Shown here: in pieces, positions 1 through 64,000 of the stretch | Layout of the letters: each line of letters opens with the position of its first letter | Position numbering within the stretch: position 1 is the first letter of the stretch | Assembly (NCBI GenBank): GCA_030390025.1 | Contig: CM059432.1 | Location: 61,196,001 to 61,260,000 of the forward strand | Length of the DNA: 64,000 nucleotides | Direction: 5' to 3' | Source of the DNA: Squalus acanthias | Taxonomy: Eukaryota | Notes under the pieces: model-generated | What the model was told of the DNA's origin: nothing | What the model saw: the letters and a program-made list of their open reading frames with translations, nothing else | Database searches by the model: none | Translations under genes and position numbers: made by a program

Positions 1-478
1 TCTTCATTCCTCTGCTGCAGCATAATTCCTCTTACCTTTTCTCTTTAAGTTGCGCAAGATGCAATACATTGCTATGATTTGAGAGACCTTGGATGAGCTA
101 TACCCGAAGATCTGTCTAAACATCTAGGGGGAAAAATTGGGTTGCTTTGCACCTCCCGTTCACGCCCCTGGGGGCACAAATGGGGTGCACAGCCCCTAGC
201 ACCTGGTCCTGGCACCGCTAACGCCTCCCGCGAAATTTAACGCGAGGTTAGCGGCGGCAGTAGCTGCTAGCACCCCGCGGTGCTGCACCACCGATGATGA
301 CATCATCGCCATGCACAGCGCCCTGATTGCGCCCTGGCCGCAAACTTGGGTTGGGCCCCCTGACCTATCGCCGGACGATATGTCCGGCAGGGTCAGGGTG
401 GTGTTTTTGTAGCCGTGGCGGTGCAAGTTGAAGGGCAGGTGTCGGGCGGCCATTTTTTTTGGCTGACTGCCAGCACCT

Positions 479-2534
479 AACATAGAAACATAGAAACATA
501 GAAAATAGGTACAGGAGTAGACCATTCGGTCCTTCGAGCCTGCACCGCCATTTAATGCGTTCATGGCTGAACATGCTACCTCAGTACCCCATTCCTGCTT
601 TCTCGCCATAACCCTTGATCCCCCTAGTTGTGAGTGTTATATCTAACTCCCTTTTGAATATATTTAGCGAACTGGTCTCAACAACCTTCTGTGGAAGAGA
701 ATTCCATAGATTCACCACTCTCTGGGTGAAGAAGTTCCTCCTCAGCTCAGTCTTAAATGGCTTCCCCTTAATCCTTAGACTGTGACCCCTGGTTCTAGTT
801 TTCCCTAACATTGGGAACATTCTGCCCGCATCTAATTTGTCTAAACCAGTCAGGATTTTAAATGTCTCTATAAGATCCCCCCTCATTCTTCTGAACTCCA
901 GAGGATACAAGTTCAGTTGACCCAATCTTTCTTGATATGTCAGACCGCCCATCCCAGGAATCAATCTAGTGAACCTTCGCTGCACTCCCTCAATAGCAAG
1001 AATGTCCTTCCTTAAGTTAGGAGACCAAAACTGCGCACAATACTCCAGGTGTGGCCTCACCAAGGCCCTGTACAACTGCAGCATCACCTCCCTACTCCTG
1101 TACTCAAATCCCCTTACTATGAAGGCCATCATTCCGTTTGCTTTCTTGACTGCCTGCTGCACTTGCATTCCCACCTTCAGTGACTGATGTACCATGACGC
1201 CCAGGTCTTGTTGCACCTCCCCTTTCCCTAATCTGCCACCATTCAGGTAATAGTCCGCCTCTCTATTTTTACCACCAAAGTGGATAACCTCACATTTATC
1301 CACATTGTACTTCATCTGCCATACATTTGCCCATTCACCCAACCTGTCCAAGTCACTCTGTAGCCTCCTAGCATCCTCCTCATTGTTCACACTGCCTCCC
1401 AATTTAGTGTCATCCGCAAATTTGGAGATATTACATTTAATCCCTTCGTCCAAATCATTAATATATAATGTAAACAGCTGGGGTCCCAGCACCGAACCCT
1501 GCGGTACCCCGCTGGTCACTGCCTGCCATTCTGAAAAGTACCCATTTACTCCTACTCTTTGTTTCCTGTGTGCCAACCAGTTCTCAATCCACGTCAACAC
1601 ATTACCCCCAATCCCATGTGCTTTAACTTTGCTCACCAATCTCTTGTGTGGGACCTTGTCGAAGGCCTTCTGAAAGTCCAAATACACCACATCTACTGGT
1701 TCCCCCCTGTCCACCCTATTGGAAACATCCTCAAAAAATTCCAGAAGATTTGTCAAGCATGATTTCCCTTTCACAAATCCATGCTGACTTGGACCTATCA
1801 TGTCGCCACTTTCCAAATGGTCTGTTATGACATCTTTAATAATTGCTTCCATCATTTTACCCACGACCGATGTCAGGCTGACCGGTCTATAATTCCCTGC
1901 TTTCTCCCTCCCTCCTTTTTTAAAAAGAGGGGTTACATTGGCCACCCTCCACTCCATCGGAACTGATCCAGAGTCTAAGGAATGTTGGAAAATGATCGTC
2001 AATGCATCCACTATTTCCAAGGCCACCTCCTTAAGTACTCTGGGATGCAGACCATCAGGCCCCGGGGATTTTTCAGCCTTCAGTCCCATCAATTTTCCCA
2101 ATACCTTTTCCCGTCTAATAAGGATTTCCCTCAGCTCCTCCCTCTTACCAGATCCTCTGACCCCTTTTATTTCCGGCAGGTTGTGTGTGTCCTCCACAGT
2201 AAACACCGAACCAAAGTACTTGTTCAATTGATCTGCCATTTCCTTGTTCCCCGTTACGACTTCCCCTGTTTCCGACTGCAGGGGACCTACGTTTGTTTTT
2301 ACTAACCTCTTTCTTTTTACATATTTATAGAAGCTTTTGCAGTCCATTTTAATGTTCTCTGCAAGCTTCCTTTCATATTTTATTTTCCCTGCCCTAATCA
2401 AACCCTTCGTCCTCCTCTGCTGAGTTTTGAAGTTCTCCCAGTCCCCGGGTTTGCTGCTACTTCTGGCCAATCTGTATGCAACTTCCTTGGTTTTAATACT
2501 ATCCCTGATTTCCCTTGTTAGCCATGGTTGAGCC
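479..2534 (-). mobile_element. 5'-truncated young CR1 LINE
   Basis: RT ORF followed by a CR1 3' UTR and a (TTCTATGT)n tail at ~479-503. Confidence 0.95.
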
Positions 2535-2551
2535 ACCTTCCCTCTTTCCAT
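581..2551 (-). CDS. CR1 ORF2 reverse transcriptase; uninterrupted 656 codons, endonuclease missing
   Basis: Motifs [35 protein letters not shown] and FADD. No stops or frameshifts; the N-terminus runs into flanking DNA. Confidence 0.85.
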   Translation of the reverse strand: MERGKVAQPWLTREIRDSIKTKEVAYRLARSSSKPGDWENFKTQQRRTKGLIRAGKIKYERKLAENIKMDCKSFYKYVKRKRLVKTNVGPLQSETGEVVTGNKEMADQLNKYFGSVFTVEDTHNLPEIKGVRGSGKREELREILIRREKVLGKLMGLKAEKSPGPDGLHPRVLKEVALEIVDALTIIFQHSLDSGSVPMEWRVANVTPLFKKGGREKAGNYRPVSLTSVVGKMMEAIIKDVITDHLESGDMIGPSQHGFVKGKSCLTNLLEFFEDVSNRVDRGEPVDVVYLDFQKAFDKVPHKRLVSKVKAHGIGGNVLTWIENWLAHRKQRVGVNGYFSEWQAVTSGVPQGSVLGPQLFTLYINDLDEGIKCNISKFADDTKLGGSVNNEEDARRLQSDLDRLGEWANVWQMKYNVDKCEVIHFGGKNREADYYLNGGRLGKGEVQQDLGVMVHQSLKVGMQVQQAVKKANGMMAFIVRGFEYRSREVMLQLYRALVRPHLEYCAQFWSPNLRKDILAIEGVQRRFTRLIPGMGGLTYQERLGQLNLYPLEFRRMRGDLIETFKILTGLDKLDAGRMFPMLGKTRTRGHSLRIKGKPFKTELRRNFFTQRVVNLWNSLPQKVVETSSLNIFKRELDITLTTRGIKGYGEKAGMGY

Positions 2552-5500
2552 TTTTTATTCGGGGTGCCGGCCGCGATCGCTCAACCCGGCACTCCTCTTT
2601 TCCCAGCACCCCGCTCCCCGGTGGTGCAGCAGGGCCCCGGTGCGTGCAACGCTAGGCCCCTCCCCTTAGCACTGCGATATTCACTTGTAGCGCCCCAGGA
2701 AGGAGGTGGAGCGCTTCCAGTAGCACCCCGCCTCCTGCTTGGGGGGCTACCACTGAATTTACGGCGCAGGGACGCTAACTTTTTCGGGGTGCTAAAAGCA
2801 ACGCCCCGGCGAAGCTAGCACCCCAAAGGGGGCGCCATCGAATTTCTCCATCCTGAACATCTGTTTCAACATATTGGTCATGTTTTCCACAGGAATTCTG
2901 GTATCAGCAATCTGCCCCTATTATTGAGACATTTAGGAGACTACACTTTCCCTTTAAGCCCTGTTCAAACTTCAGAATAGATTGTCTCACTAAAAAAATG
3001 AGAAACTTACAGAATGTGCAGAGAAAGTCAGAACGAGTTAAGTGGCCAGAATGAGTTAAATAAAACAGTTATAAACCATAGAACATTTGTGCAGCAAAAG
3101 ATGAAAAGCATTATGATGTACAACACAAAACGAACATGCTTAATTGTATAATCCTGAAATAAATATATATCTATATATATCTATATACACACACACTTGA
3201 ACAATAATAAGTAAGCAGAACTAAATTACTGTATGAATGCTAAGCACAGAAGGCAGATTTTATTTCCTATTTATATTACACACTTGAAGCATCAGATTTG
3301 CCACTTGTGCCCTCGGTTAACCAGGAAATCAAGTTTTATTTTAAAAATTCTAGGTACTAGATAGTAGTTTATTAAATTGATTTTCATTCAATGTAATGAA
3401 AAGGTGTGTGCCTTAAACTTACAATGAACTAAGATGATAATATCAATGTTATTAGAGAATATGCCAAAAAACTGTTTACACAGGAAACTGGTAACATCTA
3501 CAGTATGAAACCCATGAGGCATCACGTCAAATTGGCCATTCTACTCCACCTCACCTTTACTCTTTCAGACTGATTTTATAGCTCCTAAAGGAGACTGTGA
3601 ATAGCTTGAACTCTGTTAACTACTGTGGTAAAATAGCAATCCAAAAGCTATATTTCTAACTGCAAAAAGGCAAGCATTTGAGGTAGAGTTAAAGCCTTAG
3701 ATAGTAGATGATGCATTTCAAGGTAGAATTGGGATATCAGAAGATAAATAGCATACATTATAAAACACCAGACAGGAAAAGAAGCATTTGTCACAAAGCA
3801 AAGCCATCTGCGGGAAATAAACAGCTGTGAGGCACTGTAAAGAACGACTAATGGAAGACGGTCATGAAAGGTAAAGTAAGACTTATAATGATAGAACAGT
3901 ATTTTGAGTTAAAAGCAGATCAGCCAGATAAAAGATAAGTACTGTGACAAACAGCAGAAGCAAACCAGAAGAAGGCAATGACCCGATGCAAGGAGTATGT
4001 TTCTGAACGATAAACAGAGGTAGCGTGGCAAGTGTAATCAAGAACAGCTGAAGGTATACATAAATTCTGATATATTCAACCAGTCCATTCTCTAGAATTA
4101 TCGTTCAATAACATCCTATAGACATTGAATAGATTTTCTTACTTCATAACTGTTCAGGATATTTGTTAAAAATAACTCAATGTCACAATGTGATACGTGT
4201 TTTTACTCTGAATGGGTGAAAGTTAATGGAGACAAGCCACTGTTGCATGGCACCCATCAGTTAAATACTCTGGTCAACCTTATGGGTGGTCAAGATCAAA
4301 TGTAGTTAGGGTTAGAGGGTGAGGGGTAATTAGACCCAGTTAGCAGAAGGGCGCAGAGAGGGGCTGAATAATGAGGGATGGGGAGTGGAGGAGAAGAGCA
4401 GAGAATGAGAACAGGGAGAAGCAAAAATAAGGAAACTATCTCAGTAGGGGGAGGGGAAGTTTGCAAACTCTCTTGAGGGGCAGTGGAGCTCCTGTTCCAT
4501 CCACCAGGGCATGTGGGCGCTTTGCCGAACTGTTCTTCCCTCCCGCAGGGCCAGATTTTCTGCTCAGGGGAAGTAGACTATGGGGTTGTTTTGTAACTCA
4601 CTGGGGGAAGGAGGGTGATAGCTCAAAATTGCTTTTGCTGTTCAGTGGGGAGTGGGGGAATAATTTCTAACATTCAATTTTAATGCTTGGGTTGGGGGGG
4701 AGGGGGGTCGTATCCCAGGGACGATAGCATCCAAGGGGTAATTTTAATGCTCATGGTGGGGGGGTTGTTACTTTCCCAGAGCCAATTTTGTTTCTTAGTG
4801 GTGGAGGGAGTTTTACTATTGAGGGGCTCATTTATTAATCAATACAGGTGTAAAGCTGTGGATGGGTTGGTTCCTACATGGGTGGGGGAGGGGTGGGATC
4901 AATACCACCAGGCCAAATTTCCTTTTCAACTATTGGGCTGTCATGCATGATCTGTAAGAACCTCAGGGAAACTGTTGGCACATGATCAGCAAGAACATGC
5001 GAAAAAGTGTCCTCCTGCAGGTAAAATAGGCAGTTGCGAAGAATTTGGCAAACAGCACACTTTCTAATAGTGGTTGAGAATATGCACAGTGGACACAGAG
5101 TCACCTAGCACCATTTAAAAAAACATAAAACTGTCAAGTTAACAGTGATCTTTGAGATTGTGAGTTAGACTGCAAAAGGAACAATGAACAGTAGCTACAA
5201 AGTAGGAATTAATTCGCAAAGGCCCAGAAGATATTTATATAATATATTTAAAATGCATCAATATTGGAGGCAGGGCAAAGTCCAAATGGAAACTGCTTCA
5301 GCTACATGCATATACACTGAATCTGTCAAATTTGGGGCGGGCACAGCTTAGTGAGAGAGAACACAAATTGAAATTTATATAACACTATAAATATATGTGT
5401 GTATATATGTATGAAAAACAAATACCCGAGCATGAGGGAGCACAACAAAGCTGGGGGAAACAGGCCACTAATGAAGCGTTCATACAATTTTAGTATCTAG

Positions 5501-6372
5501 TTTGGGGAAAGGCTCAAAAACATCACAGGAGACCCACAAACGGAGAAAAGAAGAGCCTGAGAGTCACCAAAAAAGCATACTTTTAAATTGGAAGTGCAGC
5601 CACCTCCAGACCCACCCTCAGCTGTAAGTATTTAAAACATAAATAAAAGGTAAGCTCACGGTTAGCCAGCTACCTACCTGCCTGCTCTGAATATATTCAG
5701 TAATCCATGGGTGGCAGTTGGCTAAAAAGAAAAAAAATGGACTTCAAGGAAGAGTTAGCCACGTATCCGTACAAACAGTAATACTGTGTGTGATACCAGG
5801 CTTGGTGAGTCTGTGACACCCAAAGTGTGACATTGTAACACTGAAAAACCCTATCATAGTGACACCTACAGGTAGAAATGGTGTTAAAGGCTAGATAATT
5901 TTTTTTCTACAGGGGCAAGATTCCCATGAAAGGTTTTGATGAAACATATGCCCCACATACCAAATTTAATATATAATAGCTATGTCAGATCACAACTATA
6001 CTGTAACATTTTTCTTGGATGTAGAAGATGTCACAAACAAAAATATTTAATAAAAATGTGGTAATTTGTTAAAAGAAAATGAGAACAGAATAAAAGGATT
6101 AAGCAACACCACACTAGTTTTGCTGGTACTGACTAATTCTGTTTAATATTAACGCATTCTGCCAAACTGTCCATGGCTCACAAAATACTTGTGTGATATA
6201 CATGTACACAAGAAATTGACCAAACCAGAGTACAAAAGCAAAAGGTTCTTCCCTCTTTATTATTAATGATACTTAAATGAATAAGAACAACGACGCTGCA
6301 CACTATTATCTGTAACGGTGCAGTGTAACTGTACATTCTAGATAAGTAACTGAAAAAACACTAAGGCATAAT

Positions 6373-6637
6373 AGATCCCTTGGCACTATTTCGAAGTAGA
6401 GCAGCGGAGTTCTCCCCAGTGTCCTGGCCAATATTTATCCCTCAACCAACTTCACTAATAAACAGATTATCTGGTCATTATACATTGCTGTTTGTGGGAG
6501 CTTCATGTGCGCAATTTGGCTGCTGCATTTCCTACATTACAACAGTGACTATACTTCAAAAGTAATTCATTATTTATAAAGCGCTTTGGAACGTCCTGAG
6601 GTCGTGAAAGGTACTATATAAATGTAAGTCTTTTTTT
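6373..6637 (+). mobile_element. Deu-domain SINE (SacSINE1-like), 5'-truncated
   Basis: Deu-like core GATCCCTTGGCACTATTTCGAAG...GTGTCCTGGCCAA; the tail resembles the L2 3' end at 40620-40682. Confidence 0.8.
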
Positions 6638-7395
6638 AGGGCATGGCATTCTCATCAGCAGGTGGTTGATAATTTTCAACTAACTATACCAGAAGGAAAC
6701 TTCTTACCATTCAAAAGTCTGTATTTATATCTCGTGACCAGCAACTTAAGAAAATACATATTTTTGTGCTGGTTAGCTATATTCTGCAGCAACCATTTCA
6801 TTCAGCCACCACAGATATGCGGTGAAAGGGTAGACTAGAAATTCAGTAAGTACTGTACTCTTTTTTTGGTCAGATGTCTTTGCTTGGTACTTGCATGCAA
6901 AAACCATACAGTGAACCTGTAAATTACAGACACCTAAGGGAATGATATCAGTTGGCCTTTTTTTGCAGATGTCTTTATTTTCAATATGGTCAACGTATGT
7001 ACTGTAAAAATTTCCCCAACAATCTTGAAGAATCAGCTGAGATTATGATCAGCACCTAATCAGCTGCAACAATGCTATGAGCCTAAGTTTGGAAGCAGAT
7101 ATAACAACAAAACTGATGTGTCAAGTACAGTGGAACCTGTTCCTAATGACACTTTCAGATGACAGACAACCGTACTGCATGGGGATTGAGTACGTGCACA
7201 TCTTCTGGGTCCGCGTGGGGTCAGGTGCATGCACATCTTCTGGCGTGCGTCGTCAACAAGCTTGGCTTTGGAAGCAGGGACAGCAGCTGCAGAGGTGATT
7301 CAAACCCCAAAGGCGACAGGGACAGCAGCTGCAGGATGGGGCGCGATTCAAACCCTGATACACGCAGCGACAGCGGCTGCATTGGTGATTCAAAC

Positions 7396-7692
7396 AACAA
7401 TGTGATAATGACCAGGTAATTTTTTTTTAGTGATGTTGATTGAGGGATAAATATTGGCCAGGACACCGGGGATAACTCCCCTGCTCTTCTTCGAAATAGT
7501 GCCATGGGATTTTTACGTCCACCTGAGAGAGTTTAACATCTCATCTCATCCGAAAGATGGCACCTCTGACAGTGCAGCACTCCACTGGAGTGTCAGCCTA
7601 GATTTTTGTGCTTAAGTCTCTGGAGTGAGACTTGAACCCACAACCTTCTGATTCAGAGGCAAGGGTGCTACCAAATGAGCCATGGCTGACAC
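7396..7692 (-). mobile_element. Deu-domain SINE with tRNA-derived head
   Basis: The minus strand has an A-box-like TGGCTCATTTGG, B box GGTTCAAGTC and the Deu core. Confidence 0.85.
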
Positions 7693-7700
7693 TACAGGCA

Positions 7701-8096
7701 GGAACAGCGGCTGCAGGGGTTGATTCAAATCCTGGATACTGGTAGGGACAGCGGCTGCAGGGGTTGATTCAAACCCTGGATACTGGCAGGGACAGCGTCT
7801 ACAGGGGTTGATTCAAACCCTGGATACTGGTAGGGACAGCGGCTGCAGGGGTTGATTCAAACCCTGGATACAGGCAGGGACAGCGGCTGCAGGGGTTGAT
7901 TCAAACCCTGGATACTGGTAGGGACAGCGGCTGCAGGGGTTGATTCAAACCCTGGATACTGGCAGGGACAGCGGCTGCAGGGGTTGATTCAAACCCTGGA
8001 TACTGGTAGGGACAGCGGCTGCAGGGGTTGATTCAAACCCTGGATACTGGCAGGGACAGCGGCTGCAGGGGTTGATTCAAACCCTGGATACTGGCA
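7701..8096. repeat. 44-bp minisatellite, 9 units, plus about 3 degenerate units at 7277-7395
   Basis: Unit GGGACAGCGGCTGCAGGGGTTGATTCAAACCCTGGATACTGGYA starts at 7701, 7745, 7789 ... 8053. Confidence 0.97.
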
Positions 8097-9107
8097 TGGA
8101 CAAAAAGGAATCCATCAGTCATCACAATCTTCAGCCTCAGATACAGTACGTACTTTGAACATTTTAAAGTGTGACATCAGGCTGTGTCCAATGTTTTAAG
8201 GTGCAAAAGGGCTTGGTACATTGAAGGCTGTCCGTTGTTCGTAATTTGTGAGCGTTTGTGGTTTTAGAGTGCCTCTTGTATATTTTATAATGCAAGTTAT
8301 TTGGGTCTGTCAATAATTGCCCATTTTGTGCAAGTGTTGGTTTTTTGGGAGTGTCCATTTATACAGGTTTCACTGTAGCATATAGTAGTCATGATGCACC
8401 AAGACGTAGCTACCAGCTACTTTGTTAAAGTGAAGGACATCTTCTATTCAGTTTTATTCAGTAGCACTGGCACTTGGGGGGCAAAAACTAAAAATCCACT
8501 GAAATGTCACTGCAAATCATGGACAGAAGATTAGGTTGCTGCGAGAATCAACTCTGTTCCAAATTACCACCAGTGGGAATATTATTCTGATTCAGTAATT
8601 AAAGAAGCCTCTAGGAAGTACTCAAAATATCATATCATTGTCAGACCCTTAAGAAAATGATGTTAGGCCCACCTCCCAATTCACAGGCCAGCTGTTGATT
8701 GAAAACAAACAAGCCTACAGTTACTGGGATAAGGTTCACAATACAATTTTTGCAAGGCTTCACATGAGTAACTTATTGAAGCCCAAGGAAGATTACCCTG
8801 TTAAATCATAGCAGTTATTTTTGCAAAAGAAAATTGTACATCTCTGTATGTGATGAAGGCCGCAGCTTTCGATTCAGTACTTGTTTATTTTATCAGATAT
8901 AATGAACAATGCTCCTCACTGGGGTTTGTATTACACTTTGAAAGTATCCTTGGGTTATATCTATACCTCTACTGTATAATTGACTGAAATAACAATTACA
9001 TTTTGGATATAAAAGCAAAACACTGCGGATGCTGGAAATCTGAAATAAAAACAGAAAATGATGAAAATACTCAGCAGGTCAGGCAGCATCTGTGGCGAGT
9101 GAAACAG

Positions 9108-9144
9108 AGTTAACGTTTCAGGTCAATGATCCTTCGTCAGAACT
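9108..9144 (-). ncRNA. Minimal type I hammerhead ribozyme motif (P1), one stem II mismatch
   Basis: Minus strand reads AGTT-CTGACGA-A-GGATC-ATT-GACCT-GAAA-CG-TT-AACT. Confidence 0.7.
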
Positions 9145-9442
9145 GGAAAAAGTTAGAGATGTAACAGATTTTCAAGCAAGTGCAGGTGCAGGGAAAGGGG
9201 GAGGGGAGGAAAGAACAAAAGGGAAGGTCTGTGATAGGGTGGAAGATAGGAGAGATTAAAAGACAAAAGGGATGATGGTGCAAGGCAAAAGGAGATGGTA
9301 ATGGGACAAGTTAAAAAACAAAAGATGACTCTAGATGAGGTGTAAATGGGAATGGCAGAATCATCAACAGCTGCCATGTGAAAAAAAAATAGGGGCAGAA
9401 GTTATGGTCTGAAATTGTTGAACTTGATGTTGACTCCAGAAG

Positions 9443-12400
9443 AGACAGTAGCGGGAATGGTAGCATAATGGTAATGTCACTGGGCTAATAATCCAGAGGC
9501 CTGGACTAATGATCCAGAGATGTGAGTTCAAATCCCACCAGGGCAGCTGGGGAATTTAAATTCAGGTAAATAAATAAATCAGGAATAAAAAGCTAGTATC
9601 AGTAATGGTAACCATGAAACTATCGGATTGTCATAAAAACCCATCTGGTTCACTAATGTCCTTTAGGGAACGAAATCTGCCATCCTTACCTGGTCTGGCC
9701 TATATGTGACTCCAGACCCACAGCACTGTGTTTGACTCTTAACTGCCAATAAAATGGCCTAGCAAGCCACTTAGTTATTACGAAACACAATAATAAGAAT
9801 GAAACTGGACGGACCACCCGGCATCGACCTCGGCACCGGCTACGGACATGGCAACGGCACACCCAGCCCAGTCAATCCTGCAAAGTCCTCTCCACCAACA
9901 TCTGGGGACTTGTGCCAAAATTGGGAGAGCTGTCCAACAGACTAGTCAAGCAATAGTCATACTCACAGAATCATACCTTTCAGCCAATGTCCCAAACTCC
10001 TCCATCACCATCCCTGGGTATGTCCTGTCCCATCGGCAGGACAGACCCACCAGGGGTGGCGGTAGAGTTGGGAAGGAGTGGCCCTGGGAGTCCTCAACAT
10101 TGACTCTGGACCCCATGAAGTCTCATGGCTTCAGGTCAAGCATGGGCAAGGAAACCTCCTGCTGATTACCTCCCTCAGCTGATGAATCAGTACTCCTCCA
10201 TGTTGGACACCACTTGAAAGAAGCACTGAGAGTAGCAAGGGCACAGAATGCACAGGTGGGGGACTTCAATGTCCATCACCAAGAGTGGCTCAGTAGCATT
10301 ACAGCTGGCCAAGTCCTGAAGGACATAGCTGCCAATTTGGGCCTGCGACAGGTGGTGAGAGAACCAACATGAGGGGAAAAACCTACTTGACCTCGTCCTC
10401 ACCAATCTACCTGTGCAGATGCAGTAACCACCACACAGCCATTGTGGAGACTAAGTCACGTCTTCACACTGAGGACACCCTCCATCGTGTTGTGTAGCAC
10501 CACCACCGTGCCAAATGGGATAGATTCAGAACAGATCTAGCAGCTCAAAACTGGGCATCCATGAGGCACTGTGGGCCATCAGCAGCAGCAGAATTGTATT
10601 CCACCACAATCTGTAACCTCATGGCCCAACATATCCCTCACTCTACCATTACCATCAAGCCAGGGGATCAATAAGAAGTGTAGAAGAGCATGCCAGGAGC
10701 AGCACCAGGCGTACCTAAAAATGAGGTGCCAACCTGGGGAAATTGCACCACAGGACGACATGCATGCTAAAAAGCAAAAGCAGCATGCTATAGACAGGGC
10801 TAAGCGATCCCACAATCAACAGATCAGATCAAAGCCCTGCCACATCCAGTCGTGAATGGTGGTGGACCATTAAACAATTAATGGGAGGAGAAGGCTCCAT
10901 GAATATCCCCATCCTCAATGATGGTGGAGCCCAGCACATGAGTGCAAAAGACAAGGCTGAAGAGTTTGCAATCATCTTCAGCCAGAAGTGCCGAGTGGAT
11001 GATCCATATCGGCCTACTCCTGAGGTCCCCACCACCACAGAAGCCAGTCGTCAGCCAATTCGATTCACTCCATTTGATATCAAGAAACGGCTGGGCCCAC
11101 TGGATAGAGCAAAGGCTATTGGCCCCGACAACATCCCAGCTATCATGCTGAAGACTTGTGCTCCAGAACGAGCCTTGCCTCTAGCCAAGCTGTTCCAGTA
11201 CAGCTACAACACTGGCATCAATCCAACAATGTGGAAAACTGCCCAGTTAAGTCCTGTCCACAAAAAGCAGGACAAATCCAATCCAGCCAATTACCGCCCC
11301 ATCAGTCTACTCTCAATCATCAGCAAAGTGATGGAAGGTGTCATCGACAGTGCTACCAAGCGGCACCTGCTCACTAATGCCCAGTTTGGGTTCCGCCAAG
11401 ACCACTTGGCTCCCGACATCATTACAGCCTTGGTCCAAACATGGACAAAGGAGCTGAATTCCAGACATGAGATGAGAGTGGCAGCATTTGACCAAGTGTG
11501 GCATCAAGGAGCCCGAGTAAAACTGAAGTCAATGGGAATCGGGGGGAAAACTCTCCACTGGTTGGAGTCATACCTAGCACAAAGGAAGATGGTTGTGGTG
11601 GTTGAAGGTCAATCCTCAGGGCATCACTGCAGGAGTTCCTCAGGGAAGTGTCCTAAGCCCAACCATCTTCAGCTGCTACATCAATGATCTTCCCTCCAAC
11701 ATAAGATCAGAAATGGGGATGTTCGTTGATGACGGCACAGTGTTCAGTGCCATTCACAACTCCTCAGATAATGAAGCAGTCCATGCCCTTATGCAACAAG
11801 ACCTGGACGACGTTCAGGCTTGGGCTGATAAGTAGCAGGTAACATTCGCGCCAGGCAATGACTATATCCAACAAGCGAGAGTCTAACCACTGCCCCTTGA
11901 CATTCAATGGTATTACCATCGCTGAATCCCCCACCATCAACATCCTGGGGGTCACCATTGACCAGAAACTTATCTGGACCAGCCACATAAATACTGTGGC
12001 AACAAGAGCAGGTCAGAGGCTAGGTATTCTGCAGAGAGTGTCTCTTCTCCTGACTCCCCAAAGCCTTTCCACCAACAACAAGGCACTAGTCAGGAGTGTG
12101 ATGGAATACTCTTCACTTGCCTGGATGAGTGCAGCTCCAACAACACTCAAGAAGCTCAACACCATCCAGGACAAAGCAGCCCGCTTGATTGGCACCCCAT
12201 CCACCACCTTAAACATTCACGCCCTCCACCACCGGCGTACCGTGGCTGCAGTGTGTACCGTCTACAAGATGCACTGCAGCAACTCGCCAAGGCTTCTTCG
12301 GCAGCACCTCCCAAACCCGCGACCTCTTCCACCTAGAAGGACAAGGGCAGCAGGTGCATGGGAACAGCACCACCTCCAAGTTCCCCTCCAAGTCACACCC

Positions 12401-12619
12401 CATCCTGACTTGGAAGTATATCGCCGTTCTTTCATCGTCGCTGGCTCAAAATCCTGGAACTCCCTACCTAACAGCACTGTGGGAGTACCTTTACCACACA
12501 GACTGCAGCGGTTCAAGAAGGTGGCTCACCACCACCTTCTCAAGGGTAATTAGGGATGGGCAATAAATGCTGGCTTTGCCAGCGACGCCCACATCCCACA
12601 AACAAATTTTTAAAAAACA
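9443..12619 (+). mobile_element. Near full-length CR1/L2-group LINE (APE+RT, frameshifted) with tRNA-derived 5' head
   Basis: A box 9461-9471, B box ~9524-9535. APE start (NIWGL...IVILTESYL) at ~9880, RT at 10881-11835, C-terminus to 12553, then 3' UTR and an A-rich end. Confidence 0.88.
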
Positions 12620-12915
12620 GCTGTAAAGTGCCTAATCGAAAGATGAAGTGCTGTTCCTCGAGCTTACGTTGAGCTTCATTGGAACAGTGTAAGAGGCCGA
12701 GGACAGAGAGGGCAGAGTGGGTGTGGAGCGGCGAATTAAAGTGACAGGCGACCGGAAGATTGGGGTCACGCTTACGGACTGAACAGAGGTGTTCCGCAAA
12801 ATGGTCACCCAATCTGCGTTTGGTCTCCCCAATGTAGAGGAGACCTCATCGTGAGCAGCGAATACAGTATACTAAATTGCAAGAAGTACAAGTAAATAGC
12901 TGTTTCACCTGGAAG

Positions 12916-13682
12916 GAGTGAAGTGATGCATTTTGGTAGAAAGAATGAGGAGTGGACATATAAACTAAATGGTACAATCCTAAATGGGTGCATGAACAGA
13001 GAGACCTGGGGGTATGTGTGCATAAATCGTTGAGGGTGGTAGGGCAGGTTGAGAAAGCAGTTAAAAAGGCTTAAGGGATCCTGGGCTTCATAAATAGAAG
13101 TATAGAGTACAAAAGTGTGGAAATTATGATGAACACTGGTTCGGCCCCAATTGGAGTACTGTGTCCAATTCTGGGCACCACACTTTAGGAAGGCTGTGAA
13201 GGCCTTAGAGAAGGTGCAGAAATGATTTACGAGAATGATTCCAGGAATGAGGGACTTCAGTTACATTGACAGACTGGAGAAGCTGGGGTTGTTCTCCTTG
13301 GAGCAGAGAAGATTGAGAGGAGATTTGATAGAGGTGTTCAAAATCATGAGGGGTCTGGACAGGGGAGAAAGAGAGAAACTGTTCCCATTCGCAGAAGGGT
13401 CAAGAACCAGAGGACACAGATTTAAGGTGATTGGCAAAAGAACCAAAGGCGACATAAGAAAAAACTTTTTGCTCAGCAAGTGGTTAAGATCTGGAATGCA
13501 CTGCCTGAAAGGGTGGTGGACGCAGACTCAATCTTATCTTTGAAAAGGGAGTTGGATAAGTAGCTAAAGGAAAAAAAAATTGCAGGGCTACGGGGAAAGA
13601 GCAGGGGAGTGGGACTAGCTGAGAGTCGGCACGGGCTTGATGGGCCGAATGGCCTTCTTCTGTGCTGTAACCATTCTATGAG
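12916..13682 (+). mobile_element. CR1 3' fragment nested in Penelope P1
   Basis: LEKLGLFSLEQRRLRGDLIEVFKI and a CR1 3' UTR ending CCATTCTATG. Confidence 0.9.
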
Positions 13683-16322
13683 TGCTTGGGGCCCTGGACA
13701 GTGGGAAAGGAGGAGGCGCTTGCACGGGAAGGTGCCGTGGGAAGGGGAAGGGTTGTTGGGGGTGATTGAGGAGTGGACCAGGGTGTCGCAGAGGGAGCGG
13801 TACCTTCGTAATGCTGAAAGGGGAGGGGAAGATGTATTGGTGGTGGGAGGGGAAGAGGTGAGAGTAGAAGTGCAGGAAATAGAACGGACACAGTCGAGGG
13901 CCATGTCAACCACGGTGGAGGGGAATCTTCGGTTGAGGAAAAAGGAAGACATATCGGAAGCACTAGTATGGAAGGTGGCATCGTCAGAGTAGATGCGACG
14001 GAGACGAAGAAACTGGGAGAATGGAATAGAGTCCTTACAGGAAGCAAGGTGGGAGGAAGTGTAGTCCAGGTGGCTGTGGGAGTCAGTGGGCTTATAGTGA
14101 ATGTTTGTCAATAGCCTATCCCCATAAATGGAGAAAGAGAAGTCGAGGAAGGGAAAGGAAGAGACAGAAATGGACCATTTGAAGGTGAGGGAAGGGTGGA
14201 AACTGGAAGCAAAGTGAATGAAATTTTCTAGATCAGGGCAAGAGCAGGAAACGGCACCGAGACAGTCATCAATGTACCGGAAAAAGAGGTGAGGGAGGGG
14301 ATCTGAGAACAAAGAATGTTGCACATATCCCACGAAAAGGCAGGCATAGCTAGGACCCATGCGGGTTCCCATAGCAACACCTTTAATTTGGAGGAAGTGA
14401 GTGGAGTCAAAGGAGAAGTTGTTCAATGTGAGTATAAGTTCAGCGAGGCGGAGGGAGGGTGGTGGTGGATGGGGACTGGTTGGGCCTCTGTCCAAGGAAG
14501 AAGCGGAGCGCCCTCAGGCCATCCTGGTAGGGGATGGAGGCATCCTGGTAGGGGATGGAGGTGTAGAGGGATTGGACGTCCATAGTGAAAAGGAGACAGT
14601 TGGGGCCAGGAAACTGGAAACTGTTAAAGTGGTGGAGGGTGTCGGAAGAGTCGCGGATGTAGGTGGGAAGAGACTGAACAAGGGGACAAAAAATAGAGTC
14701 ACGATAGGAAGAAATCAGTTTGATGTGGCAAGAACAGGCTGAAATGATGGGTCTACCAGGGCAGTCCTGTTTGTGGATCTTGGGAAGGAGGTAGAAATAG
14801 GCTGTGCAGGGTTGGGAAACTATGAGGTTGGCAGCCGTGGAGGGAAGATCTCCAGAGCAGATGAGGTCAGTGACAGTCTTGGAAATGATGGCTTGATGTC
14901 CGGTAGTGCGGTCATGGTCCAGGGGGAGGTAGGAGGAGGCATCAGAGAGTTAGCGTTCAGCCTCCACAAGGTAGAGGTCGGTTCGCCAAACAACAATAGC
15001 GCCACCCTTGTCAGCAGGACATCAGCCGTCTCAATTTCTCTGCTCTTCTCCCTCACTCCAACCTACCTCCCTCTGAATTTGCAGCACTCAGTTCTCTCAG
15101 ATCCAACACCAGCATTGTCATTAAACCCGCTGACAAGGGTGGCGCCATTTCTGTCTCCATTTATGGCGATAGGCTATTGACAAACATTCACTATAAGCCC
15201 ACTGACACCCACAGCTACCTGAACTACACTTCCTCCCATCGCTTCCTGTAAGGACTCTATTCCATTCTCCCAGTTTCTCCGTCTCCGTCGCATCTGCTCT
15301 GATGATGCCACCTTCCATACTAGTGCTTCCGATATGTCTTCCTTTTACCTCAACCGAGGATTCCCTTCTACCGTGGTTGACATGGCCCTCAACTGTGACC
15401 GTTCTATTTCCCGCACTTCTGCTCTCACCCCTTTCCCTCCCTCCCAGAACCACGATAGGGTTCCCCTTGTCCTCACCTTTCACCCCACCAGCCTCCACAT
15501 TCAACGTACCATCCTCCGCCACCTCCAGTGTGATCCCACGACCAAACACATCTTCCCCTCCCCTCTCCTTTCAGCATTCCAAAGGGACCGCTCCCTCAGC
15601 GACACTCTGGTCTACTCCTCAATCACCCCCAACATCCCTTCCCCTTCTCACGGCACTTTCCCGTGCAAGCTCAGGAGATGCAACATCTGCCCTTTTACCT
15701 CCTCCCTTCCCACTGTCCACAGCCCCAAACACTCCTTCCAGGTGAAACAGCAATTGTACTTCCTACAATTTACTATACTGTATTTGCTGCTCACGATGCA
15801 GTCTCCTCTACATTGGGGATACCAAACGCAGATTGGTGACCACTTTGCGGAACACCTCCATTCAGTCCGTAAGCGTGACCCCGAGCTTCCGGTCGCCTGT
15901 CACTTTAATTCTCCGCTTCACTCCCACTCTGACCTCTCCGTCCTCGGCCTCTTACACTGTTCCAATGAAGCTCAACGTAAGCTCGAGGAACAGCACCTCA
16001 TCTTTCGATTAGGCACTTTACAGCCTTCTGGACTCAACATCGAGTTCAACAATTTCAGACCATAACCTCTGCCCCTATTTTTTTTTCACATGGCAACTGT
16101 TGATGATTCTGCCATTCCCATTTACACCTCATCTAGACTCATCTTTTGTTTCTTAACTTGTCCCATTACCATCTCTTTTTGCCCTACAACATCATCCCTT
16201 TTGTCTTTTAATCTCTCCTGCCTTCCATCCTATCACAGACCTTCCCTTTTGTTCTTTTCTCCCCTCCCCCTTTCCCTTCCCCTGCACTTGCTTAAAAATC
16301 TGTTACATCTCTAACTTTTTCC

Positions 16323-16359
16323 AGTTCTGACGAACGGTCATCGACCTGAAATGTTAACT
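16323..16359 (+). ncRNA. Minimal hammerhead motif (P1), degenerate
   Basis: AGTT-CTGACGA-A-CGGTC-ATC-GACCT-GAAA-TG-TT-AACT; the AACGTT palindrome and the first stem II pair are mutated. Confidence 0.65.
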
Positions 16360-16619
16360 CTGTTTCTCTCTCCACAGATGCTGTCTGACCTGCTGAATAT
16401 TTCCAGCATTTTCTGTTTTTATTACATTTTGGATACTACTTGATGCGTTGAACTTATAGAACCATAATTTTATTTACATTGCACAGCACATCTTTTTCCT
16501 CCCCTCTTCTCCAGAAAACATGAACATTCGAAATGATGGACAGGAAAAGATCAGATGGTCCATAGAGCCATTCCTATACTGTCATGATGTGACTCCCACC
16601 AACTGCACAATGAAATAAT

Positions 16620-17026
16620 TAATTTAGTGCTTTTCATGTCCTCAGAACTTCTCAAAGGACTCCACAGCCAATGAAATAGTTTTGAACTGTCTATTGTAAT
16701 GTTGGGTGATGCAGCAGCCAATTTGTGCACAAACAGCAATAAGATAAATGATCGGACAATCTGTTTTGTGATGTTGACTGAGGGATAAATGTTAGCCAGA
16801 ACACCAGAAGAACTACCCTGCACTTTACATAGTAGCAAGGGGTCTTTTATGTTCATGAGAGGGCAGATGGGGCCTTAGTTTAACATCTCATCCAAAAGAA
16901 AGCACCTCCGACAGTGCAGTACTGCACTGAGATGACAGCTAGATGCTGTGTTCAAGTCTCTGCAGTGTGGCTTGAACCCATGACTTTCTAACTCAGGAGA
17001 GTGCTATCATTGAGCCAAGGCTGACA
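16620..17026 (-). mobile_element. Diverged Deu-domain SINE
   Basis: Similar to the copies at 6373-6637 and 7396-7692. Confidence 0.7.
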
Positions 17027-17745
17027 ATCTCCCAGGACAGGCAAAAAAAAAGAGAAAAAAAACCTCAGCCAATTTAGGAAAAGAATTCTGGGAAATTCCT
17101 CTCCAACCCAGTGATCAAACAGATTCCAGGAGACCACGGTGCCTGGGAGACACAGCCACAATACCTACCTACCTTCTATATGAGTGTGGCGAACATAACT
17201 CAGGAAGTTAACCTACTTCCTTTTGAATTTTTGAAGATTTTACTCCTTTATTGGAGTACAGTCCCACAACATGCAGTCAGCCTCCAATACAATTCCCAAG
17301 TGGCATTTTTGGATGTGAGCCTTGACAGTGAAAATGACAGGCAATTTAACTGTGGATAACATCATAGCCAAGCCAGATCCTATCTTCACTTGGGACCTTC
17401 TCGATATGTATAGCTCAGAGACAGTGGAGTTGATTTTCCTGAACTTTCTCCCCAATTTCCCAGGTGCAATGGGCAAGAAAATTATCAAAGACTCATTTCA
17501 CCGGGTCTTTGGCCTCTTGACATTGCCCCTAGGACTTCCCTGTTGAAGTTGAGGGGCACTGGAGTAGGTACTGGCCCATTGCAGGCATGCAAATGAATTG
17601 GGTGGGGTCATTACCAGCCTCCCTCCTCATTTTCCTTCTTGTCAGTCTATTATTCGCCCAATCAGAGGAGAGTCCAAAGAAAATAGGCATGGGGCTAGCA
17701 TCAGGAACCCTGTGGTTCATAAGGTCTGTAAGAATCCTAGAATTA

Positions 17746-17969
17746 AAAAGAACAAAGGACTTGCATTTATATAGCGTCTTTCACAACCTCAGGACGTACC
17801 AAAGCATTTTACACCCAATGAAGTAGTTTTGAAGTGTAGTCACTTTTGTAATGTATGAAACGCAGCAGCCAATTTGCGCAGAGCAAGATCCCACAAACAG
17901 CAATGTAATAATGACCAGATAATCTGTTTTTTAGCGATGTTGGTTGAGGGAGAAATATTGGCCCAGACA
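17746..17969 (-). mobile_element. Deu-SINE 3' half
   Basis: GACTTGCATTTATATAGCG tail plus SINE body. Confidence 0.75.
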
Positions 17970-18464
17970 ATGAAGATGCCTGCAGGCAAGATGATCTTCG
18001 GGCCTTGGGTCCTTCTGGCTGCTGTGGGGGCCAGAAAATTGGCCAGAGTGTCGTTTACCTCTAAAACATCAGGAGAGCCCTATGTCGTTTTTAATTATCT
18101 ATCAGAAACAACTGTTATCACTTATATAAAATAAAGGATACTGCACTGTTAGCAATAAATTATTGCTCTTCTTTCAGTGAAAAGAACAATAAAAGCGTAA
18201 TCAAAGAATTAAAAAAGGCTAGTTAGCCCATCCAGCTCCCTTTATAATCCAAATCCTGTTTCAAAAGTCAAACAGATCTTGTTTCTTTTTTTTTGACTTG
18301 ATGAATTTTTGTGCTCATCAAGGTGAGAGATGTCTTTGCTTGAAAATCAAAAATGTTTCCACCTTTGGGACCCAGTGTCTGCATCTGGTGTTCCCAGACT
18401 AAATACACCAGAGGGTTATCATCAACGTGAATCATTACTGGATTCCGCACTAATAATAAGACAC

Positions 18465-20116
18465 AAGAAGACATAAGAATTAGGAGCTGGAGTAGGCCAT
18501 ACAGCCCTATGAGCCTGCTCTGCCATTCAATAATCATAGCCCCACAACTCCACTTTCCCGCCCGATCCCCATATCCTTTAATTACCCATAGAGTCCAAAA
18601 ATCTATCTATCTCAGCATGGAATATACTCAACGACTCAGCATTCACAGCCCTCTGGGGTAGAGAATTCCAAAGATTCACAACCCTGAGTGAAGAAATTCC
18701 TCCTCATCTCAGTCTTAATTGGCCGACCCCTTATCCTGAGACTATGCCCCCTAGTTCTAGACTCTCCAGCCAGGGGAAACAACCTCTCAGCAGCTACCCT
18801 GTCAATCCCCCTCAGAATCTTGTATGTTTCAATGAGATCACTTCTCATTCTTCTAAACTCCAGAGAGTATAGGCCCAATCTACTCAATCTCTCCTCATAG
18901 GACAACTCTCTCATCCCAGGAATCAATCTAGTGAATCTTCGTTGCACTGCCTCTTAGATAAGGACACTAAGGGCTGGATTTTACCAGCCCTGAGGAGGCG
19001 TGTCTAGAGGCGGGACTGCTGGGAAAATCCGCCTCCAACCAATATTCCCAGGAGTCGGGTCCCCGATTTGCGCAGGGTCCCGACTCCTAGAGGCGGGATG
19101 AGGATTACAGCCACTTAACTGCCTGTTAACAGATAGTTAACAGGCAGTTAAGAGGCTTTTTCCCATTTTTCCACTGTTGCTGCGGGCTTCCCAACATCGG
19201 GGAACCCCGCCAGGGTAAGTGAGGCCTGATGTGGGTCTACTGTAATTTTTGTGTATATCTGACAGCTGCAGAAGTGGTTTAAAGGATTCAATGAGACACT
19301 GGTGAGTATCAGAGGTAACGAAAAGTTATGAGAGTAATGTTTAATGTGTTTAGATGTTTCTGCAGGTGACAAGCTGTGAAGTGTTTGTGTAGGCTCATCT
19401 CATCGGGAGAAGTGACAGATGGCTTCTGCAATCTCAGCTGCAGCTGCCATCTGTTTTATCCTAAGGAGAGAGTAATTGGAGAGCCTGGGTTCAAGGGCTC
19501 ACCTTCGGACAGCGATTGTCAGTGTTTGACAGGAGCTCAATGTTGTCAAACACTGTCAAATCATCTGTCAAACAAGTGTGGTGCATATGCCTTTAAGAAA
19601 ACCGGCAGATGAAGCGTCATCAACTGATGTCATCTGACACCGGCTTTCCCTTAATTGGCCGGCAAGCCCACAGAGCGGCTTAACAAGGCCAATCAGGGGA
19701 AAATAGCATCAGCTCGTCAGACGTCGCTGGGGGCAGGACTGGAACCCGAAAACCAGCAGTCCCGCCTCGAACTCAGCCTTCCAGGTAAGATTCCGCCCTA
19801 AAACTCTGCACAGTACTCCAGGTGTGGTCTCACCAAGGCCCTGTACAATTGTAGCAAGACTTCCTTACTCTTGTACTTCAACCCCCTTGCAATAAAGGCC
19901 AACATGCCATTTGCCTTCCTAACTGCTTGCTGTACCTGCATGCTAACGCTCTGTGTTTTCTGTACGAGGGCTCCTAAATTTCTCTGAACATCAACATTTA
20001 ATAGAGTCTCACCATTTAAAAAATATTCTGTTTTTCTATTCTTCCTACCAAAGTGAATTATCTCATATTTCCCCACATTATACTCCATCTGCCACCTTAT
20101 TGCCCACTCACTGAAC
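18465..20116 (-). mobile_element. CR1 3' fragment interrupted by a MITE
   Basis: ORFs 19798-20178 and 18636-18947 are consecutive parts of the CR1 ORF2 C-terminus. Confidence 0.9.
18971..19798. mobile_element. Harbinger-type MITE
   Basis: TIRs GGGCTGGATTTTACC / GGTAAGATTCCGCCC; TSD TAA at 18968-18970 and 19799-19801. Confidence 0.85.
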
Positions 20117-20374
20117 CCGTCCCTTTGCAGGCTCACCCAGCACACAAACCAACAGTCAACATTGAGAGACCAGTCCATGTGTCAGCAGTTGCTGACAAAA
20201 ATCAGGGTGGATGGGGCCCCTTTCCTTTCAGTCCCACTCCTACTGAGTCTTATTGCCAATTGAGGTGATTCATACCATTGCAGGCAGAAATTCTCACAAG
20301 AACAAGAATTCCCACCTACAAAAGGCAAAGGGAGAAATGGATTACAAAGAAAGAAGGAAAGAAGGAAAGGAGAA

Positions 20375-23300
20375 ATTAGGGCAGGTGACCAAAAACTTGG
20401 TCAAAGAGGTAGGTTTTAAGGAGCGTCTTAAAAGAGGAAAGAGAGGTAGCGAGGCAGAGAGGTTTAGGCAGGGAATTCCAGAGCTTAGGGCCTAGGCAAC
20501 AGAAGGCACGGCCACCAATGGTTGAGCGATTATAAATCAGGGATGCTCAAGAGGATAGAATTAGAGGAGCGCAGATATCTCGGGAGGTTTTGGGGCTGAA
20601 GGAGATTACAGAGATAGGGAGGGGCGAGGCCATGGAAGGATTTGAAAACAAGGATGAGAATTTTGAAATCGAGGCGTTGTTTAACTGGGAGCCAATGTAG
20701 GACAGCGAGCACAGGGGTGATGGGTGAACGGGACTTGGTGCGAGTTTTTTTTTAATTTGCTTATGGGATCTGGGCGTCGCTGGCAAGGCCAGCATTTATT
20801 GCCCATCCCTAGTTGCCCTTGAGTAGGTGGTGGTGAGCCACCTTCTTGAACCGCTACAGTCCGTGTGGTGAACGTACACCCACAGTGCTGTTAAGTTTGG
20901 AGTTCCAGGATTTTGACCCAGCGACGATGAAGGATCGGCGATCTACTTCTAAGTCAGGATGGTCTGTGACTTGGAGGGGAACTTAGAAGTGGTGGTTTTC
21001 CCATGCGCCTGCTGCCCTTGTCCTTCTAGGTGGAAGAGGTCGCAGGTTTGGGAGGTGCTGCCGAAGAAGCCTTGGCGAGTTGCTGCCGTGCATCTTGTAG
21101 ATGGTGTACACTGCAGCCACAGTACGCCGGTGGTGGAGGGAGTGAATGTTTAAGGTGGTGGATGGGATGCCAATCAAGCAGGCTGCTTTGTCCTGGATGG
21201 TGTCGAGCTTCTTGAGTGTTGTTGGAGCTGCACTCATCCAGGCAAGTGGAGAGTATTCCATCACACTCCTTACTAGTGCCTTGTAGATGGTGGAAAGGCT
21301 TTGGGGAGTCAGGAGGTGAGACACTCGCCGCAGAATACCTAGCCTCTGACCTGCTCCTGTTGCCACAGTATTTATGTGACTGATCCAGTTAAGTTTCTGG
21401 TCAATGGTGACCCCCAGGATGTTGATAGTGAGGATTCGGTGATGGTAATGCCGTTGAATGTCAAGGGGAGGTGGTTAGACGCTCACTTGTTGGAGATAAT
21501 CATTGCTGGCACTTCTGTGGCGCGACTGTTACCTGCCACTTATCAGCCCAAGCCTGAACATCATCCAGGTCTTGTTGCATGCGGTCATGGACTGCTTCAT
21601 TATCTGAGGAGTTGTGAATGGCGCTGAACACTGTGCAGTCATCAGCGAACATCCCCATTTCTGACCTTATGTTGGAGGGAAGGTCATTGATGAAGCAGCT
21701 GAAGATGGTTGGGCCCAGGACACTGCCCTGGGGAACTCCTGTAGCGATGTCCTGGGGCTGTGATGATTGACCTTCAACCACCACAACCATCTTCCTTTGT
21801 GCTAGGTATGACTCCAGCCAGTGGAGCGTTTTCCCCGATTCCCATTGACGTCAGTTTTACTAGGGCTCCTTCATGCCACACTCAGTCAAATGCTGCCTTG
21901 ATGTCAAGGGCAGTCACTCTCACCTCACCTCTGGAATTCAGCTCCTTTGCCCATGTTAGGACATGGGCAGCCGAGTTTTGGATCACCTCAGGTTTACGTA
22001 GGGTAGAATGTGGGAGGCCAGTCAGGAGTGTGTTGGAATAGTCAAGTCTAGAGGTAAGCGGATGAGCTGAGGCAAGGGTGGAAACAGGCGATGTTACGGA
22101 GGTGGAAATAGGCGGTCTTAGTTATGCTGCAGATATGTGGTCGGAAGCTCATTTCAGGGTCAAACATGACACCAAGGTTGCGAACAGTGTGGTTCAGCCT
22201 CAGACAGATGTTAGGGAGAGGGATGGAGTCAGTGGCTAGGGAACGGAGTTTGTGGCGGGGACTGAAAACAATGGTTTCGGTCTTCCCAATATGTAATTGG
22301 AGAAAATTTCTGCCCATCCAGAACAGGATGTCGGACAAGCAGTCTGACAATTTAGAGACCGTGGAGGGGTCAAGAGAAGTGGTAGAGAGCTAGAGCTGGG
22401 TGTCATCAGCGCACATGTGGAAACTGACGCTGTGTTTTCGGATGATGTCGCCAAGGGGCAGCATGTAGATGAGAAATAGGAGGGGGCCAAGGATAGATCC
22501 TTGGGGGACACCAGAGGTAATGATGCAGAAGCGGTAAGAGAAGCCGTTGCAGGTGATTCTCTGGCTACAATTAGATAGATAAGAATGGAACCAGGCGAGA
22601 GCAGTCCCACCCAGCTGGACGATGGTGGGGAGGCGTTGGAGGAGGCTGGAGTGGTCAACCATGTCAAAGGCTGCAGACAAGTCAAGAAGGACGAAGAGGG
22701 ACTGTTTACCTTTGTCACAGTCACAAAGGATGTCATTTGTGATTCTGATGAGAGCCGTTTCGGTACTGTGGCAAGGGCGGAAACCTAATTGGAGGGATTC
22801 AAACATGGAATTACAGGAAAGATGGGCATGGATTTTGGAGGCGACAACACGTTCAAGGACTTTGGAGAGGAAAGGGAGGTTGGAGATGGGGCAGGTAGTT
22901 TGCAAGGACGGAGGGGTCAAGGGTTGTTTTTTTGTGGCGAGGGGCAATGACAGCAGATTTGTGGGAGAGGAGGACAGTACCTGAGGAGAGAGAACCGTTA
23001 ACAATGTCAGCTAATATGGGAGCCAGAAAAGAAAGTTGGGTGGTCAGCAGTTTAGTGGAAATAGGGTCAAAGGAGCAGGAAGTGGGTCTCATGGACAAGA
23101 TGAGCGCGGCGAGGTCATGAGGGGAGATCAGAGAGAAACTGGAGAAAGATGCGAGTTCATAGCTAGGGCAGTGGGGAACCTTAGAGGAAGTTTGGCCTGG
23201 TGGGCTAGGGGCAGGAAGGGAAGTGGCAGAGGCAGCTGAACGGATGGTCTTAATCTTAGAGACAAAGAAATCCGTGAGCTCCTCACACTTGTTGTCAGAG

Positions 23301-24900
23301 GTGAGGGTGGAGGAGACAGAGGAGAGGGGTTTAAGAAGATGCTTTGCAGTGGAGAATAGGAGCCGGGGTTTATCTTTGCATTTCAGAATGATTCTGGAAT
23401 AGTGTGCAATTTTGGCAGACGAGAGCAGAACCCGATAATACTTTATGTGGTGAATGGCTAAACCAGTTGTCCGCCGTATCCATTCAAGTCTGCATCCCTG
23501 GGACTTAAGGGAGTGAAGATGAGGGCCATACCAGGGGGAACGACCAGGGTGAGAGAGAGTAATTGTTTTAATAGGGACTAGGGCATCAAAGGTGGTGGTG
23601 AGGGTGTGGTGGAGCAGATCGGTAGCTGCAGAAATGTCATGGTGAATGGCGGGCCAAAGGCTGGACAGTTGGGGTTTCGTAAGTGCAGTTGTAAGAGAGT
23701 TGGGGGAGAGTTTTTTCCAGGGGCAGACACAAAAGTAAGTAGGGTTGACGGGGGGCGGTGGGGGTGGGGGGGCGCGGTGGAAGGGGGATGTGGGTGGAGA
23801 GCGATACGAGGAAGTGGTCAGAGATGGCCTTATCTGCGATTGACACGATGAGAGTAGCGAGGCCACGAGAGATGGCAAGGTCGAGGGGGTGGCCGTGAAT
23901 ATGGATTGGGGAGTTTACATGGAGGGAGAGATTAAGGGAGGATAGGAGGCTAGTGAACTCAGAGGAGAGAGAGCATGATGAATTGAGATGGAGGTTGAAA
24001 TCACCGAGGGTGAGAAGTCATTCGGTGCAGAGGCTGAGGGAGGAGAGCAGTGAAGATATCGCGGTAATAAAATTTTTATGGTACTTGGGTGGGCGGTAGA
24101 GAACAAGAACTTTAAATGAGAGGTGAGAGGGGTGGAATAAGGTGAGATGCTCAAAAGAGGAGAAAATGCCGGAGGAGTAGGGGGACAGACCAAGGTATGA
24201 TTTGGTGATGAGAGCCACACCGCCACCATGGCGGTCTGAACAGGGCAAGTGGCGGAAGGTATAGCCAGGCGGAGAGGTTTCATTTAAGGGTAAGGTGTCA
24301 TCACCACTCAAACAAGTTTCCATCAGGGCCATGATGTCGATGCAATCATCCACGATAAGCTCATGGATGGCAAGGGCCTTGTTCGTTAGTGAACGGACAT
24401 TCTGGAGGGAGATGCAGAGAGGGTCGGTGATGGCTGCCCAACTGCCAGCGTCCACAGGGTCAACGTTGGGGGGGGGATGAGTTGGACGGGGAGGAGATGG
24501 CAAGATTTTCCCCCAGTGGGCGCGCTGGGCGGGAAGGTCGGCGAGGGAGTAGGATGGGACAGTTGGGGTTGCTGCTCGTAAGGCAGCAGCGACGAGTGCC
24601 TCGATGGGCCCTTCATAGGATGCCAAGAGAGGCACAGAGGGAAGCTGTAGGCTTATCGAAGAGGGAGTCAAGCCTGGGACAGCGGCAGGAGAGTAGGAAG
24701 GTCGAAGAGTAATAAAGGATTGGGGTAGGGATTTGGGAGGGCATAGTACCCGAGAGAGGAGAGATGAAAGGAGGCATGGCGACAGGAGAGAGCGGTCAGG
24801 GAGCGATAGAGAGAACAGGAAAAGAGGGGGAAAAAGTGAAAAAGCATTGAATGGCTCGGATCCGGAGCGGCAGCCAAAGTGCACACGCGAATGAACACGG
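20375..24900 (-). mobile_element. L2 LINE, long frameshifted copy (APE+RT), interrupted at 20745-21955
   Basis: APE motif LQNVRSLTNK; RT motifs LLDLSAAFDMVDH, GVPQGSILGP and CADDTQL; L2 C-terminus LHWLPVKQRLDFKIL. Confidence 0.9.
20745..21955 (-). mobile_element. 3' fragment of the tRNA-headed LINE family, nested in L2
   Basis: Matches 11430-12610 in reverse (FADD, SLHHRRTVAA). Confidence 0.9.
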
Positions 24901-25502
24901 GAAAAGCTCAGGTTACAGAGGCCTGTTTAAACGTAGTAATTAATGGAATATTTATTTCCTGGTAGCAGGGAATAGGTTGGAGACAATAGTAGGGAGATCA
25001 GGGTCAAAGTCAGAGGTCCCATGGAAGGACAAATCTGACGTAAGCAGGATGGAGCCGGTACGGAGCGTCGACGAACCGCTGTCCAAAGCAGGTGAGTGAA
25101 GTCCAGAAGCTATTTGACGGGTAGAGAGTTCGAGGATGGTGGTTGTTGCTGTAGGAATGAGAGTCGGTAGCGGTGCAGAAAGATGATGGCTAAATTGACG
25201 CAAGTTGGAGGTCACCGTAGATCAAAGCGGTGGAGAAAAAGTAAAGCCATAAGCCAGCGACCAGCAAAGCTGAAAACTGGTAGAATGAGTCACTGGACAG
25301 CAAGTGGAGCAGCAGCTGCTACCTAGAAGCCAGCAGAGCTGAAAAACCAGTAGAACCAGTTCAGCAGAGACACAACCGCAGTTTAAAGGTAAAAATCTTT
25401 TAGCAGTAGAGATATAGAGACACAGCAGGTGTAATTCAGTGTAGTCCAGTGCAGAAACGTAGGGGCCTTTCCACCAATCTTGCCCCAACTAACTTTCTTT
25501 TA

Positions 25503-26014
25503 TGAGAAGTCGCACAACACCAGGTTATAGTCCAACAGATTTATTTAAAGTTACAAGCTTTCGGAGCTATCGCCCCTTCTTCAGGTAAAATTACAATGAG
25601 TGAATCTACAAAAGTTCACAGAATATAAACACAGAAACTGCAGAGATACAATCTTTCCTTACATCAAAGACACACCAAGAGCACAGCCAAGACAATGAGA
25701 TGTGTCCCAGGGGGTCCAACGTGTCAAAACCTGCTGTCTGCAGTGTTTTTTTGGGTTTGTTTTTTGTGGGGGGTTTTTTGTGTTTGTTTTTTAAAAACTG
25801 GAAAGACAGACAACGATGTCAAGTCACGTTCTGTAGCGTGACATGAACCCGATATCCCTATTGAGGCCGTCCTCATGAGTGCGGAACTTGGCTATCAGTT
25901 TCTGCTCGATGATTTTGCGTTGTTGTGTGTCTCGAAGGCCGCCTTGGAGAACGCTAACCCGCAGATCCGAGGCTGAATGCCCTTGACTGCTGAAGTGTTC
26001 CCCGACTGGGAGGC
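25503..26014 (-). mobile_element. Penelope-like family P2 3' fragment with 12-bp TSD
   Basis: GIY-YIG C-terminus LPVGEHFSSQGHSASDLRVSVLQGG...EQKLIAKFRTHEDGLNRD; TSD AACTTTCTTTTA at 25491-25502 and 26015-26026. Confidence 0.88.
25551..25588 (-). ncRNA. Minimal type I hammerhead ribozyme motif (P2), intact core
   Basis: Minus strand reads TTAC-CTGAAGA-A-GGGGC-GATA-GCTCC-GAAA-GC-TT-GTAA. Confidence 0.8.
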
Positions 26015-26299
26015 AACTTTCTTTTAGGCCTCAGTCTAAACATCAGAATCTTAGGAGTGCTTATAGCCCTTTAAAATGCCTGGCGTTGCAGTGGCAGTTC
26101 TGCTGCATCACCACTAGGATTTTAGAACCGAGACCTGACAGACTCCTTCTTAGCAGCAGGAATCCTGCCGGGAGCCCACCATGCATATCAAATGACGCCC
26201 AACACAGGGCAATGGATCAGGGTTGAGGTGGATTTGGTGAGGCAGGTAGAAGTCCTGCCTTGCTGGAACGCTGCTCCAAAGAGGAGAATCTAGCATTAT

Positions 26300-26797
26300 A
26301 TCTAGAAAGGGTACAGAGGAGATTTACGAGGATGTTGCCTGGACTGGAGAATTTTAGCTACGAGGAAAGATTGGCTAGGCTGGGTTTGTTTTCTTTGGAA
26401 CAGAGGAGGCTGAGGGGAGACCTTATTACAGTGTATAAAATCATGAAGGGCCTAGATAGAGTGGATAGGAAGGACCTATGTCCCTTAGCAGAGGGGTCAA
26501 CAACCAGGGGGCATAGATTTAAAGTAATTGGTAGGAGGTTTAGAGAGGATTTGAGGGGAAATTTCTTCACCCAGAGGGTGGTGGGGGTCTGGAACTCACT
26601 GCCTGAAAGGGTGGTAGAAACCCTCACCACATTTAAAAAGTGCTTGAATGTGCACTTGAAGTGCCGTAACCTACAGGGCTATGGACCAAGTGCTGGAAAG
26701 TGGGATTAGGCTGGATAGCTATTGGTCGGCCGGCGCGGACACAATGGGCCAAAATGGCCTCCTTCTGTGCTGTAACTTTCTATGATTCTATGATCTC
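26300..26797 (+). mobile_element. CR1 3' fragment
   Basis: LERVQRRFTRMLPG...GYGPSAGKWD followed by a (TTCTATGA)n tail. Confidence 0.92.
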
Positions 26798-26863
26798 TGA
26801 ACTGGATCCAAAAGGGGTAGAGTGTGTCTGTGAAGTTGGGCGGAGAGAATAGATGGGGAGAAT

Positions 26864-26936
26864 AACGCTCCTGTGAAGCGCCTTGGGATGTTTTACTACG
26901 TTAAAGGCGCCATATAAATACAAGTTGTTGTTGTTG
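26864..26936 (+). mobile_element. Isolated L2 3' tail
   Basis: CTGTGAAGCGCCTTGGG...TATAAATACAAG(TTG)n, as at 40615-40682. Confidence 0.75.
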
Positions 26937-27869
26937 AGGTAACGCTTGGGGAGGTGATGATCTGGTTAGTCTGTTGAAAATCCAAATGTCACGTTGTTTT
27001 GCAAAGTATAAAAGTACTTATAATTAATCAGAAAGCGTAATTTTTAATGTAAAACTGCAAGTTTTCCAGGGAAGCAAGCCCCCAGAACAAGAAATGCCCC
27101 ACCAATTTTGTGCCTTCAGCATTTGGATTTCTTCCTTTCAGGCTTCTATTCAGTACTTCTATTTTCTTTCCATCAATGGAAGTAAATGAATGTTGAGTAT
27201 GTCGAGAGCTGAGTTACAAGGCCCATGTAACTAGTTGTGTTCACATGTCATATGCTTAGAAGCAGGATTGTTTTTGAGTTGTCAGCTTTTTGGGGGGCTG
27301 TGTCAGCTTCTGCTAATTAGCAATAGGGAGGCATGTATGACTCAGACCAATGGCATTCCTGTATTGTATGTAGATCAGTGGATAATAGTAGATGAATTCA
27401 GTCAGAAGTACTATGAATGTATCGATCTGATGTCCAACTATACCCAGGTGCTCTTCACTCTAACATCATCAGGTAACTAGGCAGCTAGCTGAAGCCACAT
27501 TGAATAGCAAGGCAGTACATTAGCTGTGTGAATCTATGATGCTTTCCTCTCTCAAACTAATGAAAGGAGGGCAACTCCTGACCACGTGGCTGGCAAGTCT
27601 TTTTTTCATTAAGGCAGAGAATGATTACATTAACCGTCTCCAAAATAATCCTACAGAAGATCAAGGTAGCATGGCCAGACACAAAGTAAAGCTTAATCTA
27701 CTCTGCCCCAACAATGTACCTTCAATTCAACCTCACAACAGAATTGCTGACAATTTGTGACAAACTAAGGACAGTTTTGTCCTGTAAACTGTCCAACAAC
27801 ATCTTGCACGCCTTTAATGTAGAAAATCGTCCCCAAACGCATATGGAAAAAATGGATGCTATGCTAAAG

Positions 27870-28790
27870 AAGGAGTTACAAGGAAGGGGTGACCAAAAGT
27901 CGAAGAACTGAGTTTTAAGGTGAGTCTTAAAGGAGAATTATGAGAGGGAGATGGGGAGGTAGATGAGTAAAAGGAGAGAACACCCAGGGCCTAAGTGGCT
28001 GAAGGCACGGCTATCACAGGTGGTGCAAAGGGAGAGGGAGAATGCACAAGAGGCCACAGTCAGAGGAACGGAGCATTCAAGAGTGGGGTAGTAGGGTTGG
28101 AGGAGGTTACAGAGGCAAGGATGAAGCCACGGATAGATTAAAACATAAGGAGGAGGATTTTATATTTGCAGTGTTGGGGATGTAGGATGGGAGACCAGCT
28201 GGAGAACATTGAATAGTAGACAAAGGCATGGATGAGGATTTCAACAGTAAATAGGCTAAGGTAGGGGCAGAGGTTAGTGATGTTACGGAGATGGAATTAG
28301 GTAGTCCTTGCAATGGGGTCAGAAGTTCAGCTCAGGTTCGAATAGAATGCTAGGGTTGCAAACAATCTATTTCAGCCTGAGACAGTGGCTGGGAAGAGGG
28401 AAGGAGTCTATGGTGAGGGTAAACAGTTTGTGGCCGGGGCCGAAGACAATGGCTTCGGTCTTCCCAATGTTTAGCTGGAGGAAATTGCGACTTATCCAAG
28501 ACTAGATGCCAAACAAGATGTCTGATAGAACAGAGGTGATGGAGGGTTCGAGAGAGGTGTGGAAGGTAGAGCTGGATGTCAGCAGCATACATGTGGAAGC
28601 TGACCCCATGTCTTCAGATGATGTTGCCAAGGAGTAGAGTGGAACCAAGCGAGGGCAGTCCCACCAAGCTGGGCAACTGAGGTGAGGCATTGGAGGAAGA
28701 AAGCGTGGTTAACCGTGTCAAAGGTAGATGGAGAGTGATATTGCACCATGGGCACAGTCGTAGAGAATAACATTTGTGACTTTAGTTTGA
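27870..28790 (-). mobile_element. Old degraded L2 fragment
   Basis: Remnants MYAADIQLY and QLGGTALAWFHS. Confidence 0.75.
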
Positions 28791-29317
28791 ACCCACTAAG
28801 ATCCATGTTGAAGCTACTCAATGTCAGTTTATATCAGTTCCTTATACATGTCAGAGCAGGAAAATTTTAATTCCATAAATCTGGGGTGGATCCAATCCCA
28901 GATCCAAGAGGGCAATGTTCAGTGCGTTAACCCACTATGCCAAGCAGTCATCCAAAATGATTATGTTTCCTTCTTTTCCTGCCCCTAACCAATGTCCTTC
29001 TATAGCTCTACTGAATTAGGAATTGAACAACTTTCATTTTAAATGCTGCAACTAAATCAGTATTTACTACACTAGGTGGCAGCCTCTCCCCCTAAGTAGA
29101 TCATTCATAATAGTAAAAAAGTTATATGTTGTTTACTACAGCGATAATTTTAATGGAGAAAAAATTGTGGGGATTACATGTCCGAATAATTGAGTGGGTC
29201 CCTGGTGGTTGGGCTGTGTTAGAAGCACGGTTTTGTAAAATTATCTCTTAAAATTCCTCCCTCCACTTGGTTATTTGGCCACATGACTGGATATCATGTG
29301 CAAAATTTAAAGTCTTA

Positions 29318-29423
29318 AAAAAAAGATTTGCATTTATATAGCGCCTTTCACGACCACCGGACGTCCCAAAGCGCTTTACAGCCAATGAGGTACTTTTGAA
29401 GTGTAGTCACTGTTGTAATGTAG
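29318..29423 (-). mobile_element. Deu-SINE tail
   Basis: TTGCATTTATATAGCGCCTTTCACGACC...; the same tail lies on the plus strand at 40750-40857. Confidence 0.75.
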
Positions 29424-29451
29424 AAGTACATCCTCTCTATCATATATGAAA

Positions 29452-29840
29452 TTTTTTTTATTCGTTCATGGGATGTGGGCGTCACTGGTGAGGCCAGCAT
29501 TTATTGCCCATCCCTGGTTGCCCTTGAGTAGGTGGTGGTGAGCCGACTTCTTGAACTGCTGCAGTCCGTGTGGTGAAGGTACTCCCACAGTGCTGTTAGG
29601 GAGAGAGTTCCAGGATTTTGACCCAGCGACGATGAAGGAACGGCGATATACTTCCAAGTCAGGATGGTGTGTGACTTGGAGGGGAATTTGGAGGTGGTGG
29701 TGGTCCCATGCGCCTGTTGCCCTTGTCCTTCTAGGTGGTAGAGGTCGCGGGTTTGGGAGGTGCTGCCGAAGAAGCCTTGGCGAGTTGCTGCAGTGCATCT
29801 TGTAGACGGTACACACTGCAGCCATGGTACGCCAGTGGTG
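29452..29840 (-). mobile_element. 3' end of the tRNA-headed LINE family
   Basis: Matches 12230-12610. Confidence 0.9.
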
Positions 29841-30329
29841 AGTGAGTAGGTACTAACATATGATAAAGAAGGACATGTAAAGACCAGCTGGTCCATTCAG
29901 CCCAACCCATCCTGGCCTGGTGTAACATCTGCACACCATCATTCCTATCCTACCCAAGCAGCCACACAATTTCTTTGGATAGATAACGAAATCAGAAAAA
30001 ACCTAGACCAATTTAGCCAATGGGAACAATCCCTGACATCAGTAAGCTATCAAATATATGAGCAAGATAGAATGAGAATAAAGAGGAGGTTAAAAATTGT
30101 GTTAACTCGTAGCTTGGGCAGGGGCTCCAACTTCCCATACCCGACTCTCTTGTCTCCATTCCAAGTAGCCCAAGTGGCTCCTCAAGAACTGAGGGACACT
30201 TAATTGCACAACCCTCTGCCCATATGAGTCCTTTCATGGAAGTTATGCAGCACCTTGTCCCGCAAGTAGGAAGCAGAAGTAAGAAGTTCATTTTGTTAAA
30301 CAGGATATACAGCAATAATTTGTGCAGGA

Positions 30330-31117
30330 AACCATATGTAGTTATTTGTGCCATTAACTCGTCTATTTTGTTACGAATGCTACGTGCATTCAGATAGAGA
30401 ACTTTCAAATATGCTTTGTGGCACTTAGTTCCTGCTTTTTCACTTTTTACCAGTTTACCTTTTACTCCACACACTCTGTCCCTTCCTGCCACGCTCTGAT
30501 TTGTGATTCCCCTACTGCTACCTATGTCTATTTTTATTTTTTGCTCTCTTGAAACCTCCCCCCCACTAATTAGTTTAAAGCCCTCTCCACAGCCCTAGTT
30601 ATTCGATTCGCCAGGACACTAGTCCCAGCACTGGCCAAGTGAAGTCCGTCCCAACGGAACAGCTCTCTCCTGCCCCAGTACTGGTGCCAGTGTCCCAAGA
30701 AGCAAAACCCATTTTTCCCACACCAGTCTTTGAGCCATGCATTCAACTCCCTGATTTTATTTACCCTAGCCAAATTTGCTCGTGGCTCAGGTAGTAATCC
30801 AGAGATTATTACCCTCGAGGTTCTGCTTTTTAATTTGGCCCCTAGCTGCTCAAACTCCCTCAGCAGAACCTCTTTCCTTGTCCTATCTATGTCATTGGTA
30901 CCAACATGGACCACGACAACTGGATCCTCCCCCTCCCACTCCAAGTTTCTCTCCAGCCCAGAGGAGATGTCCTTAACCCTGGCACCGGGCAGGCAACACA
31001 GCCTTCGGGACTCTCGCTCTTGGCTGCAAAGAAAGAACCCTATCTATCCCCCTAATGATACTATCCCCTACCACTACAACATTTCTTTTTACTCCCCCCA
31101 CTTGAATGGCCCCCCTT
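30330..31117 (-). mobile_element. CR1 ORF1 (SGNH esterase-like) and ORF2 start
   Basis: VVVVHVGTNDI...DGLHL in ORF 30570-30944; ORF2 APE start LYLNARSIRNK. Confidence 0.85.
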
Positions 31118-33000
31118 ACCACTGTTCTGCCCATCTGACCAACCCGTCTATATAGTCCTGTAGCCTGAGGCTTCCCTCCTCGCTATCTACCACCCCACCA
31201 ATTTTCGTGTCATCTGCAAACTAACTGATCATACCTCCTACATCCATATCTAAATCATTAATGTACACTACAAACAGCAAAGGACCCAGCACCGATCCCT
31301 GCGGTACACCACTGGACACAGGCTTCCAGACACAAAAACAACCTTCGACCATCACCCTCTGCCTCCTGCCACTAAGCCAATTTTAGATCCAATGTGCCAA
31401 GTTGCCCTGGATCCCATGGGCTTTTACCTTCTTGAACAGTCTCCCATGCAGGACTTTGTCAAAAGCCTTACTGAAGTCCATGTAGACCACATTAACTGCA
31501 CTACCCTCATCCACACACCTAGTCACCCCCTCGAAAAATTCAATCAAATTGGTCAGACATGATCTCCCCCTGACAAAGCTATGCTGACTATCCTTGATTA
31601 ATCCTTGCCTCTCCAAGTGGAGACTAATTCTGTCCCTCAGAATTTTTTCCAATAATTTCCCTACCACTGATGTTAGGCTCACTGGCCTGTAATTCCCTGG
31701 TTTATCCCTACTACCCTTCTTGAATAATGGTACTACGTTAGCTGTTCTCCAGTCCTCTGGCACTTCCCCTGTGGCCAGAGAGGTTCTGAAAATTTGTGTC
31801 AGAGCCCCTGCAATCTCCTCCCTTGCCTCACACAGCAGCCTGGGATACATCTCGTCTGGGCCTGGGGATTTATCCACTTTTAAGCCTGCTAAAACCGCTA
31901 GTACCTCCTCCCTCTCAATACTAATTTGTTCAAGTATATCACAATCCCCCTGCCTGATTTCTATGCCGACATCGTCCTTCTCCATAGTGAACACAGATGC
32001 AAAATATTCATTTAAAACCCCACCTACATCTTCTGGCTCTACACACAGATTGCCACTTTGGTCCCTAATGGGCCCTACTCTTTCCCTGGTTATCCTCTCG
32101 CCCTTAATATACTTATAAAACACCTTGGGATTTTCCTTTATTTTGCCCGCCAGTGTTTTTTCATGCCCTCTCTTCGCTCTCCTAATTTCCTTTTTAAGTA
32201 CCCCCCTGCACTTTCTATACTCCTCTAGGGCCTCCACTGTTTTTAGTCCTTTGTATCTGCCAAAAGCCTCCCTTTTTTCCCTAATCCATTCTCGTGTATC
32301 CCTTGACATCCAGGGTTCCCTGGGCTTGTTGGTCCCACCCTTGGCCTTTACGGGAACATGTTGGCGTTGTACTTTCTCTATTTCCTTTCTGAAAGACTCC
32401 CACTGCTCTGATGTGGATTTTCCTACAAGTAGCTGATCCCAGTCCACTTTAGCCAGATTCTGCCTTTCATATTAAAATCGGCCTTCCCCCAATTTAGAAC
32501 CTTTATCTCCGGTCCATCTTTGTCCTTTTCCATGACTACCTTAAATCTCACCGAATTATGGTCACTGTCACCAAAATGCTCTCCTACTAACACTTCTACC
32601 ACTTGCCCAGCTACATTCCCTAGAATTAGGTCCAGTACCGCCCCCTCTCTTGTAGGACTTTCTACATGCTGGCTCAAAAAGCTCTCCTGGATGCACTTTA
32701 AGAATTCCGCACCCTCTAAGCCTTTCATACTCTGACTATCCCAGTTAATATTGGGGAAGTTGAAATCCCCTACTATTATTACCCTATTATTTCTACACTT
32801 CTCTGAGATTTGCCTACATATCTGTTCCTCTATCTCCCCCTGACTGTTTGGGGGCCTATAGTACACTCCCAGCAAAGTGCTTGCCCCCTTTTTGTTTTTA
32901 AGTTCTACCCATATGGCCTCATTAGAGGAACCTGCTAAGATATCATCCCTCCTTACAGCAGTAATTGACTCCTTGATTAATATTGCGACACCCCCTACTC
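31118..33000 (-). mobile_element. CR1 ORF2 internal fragment (APE C-half and RT), 3' end missing
   Basis: ORFs 32423-33049 and 31383-32447; very similar to 56047-57860. Confidence 0.92.
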
Positions 33001-33241
33001 TGTCGGACAACCGAGCGCAACGAGTGCTGTCCTCACCAGTGTATTGCATTGCTCGTTATAATATTAAAATCAGCTGCTCACTGATTTTCACCAAGACTAT
33101 TGAACAGTGACTTCAACCCTGAAAGGAATTGTCATTGCTGATCGCTTTCCAGAAATCCAACCCAACACTAACTGTACACTGCCAGCACTAGTGCAAAGTG
33201 GCGGAAGATTTTCCCTAAACTGTGTTGATCTTTTACATAAC

Positions 33242-33911
33242 GGCCCGGATCTTGTGGTGGGAATAACAGTGAGGCTAGCAGGAGTAAAGTGGGCAGCAAC
33301 TTTCGGAGTCCGCACATGCGCAGTTAAATGCGGAAATCAGCAAGTTGCTGTCCGAGTTACCCTGCTCCTCCAGAAGCTTCACTCCACCAGTATCTCGCCA
33401 AGAGACTCGGGATTGAAATCCATGTAAGGGCATGAAGTTGCTGTACTTACCCCACTAGTTACCCACTAAACACACCAGAAAAAGTTGGGGCTGGTGCATT
33501 CAGCTGTAAGTGAATTTTTAATGATGTGTTAACTCTTAATTACTGCCAAACAACCGCTCTGGCACTGAAAATTTAATTTTACAAGTGTCGAGTCTCATTC
33601 CTTCAGAATGTAATTATTGTTGGAGATATAAAAAAAAATTAACTTTTTCTTTCTGTCTTTTGTATCTCTCTCTCTTAATCCCATCTTTCTTTCCCTCGCT
33701 TTATTTTGATTTTTGTACATGATTTTACATTGAATTAAATATTCTAATTTATACTTCCTGGTTTAGATTCTGCATATCTCAGTGAAGATTCTTCAAGATG
33801 ATTGGTTGAAGAATCATGCTGTTGCTTGTCCTGCTCATACAAGACATAGATCCCCTATAGAGGGCGCCACGTTGGACCAGACGCCCGATAACAGACCGCA
33901 AAATCTGGGCC
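33242..33911 (+). mobile_element. Harbinger-type MITE (family shared with 61262-62027)
   Basis: TIRs GGCCCGGATCTTG / CAAAATCTGGGCC; shared internal CCCACTAGTTACCCACTAAACACACCAG. Confidence 0.75.
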
Positions 33912-34261
33912 AATATCATAAGGACAAAAAAGGACAGCTCATCGCCCTTCCCAGACAAGGCAAGATACTTTCCAATAAAACCCGCATTTCCTTTTTCGCT
34001 TGTATTGCTTCCTTTATAACAAATTCCAATGATGTCAAACTAACAGGCTGATAATATCTAGGATTATACTACCAACCTTTTTTAAAATTCGAAGATTAAC
34101 TATTCTCTGACGGGGCACCCACCCCCCAATTCTATTTTATTAAAATTAATGGCTCTGTTTCATCTGGTCCTTTTCTCTTATAAATACTCAAGTACTGCAG
34201 TTTTATTTTAATAACTATTTAATTAGCCATCTCTATTTTATCCGTGAACTAAGATGCACCC

Positions 34262-34714
34262 CCAGACTTGGGCACCAGTCCCCAGATGTTAATGAGGAGG
34301 ACTTTTCACAGTCAACATGGGCTCAGTTGCTTGAGTCTTGTTCTGATGTGGTCTGGGCCGTTGTCGATAGGTTCATCCCTTATTTCTCTTGTGACTGTTT
34401 TCTATAGCAATTGTTTACAACTAAGTGGTTTGCTAGGTCATCTCAGTGGCCATTAAGAGTCAACCACATATTATGACACTGGAGTCACGTGTAGGACAGA
34501 CCAGGTAGGGGGGACAGGTTCCCATCCCTGAAGACCATTAGTGAACTAGCTTGGTCTTTACAACAATATTGCAGCTTTGATGGTCAATTTTCCTGGTGCT
34601 AGCTGATAAATGACTAGATTTATTGAATTCCATTTCACAATTTGCCAAGGTGGCATTCAACTCATAACTTCTGGGTTGCTACTCAAGTAGCATAACCACT
34701 ACACTACTGTACCC
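34262..34714 (-). mobile_element. Older 5' end of the tRNA-headed LINE (head, SINE-like body and APE start)
   Basis: The reverse complement aligns by eye to 9450-9925, including TTCACTAATG, GTGACTCCAG and ACATCTGGGGAC. Confidence 0.7.
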
Positions 34715-35394
34715 AGATTCTCATCGTTACAATTTTGAGGTTATTATAGAACAATTTTCTCTCTTAACTGATTGAGTTATTTATATAAGAGAACTTGTCT
34801 TCTCTGATAAAGCATCTCTATTTTTTTAATAATCTGCCCTGCATATGATTGCATGACTCAAGGATTAATAATTCTTCTTACTTGCAGAAATCTGCAAACT
34901 AAAATTACCCTAGTCTTCTCCTGCAATATCACTTCCTTCAGATGGGCAGAATATTAAATGCAAGCAAGTTTTTATAGGCTAAAACTACTAAATATATTTA
35001 CTACTAAAACTCGCTTTCACAGCCACATCTCTTTCTTCAGCAACTGTCTCCAGCTCCGACTTATTCCATGTGGACTCTAACTTAAATTCCACCCTTCATG
35101 TTTCGGATCCATCCATGATTACAGATATCTCCATTATATTCAGTGTTCAATGAACCACTGCTCTCGCCGCTTCCCGAGTTCCACGCTCAACGCCATGCAT
35201 GCTCGTGACCTCTCTCTTCAGCAGTACCGACTCATTCTATTTCCAGAGTTGTCCTGGTCCGCAGTTCAAATTAATCCTTCGCCTCATCCGGCATTTTAAC
35301 AAAAAACTTTTTTTTCTTCCTTTTAGGCGTCAAGGACCACAAGCTTCAACAACGCTTAGATACCAACGCCATTCTGGATTCTTCTTCCCCCTTA

Positions 35395-36740
35395 CAATAA
35401 TAATAATCAAGGAAAAAATTAACGGGCACTTGGAGAGGTTTAAGCTAATTAAGGAGAGCCAACATGGATTTGTAAAAAGCAGATCATGTTTGACTAATCT
35501 AATTGAATTTTTTGATGAAGTAACAGGGAAGAATGATGAAGGAATCCAATGGATGTTGTCTACATGGATTTTAGGAAGGCGTTTGACAAAGTACCACATA
35601 GAAGGCTGGTTAACAAAATTGAGGCTCATGCAATAGGTGGGTCAGTGGCAGTTTGGATAAGGAATTGGCTTAAGGACAGAAAACAGCGAGTTGTGGTAAA
35701 TGGCTGTTTTTCAGACTGGACGATGGTAGACAGTGGTGTTCCCCAAGGGTCAGTGCTGGGGCCACTGCTTTTTTTGATATATATAAATGACCTGGATATT
35801 GGAACACAGTAGAATTTCTAAATTTGCCGATGACACCAAACTTGGGGGTGTGGCAAACAGTGAGGATGATACCAATCGACTGCTGCAGGACATAGAAAGG
35901 CTAGCAGAATGGGCAGACAAGTGGCAGATGGAATTTAATACAGAGAACAGTGAGGTGATGCATTTTGGCAGAAGGAACAGGGAGAGGCAATATACACTTA
36001 ATGGCACAGTTTTAAAGAGTGTGCAGGGACAGAGGGACCTGGGAGTTAATGTGCATAGGTCCCTGAAGGTGGCAGGACATATTGAGAGAGTGGTTAGCAA
36101 AGCATATGGGATCTTGGCCTTCATAAATAGAGGTATTGAGTACAAAAGTAGAGAAGTTATGCTGAACCTTTATAAAGCGCTGGTTAGGCCACAACTGGAG
36201 TATTGCGTCCAGTTCTGGTCACCACACTTTAGGAAGGATGTGAAGGCCCTTGAGAGGGTGCAGAGGAGATTTACCAGAATGGTTCCGGGGATGGGGGAAC
36301 TTAGCTACAAGGACAGGTTGGAGAAGCTGGATTTGTTTTCATTAGAGCAAAGGAGGTTGAGGGGTGATTTGATAGAGGTTTACAAGATTAAGACGGGTTT
36401 GGATAGGCTAGACGGGGAAAGGCTGTTCCCACTAGTTGATGGTACAAGGACTAGGGAACACACAGATTTAAGGTTTTGGGCAAGAGATACAGGGGGATGG
36501 GAGGGAAAACTTTTTTACGCAGTGAGTGGTGAGGACCTGGAACCACCTGCTGACGGAAGTGGTGGAAACGGAGACACTCAATGTTTTCAAGGGGAGACTG
36601 GATAGGCACTTGAGGGAAATAAACTTGCAAGGCTACGGGGATAGAGCGGGGGAATGGGACTGACTGGATTGCTCCACAGAGAGCTGGCACAGACTCGATG
36701 GGCCGAATGGCCGCCTTCTGTGCCATTATAACTCTATGGC
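35395..36740 (+). mobile_element. CR1 RT/3' fragment nested in Penelope
   Basis: [13 protein letters not shown] and a CR1 3' UTR. Confidence 0.9.
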
Positions 36741-38979
36741 TCTATTACTTTCCTCTGACCACATCCCTCCTTCCAATCTCACCCTTTATCGTGTTTTCAC
36801 TATCCCCTCTGACCTTCCCCTCTCTGAACCCGAATGATCAGACCTCAGCAATGGCCTCAGCTTCATCCCTTACGCCCCCCCACCTCAACGAATTTCGAGC
36901 TCGACGAGATGCTGAGCTCTTCTTCCATCACCTTCGTCTCCGCACCCACTTCTTTGTCCAGACGTCTGCCCCCCGCACAGTGGACCCTTTCTCCCGTCTT
37001 CAGAACTCTCGTTCCACCTGGACCTCTCCCTCTGGCCTCTTACCTTCTCTTGATCTTTTCATTGGGAACTCAATTATTCTGCTCCCCTCACTCACTCTAA
37101 CTTACCTCCCTCTGAACTTGCAGCACTCCGTTCTCTCAAGTCTAACCCTGACACTGTCATTAAACCTGCTAACAAGGGCGGTGCTGGTATTGTTTGACGA
37201 ACAGATCTCTACCTGGTGGAGGCTGAACACCAACTTTCCGACACCTCCTCCTACCTCCCCCTGAACCACGACTCCACCACCGAACATCAAGCCATGGTTT
37301 CCCAGACTGTCACTGACCTCATCTCCTCAGGAGATCTTCCCCGCATAACCTCCAACTTCACAGTCCCGCAACCCCACACAACCCGCTTCTACCTCCATCC
37401 CAAGATCCACAAACCGGCCTGCCTGGAAGACCCATCATTTCAGCTTGTTCTTGCTCCACCGGAACATTTTTCTTCCTATCTCGACTCTATTTTTCTCCCC
37501 TTGTCCAGTCTCTCCCGACCTACATCCGCAACTCTTCTGACGCCCTCCGCCACTTTAACAGTTTGCAGTTTCCTGGCTCTAACCGTCTCCTTTTTACTAT
37601 GGACGACTGGTCCCTCTATACGTCCAACTCCCACCAGGACAGCCTGGAGGTCCTCCGCTTCTTCCTAGAAAGGAGATCCAACCAGTCCGCATTCACCACC
37701 CTCCTCTGCCTGGCTGAACTGATTATTACATTGAAAAACTTCTCATTTGACTCCACTCATTTCCTATAAATTAAAGGCATCACTATGGGAACACATAAGA
37801 GTCCAGCTACGTCTGCCTTTTTGTGGGATACGTGGAACATTCTTTGTTTCAGTCCTGCTCAGGTCCACTCCCTCACCTCTTTTTCCAGTACATTGATGAC
37901 TGTATCAGTGCCGTTTCATGCTCTCGCCCTGAACTAGAAAATGCCATCAACTTTACTTCCAATTTCCACTCCTCCCTTGCCTTCACATAGTCCATCTCCG
38001 TCTCTTCCCTTCCTTTCCTCGACTTCTCTGTCTCCATTTCTGGAGATAGGCTATCGACCAATATCTACTATAAGCCTACCGACTCCCACAGCTACCTTGA
38101 TCACACTTCCTCCAACCCAGTTTCCTGTAAGGACTCTATTCCATTCTACCAGTTTCTCCGTCACATCTGTTTTGACCTTGCCACCTTCCATACCAGAGCT
38201 TCCAATATGTCTTCCTTTTTCCTCAACCGAGGATTCCCCTCCACTGTGGTTGACAAGGCCCTCGACCGTGTCCATCCCATTTCCCACACTTCTTCCCTCA
38301 CTCCTTTGCCTCCCTCCCAGAACCACGATAGAGTCCCCCTTATCCTCACCCTCTACCCCACCAGCCTCCACAATCAACGGATCATCCTCCACCACTTCCA
38401 CGACCTCCAGCGCGATGCCACCACCAAACAAATCTTTCCCTCCCCTTTCAGCATTTCGACGGGACCGCTCCCTCTGCGACACCCTGATCTACTCTTCCAT
38501 CACCCCCAACACTGGTTCCCCTATCCCACGGCACCGTTCTGTGCAAACACAGGAGATGTAAAACCTGCGCTTTCACCTCCTCCCTTCCCACCATCCAGGG
38601 TCCCAAACACTGCTTCCAGGTGAAACAGCGATTTAGTCGCACTTCTTTCAATTAGTATACTGTATTCGCTGCTCACAATGCAGTCTCCTCTACATTCTCC
38701 GTCCCACTCTAACCTCTCTGTCCTCGGCCTCTTACACTGTTCCAATGAAGCTCAGAGGAAGCTCAATGAACAGCACCTCATTTTCGATTAGGCACTTTAC
38801 AACTTTCCAGACTCAACATTGATTTTAATAACTTCATATACATAACCACTGCTCCCATTTTTTCGGACAGCAGGTGCTGGTAATGGTTCTGCAGTTGACA
38901 TTTGCAGCTCCTCCATCCCCCATCATTAGTTTCTTTACTTATCCCATTACTATCCCTTTTGCCTTGCACCATCACCCTT

Positions 38980-40682
38980 TTTCTTCCCCTAGCCCACTGG
39001 GCCAAACTTCCGCTAAGGTCCCCCCCTGCCCTAGCCCCGATCTCCCCTCATAATCTCTCTGCGCTCATCTTGTCTATGAGACCCACCTCCTGCTCCCTCG
39101 ACCCTATTCCCACCAAACTGCTGACCACCCAACTTCCTTTTCTGGCTCCCATGTTAGCTGATATTGTCAATGGTTCTCTCTCCACAGGTACTGTCCCCCT
39201 CTCCCTCAAATCTGCCCTCATCACCCCTCTCCTCAAAAAACAAACCTTGATCCCTCCGTTCTTGCAAACTACCGCCCCATCTCCAACCTCCCTTTCCTCT
39301 CCAAAGTCCTTGAACGTGTTGTCACCTCCCAAATCCATGCCCATCATGCAATTCCTTGTTTGAATCCCTCCAATCAGGTTTCCGCCCTTGCCACAGTACC
39401 TGAAACGGCTCTCAACAAAGTCATAAATGACATCCTTTGTGACTGTGACAAAGGTAAACTGTCCCTCCTCGTCCTTCTTGACTTGTCTGCAGCCTTTGAC
39501 ATGGTTGACCACTCCATCCTTCTCCAACGCCTCTCCACCGTCGTGCAGCTGGGTGGGACTGCACTCGCCTGGTTCCATTCTTATCTATCTAATCGTAACC
39601 AGAGAATCACCTGCAATGGCTTCTCTTCCCGCTCCCGCATCATTACCTCTGGTGTCCCCCAAGGATCTATCCTTGGCCCCCTCCTATTTCTCATCTACAT
39701 GTTGCCCCTTGGCAACATCATCCGAAAACACAGCGTCAGTTTCCACATGTGCGCTGATGACACCCAGCTCTAGCTCACTACCTCTTCTCTCAACCCCTTC
39801 ACGGTGTCTAAATTGTCAGACTGCTTGTCCGACATCCTGTTCTGGATGAGCAAAAATTTTCTCCATTCGGTCCCCGCCACAAACTCCAATCCCTAGCCAC
39901 TGACTCCATCTCTCTCCCTAACATCTGTCTGAGGCTGAACCACACTGTTCACAACCTTGGTGTCATATTTTACCCTGGAATGAGCTCCCGACCACATATC
40001 CACAGCATAACAAAGACCACCTACTTCCACCTCTGTAACATCGCCCGTCTCCACCTTTGTCTCAGCTCATCTGCTGCTGAAACCCTCATCCATGCCTTTG
40101 TTACCTCTAGACTTGATTATTCCAATGCACTCCTGGCTGGCCTCCCACATTCCACCCGATGTAAACTTGAGGTCATCCAAAACTCAGCTGCCCGTGTCCT
40201 AACTCGCACCAAGTCCCGTTCGCCCATCACCCCTGTGCTTGCTGACCTACATTGGCTCCCGGTTAAGCAACGCCTCGATTTCAAAATTCTCATCCTTGTT
40301 TTCAATTCCTTCCATGGTCTCGCCCCTCCCTATCTCTGTAATCTCCTTCAGCTCCACAATCCCCCGCGATATCTGCGCTCCTCTAATTCTGCCCTCTTGA
40401 GCATCCCTGATTATAATCGCTCAACCATTGGTGGCCGTGCCTTCTGTTGCCTAGGCCCTAAGCTCTGGAATTCCCTGCCTAAACCTGTCCGATCGCTACC
40501 TCTCTTTCCTCCTTTAAGACGCTGCTTAAAACCTACCTCTTTGACCAAGCTTTTGGTCACCTGCCCTAATTTATCCTTATGTGGATCGGTGTCAAATTTT
40601 TTGTCTTAAAATACTCCTGTGCAGCGCCTTGGGACGTTTTACTATGTTAAAGGCGCTATATAAATACAAGATGTTGTTGTTT
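38980..40682 (+). mobile_element. 5'-truncated L2 nested in Penelope
   Basis: Same family as 20375-24900; ends in (TTG)n. Confidence 0.9.
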
Positions 40683-42017
40683 TATCATTTAATCATTCCT
40701 GCCTTCCATCTTATCACAGACCTTCCCTTTTGTTCTTTCCTCCACTCCTCATTACAACAGTGACTACACTTCAAAAAGTACTTCATGGGCTTTAAAGCGT
40801 TTGGGACGTCCGGTGGTTGCGAAAGGCGCTATATAAATGCAAGTCTTTCTTTCTTTTTACCTCCTCCCCATTCTTTCCCTGCCTCTGTTATATCTCTAAC
40901 TTCTTCCAGTTCTGACCTGAAATGTTAACTGTTTCTCTCTCCACAGATGCTGCCTGATCTGAGTATTTCTACCATTTTTTGTTTTTATATTAAAAATATT
41001 TACTTATGATATTCAATATAAATATGAAGCATAAAAGAATTTGGCAAATACTGTTGATAACAAAACATATAAATAAGATGATTAACACCAATCATGGGTT
41101 TTTTAACTGTTTGAATAAACGTGCATGAGGAAATCAACTCCTTTGTTAATGGTGAAGTGAATTCAATGCGTTGGAACTTTTTGTACCCCTTTAATCTGGG
41201 AATTGACTTGTCTTGAATCGTGATGTGCATAACACAAGCCTCACATTTCAAAGCTTTTCATCTGACCCCAGAAAAAGGTCTCAGAATGAGCTGCTGAACT
41301 GGAAACCCTTCCAGTTTTTAAAACTTATTTCGCTTGATGTTAGGTTTATTCTATCTGATTAACATTGGAAGTTGCTTTTGGATGTTTACGTGTGTTCCCA
41401 GGCAAACAGGCCAAGCTTATAACAGCATAATATAAATTAACAATATAACTAGCTTACTACAGTACAACATTTAACTAAACACCGAATCCTACAGCAGCTA
41501 AGCCACATTTTTGCCTGCACAGCTTCATTCCATTTATATGTTACCAGACAAACATTCATCCAGGATAGAGGAACAAGCTGTTAGTTATACTTAGGCTTTG
41601 TTTAGTAATTCAAAACAGCAATCACCGTCCAAACTTTTGAAACTGTCACAAGCAAATCCACACATTTACAGCTCATAGGGGGAAGAATTCGGTAGCTTAG
41701 CACCTCATGTTAGCACCTGGCGGGGGTGCTAATGGGGCGCTGAGGCAGTAGCACCGCAGTGAAGTGAATCAAGCGACGCATGCCAAATCCGGCCCCCCCC
41801 CCCCCGCCGTAGCACCGTTGCTACGAGTTACCGCCGGGGACCTCAGCGCCAGGCAGATCGTGACATCAGTGAGCACCCGATATGCAAAATTGATTGTCGC
41901 CCCCGTCTTAGCACCTCGCCCCAACAGCATCAGTGAGAGGTGGCATCAAGCAGGCGGATGCCGGCTCCAGGGGCGCTACTTAAAGGGATCATGAGTAATG
42001 AGTCGCAGCTGTCATAT

Positions 42018-44992
42018 TAGAATCATAGAATCATTACAGCACGGAAGGCGGCCATTCGGCCTGTTGAGCCCATGCTGGCTCTCTGCAAGACCACCTCAGC
42101 TAGTCCCACACCCCCACCCTTTCCCCGTAGCCTTGCAAATGTTTTTCTTTCAGGTACTTATCCAACTCCCTTTTGAAAGCCGTGATTGAGTTTGCCTCCA
42201 CCAGTTCAGGCAGTGCATTCCAGATCCTAACCACGCGCTGAGTAAAAAAGTTTTTTCTTATGTCGCCTTTGGTTCTTTTGCCAATCACCTTAAATCTGTA
42301 TCCTCTGGTTCTCGACCCGTCTGCCAATGGGAACAGTTTCCCTCTATCTACTCTGTCCAGACCCCTCATGATTTTGAACACCTTTATCAAATCTCCTCTC
42401 AATCTTCTCTGATCTAAGGAGGACAACCCCAGCTTCTCCAGTCTATCCACGTAACTGAAGTTCCTCATCCCTAGAATCATTCAGGTAAATCTTTTCTGCA
42501 CCCACTCTATGGCCTTCACATCCTTCCTAAAGTGCGGTGCCCAGAATAGGACACAATACTCCAGTTGAGGCAAAACCAGTGTTTTACACAGGTTCATCAT
42601 AATTTCCACGCTTTTGTACTCTATTAATGAAGCCCAGGATCCCGTAAGCTTTTTTAACTGCTTTCTCAACCTGCCCTGCCACCTTCAACGATTTGTGCAC
42701 ATATACCCCCAGGTCTCTCTGTTCATGCACCCACTTTAGGATTGTACCCTTTAGTTTATATTTTCTCTCCTCATTCTTTCTACCAAAATGTATCACTTCA
42801 CACTTTTACATAGAATCTAGGAGCAGGAGTAGGCCATTCGGCCCGTCGAGCCTGCACCACCATTCAATACGATCATGGCTGATCATTCAAATCCAGTACC
42901 CTGTCCCTGCTTTAATCCCCACAGTACACATATCCCACCCGACCCCCGTAACCCCACGTATTTAATTCCCCCTAACATATCCCATCCTATCCCCATAACC
43001 CCACATATTTAATCCCCCCCTAACACTAAGGGTCAATTTATCATAGCCAAATCAACCTAACCCGCACATTTTTGGACAGTGGGAGGAAACCGGAGCACCC
43101 GGAGGAAACCCACGCAGACACGGGGAGAATGTGCAAACTCCACACAGACAGTCACCCGAGGTCAGATTCGAACCCGGGTCTCTGGCGCTGTGAGGCACCA
43201 GTGCTAACCACTATGCCACCGTGTTGCCCTTTTCTGCATTAAATTTCATCTGCCACGTGTCCGCCCATTTCACCAGCCTGTCTATGTCCTCTTGTAGTCT
43301 ATCACTATCCTCCTCACTGTTCACTATACTTCCAAGTTTTGTGTCAGCTGCAAATTTTGAAATTGTGCCCTGTACACCCACATCCAAGTCATTAATATAT
43401 ATCAAGAAAAGCAGTGGTCCTAGCACCTACCCCTGGGGAACAACACTGTATACCTTCCTCCTGTCTGAAAAACAACCATTCACCACTACTCTCTGTTTCC
43501 TATCACTTAGCCAATTTCGTATCCATGCTGCCACTGTCCCTTTTATTCCATGGGCTTCAACTTTACTGGCAAGCCTATTATGTGGCACTTTGTCAAACGC
43601 TTTTTGAAATCCATGTACACCACATCAACTGCATTGCCCTCATCAACACTCTCTGTTACCTCATCAAAAAACTTGATCAAGTTGGTTAAACACGATTTGC
43701 CTTTAACAAATCCATGCTGGCTTTCCTTAATTAAACCACACTTGTCCAAGTGACTGTTAATTTTGTCCCTGATTATTGTTTCTAAAATCTTCCCCACTAC
43801 CGATGTTAAACTGACCGGCCTATATTTGCTGGGTTTATCTTTACACCCTTTTTTGAACAAGGGTGTAACATTTGCAATTCTCCAGTCCCTTTGCACCACC
43901 CCTGTTTCTAAGGAGGATTGGAAGATTATGGCCAGTACCTCCGCGATTTGTTCCTTCATTTTCTTCAGCATCCCATCCGGTCCTGATGACTTATCTACTT
44001 TAAGTATAGCCAGCCTTTCTAGTACCTCGTCTTTATCAATTCTTATCCCATCCAGTATCTCCTCTACCTTCTCCTTTACTATGTCTATGGCAGCATCCTC
44101 CTCCTTGGTGAAGACAGATGTAAAGTACTCATTTAGTACCTCAGCCTCCATGCGTAGATCTCCTTTTTGGTCCCTAATCGGCTCCACCCCTCCTCTTACT
44201 ACCCGTTTACTATTTATATGCCTATAGAAGACTTTTGGATTACTTTTTATGTTAGCTGCTATTCTATTCTCATACCCTCTCTTTGCCCCTCTTATTTTGT
44301 TTTTTCACTTCTCTGAACTTTTTGTATTTATCCTGATTCTCAGATGTATTCTTGACCTAACATCTGTCATACGCGCTCTTTCTCTGCTTCATCTTACTCT
44401 TTATCTCTTTCATCATCCAGGGAGCTCTGACTTTAGTTGCCCTGCCTTTTCCCCTAGTAGGAATGTACCTCGACTGTACCCGAACTATTTCCTCTTTAAA
44501 GGCAGCCCATTGTTCCACTACAGTTTTGCCTGACAATCTTTGATTCCAATTTACCCGGGCCAGATCCATTCTCATCCCACTGAAATTGGCCGTCCTCCAA
44601 TTAAATATTCTTACTCTAGATTGCCCTTTACACTATTACTATCCCAGTCTATATTAGGATAGTTGAAGTCCCCCATCATCACTACTCTATAGTTCTTGCA
44701 TCTCTCTGTAATTTCCTTGCAAATTTGCTCCTTCATATTTTTCCCTCTAGTAGGTGGCCTATAGAATACACCTAGTAGTGTAATGGCACCTCTATTACTT
44801 CTTAACTCTAGCCATAGAGATTCTGTCCTTGACCCTTCCAGGAGATCCTCTCTCTCCAGCACTGCAGCATTCTCCTCAACCAACACTGCCACACCACCTC
44901 CTATCTTTCCTTCCCTATCTTTCCTGAACACCCTATATCCAGGAATATTTAATACTCAATCCTGCCCTTTTTTGAGCCAGGTCTCCGTTATT
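42018..44992 (-). mobile_element. CR1 ORF2, degraded
   Basis: APE, RT and C-terminal fragments in ORFs 44611-44931, 43543-44187, 43211-43426 and 42100-42480. Confidence 0.92.
42808..43226 (-). mobile_element. HE1-like V-SINE with CR1-derived tail
   Basis: tRNA head GGTGGCATAGTGG...GGTTCGAATC; V-domain GTGTGGAGTTTGCACATTCTCCCCGTGTCTGCGTGGGTTTCC; tail matches the CR1 3' UTR at ~510-570. Confidence 0.88.
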
Positions 44993-45556
44993 GAACATAA
45001 GAACATAAGAAATAGGAGCAGGAGTAGGCCATTCAATGAGATCATGGCTGATCTTCTGCCTCAACTCCATTCACCGGCCCTATCGCCATATCCCTTGATG
45101 TCCTTACTAGTCAGAAATCTATCGACTTCTGCTTTGAATATACCCAATGACTGAGCCTCCACAGCCCTCTGGAATAGAGAATTCCAAAGATTCACTACCC
45201 TCTGTGTGAAGAAATGTCTTCTCATCTCAGTCCTGAATGGCCTACCCTTTATCTTGAGGCTGCGGCCCCTGGTTCTAGACTCCCCAGCTAAGGGAAACAT
45301 TCTCCCAGCATCCATCCTATCAAGCCCTGTAATAATTTTGTATGCTTCAATGAGATCCCCTCTCATTCTTCTGAATTCAAGAGAATACAGGCCTAGTTTA
45401 CTCAATCTCTTCTCATACGACAGTCCCGCCATCCCAGGAATCAATCTCGTGAACCTTCGTCGCACTCCCTCTATGGCAAGTATATCCTTCCTTAGGTAAG
45501 GAGACCAAAATTGTACACAGTACTCCAGGTGTGGTCTCACCAAGGCCCTATATAAT

Positions 45557-45776
45557 TGGACAAATGTGAGAAGTCGCACAACAGCAGGTTATAGTCCAAC
45601 AGGTTTATTTGAAATCACAAGCTTTCGGAGCGCTGCTCCTTCGTCACTTCACCTGACGAAGGAGCAGCGCTCCGAAAGCTTGTGATTTCAAATAAACCTG
45701 TTGGACTATAACCTGGTGTTGTGCGACTTCTCACATTTGTCCACCCCAGTCCAACACCGTCATCTCCACATCATGA
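45557..45776. mobile_element. Mini Penelope P2 hairpin insertion
   Basis: 90-bp inverted arms 45557-45646 / 45654-45743 (one mismatch) plus a tail; TSD CTATATAATTGGA at 45548-45560 and 45777-45789. Confidence 0.92.
45649..45685 (+). ncRNA. Minimal type I hammerhead ribozyme motif (P2), intact
   Basis: TCAC-CTGACGA-A-GGAGC-AGC-GCTCC-GAAA-GC-TT-GTGA, with palindromic AAGCTT in place of stem III. Confidence 0.85.
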
Positions 45777-48700
45777 CTATATAATTGGAGTAAGACTTCT
45801 TTACTCCTGTACTCAAATCCTCTTGTAATGAAGGCCAGCATACCATTTGCCTTCCTAATGGCTTGCTGCACCTGCACATTCACTTTCAGTGACTCATGTA
45901 CAAGGACACCCAGGGCCCTTTGAGCATCTGCATTCCCCAATCTTTCACCATTTAGGAAATACTCTGCCTTTCTGTTTTTTCTACCAAAGTGGATAACTTC
46001 ATATTTATCCACATTATATTCCATCTGCCATGTTCTCAGCCACTCACTGTGCCTGTCGAGATCCCCTTGAAGCCTCTTCACATCCTCTTTGCAACTGACA
46101 CGGCCACCTAGCTTTGTATCATCAGCAAATTTGGAAATGTTACATTTAGTCCCCTCATCCAAGTCATTGATATAGATTGTGAATAGCTGGGACCCAAGCA
46201 CCGATCCTTGCGGTACCCCACTAGTCACAGCCTGCCATCCTGAAAAAGACCCGTTTATCCCTACTCTTTGTTTTCTGTCTGTTAACCAATTCTCAATCCA
46301 TGCTAGTATATTACCCCCAATTCCATGTGCCCTAATTTTGTTCACCAACCTCTTGTGTGGGACCTTATCGAAGGCCTTCTGAAAATCCAGATACACCACA
46401 TCTACCAGTTCCCCTTTGTCTACTCCACTAGTTACATCCTCAAAGATCTCCAATAGGTTTGTCAAACAGGATTTCCCTTTCATAAATCCATGTTGACTCT
46501 GCCCAAACTTGCTATTAGTTTCTAAGTGCCCAGTTATTGCATCCTTTATAATAGATTCCAGCGTTTTCCCAACTACTGCTATGAGGCTAATAGGTCTGTA
46601 GTTCCCCGTTTTCTCTCTCCCTCCTTTCTTAAATAGCAAGGTTACATTTGCTATCCTCCAATCTGCAGGAACCATTCCAGAATCCTTAGAATTTTGGAAG
46701 ATGACAACCAATGCGTCCACTTCCAATGGCCACCTCTTTCAAAACCCTAGGATGTAGGTCATCCGGTCCTTGGGATTTATCGACTTTTAGTCCCATTAAT
46801 TTTGCTAGTACTGTTTTTTTACTAATAGTAATTTCTTTAAGTTCCTCATTCTCGCCACACCCTTGGTTTTCTCGTATTTCTGGGAGGTTTTTTGTGTCTT
46901 CCTCCGTGAAGACAGAAACAAAGTATTTATTTAATTTCTTGGCCATTTACTCATTCCCCATTATAAATTCTCCCGTCTCTGACTATAAAGGACCTACATT
47001 TGCCTTCGCCAGTCTTTTCCTTTTCACATACCTTTGGAAGCTTTTACAATCCGTTTTTATATTTTTTGCTAGTTTGTGCTCATATTCCATTTTCCCTTTC
47101 TTTATCAATTTCTTGGTCCCCCTTTGCTGATTTCTAAAAAGATCCCAATCCTCAGGCTGACCGCTTTTTCTGGCAACTTTATAAGCTTCTTCCATTGACT
47201 TAATACTAGCTTTCATTTCTTTTGTTAGCCATGGTTGGATCACTTTTCCTTTTGTGTTTTTGTGCCCTAGAGGAATATATGTTTGTTGCAAATTATGCAT
47301 TATTTCCTTGAATGTTAGCCATTGTATGTCCACCTTCATACCTTTTAGTGTAGTCTCCCAATCTACCATGGCCAACTTGTCCCTCATACCCTTGTAGTTT
47401 CCTCTATTTAGATTGAAGACCTTAGTTTCAGATTGGACTACATCACTCTCAAACTTAATCTAAAATTCAATCATATTATGGTCACTTGTCCCTAAAGGCC
47501 CCTTTACCACAAGATTATTGATTAGCCCTTTCTCATTACACAGTACCAGATCCAGAATAGCCTGTTCCCTGGTTGGTTTCTCCACATACTGATCCAGGAA
47601 ACCATCTCGCATGCATTCCAAGAATTCGTCCTCCACACCATTAGTGGTAATTTGATTTGCCCAGTCAATATGTAGATTAAAGTCCCCCATGATTACTGTA
47701 TTGCCCTTGTTACATTCACTTCTAATCTCTTTATTGATACTGTGCCCTAAATTACCATTACTGTTTGGTGGCCTATACACAACTCCCACCAATGTTTTCC
47801 GCCCTTTGCTGTTTCTTAGCTCCACCCAAACTGATTCCAGTTCTACATCACGATCTGCCAAGCCACGACATCATATTCCCAAGTGGCTATTTATGCCTGC
47901 AGCTCACCAACCTTGTTTGCTATGCTTCGTGTGTTTCCATACATACACTGTAAACCTATCTTAGACCATCCTGTGTTCTCTCTTAGTCTGACCCCACCTA
48001 ATACCTTATTATTTCTTGCTTTAGTGCTATCTGTCTCTCCCAATCCTTTGTGCCCTTTGTTTCTAATGCTACATCCTGGTGCCCATCCCCCTGCCAACTT
48101 AGTTTAAACCCTCCCCAACAGCACTAGCAAATCTCCCTGTGAGGATATTGGTCCCGGCTCTGTTGAAGTGCAACCCGTCCGGCCTGTACAGGTCCCACCT
48201 CCCCTAGAACCGGCCCCAATGCCCCAGGAATCTGAAGCCCTCCCTCCTGCACCATATCTCCATCCATGCATTCATCTGCTCTATCCTCCTATTTCTATAC
48301 TCACTCGGGCATGGCACCAGGAGTAATCCGGAGATTACTGCCTTTGAGGTCCTGCTTTTTAATCTCTTTCCTAGCTCCCTAAAATTTGCCTGCAGGGCCT
48401 CACCCCTCTTTCTACCTATGTCGTTAATACCAATATGGACCACGACCTCTGGCTGTTCACCCTCCCCCTCAGAATGTTAGTGCTGTTTCACTGCTTCCTT
48501 GTCAGTTTGGTATTGAATTAAGCTGTTGCACAGTCATTTAAAGGTTGTTTAGTATCAGGAGTGTTGTGGCTACAGCAATTAGTTACATTTATTCTCACAA
48601 CATATCAAAGTGCTACACTTGGTTACATTAATGGGGGCTGTACTGGCAGTCGACCTCGCCCTCCAGGATCTATGGCCGAGGGAGCGGAGGCAGCGAGAAA

Positions 48701-49127
48701 GATTGGAACATGTGGCCAGGGGGAGGAGAAGGGCCATGAGGGCTGCTTGAGTCATCTGGCTCCTTCTCCCTGACCTGCTGCTGCTGGCTGAGACATCTGC
48801 ACAGCCAGCAATGATGAGAATGAGGTTCTGCAGCATCAATGAACTGAAAAGAGCCTGCGGCAATGATGACTTGTGATTAGACTGCACCTGATATTGCTCA
48901 GCGCTTTGAGTTTAACGCCACTGAGCTAGGGCATTAGCACTTGATTTAGCGCTCCAATCCTTTCTTTGTGCAATGAGACTGAATTTTGCATGCAGTCTGA
49001 AGCAATAGCGCATGGCGCTAATTCTCAAACTTTTCAGAAGTTACCGCCCATTCCTGGGCTATAATGAATTTCTCCCCCATAATCTGCTCAATTTTTGTTT
49101 AGCTGTTTGTTTTAATTTCACATTTTG

Positions 49128-50078
49128 TTTTAATTCATTCACGGGATGTGGGCGTCACTGGCAAGGCCAGCATTTATTGCCCATCCTTAATTGTCTTTGA
49201 GAAGGTGGTGGTGAGCTGCCTTCTTGAACCGCCACAGTCTGTGTTGGGAAGGTACTCCTACAGTGCTCTTAGGTAGGGAGTTCCAAGATTTTGACCCAGC
49301 GACGATGAAGGAATGGCGATATATTTCCAAGTCAGGGTGGTGTGTGACTTGGAGTGGAACTTGGAGGTGGTGGTGTTCGCAGGTGCCCTTGTCCTTCTAG
49401 GTGGTAGAGGCCGTGGGTTTGGGAGGCGCTATCGAAGAAGCGTTGGCGAGTTGCTGCAGTGCATCTTGTAGGTGGTACACACTGCAGACACAGTGCACCG
49501 TGGTGGAGGGAGTGAATGTTTAAGGTGGTGGATGAGGTGTTAATCAAGTGGGCTGCTTTGTCCTGGATGGTGTCGAGCTTCTTGAGTGTACTCATCCAAG
49601 CCAGTGATGAGTATTCCATCACACTCCTGACTTGTGCCTTGTAGGTGGTGGAAAGGAGTCAGGAGGTGAGCCACTTGTTGCAGAATACCCAGCCTCTGAT
49701 CTGCTCTTGTCGCCACAGTATTTATGTGGCTGGTCCAGTTAAGTTTCTGGTCAATGGTGACTTTCAGGATGTTGATGGTGGGAGATTTGACGATGGTAAT
49801 GACATTGAATGTCAAGGAGAGGTAGTTAGATTTTCTCTTGTTGGAGATGATCATTGCCTGGCGCTTGTGTGGCGCAAATGTTACTTGCCATTTATCAGCC
49901 CAAGCCTGAATGTTGTCCAGGTCTTGCTGCACGCAGGCACGGACTGCATCATTATCTGAGGAATTGTAAATGGAACTGAACACTGTGCAATCATCAGCGA
50001 ACATCCCCACTTCTGACCTTATGATGAAGGGAAGGTCATTGATGAAGCAGCTGAAGATGGTTGGGCCTAAGACACTGC
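49128..50078 (-). mobile_element. 3' fragment of the tRNA-headed LINE family
   Basis: SVLGPTIF...FADD through the 3' UTR. Confidence 0.9.
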
Positions 50079-51380
50079 TGTTTCTTCTCTGGTTATTGAT
50101 CAAGGCAGTTTTTTTTTTTAATTGCTATGTTTTTCCAAATTATATATTGTTTTCATTCAATGCAGTGAGACACGCTGCAAATGTCAACACCACTTTTCAA
50201 TACTTGTTTAATATGCAGGCAACTGAATTTCCTGATCTATAATTTGCCAACGGTTTAACCCACATGAATTATCTGTGAATGAGCTCAAAAATGACTCATC
50301 ATTACAAATATTTTTCTCTTCTGTCCAGTAGAGCAATGCTGACAGTACCTGAAAGCGCGTGATTCTCCTCTCAGTTTTCAAGCCATGACAGTAGCCTTTG
50401 AAGATTCCACTAGTTCTAAGGCTGTTCCAAATTATGTCTACTGTAAAATTGCAGCAGCTACAATCTGTTTGACACCCTCACCATGATCATTAAACCGCTG
50501 CCATATCAGCAGTTAGAATCTTACCTTTTAAATGCTCCCAGAAATTTATGGTTGCAAACAATAAAAAAATCCTACTGATTTAATGGCTTTAAAAAGGAGC
50601 TTTCCTTCAAACAGATTTCCAGTCGCTAAAGTCACTATTATTGTAATTTTGGATCAACCGTCAACTTCAGTACAGCATTATCACTCATACAGTGCCAACT
50701 GCTACATTTGTAATATCCTTAAATGTAAACAAAAAAAACAGAAGAATTCATCATCTTATATTGTCACATCTGCCATTTTGAGTACTGCAGCAGGAAATGC
50801 AGCTGGTTAGATGTTGTCACGTCTCATATGCTGCTGAGAAAATATTCAAAGGATATTTCAGCAAGGGTGGGGAAACAATTAAGTGTGTGCCAAATTAAAA
50901 AGATGTTATTGTTATTTTGGAATGCCAAGCAAGTGTAGATTTTTATTGGGGATACTCCAGAGTCAGAGTTGAGAAATATGTTTTTTTTCAGCAGCAAAAT
51001 AAGGAGGAATGCTCCTTCAAATGGTCATTTCTATTGATGTTTTTATGATGAAGCATTTTATAAAGTTTGAATATGCATTTTCAAAATGATTGGCCAAGTC
51101 ATGAGGTACAATATTAGAAATAGATTCTTTTGAAGATAAAGTTAAATCAAAACCCAGATCAACATCCTAATTTTTTTAAATTATCAGGATTAAACTCTAT
51201 CCAACACAGGCAAGCTACATTATATAACTGTAGTAATAAAATATAAAATTATTGTATTTAATCTCATGAGTTTATATATTATTGAAACATGTATAGTTGA
51301 AGTATCCTTTTCCCCACAAAGTCTCTAATTGAACTCAAGGAACTTAACAACACAATTTAATAATGTACAATAGCACTAAC

Positions 51381-51522
51381 CATCCTGATGACTGTCAAGG
51401 TTCTGTGGACTATGCATTCTCTCTTCCAGGGTAGAGCTTTGGTCAGAGTTCATGCGATCGACTGACATCCATGTGGAGTCACTGAGTTCAAACTCTTCAC
51501 TGCTCAATGATTGTTCATCCTG
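51381..51522 (-). CDS. NOL4L: Internal coding exon of a nucleolar protein 4 family gene (NOL4L slightly favoured, NOL4 possible)
   Basis: Acceptor tttgtttcag, donor G|gttagt; 142 nt encoding QDEQSLSSEEFELSDSTWMSVDRMNSDQSSTLEERMHSPQNLDSHQD. From recall it matches human NOL4 (SDSTRMSAVNSDLSSNLEERMQSPQNL) and NOL4L (SDSTWMSAD...ERMRSPQNL). The paralog is not resolved. Confidence 0.85.
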
Positions 51523-51630
51523 CTGAAACAAAGATAAATCATTTGCAGTACTATATGTAAGACTTACTTCAGGAATTTCTCCCTCACTTTAAAACCATTT
51601 CAAGATACAAATTATATCCTTAAAGATTAT

Positions 51631-52534
51631 GGGGGGAAAATTCAGTTGGTTGCACCTCCCGTTAGCGTCTTAAGAGGGCGCTAATGGGGCGCAAAGCATC
51701 TAGTGCCCGGGCGCGGCGATGTTTGCGCCGCTCGCGAAATTAACTAGACATTTTGCGGTGGCGCTAAACGCTACCGCCACGATCTCCTGCACCGGCAGAT
51801 CGTGACGTCAGTCGAGTGCGCAACGCCCCGGTATCGCCCCGGAGCGGATATTGAGTGGCGCCCCCTGCCTTACCGCCTGCCGCTAGCAACGACAGGTTGA
51901 GGGGAGTGTTTTGCAGTCAGGAAGGGACTTGGGGGAGCGCTATTTAAAGGCGACCGCTTCCTGCCTTTTATTGTTGGTGACATTTTTGAACCACGCTTTC
52001 TGAGAGAGAGAGAGAGAGAGAGAGAGACACTTCTGGAGAGATTCAACACTGTGTGAAGGAGTTTTGGGTACTGAGCAGCACTTTGCAGGTTCATTTTGAT
52101 TTGCCCTTCCTTGTATCGATTTAGAAGAGACTTTGGGGGCTGCACTCTGAACTCTTTCCCTGGTACTCTCCATTGTTCTTTCCAGCAGATTTGATGTGCA
52201 GGTCTCTCCAGGCCGAGATTCAAGGCTGCAATGAGCAGGATGTGGATGGAAAGCAAGATCAACCCTCCCCTTTAAGAACTGGCCCGCGCCATTGTGTGTG
52301 TGTTCCATTGCTGACTGACATCACATGAGCTTCGCCCGCGCTCTGAGGTAGTGCCTCGCTCCTCGGCCTTTGCGCCTTAAGACAGGTGTGAAGCGCCTGA
52401 TTTAGCACTCCAATCACCTCCAGGGGCGATAAAAGTCAAATTTGCAGTCGGTGGCGATAATTAGCCCCAGGCGCTAATCTTTGCGCCCGGCCGATAATTG
52501 CGCCCCAAATGGGGCGATACTGAATTTATCCCCC
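51631..52534 (+). mobile_element. Intact Harbinger-type MITE with an internal (GA)n tract
   Basis: TIRs GGGGGGAAAATTCAGT / ACTGAATTTATCCCCC; TSD TAT at 51628-51630 and 52535-52537; GA tract at ~52002-52028. Confidence 0.88.
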
Positions 52535-53454
52535 TATAACTTTCTTTTATTCTTAATTCAGTATTTTCCTCCTTTTCATTTTTAATTAGCTGCTTGACTT
52601 CAGAATACTTGCCTTTACCTCAAAGTGAGAAACTGACCAGGTAACCAATACCTCACTATCTCATCAATAATGCATTTCCAATCAAAGCCTTAGCAGATAT
52701 GTTGATCAGGAGCACAACTAACCTTTAATAAAATATTCTATAGAATATCTTGACCCAATAACAACTAAAGATCTTGACCCTGAAATTCCTGTGCCATTGC
52801 ACCAGGAAACTGAGGTAATTTGTGCTGGAGGATCATAAAATAGGATAGAAACCTATGCCCCTGCCCCTTTTGCGCCCGTCAAAAATGCTACCAAAAATGA
52901 GAGTGGGTACATAATACGTAACATGACGATAGGCAATGAGAGAAATACATCATACAATGTATTTTGTGTCACTTGTCCCCTAATAATGTTGGGCATAAGG
53001 GGCACGTGCCAGTGCTGCTAAGGGGCTTAGGGAATTGAGTTAAATCTTAAATGGCCAGATTACCATTGATTGCATTAGGAAACTAACATAATACATAATT
53101 TTTTTAAATGTTCATTGTGCACCACAGTGATTTCCCTCCTCTTGACCAGTAGTGCAGTAAATGGCCCTGGTATTTCCTGAAATATCTAAATTCCCCAACC
53201 CCAGAAAATGTCCTAGGGTTTGCAACCACATGGTAGGTGGAAATCCTTCCCCTGTGGACTCAGGGCAGGAAACCCCATAAGGGCTTGGTTCAGGCCATAT
53301 GAAAGGAGATGAAGCGGTCAGTGAAACCCCACCACCACCCCAAGAACTGCCACATAGCACAGAAAGAGGTTCAATGATCTCACAATGGCATAAAGTTAAG
53401 TCAGCTGTTCCCAATTTATATCCTGTACCACTGACCAATCAGTAGAGAACAGCT

Positions 53455-54825
53455 TTACAAAGCTACTTGGGAAAGTAAGCTGTGAGGAGGACACAAAGAG
53501 CCTGCAAAGGGATATAGACAGGTTAAGTGAGTGGGCAATAAGGTAGCAGATGGAGTATAATGTGGGGAAATGTGAGGTAATTCGCTTTAGTAGGAAGAAT
53601 AGAAAAACAGAACTTTTTTTAAATGGTGAGAAATTATTAAATGTTGGTGTTCAGAGAGATTTAGGTGTCCTCGTACAGGAAACACAGGAAGTTAGCATGT
53701 AGGTACAGCAAGCAATTAGGAAGGCAAATGGCATGTTGGCCTTTATTGCAAGGGGGTTGGAGTATAAGAGTAAGGAAGTCTTACTACAATTGTACAGGGC
53801 TTTGGTGAAACCACACCTGGAGTACTGTACACAGTTTTAGGGGGAAAAATTCAGTATCGCCCCTTTTGGTGCGCTAACGTCGCCGGGTTTAGCGCCCCAA
53901 AAACATTAGTGCCCCTCTGCCTGAAATTCAGTTGTAGCACCCCAAGAAGGAGGTGGAGCGCTACTGGAAGCGCTCCATCTCCTTCTTGGGGCGCTACAAC
54001 TGAATATCGCGGCGCCACGTACAACAGCGCTTTGTCATGTGCCATGCGTGTTGGCACATAGCGCCGCGTCATTGCCGGCCTCCCTCTCCTGATTAAAGGG
54101 GAGGGGCCTAGCGTTCCGGGGAGCGGGGTGCCATGAAAACAGCCTGGCACTCGAGGAGTGCAGGGCTGAGCGATCGCGGCCGGCACCCCGAAGAAAAAAG
54201 GGGAAGGAAGCAGGTGCTGGCAATCGGCCCCAAAAAATGGCTGTCCGACACCTGCCCTTTAAGTAGCGCCGCCGCGGCTGCAAAATCGCCACCCTGACCC
54301 TGTCGGACATATCGTCCGCTGATAGGTCAGGGGGTGCAACAAAGGTTCACTGGATTGATCCCTGGGATGAGTGGTTTGTCCTATGAGGAGAGATTGACTG
54401 GATTGGGCCTATACTCTCTGGAGTTCAGAAGAATGAGAGGAGATCTCATTGAAACATATAAGATTCGGAGGGGGATTGACAAGGGTAGATGCTAAGAGGT
54501 TGTTTCCCCCTGGCTGGAGAGTCTAGAACTAGGGGGCATAGTCTCAGGATAAGGGGCCATTTAAGACTGAGATGAGGAGGAATTTTTTCACTCAGAGGGT
54601 TGTGAATCTTTGGAATTCTCTACCCGAAAGGGCTGTGAATGCTCAGTCGTTGAGTATATGCAAGGCTGAGATAGATAGATTTTTGGACTCTAGAGGAATC
54701 AAGGGATATGGGGATCAGGCGGGAAAGTGGAGTTGAGGTCGAAGATCAGCCATGATCTTATTGAATGGCAGAGCAGGCTCGAAGGGCCGTATGGCCTACT
54801 CCTGCTCCTAATTCGTATGTTGTTA
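53455..54825 (+). mobile_element. CR1 3' fragment interrupted by a MITE
   Basis: Same subfamily as 18465-20116. Confidence 0.88.
53840..54340 (-). mobile_element. Truncated Harbinger-type MITE (family of 127-2852)
   Basis: One TIR GGGGGAAAAATTCAGT after TTA; the other end is lost by a deletion at a GTGCAAC microhomology. Confidence 0.8.
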
Positions 54826-55226
54826 TGTAGATACAGGGCCCAGCAGAATAGTGCAAGGTGGAATCAACCTACACAAGGGTGCCAATTCTCAGGGCAGCAG
54901 CACGTTCCAGACCTCCAGCCTATACCCTCAAAGCACCATGCAAATGAGTAGTTACACACATTTAATGCTCAGTTATTCACGCAGTATGTTCGGAATTAGA
55001 GTCTGGTAGGACCAGAAAAGTCCAATGTGGTGTGAAGTTCCAAGATGTGCTTCGCTTTCAAAGATTTGGACTTGGACGGTAATGGATTAATGGCAGTGGT
55101 GACAAAGTGAGACACTGAAACAAAGGGCAATACTTGATTAATTATTTGAATTCTGATGCTCCTTGCAGCCATTACTGAGAAATCCTCTGAATGTCAGTCC
55201 TCTGATGCTCCTTCCATGCTCCCCTA

Positions 55227-57861
55227 CATAGAGTCATAGAGTTATACAGCACAGAAAGAGGCCCTTCGGCCCATCGTGTCCACACCGGCCATCAAGCCCT
55301 GTCTATTCTAATCCCATTTTCCAGCACTTGGTCCGTAGCCTTGTATGCTATGGCGTTTCAAGTGCTCATCTAAATGCTTCTTGAATGTTGTGAGGGTTCC
55401 TGCCTCTACCACACTTTCAGGCAGTGAGTTCCACATTCCAACCACCCTCTGGGTGAAAAAGTTTTTCCTCAAATCCCCATTAAACCTCCTGCCGCTTACC
55501 TTGAAACTATGCCCCCTGGTTATTGACCCCTCTACTAAGGGGAAAAGTTCCTTTCTATCTACTCTATCTATGCCCCTCATAATTTTGTACACCTCAATCA
55601 GGTCCCCCCTCAGCCTTCTCTGCTCTAAGGAAAACAACCCCAGCCTGTCCAGTCTATCTTCATAGCTGAAGCGCTGCAGCCCAGGTAACATCCCGGTGAA
55701 TCTCCTCTGCACCCTCTCCAATGCAATCACATCCTTCCTATAGTGTGGCGACCAGAACTGCACACAGTATTCCAGCAGTGGCCTAACTAGCGTTTTGTAC
55801 AGCTCCATCATAACCTCCCTGCTCTTATATTCTATGCCTCGGCTAATGAAGGCAAGTATCCCATATGCCTTTTTAACCACCTTATTTACCTGTCCTGCTG
55901 CCTTCAGGGATCTATGTACATGCACACCAAGGTCGCTCTGATCCTCTGTCCTTCCTTGGGTCCTACCATTCATTGTGTATTCCTTTGCCTTGTTAGTCCT
56001 CCCAAAATGCATCACCTCATACTTTTCAGGGTTAAATTCCATTTGCCACTGTTCTGCCCATCTGACCAACCCGTTTATATCGTCCTGTAGCCTGAGGCTT
56101 CCCTCCTCGCTATTTACCACCCCACCAATTTTCGTGTCATCTGCGAACTTACTGATCATACCTCCTACATTCATATCTAAATCATTAATGTACACTACAA
56201 ACAGCAAGGGACCCAGCACCGATCCCTGCGGTACACCACTGGACACAAGCTTCCAGTCACAAAAACAACCTTCGACCATCACCCTCTGCCTCCTGCCACT
56301 AAGCCAATTTTGGATCCAATGTGCCAAGTTGCCCTGGATCCCATGGGCTCTTACCTACTTGACCAGTCTCCCATGCGGGACTTTGTCAAAAGCCTTACTG
56401 AAGTCCATGTAAACCACATCAACTGCACTACCCTCATCCATACACCTAGTCACCCCCTCGAAAAATTCAATCAAATTGGTCAGACATGATCTCCCCCTGA
56501 CAAAGCTATGCTGACTATCCTTGATTAATCCTTGCCTCTCCAAGTGGAGACTAATTCTGTCCCTCAGATTTTTTTCCAATAATTTCCCTACCACTGATGT
56601 TAGGCTCACTGGCCTGTAATTCCGTGGTTTATACCGACTACCCTTCTTGAATAATGGTACTACATTAGCTGTTCTCCAGTCCTCTGGCACCTCCCCCGTG
56701 GCCAGAGAGGTTCTGAAAATTTGTGCCAGAGCCCCTGCAATCTCCTCCCTTGCCTCACACAGCAGCCTGGGATACATCTCGTCTGGGCCTGGGGATTTAT
56801 CCACTTTTAAGCCCGCTAAAACCGCTAGTACCTCCTCCCTCTCAATACTAATTTGTTCAAGTATATCACAGTCCCCCTGCCTGATTTCTATGCCTACATC
56901 GTCCTTCTCCATAGTGAACACAGATGCAAAATATTCATTTAAAACCCCATCTACATCTTCTGGCTCTACACACAGATTGCCACTTTGGTCCCTAATTGGC
57001 CCTACTCTTTCCCTGGTTATCTTCTTGCCCTTAATATACTTATAAAGCACCTTGGGATTTTCCTTTATTTTGCCCGCCAGTGTTATTTCATGCCCCCTCT
57101 TCGCTCTCCTAATTTCTTTTTTAAGTACCCCCCTGCACTTTCGATACTCCTCTAGGGCTTCCACTGTCTTTAGTCCTTTTTTTCCTAATCCATTCTCGTA
57201 TAGCCCTTGACATCCAGGGTTCCCTGGGCTTGTTGGTCCCACCCTTGACCTTTACGGGAACATGTTGCCGTTGTACTCTCTCTATTTCCTTTCTGAAAGA
57301 CTCCCACGGCTCTGATGTGGATATTCCTACAAGTAGCTGATCCCAGTCCACTTTGGCCAGATCCTGCCTTATCATATTAAAATCGGCCTTCCCCCCCCCA
57401 ATTTAGAACCTTTATTTCCGGTCCATCTTTGTCCTTTTCCATGACTACCTTAAATCTCACCAAATTATGGTCACTGTCACCAAAATGCTCTCCTACTAAC
57501 ACTTCTACCACTTGCCTGGCTATATTCCCCAGAATTAGGTCCAGTACCGCCCCCTCTCTTGTAGGACTTTCTACATGCTGGCTCAAAAAGCTCTCCTGGA
57601 TGCACTTTAAGAATTCCACACCCTCTAAGCCTTTCACTCTCTGACTATCCCAGTTAATATTGGGGAAGTTTAAATCCCTTACTATTATTACCCTATTATT
57701 TCTACACTTCTCTGAGATTTGACTACATATCTGTTCCTCTATCTCCCCCTGACTGTTTGGGGGCCTATAGTACACTCCCAGCAAAGTGCTTGCCCCCTTT
57801 TTGTTTTTAAGTTCTACCCATATGGCCTCATTAGAGGAACCTGCTAAGATATCATCCCTCC
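55227..57861 (-). mobile_element. Young CR1, 5'-truncated
   Basis: ORFs 57377-57886, 56355-57242 and 55308-56327, then a 3' UTR and tail. Confidence 0.95.
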
Positions 57862-59553
57862 AATGCAACTGGGTCCACCTTCCCAAGAATCTCCATATTC
57901 CAAGCCTTTTTGGACATCAAAGTTGTGCAGGGCAGAACAAGCTACCACTGTGCAGGATACATGTTCTGGGGCATATTGCAGAGCCCCTCCAGATCTAACA
58001 AAGCAGCAAAAGCACTCTTAAGACACCCATAGTTCCCTGAATTACCACTCTTGTAGAAATAGGTCATGTTATCATATTCCTCAGCTGCTAATCTTGCTCA
58101 CAGAGGGGCCCTGATCCATGGTTCATTTTGTCACCTACAAGCCATCTGGTTACTTTGCATTCTTCCTTGAAAATATCAGGGAGAGCAGAATTCCTTAGGA
58201 TAAATGCATCATGGCAACTTCCAGCAAATGAGGAACTGGCATACAGAATTCTTTGCATTTGGTCACCCATGATCTGTATATTCAGCAAGTGAAAGCCTTT
58301 TCTATTCAAAATGTTAGGGTATTCCTGTAAGAATTTGCAATGCTAGAGGAGTGCCATCTATTTCACCCTGCACTTTGGGGAACTCTGTCTTTATCATGCT
58401 GCTGCCTGCTATTCATACCAAACTGAATGAATTCTCCTGCTCTCCTAAGAATGGTGTCAGTGCCTTGACGAATAGAGCCACAGACAGCACCCTGAGCAAT
58501 ATTACGCAGGTTGTCTACGGCTACTTGAAATGAATCAAAGGCATAAAAGTTGAGTAAAAATTGAGAGGTCGCACAACACCAGGTTATAGTCCAACAGTTT
58601 TATTTTAAATCACAAGCTTTCGGAGTTAAAACTCCTTCAAGGAGTTTTAACTCCGAAAGCTTGTGATTTAAAATAAAACTGTTGGACTATAACCTGGTGT
58701 TGTGCGACCTCTCAATTTTGTCCACCCCAGTCCAACACCGGCATCTCCGCATCATAAAAGTTGAGTGCCATTGTAGCTTTCACTGCCACAGGCAGAGCCG
58801 CCGAGGCAGTTAATCTTGGCTGCAGGTCTTTATGCGAAAGATAGTTTTCTACAGTCTATTTGGTAGCAAGCACTCTTCTCAGACAGAGCTCCTTACTAAG
58901 GACCTGTGTGGTTGGCGAATTCTTTTGGTGGGGAAGGTGGGGGTGGTAATATTTTGTGCAGTGCATCCTCTTCAAATGCTGCCTTACCCTCCTTTTCTTC
59001 ATCCTATAATAATCCTCCTCCATTAAAATAGCAAACAAGGGAATACCCATTGGGAATCCCATAACTCAGAACCTCTTACTTTGTTGGGGTGGATAATTTT
59101 CCTGGTGGTCTCACAAGCCCTCAGGTCACCAGAGGCAGTGTCAGTTCTCTTAAGGTGTACAGCAAAAACATTTTCTCCAAATCCTCCCTTGTAAGCCCAG
59201 CAATTACTTTCTAAAGTTTCTCCAGGCTCCAAAGTAAAGCACTTCCACCACTATTAGCTTATGCTGGCAACAGATATGCCTCTTTTATCTCGTTGTGAAT
59301 AACCCTTGGTGTAATGGTGCGGTAATCACAGGATTTGGGAACTCCTATGCCATTCCAAATCACAAATACATTCTAATGAACTCCCAGCAGCACAAGCATA
59401 CACACTTATCAGAAGGCCCAGACCAAAATGGAAATGGCAGCACACCTTAAATGGGAATTAAGCTGTCTTAAATGGGATTCTCCCCAATTTGTAGGCCTCA
59501 AACTCCATTCAAGCACCATAGAATCACTGAAAAAGTCAAGCAAATTCAGGGCC
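57862..59553 (-). pseudogene. PIF/Harbinger element with decayed HARBI1-like transposase (coding ~59062 to 57862)
   Basis: ELCLRR, LPVAVKATMALNFY, NRKGFHLLNIQ, GSCHDAFILRNS, LVGDK, RSGGALQYAPEHVS..VVACSALHN. Candidate TIR GGCCCTGAATTTGC at 59540-59553. Confidence 0.85.
58556..58752. mobile_element. Mini Penelope P2 perfect hairpin insertion
   Basis: 81-bp perfect arms 58557-58637 / 58639-58719 plus a tail; TSD CATAAAAGTTGAGT at 58542-58555 and 58753-58766. Confidence 0.92.
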
Positions 59554-60214
59554 TAGGCATCGATTGGACAGTTCCAGTAACTGGTATTCCCAACACCTGT
59601 GTCCTGTTGCTGCTCCTGCAGATGATAACCCACTTTTTTCTTTCTACACTTTTCCTGCATCATGCACTGTCTCTTGAGTACAATCCAAAAACTCCTCAGT
59701 CTCCCTGATGCTGTAGTGTCACCATCTGCCCCTCAAACACAGAGATCCTTGTTGCAGAGGCTCAATTTTCTGGCACAGTAGCACTGAGGATCCATGATGG
59801 CCCACACATTGCACGTCACGGTTATCCCTCTACATCTAACTTAAAAACTAAGATATTGTTAGCCTGAACTCCCACTAACATCAAACTCTCACTAGGATCA
59901 AATCTGTTTACTTAACGCAAGTATTATAAAAAAAACCTGCTGTTCCACAGCACCTATGCCCCAATCAATCCTGTTGAGGCTAAACGCAACACTCTTCTGG
60001 CCTTTCGCACTCCACTCACCTCAGCTTGGCACTACCTCCTCTCCTAGCCACCACTTTCTTGCTCAACCCCTGTATCCACTCTCCATTCCTTCCCTCTCAA
60101 CCCTATTCTCCCCCAAGGTCAGGTGACCAAGTACCAGAGACATACTCACCCACACCTCATCACCTGCTTCAACCCTTCCCTTACCCAAACCACAAATCCT
60201 GACTATAATATTAT

Positions 60215-60716
60215 GGCCCGAAATTTCAGCAAAGGCGTTCACCGCTGGCCCCGACAAAAGCTGCCCACAGAGATCTCACGATCTCTCTATCTCTCTGGCG
60301 AGAAGTTTGCCTTTTTTGTTAATTTGATTTCAGTGCAGTGTAGTGGGAATTCCTTAGTGCAATCTGCTGTGACAGATTGTCTAAGCAGCCAATCACATTG
60401 CAAAATTCTCACAGACAGGGAACCAGGAAATGAGAAGCTGCTTTTATCCGGACTTTTTAAAAATGTTACAGAGAGCAAAACAAAGATTGGGGCTCTCACA
60501 TGGGGTAACAACGAACAGTGGAATAGCTCACGTTTTCGTCAGTTTCATGGATTTCACTAATTACGCTGATTGCCAGCTATGGGGATGGGGGGGAGGGGGC
60601 ACAATGCAGCCAATGTCGGAACAGAGAATGACCGCAACTTCAGGATTTCCGCGTTTAAATGCGCATGCGCTACATCCTGAAGTTGCGGTCAGTTTCAAAG
60701 GGGTAACAATGGCGAT
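60215..60716 (-). mobile_element. MITE fragment related to 33242 and 61262
   Basis: TIR-like GGCCCGAAATTTC and the shared GCAACTT...AAGTTGC internal inverted repeat. Confidence 0.55.
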
Positions 60717-61261
60717 ATAAAGAGGATCTACGCATTATAAAAGGATCTATTACATTCTCAAAGTAAAACATAAACAATTGTGTTCAGTTCCATTGTGCAC
60801 TCCTCCTGAAGTTCTATTATTACTCGTTTATAAAATGGAGAACCTCAAATCTTCAACTTGAAAGAAACAGCAGTTTCACAAATGTATGCATTTTCAAAAC
60901 AAATCACTAACCTATTTTTCATCTGATTTTTCTAATAAAGCTTGCATTTAAACAAGTATGTGGTACACACTGTAATTTGAATTTTGCTTCGTAATTGGTT
61001 CAGTCAACCGTTTTACTTTTACTTTGAAACTGTATCATGTAGTTAACTTTTGCAGCATCAGGCCTCTGGTGTGTTTATTGATGGCTCTGGTGGAGGCATG
61101 CACCTCCTATATCTGCACACCACTGCTTTTCGTGGCTGACAGAGCGATCATGTTCCAGGGCTGGAGTGAATGTCACTGGTCTCGTAGGATCCAACCTTGC
61201 ATATTTTTTTGTTGGGAGCTAATAATGGAGACATGGCAGATTGCCTTAAAATAAAAATATT

Positions 61262-62027
61262 GGCCCGGATTTTGTGTTAATAATAACGGTGAGTCTGTCA
61301 GCGCTCACCGTTATTATGGAGTAAATCCAACAGCAACTTCTGGAGTATGAACATACGCAGTTAAATGTGGAAATCCGGAAGTTGTGGTCTGAGTTACCCT
61401 GCTCCTCCACAGGCTGCACTATAACAGAACCTCACCGATAGACTCGGCACTGAAATACATGTAACGGTGTGAAGTTGGGGTACTTACCCACTAGTTACCC
61501 ACTAAACACACCAGAAAAAATTAGGGCTGGTGCATTCAGGAGTAAGTGAATTTTTAACGGCGTGATAAGTGATAATTACTGCCGAACAACCTCTCTGGCC
61601 CTGAAAATTTTATTTTCTAAGTGTGGAGTTTCATTCCTTCAGAAGTTAATTAGTGTTGGAGATTTAAAAGAAATTAAAATTAAAATAATGTTTTTACATT
61701 TTCTGTCTGTTTTATCTCTCTCTTAATCCCATCTTTCTTTCCCAATCTTTATTTCGCTTTCTGTACATGATTGAAATCTAATTTGTACTTCCTGGTTTAG
61801 ACTCTGCGTGTCTCAGTGAGGATTCTTCGACCTGATTGGTTGAAGAGCCTTACTGTCTCTTGCCTTGTTCACAGACGCCACAGATCCCCTGCAGAGGGCA
61901 CCGCACAAGATCAGACACCAGATCAGAGCAGGTCTCCGCTCCAAAGCCTGCGAAAAATTTGTGGGCAGCTGCCAGCATAATTAATGGCGAGCATCATTTC
62001 TTCGCCACTGACTGCAAAATCTGGGAC
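61262..62027 (+). mobile_element. Harbinger-type MITE
   Basis: TIRs GGCCCGGATTTTG / CAAAATCTGGGAC; homologous to 33242-33911. Confidence 0.75.
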
Positions 62028-62155
62028 AATATCACTGCTGCTGGGAAAGGTGCATTCATATTCATTAATCTGTACATCGGGACATTGACTGAATAGCATC
62101 CTTTGCATTTCAGATTTCATTATTGTGTGCAGGAATACATAGGGCTACACTTGAA

Positions 62156-62362
62156 GTGTCGACCGTGACTCAGTGGTAGCACTCATGCCTCTGAGTCAGG
62201 AGGTTGTGAGAATGAAGTCCCACTCCAGAGATTTTAGCACAAAATCCAGACTGATACTCCCAAGGGAGTGCTGCACCGTCGGTGGTACTTTTCAGATGCG
62301 ACATTAAACTGAAGCCCCCTTTTCCCTCTCAGGTGGAGGTAAAAGATCCCATGGCACTATTA
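62156..62362 (+). mobile_element. Deu-SINE 5' part
   Basis: tRNA-like head through AAAGATCCCATGGCACTATT. Confidence 0.75.
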
Positions 62363-63391
62363 GATTTAAACTCAGATTTAAATCCATCATCTGCTTTGAA
62401 AGTGGACCTAATTACATTAATACTAAAACATGTTGTGAATTATGGGTGACTAGACTTTTGACATTTAAGTCTTTTGGACATTTCCCAGTATTTTTATAGA
62501 GCTACATCTAAGCCTACTTATATTATGTATGTACTCTCGGATGTCTGCAGTAGAGTTTGGCTACAAATAAGGAAAATTAGTATTCCACTATACATCTGCT
62601 CTATAGATTCAATACGTTATGCAAGAGGCTAAGGAACAGGTAAATGAAATAGAAACTGTAGAAAGGAACTCAATTTAGGGAAATGAAGGAGGATGGAAAT
62701 CATCCACAAGTTATAATCCCTGCCATTGCATCCATATAGCAGACACTGCTAAATTTGATCTATGTTTGATATCATTAACATTGAAACTATGGGACAATGT
62801 CCTTAGAATGCTGGAAAGATGGTTAAGGAGATCTGTGCCTGTATCGAGGTCTCAATTAAACACTCAGGCCTCCTAGGGGGCACATTTCTCTAGAAACACC
62901 TAGTTTGACTGTGCGATGAAGATACAAGTGCAGAGGTGAGGAGAAGCCTTTACCACACTACACAATCAAAGAGCATGTTTGAAGTTATCTGTGGACATTG
63001 ATTTTAATAGTTCTGACCAGGTATTGCATTAATCTAGAGATAAATGGGCTGGGGCAGGAGAGAAAATTGGGGCTGGAATTAAAATTATAGACTTGACAGG
63101 TATAAATATTTTATATATCCATCATATTTTTAAGATTGGTAGCTCCTGTTAACTTTCCATTGAAAAGTTCTATGTCAACAGTCCCGATGGGGTTTTCAAT
63201 GTAATTTTATCCACACCTATGTTGTTACATCGAGTGATGCCTGCCCTGTCATGCTTTTCTCTCTGATGCTGGAATACTTTAAGAACTGTTTTCAGTCCAC
63301 ACGCAGTTGCAGGCTTTGGCCACCAAGTGTTACTGTAGAGCATTCTTTGTTTTGTCAAGGTTAATTGTAACCTCCACCTTGGTTTTCTATA

Positions 63392-64000
63392 GTGCGAAGT
63401 CGCACAACACCAGGTTATAGTCCAACAGTTTTATTTGAAATCACAAGCTTTTGGAGCTGCTGCCCCTTCGTCAGGTGAAGTGAAGGAATACGAATCAGCA
63501 AAGCATATATAGACAGAGAACCATGCCTGTGTAGCGTACAATGTCAGACGACTAGTTAATCTTTCTGACTGCCTTTTATCACACCTCGGCAGAGAAATAA
63601 TCAGGGTCAGTCAGGAAGGCATTATATCAAAGACATAGCAAGATACAACTAAGACAATGAGGTGGGGTCACAGGGGGTCTAATGTGTCAAATGCAGTCTG
63701 TATGGAAAACCATAAACTTTAAAATTTTTACTTTTATTTTTACTGGAAATCACATCTGTGAACAAGCCAACGACGACTCAAGTCTGGATGACTCTACGTC
63801 ATGTAGCGTGACATGAACCCAAGATCCCGGTTGAGGCCGTCCTCATGGGTGCGGAACTTGGCCAAGTTCCGCACCCATGAGGACGGCCTCAACCGGGATC
63901 TTAGGTTCATGTCACGCTACATGACGTAGAGTCATCCAGACTTGAGTCGTCGTTGGCTTGTTCACAGATGTGATTTCCAGTAAAAAAAAGTAAAAATTTT
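63392..64000. mobile_element. Penelope P2 head-to-head palindromic insertion, running off the window
   Basis: Minus copy 63392-63861; plus copy from 63862 with (A)KFRTHEDGLNRDLRFMSRYMT*. Hammerhead at 63441-63478 (-) with GAAA mutated to AAAA. Confidence 0.9.

Follow-up and report, generated by a model that had tools for sequence, protein, structure and literature searches.

The stretch of DNA considered in this study, 64,000 nucleotides from Squalus acanthias (referred to below as the window), contains at positions 9443-12619 an element confirmed to belong to elasmobranch Zenon and to be full-length, though decayed. Zenon is a LINE of the CR1 group, and consensus sequences for the elasmobranch family were published in 2026 (Stuart et al. 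2026, PMC13343379). The family, its missing ORF1, and its poly-A tail have already been published. A further feature is a tRNA-derived head at the 5' end, which, judging from the published consensus sequences, is a real trait of Zenon throughout the elasmobranchs and one that has apparently gone unremarked in print. In the main text of PMC13343379, the words "tRNA" and "polymerase" do not occur and "SINE" occurs once, and the A and B boxes, the lack of runs of four or more T (T4+ runs), and the short forms described below go unmentioned there. Searches of the open-access literature found no description of a tRNA-headed or Pol III-driven Zenon; Repbase, Dfam, or subscription journals may contain an account of the head or of the short SINE.

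The element, 3,177 nt in length, is a single insertion into a repeat that is probably a Penelope-like element, judging by the GIY-YIG-like motif of a minus-strand frame. The insertion splits this host repeat into a left part (9041-9442, minus strand; 93% identity to 16426-16025), and a right part where the repeat resumes (12620-12920, minus strand; 91.7% identity to 16024-15730). Two empty sites are present in the window: an unbroken copy of the host repeat, in which the left flank maps up to 16025 and the right flank from 16024, and a second site where the flanks map near 38810/38804. The empty-site joint, 9442 to 12620, is also found in contigs of all four public sequencing runs examined (2, 14, 4, and 5 contigs), two of which are of DNA type and two labeled "RNA?" by guess, giving neither start nor strand. 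No target-site duplication was found at the flanks of the element. With the bounds made exact by the empty sites and the contig joints, the total length of about 3.2 kb given by an earlier, sequence-only reading of this DNA is borne out. Its start at 9443 is indeed the exact boundary of the insertion, but the published family consensus begins at about 9453 (by eye). The 10 bases between (9443-9452, plus strand) are extra at the 5' junction, absent both from the empty site and from the starts of the published consensuses (by eye).

Three things assign the element to Zenon: its sequence, the plan of its ORF, and its tail. The consensus SquAca_Zenon-1 matches it, the first 400 nt being nearly identical (by eye) to 9453-9850, and the element has a single ORF encoding APE and RT, with no ORF1, and ends in poly-A. 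SquAca_Zenon-1 and its kin resemble it in all these respects and in their length of 3.2-3.3 kb, and with no structural difference between it and elasmobranch Zenon, the element is best described as a decayed member. Zenon has been reported from five elasmobranchs, coelacanth, and hagfish, always with a poly-A tail, and its elements "universally lacked ORF1" (PMC13343379). The absence of ORF1, which the sequence-only reading had considered unusual, is thus normal for the family and no surprise here. According to the same paper, the elasmobranch Zenons are absent from repeat repositories; its survey has no Zenon entry for chimaera, skate, or sawfish.

Head, body, and linker open all seven elasmobranch Zenon consensuses (CarCar, HypSab, RhiTyp, and ScyCan Zenon-1, and SquAca Zenon-1, -2, and -3; 2,886-3,314 nt), as judged by eye from their first 400 nt (PMC13343379 Table S2); the five species they come from represent one order of rays and four of sharks. 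The head is found in none of the three consensuses from hagfish (two) and coelacanth (one), compared in the same way over their first 400 nt. A set of six B-box 10-mers gave six occurrences in the first 400 nt of 1,003 CR1-group consensuses, all of them in elasmobranch Zenon. In the seventh headed consensus, from the ray HypSab, the B box is short by one base, a difference to be read with the knowledge that published consensuses drop bases elsewhere too. The junction between head and APE, suspected from the window to be more than a chance adjacency, is the same in 7/7 elasmobranch consensuses, and neither another 5' end, nor an ORF1, nor a differing junction was found among them.

At the level of protein, the element is matched most closely by fragments that form part of gene models from sharks and rays (65-80% identity), followed by full-length APE-RT proteins (35-45%). 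A quick RT tree of 57 rows, with no labeled Zenon protein included, places the element in a clade of 15 rows (SH-aLRT 99) that does not include the other LINEs of the window. A search of PDB gave weak matches to L1 ORF2 and nothing else, and a protein profile found no relative in viral contigs.

The head itself (9453-9540, plus strand) carries an A box, TAGCATAATGG, at 9461-9471 and a B box, GAGTTCAAATCC, at 9524-9535, as well as an anticodon-arm-like hairpin at 9480-9496 and an extra hairpin at about 9498-9518 (both plus strand). The Rfam tRNA model matches 9460-9539 with a score of 27 bits, just below the gathering score of 29 (E 0.013). The match spans model positions 7-64 of 71, leaving the acceptor stem unmatched. 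ARAGORN found no tRNA gene in the element, as would be expected of a head that is derived. The retention of the A and B boxes, together with the unmatched acceptor stem, is the pattern of a promoter rather than of a tRNA. The same unmatched acceptor stem led me to set aside the idea that the 5' end originated when RNase P trimmed a host transcript. When both strands of the window were scanned with an A-box/B-box search pattern, three matches appeared: the head of the element, a separate SINE at 43218 (minus strand), and one at 25187.

Following the head is a SINE-like body (9541-9776, plus strand), whose 3' part, 9627-9776, is the portion best kept between the two headed copies in the window (76.7% identity over 150 nt to 34567-34419, E 2e-25). 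The two boxes and the body that had been recognized by inspection are confirmed, with the end of the body near 9776. Head and body fold no better than shuffled sequences (z -0.10, 0.07, 0.19). Neither a Meta domain nor a UCON3 domain was seen after the head when it was compared by eye with the BivaMeta and BivaMD alignments and two UCON3 rows, and after this comparison the identification of the body as a Meta domain was dropped. A 24-nt motif from the body had no matches in genome contigs and none in viral contigs. The element has what a SINE2 is expected to have at its 5' end, a tRNA-derived head with A and B boxes (with an Rfam score slightly below the gathering cut-off), but at 3,177 nt with APE and RT it is neither short nor non-coding, and only the joined short forms of about 400-450 nt would pass as such. 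The element is by sequence, ORF plan, and tail a Zenon and not a SINE, though its transcription may be like that of a SINE.

The window contains an older 5' piece of a related element (34262-34714, minus strand), consisting of head, body, linker, and first APE codons and stopping after the start of APE. Its collinearity with the element runs from the head through body and linker to about the twelfth codon of APE; the extra hairpin is absent from its head, and its B box is one base short. Local alignment scores between the two were 33 for the head, 162 for the body, and 71 for the linker with APE, compared to maxima over 500 shuffles of 30, 33, and 32, respectively. The match of the head by itself is thus weak and those of the body and of the linker with APE strong, as befits the diverged copy with the same head-to-APE linkage that had been noted previously. 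No contig piece bridging head to APE was among the 32 matches listed of 462,520 pieces, and the evidence for the link between head and APE therefore comes from the published consensuses and the copies in the window. Contig depth (higher at the 3' end and about level over the head and the start of APE in the two DNA-type runs) was unusable as evidence, as it cannot rank the parts of a gene.

A linker (9777-9881, plus strand) leads from the body to the APE endonuclease domain (9882-10641, plus strand), the first motif of which, near 9882-9890, lies about 110 nt past the end of the body, close to the 100 nt or so of the earlier estimate. The domain is recognized by tblastn and by Pfam PF14529 (below cut-off, E 0.00034) and is frameshifted in the present copy. 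The RT domain and C-terminal part (10794-12553, plus strand) extend over three frames, likewise matched by tblastn, with PF00078 above cut-off in two pieces, an FVDD motif at about 11722-11733, and a stop at 12551-12553. The Pfam matches and the tail features described below agree with the order of RT and 3' UTR downstream of APE that had been proposed. The ORF as a whole is interrupted by several stops and frame changes.

From the start of the element to APE there are about 430 nt, in which the longest AUG frame has 48 codons, so the element has one ORF (APE and RT) and, as had been supposed, no ORF1. The 48-codon frame is opened by an AUG at 9799 and overlaps the start of APE in a different frame. 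Extended upstream, the APE frame is rich in Arg and has no AUG in the present copy. The ray consensus has the same offset between AUG frame and APE frame (by eye); in the older copy (34714-34262), codons matching the AUG frame stand in the APE frame, with stops; and several relatives have an AUG at the start of APE or slightly upstream. No stable RNA structure was found behind the possible place of a frameshift (z 0.40).

The 3' UTR contains a stem-loop (12554-12600, plus strand) with AATAAA in its internal loop, common to the short forms and to three 5'-truncated copies of the element's LINE in the window, all on the minus strand: 20744-21962 (88.8% identity over 1,222 nt), 49123-50076 (84.8% over 962 nt), and 29452-29840 (92.4% over 381 nt). 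The region 12520-12619 folds with a z score of -4.37 against shuffles. The stem-loop is kept in all four window copies, with no two-sided changes, and in the same four copies AATAAA is invariant 30-45 nt upstream of a poly-A tail. The decayed tail of the element (12601-12619, plus strand) is reflected in loose ends of A past 12596-12598 in 4/4 runs.

Short forms that join the head and body to this 3' end are found as joints within contigs. A joint from 9747 to 12543 occurs in 4/4 runs (2, 7, 2, and 2 contigs), and further joints lead from the end of the body to 12511 (3/4 runs) and 12526 (2/4) and from 9776 to 12515 (1/4), all among the 15 of 4,549 joints listed, aligned at 80% likeness with sides of 21-56 letters. 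The short forms thus exit the element at about 9747-9776, some of them carrying body-like letters in between. No short copy with head and tail lies inside the 64-kb window. The several different junctions between body and tail suggest that short forms arose repeatedly. Short forms sharing head and tail, as the sequence-only reading envisioned for a partner SINE, therefore do exist, as contig joints in all four runs, and may have come from the LINE by deletion. That the LINE would have gained its head from an older SINE, rather than the reverse, is the direction I favor, because the Zenons outside the elasmobranchs are headless. After such a capture, deletions of the headed LINE could have gone on making new SINEs.

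A scan for T4+ runs, potential Pol III terminators, was run on 9453-12600 of the present copy and found no TTTT in the 3,148 nt of its sense strand. The sole T4+ run of the element, at 12607-12611, is inside the decayed tail and was left out of the count. Without their tails, the window's 5/5 pieces of the family (6,112 nt) are likewise free of T4+ runs, as compared to 2-14 runs in each of the nine other LINE pieces (53 in 13,269 nt). These counts are not independent, since there is overlap among the five pieces of the family and a 95% identity between two of the nine controls. The T content is 22-29% in the other LINE pieces and 18-25% in those of the family. The separate tRNA-headed SINE (43230-42808), probably HE1-like, has no blastn match to the head or body of the element and has 0 T4+ runs in 423 nt.

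Other homopolymers of the element occur in the numbers 15 (A4), 11 (C4), and 10 (G4), with 16.1, 13.7, and 6.3 expected, and T4 runs number 0, with 4.4 expected. The probability of zero T4 runs under nulls of the element's own composition is 0.017 (base shuffle), 0.08 (dinucleotide shuffle), or 0.065 (own codon usage). If codons were used as in the other LINEs of the window, 4.1 runs would be expected, with P(0) of 0.0075. Within single ORF pieces, synonymous-codon shuffles do not make the lack of T4 significant (P(0) 0.31-1.0 per piece). The third codon positions of the element are rich in C. For an element of this composition, a lack of T4 is thus of borderline significance (P 0.02-0.08), compatible with selection against Pol III terminators and also with a C-rich, Phe-poor ORF.

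As controls from outside the window, I used 80 related metagenome loci, 57 of them with an ORF of at least 1,500 nt. None of the 57 has an ORF free of T4 runs, the minimum being 2 runs in 3,054 nt in a T-poor locus (L040). The nearest relative with DNA and the only locus in the element's clade, L001, has 36 T4+ runs in its ORF, and its 5' end is T-rich and lacks a tRNA-like head. In 44 of the 80 loci, the ones on which ARAGORN was run, it detected no tRNA. The A/B pattern matches four of the 80 (L004, L026, L058, and L062), a rate at which chance matches are expected, and none of the 80 gave a blastn match to head, body, or tail.

These results establish the structural part of the explanation (one insertion, Zenon identity, a regular head, no ORF1, a poly-A tail, a sense strand free of TTTT ahead of that tail, and short forms), and this part taken alone I regard as nearly certain. 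Initiation by Pol III at the head I infer from indirect signs, the boxes and the lack of T4 runs, and the explanation in its entirety, an elasmobranch Zenon with a SINE-derived 5' end that is transcribed by Pol III, is one towards which I lean, if only somewhat. According to this explanation, the 5' UTR of a single-ORF Zenon of about 3.3 kb would have been replaced by the head and body of a tRNA-derived SINE before the split of sharks and rays. The A and B boxes inside the element would be bound by TFIIIC, and Pol III would start at about 9453, read to the 3' end, since the sense strand has no T4+ runs to stop it, and terminate in flanking DNA. The uncapped RNA would be translated by an unusual route: a non-AUG start, a frameshift out of the AUG frame at 9799, or re-initiation. 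The protein would then bind the 3' stem-loop and poly-A, and insertion would proceed by target-primed reverse transcription, the process established for CR1-group LINEs, leaving copies that are mostly 5'-truncated. RNAs joining the end of the body to the last 75-110 nt would be mobilized in the manner of SINEs, having head and tail in common with the LINE. The boldest statement of this, that elasmobranch Zenon is an autonomous coding retrotransposon made end to end by Pol III from a captured SINE promoter, with an ORF purged of terminators and translated from uncapped RNA that lacks an in-frame AUG, and that it has spread in this manner since the ancestor of sharks and rays and goes on spawning SINEs through internal deletion, I offer tentatively, being a little more inclined to doubt it than to accept it.

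There are reasons for caution regarding Pol III. Its products are as a rule short and uncapped, and there is no known way in which a Zenon RNA made by Pol III would be translated. The loss of one base from the B box, seen in the HypSab consensus and again in the older copy of the window, would make for a weaker Pol III promoter. The invariant AATAAA before the tail is consistent with processing of Pol II transcripts, although some SINE RNAs made by Pol III reportedly use that sequence too. Non-LTR elements are described as transcribed by Pol II, and SINEs as limited in length (PMC10886601).

It is quite possible, though in my view doubtful, that the headed family is instead made by Pol II, from a promoter in the head or body or by read-through from host genes. 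The SINE piece would then have been captured once and kept as Pol II promoter, translation structure, or passenger, and the lack of TTTT would reflect C-rich codons and low Phe. The short B boxes and the invariant AATAAA fit this account, as do the probabilities of 0.065-0.08 for the lack of T4 under own-composition nulls, and the extra hairpin of the head has two-sided stem changes between consensuses (by eye) that hint at a role at the level of RNA. Furthermore, lepidopteran Zenon and its short derivative Persaeus are without a Pol III promoter (PMC6740152), which implies that the Zenon machinery works without one. Pol II does not so readily account for the 5' end of the family, which in 7/7 consensuses is the start of the tRNA-like sequence, where Pol III would begin, nor for the complete B box retained in 6/7 consensuses, nor for the absence of T runs from an element in which runs of A, C, and G are not missing.

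A division of roles, in which Pol III makes a long template RNA (in effect a giant SINE) and other copies, read through by Pol II, supply the protein, seems to me improbable. It would make sense of the APE frame without an opening AUG in the present copy and of the general knowledge that Pol III RNA is poorly translated. Intact ORFs are also few, 3/612, 0/2313, 1/1419, 1/294, 0/59, and 0/396 by the table of PMC13343379. Against this account, an ORF used only in trans should decay, yet in five species the consensuses with a head retain an RT coverage of 76-100% and are >84% identical (PMC13343379). The reading that there is no family at all, only one-off SINE-LINE chimeras made by template switching (reportedly known for L1) or the accidental adjacency of a SINE and a truncated LINE (truncated copies of the LINE and a SINE with the same head are both abundant), is already largely refuted and most improbable, given the identical junction and linker in 7/7 consensuses of five species and likewise in the much older window copy, the single clean insertion with an empty site, and the lack of a SINE tail at the junction.

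If Pol III does transcribe elasmobranch Zenon, the consequences would go beyond this family. The standard division assigns LINEs to Pol II and SINEs to Pol III (PMC10886601, PMC5786205), and it would no longer hold if, in a natural family of high copy number, a complete APE-RT gene were headed by a tRNA promoter. Such a family would allow a direct test of whether Pol III makes a functional mRNA of 3.3 kb and how that RNA is translated. It would also offer a second route to the birth of SINEs, by one-step deletion of a LINE that already bears a head, reversing the usual order, in which the SINE borrows from the LINE.

Several known systems share portions of this plan. Lepidopteran Zenon, like the element, is a single-ORF LINE of CR1 type, about 3.3 kb in length with poly-A, and yields short derivatives made of 5' and 3' parts (PMC6740152). 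One of these, Persaeus, has no tRNA homology, unlike the short forms here, which share with the element a tRNA-derived 5' end and to that extent resemble a true SINE. The consensuses of RTE-1_DAn and related elements provide a precedent for a tRNA-like sequence inside a LINE, matching many SINE2 elements, as here; they differ in belonging to the RTE clade and were mentioned in a single sentence, filtered out as an accidental hit (PMC5786205). Bipartite SINEs such as Bov-tA, CoeSINE4, and SINE2_Gav combine a tRNA head with pieces of the partner LINE and a LINE tail, but in these the head stands on a deleted, non-coding derivative of a LINE and in the element on a complete coding one (PMC5786205). 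Retrotransposons that have acquired a Pol III promoter from a small RNA, as proposed here, are known in TRIMp3 (Cassandra, Helenus, and Ajax), which differ in being of LTR type, non-coding, and 0.3-1.3 kb in length (PMC10886601).

Among cartilaginous fish, tRNA heads with A and B boxes have been described for SacSINE1 (Deu, with an L2 tail), CmiSINEs (CORE), and HE1 (V), and these descriptions set SacSINE1 and CmiSINEs, with their L2-type tails, apart from the element (PMC5499810, PMC4824008). The head of elasmobranch Zenon matters for annotation even if transcription is by Pol II, because the 5' end of the LINE and the SINE mask each other.

An AUG-opened frame of 48 codons (9799-9945) overlaps the start of APE in the Zenon element, the decayed CR1-group LINE at 9443-12619 (+). 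Judged by eye, most of the differences among the published elasmobranch Zenon consensuses (PMC13343379) within this frame lie at the third position of a codon, which hints at translation of this frame followed by a frameshift into APE. Between the anticodon arm and the T arm, the tRNA-derived head of the element carries an extra hairpin (9498-9518), apparently a duplicated anticodon arm. Both sides of its stem differ between the consensuses from SquAca and those from CarCar, RhiTyp and ScyCan, while the loop is unchanged (again by eye), and the hairpin is missing from the older copy at 34262-34714 (-) and partly missing from the ray consensus.

Outside sharks and rays, a full-length protein relative (P0008) belongs to the 15-row RT clade of the Zenon element and comes from a record labelled as the protist Lithocolla globosa; either the clade may extend outside animals or the record is contaminated. 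The source label of a second relative (P0005) is Branchiostoma. Among 80 related metagenome loci, a loose A-box/B-box pattern is matched in L004, L026 (position 9), L058 and L062 (position 1226), likely by chance or through SINEs in the flanks.

The window is composed for the most part of nested retroelements. Zenon itself lies within a repeat that I take to be Penelope-like, present in several copies (9041-9442, 12620-12920, 13680-16426 and 37165-38985), some of them head to head, and also carrying another LINE piece at 12918-13681. A Pfam search of this repeat gave no match; a GIY-YIG-like motif is found in its minus-strand frame 12543-12845. A complete tRNA-headed SINE, presumably HE1/V-SINE-like and distinct from Zenon, occupies 43230-42808 (-), within a CR1-type LINE. 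It has both A and B boxes and no T4 run (TTTT) in its 423 nt, and blastn aligns no part of it to the head of Zenon.

Other LINEs of the CR1 group are represented by several long pieces, at 641-2546, 31116-33013, 43217-44961, 45734-47849 and 55323-57861. Near-perfect, MITE-like palindromic repeats of 160-280 nt (45557-45743, 58557-58719, 63721-64000 and 25494-25589) are partly related to one another, and a tandem array of an 88-nt unit (7693-8102; units 91-97% identical) shows kinship with 7274-7395.

Follow-up and report, generated by a model that had tools for sequence, protein, structure and literature searches.

The insertion at positions 45548..45789 of the window (the whole stretch of 64,000 nucleotides of Squalus acanthias DNA analysed here) raises the question of whether a protein-free hairpin with a hammerhead ribozyme sequence is a mobile element in its own right or a by-product of the integration of a larger retroelement. 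The original prediction, made from the sequence alone, offered both readings: the smallest product of the integration of a Penelope-like element (PLE), or a non-autonomous element mobilised in trans. Judged by its sequence, the insertion is a 5'-truncated, head-to-head insertion of a PLE of Neptune/Nematis type, a type assigned by the linker motif of the parent.

The predicted anatomy, consisting of 90-bp arms, a 7-nt spacer, a one-sided tail of about 33 nt, a 13-bp TSD and a split CR1 ORF2, is borne out by the coordinates (Table 1). The tail lies on the right side of the hairpin, and no other inverted repeat longer than 16 nt was found within 44.5-47 kb. The target is the C-terminal part of ORF2 of a CR1-type LINE, on the minus strand; a Pfam RVT_1 match (E 9e-31) covers the upstream part of this frame. 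The insertion splits the frame, which stops at ...LLQLY on one side and resumes at QLYRALV... on the other, the duplicated 13 bp coding for the identical three residues on both flanks. The interrupted copy also carries further stops and frameshifts. Two CR1 paralogues in the window run uninterrupted across the insertion point, and contigs from all four of the public runs compared skip exactly 229 nt there, with 10-13 ambiguous letters; the sides of these joints are shorter than 31 nt, and the contigs may represent paralogues rather than a true empty allele. The assembly comprises 3.7 Gb in 3,882 contigs.

Table 1. Features of the hairpin insertion and of its relatives in the window (leader positions relative to hammerhead C3)
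Feature	Position	Strand	Basis
Left TSD copy, 13 bp, in CR1-type ORF2 (ORF on minus strand)	45548..45560	+	direct repeat; joints skipping 229 nt
Short tail-less arm, PLE leader +1 to ~+86; outer 4 nt in common with TSD; without C3 and stem I, so incomplete hammerhead	45557..45646	-	arm comparison, fold
Inverted arms, 90 nt each, 1 mismatch (~99% alike)	45557-45646 / 45654-45743
Insert proper, 216 nt; left arm overlaps TSD by 4 nt	45561-45776
Head-to-head junction with 7-nt loop; 45646 = A at -7, putative transcription start	45644..45653	+	junction analysis
Loop of the hairpin, 7 nt	45647-45653
Long arm, PLE leader from -7 on	45646..45743	+	identity to L013 and L248
Minimal type I hammerhead sequence	45649..45685	+	read against the features described in PMC4209133; fold; Rfam none
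Hammerhead stem I	45649-52/45682-85	+
Hammerhead core (C3 = 45653)	45653-59	+
Extra A of hammerhead	45660	+
Hammerhead stem II	45661-65/45669-73	+
Hammerhead GAAA	45674-77	+
Hammerhead AGCU	45677-80	+
Predicted hammerhead cut, after U	45681	+
One-sided tail, unpaired, 33 nt; end = ATG opening the ORF in the full-length copy	45744..45776	+	comparison with L248
Right TSD copy, 13 bp, exact	45777..45789	+	direct repeat
Further hairpin, shorter, from a sister subfamily; insert 197 nt, TSD 14 bp	58542..58766	+	sequence comparison
Long version of the same layout, ~980 nt, 13-bp TSD; extends to window-equivalent 64381	63378..64000	+

The parent of the insertion can be traced through longer copies. 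The long arm is 96% identical to a terminus (L013) that lies there after the C-terminus of a GIY-YIG domain, and 89% identical to both pLTRs of a near-complete sister copy (L248), which is arranged as leader, 848-aa frame, 3' UTR and leader. This frame, which breaks near its end, contains a reverse transcriptase (RT; Pfam RVT_1, E 2e-9), a C-x4-C-x2-C linker and a GIY-YIG region recognised by eye, to which Pfam gave no match on the frame. It opens at the ATG where the tail of the insertion ends, so that arm and tail together form the leader preceding the ORF, and the insertion is this leader placed twice, head to head. The hallmarks of an endonuclease-bearing PLE are all present: an ORF with RT plus GIY-YIG at its C-terminus (L248, together with L013 and L023, in which a 95-96%-identical terminus is joined to the GIY-YIG C-terminus); two direct leaders flanking the ORF as pLTRs, with an inverted ORF copy upstream (L248); and a one-sided tail of 30-40 bp with a TSD, here 33 nt and 13 bp. 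An inverted truncated copy with a 30-40-bp tail and a TSD is the published PLE layout (PMC8557442, PMC3846280). According to PMC8557442, a CX2-5CxxC zinc-finger linker between RT and EN defines Neptune and Nematis and is absent from Penelope and Poseidon, and the linker of the sister copy thus points to the former type. The identities to these copies, together with the inverted arm and its tail, support the first of the two predicted readings, a product of PLE integration.

The window holds other products of this kind. The second hairpin, 13 kb from the first, folds inside stem II without the catalytic core and is shorter, which contradicts the prediction that the insertion at 45548..45789 is the smallest product. 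In the copy of about 980 nt, the arms hold the GIY-YIG C-terminus, the 3' UTR and the leader, and the upstream TCA that had been proposed as a microhomology is present in the copy at 63392-63483. At the insertion itself, the junction overlap would amount to 3 nt (TCA) only if the right arm came from a read-through RNA, and to 1 nt if the start is 45646. RT fragments at 13.9-15.8 and 36.7-38.4 kb of the window share no more than 24-37% identity with the parent-type ORF and therefore belong to another family.

The plus arm contains every feature of metazoan minimal hammerheads as described in PMC4209133: the core boxes, stems I and II, the extra base at 9/10.1 and a palindromic stem III. The predicted minimal type I motif is thus present in sequence, its active palindrome being the 4-mer AGCU rather than the longer one proposed, while the description "intact ribozyme" reaches beyond what sequence can tell. 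Rfam returned no hammerhead at E<=1 over the whole window, and only one weak tRNA-like match. An isolated 45-mer is predicted to form stems I and II. For the hairpin transcript, the predicted fold has -172.3 kcal/mol and forcing the hammerhead costs +54.6 kcal/mol, and the opposite strand has a hammerhead without C3 and stem I; the prediction is accordingly that the antisense arm silences the ribozyme. A predicted dimer co-fold, uninformative on activity, shows swapped stem II pairing instead of a stem III duplex. Metazoan minimal hammerheads cleave weakly and only as multimers (PMC4209133; dimer cleavage also in PMC6765202), and the anole PLE hammerhead is described as protein-dependent and dispensable for insertion (PMC11167929). 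The stub also lacks the TATA region, and it is most likely inert. Cleavage by the hammerhead in vivo was considered as a source of arm ends and rejected, there being no clear peak at the cut site (+29), where about 8 of 100 ends counted by eye fall, 5 of them via microhomology.

Genomic copies show how such hairpins arise. Many of the best 30 genomic matches are built alike, their spacers ranging from 2 nt to about 900 nt. The exact tail 32-mer has 32,808 matches in the genome; minimal hairpins account for 10 of the first 30. A search for loops of 0-30 nt at the same core returned 3,684 short hairpins, of which 192 (5%) carry the exact junction of 45548..45789; among the 50 listed, the 7-nt loop type occurs once and the 2-nt loop nine times. 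A sample of 96 was taken from the start of contig C1, limited to short loops; junction typing excluded 12 hairpins whose cut falls inside stem II. Among the copies retrieved, one locus occurs under two handles (L033 = L104), and some adjacent loci may be segmental duplicates. The 84 typed hairpins fall into 52 junction types, with microhomology at 43 joins, blunt ends at 17 and added bases at 24. The original prediction had proposed tabulating fold-back points, many copies with one junction indicating a self-propagating family and scattered junctions independent events. The tabulated junctions are scattered as the second case supposes, and the shared one does not imply a family: the 192 copies reflect recurrent joining at a short overlap, and since microhomology makes this junction recur, the proposed rule would have been misleading. 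Additionally, of 30 copies with this junction, 18 carry the tail on the loop side, 10 carry it on the opposite side and 2 have none. A unit copied as such would keep one polarity, so a tail on either side argues against a self-propagating family. Each stub was probably assembled afresh from two separate copies of the 5' part of the element's RNA; the one at 45548..45789 is likely a dead end, and likely the product of a single integration event.

Among 110 hairpins with a tail, the outer end of the short arm falls at +80..+86 in 81 and that of the tail arm at +119..+123 in 93; in 87, the longest exact TSD measures 11-15 nt. Arm starts are confined to two fixed points, separated by about 38 nt. 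These two end points and the TSD length match the two RT start sites and the nicking and extension of both strands observed in vitro for the anole PLE (PMC11167929). We consider it likely that the stub is the leader of an endonuclease-bearing PLE, placed head to head in one event by two-ended priming, run-off from capped RNA and end joining, often with two RNAs. The GIY-YIG nuclease would nick both strands 12-13 nt apart. Each 3' end would then prime reverse transcription at one of two internal start sites, leaving a one-sided tail, and each cDNA would run off the capped 5' end of its RNA at the A that precedes the hammerhead by 7 nt, the cap frequently being copied as one more base. Both cDNA 3' ends would then be trimmed and end-joined with 0-5 nt of microhomology, the cDNAs often deriving from different RNA molecules. 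The hammerhead would ride along as the first thing in the transcript. The steps of cap copying and of two RNAs rest on relatives rather than on the insertion at 45548..45789, whose arms are 99% alike, both with the uncommon C at subfamily site B, and whose right arm starts at the -7 A (45646) without an extra G.

The inner ends of the arms may mark a transcription start. Among 192 arm ends, 32 lie at -7, 27 at -6, 23 at -4 and only 8 at -8, with 25 in all upstream of -7. The -7 A sits in an initiator-like motif (the initiator consensus is YYANWYY), and in 50 of 75 matches, whose loci overlap, a TATATA precedes that A by exactly 30 nt. We infer that the edge at this A is the transcription start site. 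A TATA and TCACT pair has been noted in a rotifer PLE pLTR (PMC3846280), and a TATA-less internal promoter is described instead for a Drosophila element (PMC2377424). An intron ending at -7 was ruled out, no AG acceptor preceding that point. None of the runs recorded as RNA contains the element, and the only raw-read RNA run, with 0 reads, does not count as a test of the start. Contigs of two runs, guessed to be RNA, cover the element; such contigs cannot show starts.

The base before this edge is often a G that resembles a copied cap. In long copies, position -8 is C or T; matches with neither native base there number 4,265, and G was counted by eye in 58 of the first 100. In all 19 loci followed, element sequence upstream of the -8 G is absent, which rules out a subfamily with a native G at this position (0/19 continue upstream). 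The partner arm can supply a G at -8, and symmetrical joins with two bases between complete arms were therefore examined (80 loci, 50 listed). Among the 50 listed, an untemplated G stands at -8 in 26, and on both arms in 5 (counted by eye); across their 100 ends, where neither arm supplies the base, G outnumbers T by 31 to 11. On the other side of the balance, in the parsed set, from which C and T at -8 are excluded by construction, G is found in 25 of 29, many readable as a partner-arm base, and the 8 unambiguous cases comprise 7 G and 1 A. Elsewhere, added bases are G in 13 of 40, or in 13 of 23 when only G and A are considered, and G is also the commonest neighbour base (59/139). At full-length L1 junctions, an additional G derived from the cap is reported (PMC11702581).

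The arms of one hairpin may differ in subfamily. At site B, 9,147 hairpins divide into 3,073 G/G, 5,450 A/A and 624 mixed, the mixed class being 6.8% and only 15% of the value for random pairing; at the base next to it, this change was found a single time. This control may undercount: arms mismatch at 28 of 2,320 positions, with A/G differences at 4, and mutation alone probably accounts for tens of cases, far below 624. The loop II length allele differs between the arms in 12 of 59 hairpins unselected for discordance, where random pairing expects 29.5%, and in some hairpins (L094, L113) the arms are unlike at three linked sites. The simplest source of mixed arms is a pair of molecules, since both arms stop near the RNA's inferred 5' end; a single tandem transcript with its two pLTRs, or gene conversion at a later time, could also account for them.

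These observations bear on the self-priming proposed for head-to-head PLE palindromes by Arkhipova et al. 2013 (PMC3846280), in which a single cDNA or antisense RNA would snap back at a short palindrome and copy its own second arm. Such fold-back would suit the nearly identical arms at 45548..45789 with their uncommon shared allele, the 8,523 of 9,147 hairpins concordant at site B, and longer hairpins (L150, L157) that fold at the TATA palindrome. However, it cannot yield arms of mixed subfamily, as seen at site B and loop II, an untemplated G on both arms, bases added at the junction (24/84) or, for one and the same junction, tails on both sides (18 versus 10), and we regard it as unlikely. 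The cap-like G and the mixed arms, as far as sequence can speak, favour run-off from two RNAs over published self-priming.

Two-ended priming could also be true with neither capped run-off nor a second RNA, if the arm differences were later gene conversion and the extra G a terminal addition or partner base. Long palindromes are prone to breakage, more than 30,000 copies could serve as donors, and G is the commonest neighbour elsewhere too. Yet conversion within 90 bp would be needed in about 20% of hairpins, the edge at -7 coincides with the TATA and initiator spacing, and G prevails over T in the listed joins where neither arm supplies the base, which makes this account quite improbable. A self-propagating, protein-free ribozyme hairpin, retrozyme- or SINE-like and copied as a unit by PLE protein, finds some encouragement in the 192 exact junctions and in known trans-mobilisation of pLTRs and non-autonomous PLE derivatives (PMC3846280, PMC8557442, 10.64898/2026.07.22.740005), but it lacks a TATA region and tandem same-strand units, its ribozyme is predicted to be masked, its junction makes up a small share of short hairpins with the tail on either side, and its tail arms fall into 12 haplotype classes among 26 (4 of the 30 loci, without an anchor, were left out of the allele counts), shared by other copies, so that the trans-mobilised element of the original prediction, which should have one junction, a fixed polarity and common descent, is largely refuted and very unlikely.

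A wider possibility is one that we hold to be evenly balanced: PLE integration may be a two-RNA reaction, in which two RNPs act on one staggered cut, each starts internally about 90 or 130 nt from the capped 5' end, and each produces a short run-off cDNA, the two being joined. These cDNAs would be comparable to retroviral strong-stop DNA, and the hairpin stubs would be a fossil record of the start site and the cap. As a further, speculative step, the run-off DNA might jump to the 3' end set by the hammerhead via the 36-nt repeat between start and cut; if so, the ribozyme would have a job. The stub population matters beyond a single insertion because the origin of inverted PLE ends is stated to be unresolved in PMC8557442 and PMC11167929, the published genomic model being self-priming on a single template (PMC3846280). 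Thousands of stubs provide countable signatures, namely a sharp 5' edge, a cap-like G and mixed-subfamily arms, which favour two sense-strand RNAs. An existing in vitro PLE system could test the two-RNA model directly. No report of a cap-like G or of two-template arms in PLEs was found in the literature covered, a scope outside which lie subscription papers such as Arkhipova 2006, Repbase and Dfam notes and supplements, so that an earlier report may exist. In genome annotation, hairpins of this kind belong with PLE ends and should not be classed as MITEs or retrozymes.

Comparison with known systems places the insertion at 45548..45789 as an ordinary PLE stub of published layout. Non-LTR retrozymes, as described in 10.64898/2026.07.22.740005, are likewise protein-free, carry a type I hammerhead and are kin to PLE pLTRs; they are head-to-tail tandems with at least two same-strand ribozymes, whereas here a dispersed head-to-head pair holds one complete motif. 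The metazoan PLE minimal hammerheads of PMC4209133 share the extra 9/10.1 base, G10.1-C11.1, the palindromic 15.2-16.2 and a 4-bp stem I, and dual motifs on opposite strands, 100-700 bp apart, are already recorded there; the motif in the window, known from its sequence, differs in a U at the cleavage site and a 5-bp stem II. L1 twin priming, in the account of PMC11702581, also primes both target ends, joins ends by microhomology, and shows the cap G and two-RNA inserts in opposite orientation. Its twin-primed segments are adjacent, non-overlapping parts of one RNA, while both arms here repeat the same segment, the starts are fixed and internal, and two-template cases look common rather than rare.

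Among PLEs, the anole Poseidon PAc (PMC11167929) resembles the present case in having two internal RT starts that bound the tail, nicking and extension of both strands at AT-rich DNA, and a hammerhead near the pLTR-ORF junction, which in PAc is dispensable for insertion. In PAc, however, hammerhead stem II is where the ORF begins, and the RT starts lie inside the ORF, whereas here the ATG is the end of the tail; and Poseidon, as characterised in PMC8557442, is without the CX2-5CxxC linker that the parent has. Another close counterpart is the endonuclease-bearing PLE Pen2a_Av (PMC3846280; PMC8557442), whose head-to-head arms differ in length by about 37 bp and which shares the TSD, a tail that is optional, and TATA with TCACT. 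For this element PMC3846280 favours self-priming on an antisense template; the stubs described here differ from it in lacking an ORF, in occurring in thousands, and in having arm ends that mark an initiator-like A with a frequent extra G.

Among the 19 loci with the cap-like G at position -8, counted from hammerhead C3, 13 carry T at -9, including L236, L237, L242 and L245, and this T is untemplated in several of the loci with G at -8. The combination of T at -9 and G at -8 would be the product of cap copying together with one extra A added to the cDNA.

Further head-to-head copies of Penelope-like elements (PLEs) lie in the window, together with more distant relatives and other repeats (see table). 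The second, shorter hairpin folds within stem II and lacks the catalytic core, and the copy of about 980 nt has a near-perfect palindromic centre located in the GIY-YIG C-terminus. Two hairpin loci, L206 and L209, have a foreign flank in common directly after the same arm position, which suggests another element inserting at a fixed point within the arm. Two further hairpins, L083 and L084 (G000 C1:7559895-7564142), stand in opposite orientation 1.2 kb apart and were joined at the same rarely used point, the cut site of the hammerhead; the pair is possibly a local inverted duplication.

PLE copies and other repeats, in window coordinates unless a locus is named
Feature	Position	Strand	TSD	Remark
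Second hairpin	58542-58766		14 bp	shorter; sister subfamily
Head-to-head PLE copy	63378-64000 (L091:879-1882)		13 bp	~980 nt
PLE, near-complete	L248:2588-5854 (G000 C1)			
PLE fragment	25503-26024	minus		more distant subfamily
PLE fragments	13905-15868; 36710-38446			another, distant family
Tandem array	7693-8102			period 88 nt
tRNA-like match	9460-9539			weak, under Rfam threshold; probably head of a tRNA-derived SINE

The near-complete copy, inserted into a CR1-type LINE, possesses two identical leaders and an 848-aa frame broken close to its end, and an inverted long ORF copy lies upstream of it. The minus-strand fragment comprises the GIY-YIG C-terminus, the 3' UTR and a leader without the tail. 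The distant-family fragments occur as inverted pieces; their protein sequences are 24-37% identical to that of the frame in L248.

Among the matches listed, stem II and loop II of the hammerhead vary widely between subfamilies. Since pairing is kept despite this variation, the sequences hint that the hammerhead fold is under selection in active elements.

Follow-up and report, generated by a model that had tools for sequence, protein, structure and literature searches.

Copy C, the insertion analysed here, is a hairpin of 197 nt (58556-58752) in a decayed transposase gene (Table 1); the window is the whole stretch of 64,000 nucleotides of DNA that was analysed. A scan for exact palindromes across all 64,000 bases showed that all 81 nucleotides of its left arm (58557-58637) pair with the 81 of its right arm (58639-58719) across a single cytosine at 58638, as had been claimed in a preliminary description of this DNA (perfect 81-bp arms and a 1-nt spacer). 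This cytosine prolongs the inverted arm to hammerhead position G8, and the G8/A9 junction is located inside the CUGANGA motif, in accordance with the further claim that the fold-back lies within the ribozyme core. When both strands of the whole window were searched, the 14-mer CATAAAAGTTGAGT was found only at 58542-58555 and 58753-58766, at the two ends of the insert, and the 14-bp target-site duplication reported earlier is therefore upheld. The last bases of the tail may extend into the CAT of the duplication.

The copy at 45557 lacks two variants that are present in both arms of copy C, GGAGTT-TT-AACTCC in stem II and TTGAGAGG at the end, again as described. Other copies in the window share some of the further differences between C and the 45557 copy; judged by these shared letters, some of the differences may mark a subfamily rather than private changes. 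The arms had been thought either to come from one template or to have been homogenised. Their identity at 81 of 81 positions supports the single template, whereas homogenisation was not needed, because identical arms and empty alleles elsewhere suggest a young insert; gene conversion was thus rejected as a necessary step for arm identity.

On the minus strand, the host frame reads MALNFY on one side of insert C and LNFYAFDSFQ on the other. One of the four host pieces scanned matched Pfam DDE_Tnp_4 (58091-58342, E 5e-7), and the other three gave no Pfam match. We take the DDE_Tnp_4 domain to denote PIF/Harbinger. The flanking frames and the domain match confirmed that a Harbinger transposase is interrupted at its ALNFY motif, as first noted. 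The host gene carries many stops and frameshifts, and since it was already in that state the insertion of C broke nothing functional. Two direct copies of 1.8 kb, 95% identical, lie at 31116-32952 and 56043-57861; the second ends beside the transposase remnant and its frames resemble a LINE endonuclease region.

Table 1. Positions of copy C, its parts, its host gene and its sister copies in the window
Feature	Position	Strand	Remarks
Sister copy A	25503..26014	-	Tail-less, 5'-truncated, no inverted partner; 12-bp duplication (25491, 26015)
Sister hairpin B	45557..45776	.	90-nt arms (1 mismatch), 7-nt spacer, tail, ~13-bp duplication
Decayed DDE_Tnp_4 (PIF/Harbinger-type) transposase remnant	57847..58855	-	Insertion at its ALNFY motif
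Left copy of 14-bp target-site duplication	58542..58555	.	Single copy in empty-site contigs
Extra A at left junction of hairpin C	58556	.	Matches neither arm nor target
Inverted tail-less copy of element 3' end, 81 nt	58557..58637	-
1-nt spacer (C), fold-back junction of hairpin C	58638	.	Within hammerhead core CUGANGA; overlap 0-1 nt
Direct copy of element 3' end	58639..58719	+	From hammerhead A9 onward
Minimal type I hammerhead remnant in C	58641..58666	+	Motif features per PMC4209133
One-sided 33-nt tail	58720..58752	+	Without partner on left side
Right copy of 14-bp target-site duplication	58753..58766	.
Sister hairpin D	63393..64000	.	469-nt inverted arm; right arm passes window end

Copies of the element in the window

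Four insertions of the element family, A, B, C and D, were found in the window. Copy A contains the last 61 amino acids of an ORF and an intact minimal hammerhead motif (core at 25584), and its last 67 nt are 91% identical to C. Hairpin B has a TCA overlap at its junction and an intact minimal hammerhead motif in its right arm (core at 45653). The tail of B continues into CATG(A) (45772-45776), and the first three bases of the duplication of C equal the same continuation (58750-58756). From these letters, the CATG(A) at the end of the B tail could be the start codon of the ORF, and the bases shared by tail and duplication in C could represent an overlap between primer and template.

The centre of hairpin D (63861/63862) has no spacer and is located within the last codons of the endonuclease frame, so that D folds back 469 nt from its tail-less end, about 380 nt upstream of the hammerhead core. 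On the minus strand of D, TATATA is found at 63511-63506 and is followed by an initiator-like TTCACTT of which the A is at 63481. Unrelated short inverted repeats with arms of 18-27 nt were noted at 53926-54005, 19109-19157 and 60629-60691.

Relationship to Penelope-like elements

Copies A and D extend into the end of the ORF. The 61 residues from copy A matched 27 proteins among 34 candidates, and all of those with a species name are from sharks. The best match, P0001, is identical to the ORF end of copy A at 55 of 59 positions. In a Pfam scan of four proteins, P0001 matched RVT_1 (E 5e-9) and its relative P0004 matched GIY-YIG (E 2e-5); P0001 gave no GIY-YIG match, P0005 matched weakly, P0006 matched no domain, and the 61-aa ORF end of copy A itself had no Pfam match. 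An ORF with a reverse transcriptase plus a GIY-YIG endonuclease at its C terminus is therefore documented for the family only, and C holds no ORF. A C-x4-C-x2-C linker precedes the nuclease in P0001 and P0006, which are relatives rather than the window's own protein. A CX2-5CxxC linker between reverse transcriptase and endonuclease defines Neptune/Nematis-type elements (PMC8557442), and the linker in the proteins of these shark relatives would assign the family to that type.

Insert C is almost certainly a Penelope-like insertion, as it has an adjacent inverted and 5'-truncated copy, a 33-nt tail on one side and a 14-bp duplication. It consists of the 3' end of an endonuclease-bearing Penelope-like element, present as an inverted tail-less piece and a tailed end piece, head to head.

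Six shark gene models (P0002, P0012, P0018, P0022, P0023 and P0024), which bear the names of host genes such as XRCC5, septin 5a and FAM204A, hold the ORF end of the element; they probably reflect errors of annotation or exonised copies. A further Penelope-like family, more remote from this one, was detected at 9041-16426 and 37096-38446 by tblastn, which matched P0001 at 25-38% identity on both strands; it has inverted arms of 402 nt (9041-9442 and 16025-16426) and hammerhead-like motifs at 9140 (minus strand) and 16327 (plus strand).

Empty sites and age of the insertion

Logan contigs from four of the 24 listed runs (X1, X5, X19 and X21) were compared with positions 58300-63861 at 85% likeness; runs with small word shares were left out. 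X1 and X5 are two samples, from two studies, of the best-matching organism (organism A); X19 and X21 are from organisms K and L. One contig of X1 (998 nt, depth 11.3) and one of X5 (843 nt, depth 13.7) link 58541 straight to 58753 with a single 14-mer. The long contigs of X19 and X21 start at 58753, and contigs of equal depth in organisms K and L cover 58485, which is 57 letters from the contig end; these contig ends imply that organisms K and L carry the same empty join. The suggestion made earlier, that an empty site be looked for in related species, is answered by these direct joins in X1 and X5 and by the implied ones in K and L.

Insert C is thus absent from at least one allele of the two organism A samples and apparently from two relatives, and the presence of only one copy of the 14-mer in the empty-site contigs shows that the duplication at this site is real. 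The matches listed from the assembled contigs of the four runs did not include the filled allele of C, and contigs drop variants. As it is missing from other sampled animals, insert C is likely to be young. An X1 contig extends into hairpin D as far as 63416, and the contigs of organisms K and L depart from the window at 63390, so that D is apparently absent from K and L.

The hammerhead motif

The hammerhead motif of the terminal repeat is whole in copy A and in the right arm of B, for which the predicted fold is a minimal type I hammerhead, and only its 3' part is found in C. The remnant in C comprises stem II (58641-58654), GAAA (58655-58658), a palindromic AGCU, a predicted cut at 58662/58663 and the 3' strand of stem I (58663-58666). 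Neither arm retains CUGANGA or the 5' strand of stem I, the inverted arm ending at G8 and the direct arm starting at A9. Since the fold-back removes the core from both arms, copy C has no ribozyme, and the possibility of a working one in this copy was rejected.

By sequence criteria, the G10.1-C11.1 pair, the extra base and the palindromic 15.2-16.2 are all present in the family motif. Stem II is paired in 30 of 30 cells of an alignment of six arms, which represent four insertions and so few independent sequences, and that of C has one two-sided change, from C-G to U-A. The predicted hammerhead fold (-11.6 kcal/mol) is no more stable than that of shuffled sequences (z -0.74). At the gathering score, Rfam gave no match in the 64 kb, and a pattern scan found none in viral contigs. 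The sole metagenome contig matched by the pattern, L001, was dismissed as a chance match that shares only the 20-nt pattern and reads as bacterial coding sequence.

Position of the fold-back junctions

Numbered by hammerhead position, the break of C falls at G8/A9 and that of B at U4/-6. Comparison of the two hairpins showed that their inverted arms end 4 nt apart (G8 versus U4), that their symmetry axes differ by 8 nt and that the starts of their direct arms differ by 15 nt (A9 versus -6). The proposal that the two copies fold back within about 6 nt of each other is thus approximate, being true of the inverted arms and exceeded by the axes and the direct arms. Two of the three hairpins in the window (B and C) break at hammerhead positions -6 to +10, and D does not.

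Among the 12 between-letter junctions listed of 275, four are fold-back junctions, all from X5, and the other eight are not fold-backs. In at least three distinct X5 junction sequences, the inverted arm ends at 63480/63481 (-3/-4) and the sequence restarts at about positions 7-10; the depths of these three are 507, 121 and 196, versus 14-41 for the long flank contigs. The fourth X5 junction has an inverted arm of 30 nt and a direct arm from about -2 (depth 234). Four of the 15 joints listed of 676 cross the centre of C, with arms of 49/49, 37/45, 46/41 and 69/40 nt; they are given as joint positions, without the intervening letters. The symmetric 49/49 joint (58605/58671) is present in X1 (depth 46) and X5 (depth 177). 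No opposite-strand joint inside arm D was found among the 15 of 676 joints listed. The junctions come from contigs at 85% likeness, the short arm of C biases which of them appear, and one of high depth may be a single event amplified within a larger repeat.

Judged by these results, short hairpins are a recurrent product, and their junctions probably favour several zones, of which the 5' edge of the hammerhead is one. There is some support for breaks that recur at the hammerhead, although a peak is not established. The recurrent size class proposed in the preliminary description is accordingly retained in part: B, C and at least three X5 junctions lie near the hammerhead, but D breaks about 380 nt upstream and other joints lie at 37-69 nt.

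Origin of the hairpins

We consider that insert C is best explained as a short head-to-head Penelope-like insertion made by twin priming (probability about 0.5). In this scheme, two target nicks staggered by 14 nt would each prime a DNA copy of one short RNA, one cDNA starting at the tail end and the other at an internal site 33 nt upstream, as does the anole element in vitro. The two cDNAs would stop at the same template position by running off the same RNA 5' end, after which their 3' ends would be joined end to end through an overlap of 0-4 nt and filled in. A promoter in the terminal repeat would start this RNA near hammerhead position -4, with TATATA 30 nt before an initiator-like A, and the combination of this start site with internal priming would by default give arms of about 80-90 nt. 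Read-through or broken RNAs would be the source of longer hairpins, D among them.

Twin priming with run-off would account for arms that are identical and equal in their ends, for a tail on one side only and for overlaps of a few nucleotides. In all three hairpins of the window, 0-10 nt of template separate the ends of the two arms, although arm length ranges from 81 to 469 nt, and the junction overlaps are 0-1 nt in C, 2 nt in D, 3 nt in B and 4 nt in the deepest X5 junction. As copy A is a tail-less insertion that occurs alone, with a 12-bp duplication of its own and no partner, the tail-less end can be a true start. For the Poseidon element of Anolis carolinensis (PAc), both target strands were nicked and extended in vitro, and two reverse transcription starts bound the tail (PMC11167929).

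With regard to the RNA start, the direct arm of B begins at -6 to -3, and 63481, the initiator-like A, is an end point of X5 junctions. A TATAWW located 27-33 nt before an initiator-like motif was found at 8 of 732 sites in the window, a post hoc figure, as the motif was noticed after the junctions. In rotifers, a pseudo-LTR was reported to contain a TATA and TCACT pair (PMC3846280). Against such a start, the promoter of Drosophila Penelope has no TATA and initiates about 120 nt ahead of the end of an intron (PMC2377424), which maps to helix I (PMC4209133). Several other findings argue against such a start or such a single end point. Copy C ends 12-13 nt inside the predicted start (G8/A9), so that trimming or an RNA of shorter length would be needed; the initiator-like motif of copy A is at -14 with a TATA spacing of 26, outside the 27-33 nt range tested; and the breaks are spread, as seen with the four joints at the C centre and the 30-nt X5 arm. 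We infer run-off as the mechanism of hairpin formation with a confidence that falls just short of even. That shark Penelope-like elements make a mini-class of hairpins of about 200 bp, by a promoter start at the first bases of the hammerhead, twin reverse transcription, run-off and joining, is a more tentative proposal that we regard as doubtful.

A self-priming fold-back would equally give equal arm ends and identical arms, for which it accounts directly. The cDNA started at the tail end would snap back, or be capped by a hairpin, and be copied towards the tail; an endonuclease or a bound protein would end the copying 33 nt short, and the preferred points would be fixed by short inverted motifs, namely CTTCA/TGAAG at the core and ATTT/AAAT beyond stem I. 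Self-priming was proposed for palindromes at inverted junctions (PMC3846280), the tail was ascribed to resolution by the endonuclease (PMC8557442), and the overlaps of 3 nt in B and of 4 nt in X5 (63480 to 58650), as well as the near-palindrome at 58605/58671, are consistent with it. However, the spacers of 0 (D) and 1 nt (C) appear too short for an intramolecular priming loop, and the hairpins predicted at the cDNA ends were no better than shuffles in all five cases tested (z -0.04 to -1.36). Moreover, copy A has a tail-less end without a partner, and the 469-nt arm contains short inverted stems of 4-6 bp at numerous points, which therefore do not single out the core. We judge self-priming to be rather unlikely.

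Alternatively, there may be no special class: arm lengths would simply be skewed towards short ones, and the hammerhead merely occupies nt 52-95 from the priming site. The chance that two of three axes fall within 8 nt of each other was P 0.06-0.21 under exponential and 0.02-0.10 under uniform models of length, the chance that two of three fall in nt 52-95 was P 0.03-0.19 under three exponential models, and other joints were found at 37-69 nt, all of which this explanation accommodates. On the other hand, P was 0.004-0.026 under the same exponential models for nt 78-95, a window chosen post hoc, and at least three distinct junction sequences have a common end at -3/-4. An absence of any class is, in our estimation, unlikely.

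In the preliminary description, the folded hammerhead was held to stall the reverse transcriptase or to cause a template switch, giving the size class. The breaks of two of the three window hairpins and of at least three multi-copy junction contigs at -6 to +10, and the stem II kept in six of six aligned arms (four insertions) with its C-G to U-A change in C, agree with this model. Nevertheless, an enzyme moving 3' to 5' meets stem I and then stem II, and has passed through them by the time it reaches the breaks, which are located 5' of stem II, within the single-stranded core or before it. The stability of the fold is ordinary (z -0.74), hairpin D breaks about 380 nt upstream, and the inverted layout is shared by Penelope-like clades that lack canonical hammerheads (PMC8557442). 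Catalytic mutants of the anole hammerhead left the insertion size in vitro unchanged, although such mutants may retain the fold (PMC11167929). Stalling is thus poorly supported and improbable, and run-off is the likelier reason for ends at the hammerhead edge because the breaks lie beyond the stems.

The insert could also be the remnant of a longer insertion, ordered as inverted repeat, repeat, ORF, repeat and tail, in which the two direct pseudo-LTRs recombined. Full-length units of this form have been described (PMC3846280, PMC2377424) and the product would look alike, but the identical arms and the empty allele suggest that the insert is young, which would leave a second event little time to occur, and no longer allele was found among the matches listed; we regard this origin as highly improbable. 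Self-cleavage of the ribozyme would create an RNA 5' end where run-off sets the fold-back point. The 49/49 joint in X1 and X5 lies 8 nt past the predicted cut, but self-cleavage predicts arms of 57 nt, those of C (81 nt) and B (90 nt) include sequence upstream of the cut, and the anole element showed no RNA ends at the cut (PMC11167929), which makes it very improbable indeed.

An assembly or chimeric-read artefact, suggested by the contigs of four runs that show or imply the empty site and by the lack of the filled allele among the matches listed, is extremely improbable, since a fold-back chimera gives no continuing flanks, duplication or one-sided tail, whereas here the insert is bordered left and right by unique sequence that carries on, stands between two exact copies of a 14-mer present once in the empty allele and, like B, has a tail at one end only. 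Fold-back DNA transposons and MITEs have inverted repeats at both very ends and a duplication of fixed length. Such an identity was rejected for C, given the one-sided tail of 33 nt and duplications that measure 14 bp in C, about 13 bp in B and 12 bp in A; it is also contradicted by centres that differ between copies.

Insert C is a dead and ordinary by-product in an already dead transposase gene, with a layout that was already known. It could serve as a presence/absence marker, and its value is that of a clean record of Penelope integration. If a size class set by RNA starts is real, the points at which tens of thousands of copies fold back would form a fossil map of template RNA 5' ends, and this map would decide between twin initiation and self-priming. 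Should perfect palindromes of this type be as numerous as contig depth implies, they could be relevant to assembly and to hairpin RNAs.

Comparison with known elements

In a typical Penelope-like insertion, an inverted 5'-truncated copy lies beside a direct copy, with palindromes at the junction (PMC8557442, PMC3846280, PMC2377424), and a one-sided tail has been described (PMC11167929, PMC3846280). Like the canonical endonuclease-bearing units, C has a tail of 30-40 nt at one end and belongs to a family with duplications of variable length; unlike them, it has no ORF, its arms are only 81 nt and its junction is inside the hammerhead core (Arkhipova et al. 2013, PMC3846280; Craig et al. 2021, PMC8557442). 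Among the mainly open-access papers searched, none was found to report that junctions peak at the hammerhead's 5' edge.

The likeness to PAc includes the two reverse transcription starts that bound the tail, the nicking and extension of both strands, the AT-rich target and a hammerhead about 80-115 nt upstream of the reverse transcription start sites (Frangieh et al. 2024, PMC11167929). The difference from this Poseidon element is that the nearest full protein, P0001, has the C-x4-C-x2-C linker that marks Neptune/Nematis and not Poseidon (PMC8557442).

Copies A and B resemble the minimal type I hammerheads of metazoans in having CUGANGA, one extra base before stem II, G10.1-C11.1, a palindromic AGCU that replaces helix III and a stem I of 4 bp (Cervera and De la Pena 2014, PMC4209133). 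Dual hammerhead motifs located close together on opposite strands were noted in metazoans in the same work. In contrast to the hammerheads described there, C lost the 5' core from both arms, and position 17 is U in the window copies (PMC4209133).

Finally, C shares with non-LTR retrozymes that it is short, non-coding, Penelope-derived and hammerhead-related (bioRxiv 10.64898/2026.07.22.740005). Retrozymes are head-to-tail tandems with a whole hammerhead per unit (bioRxiv 10.64898/2026.07.22.740005), whereas C is a head-to-head pair without a whole hammerhead, and its classification as a retrozyme was rejected.
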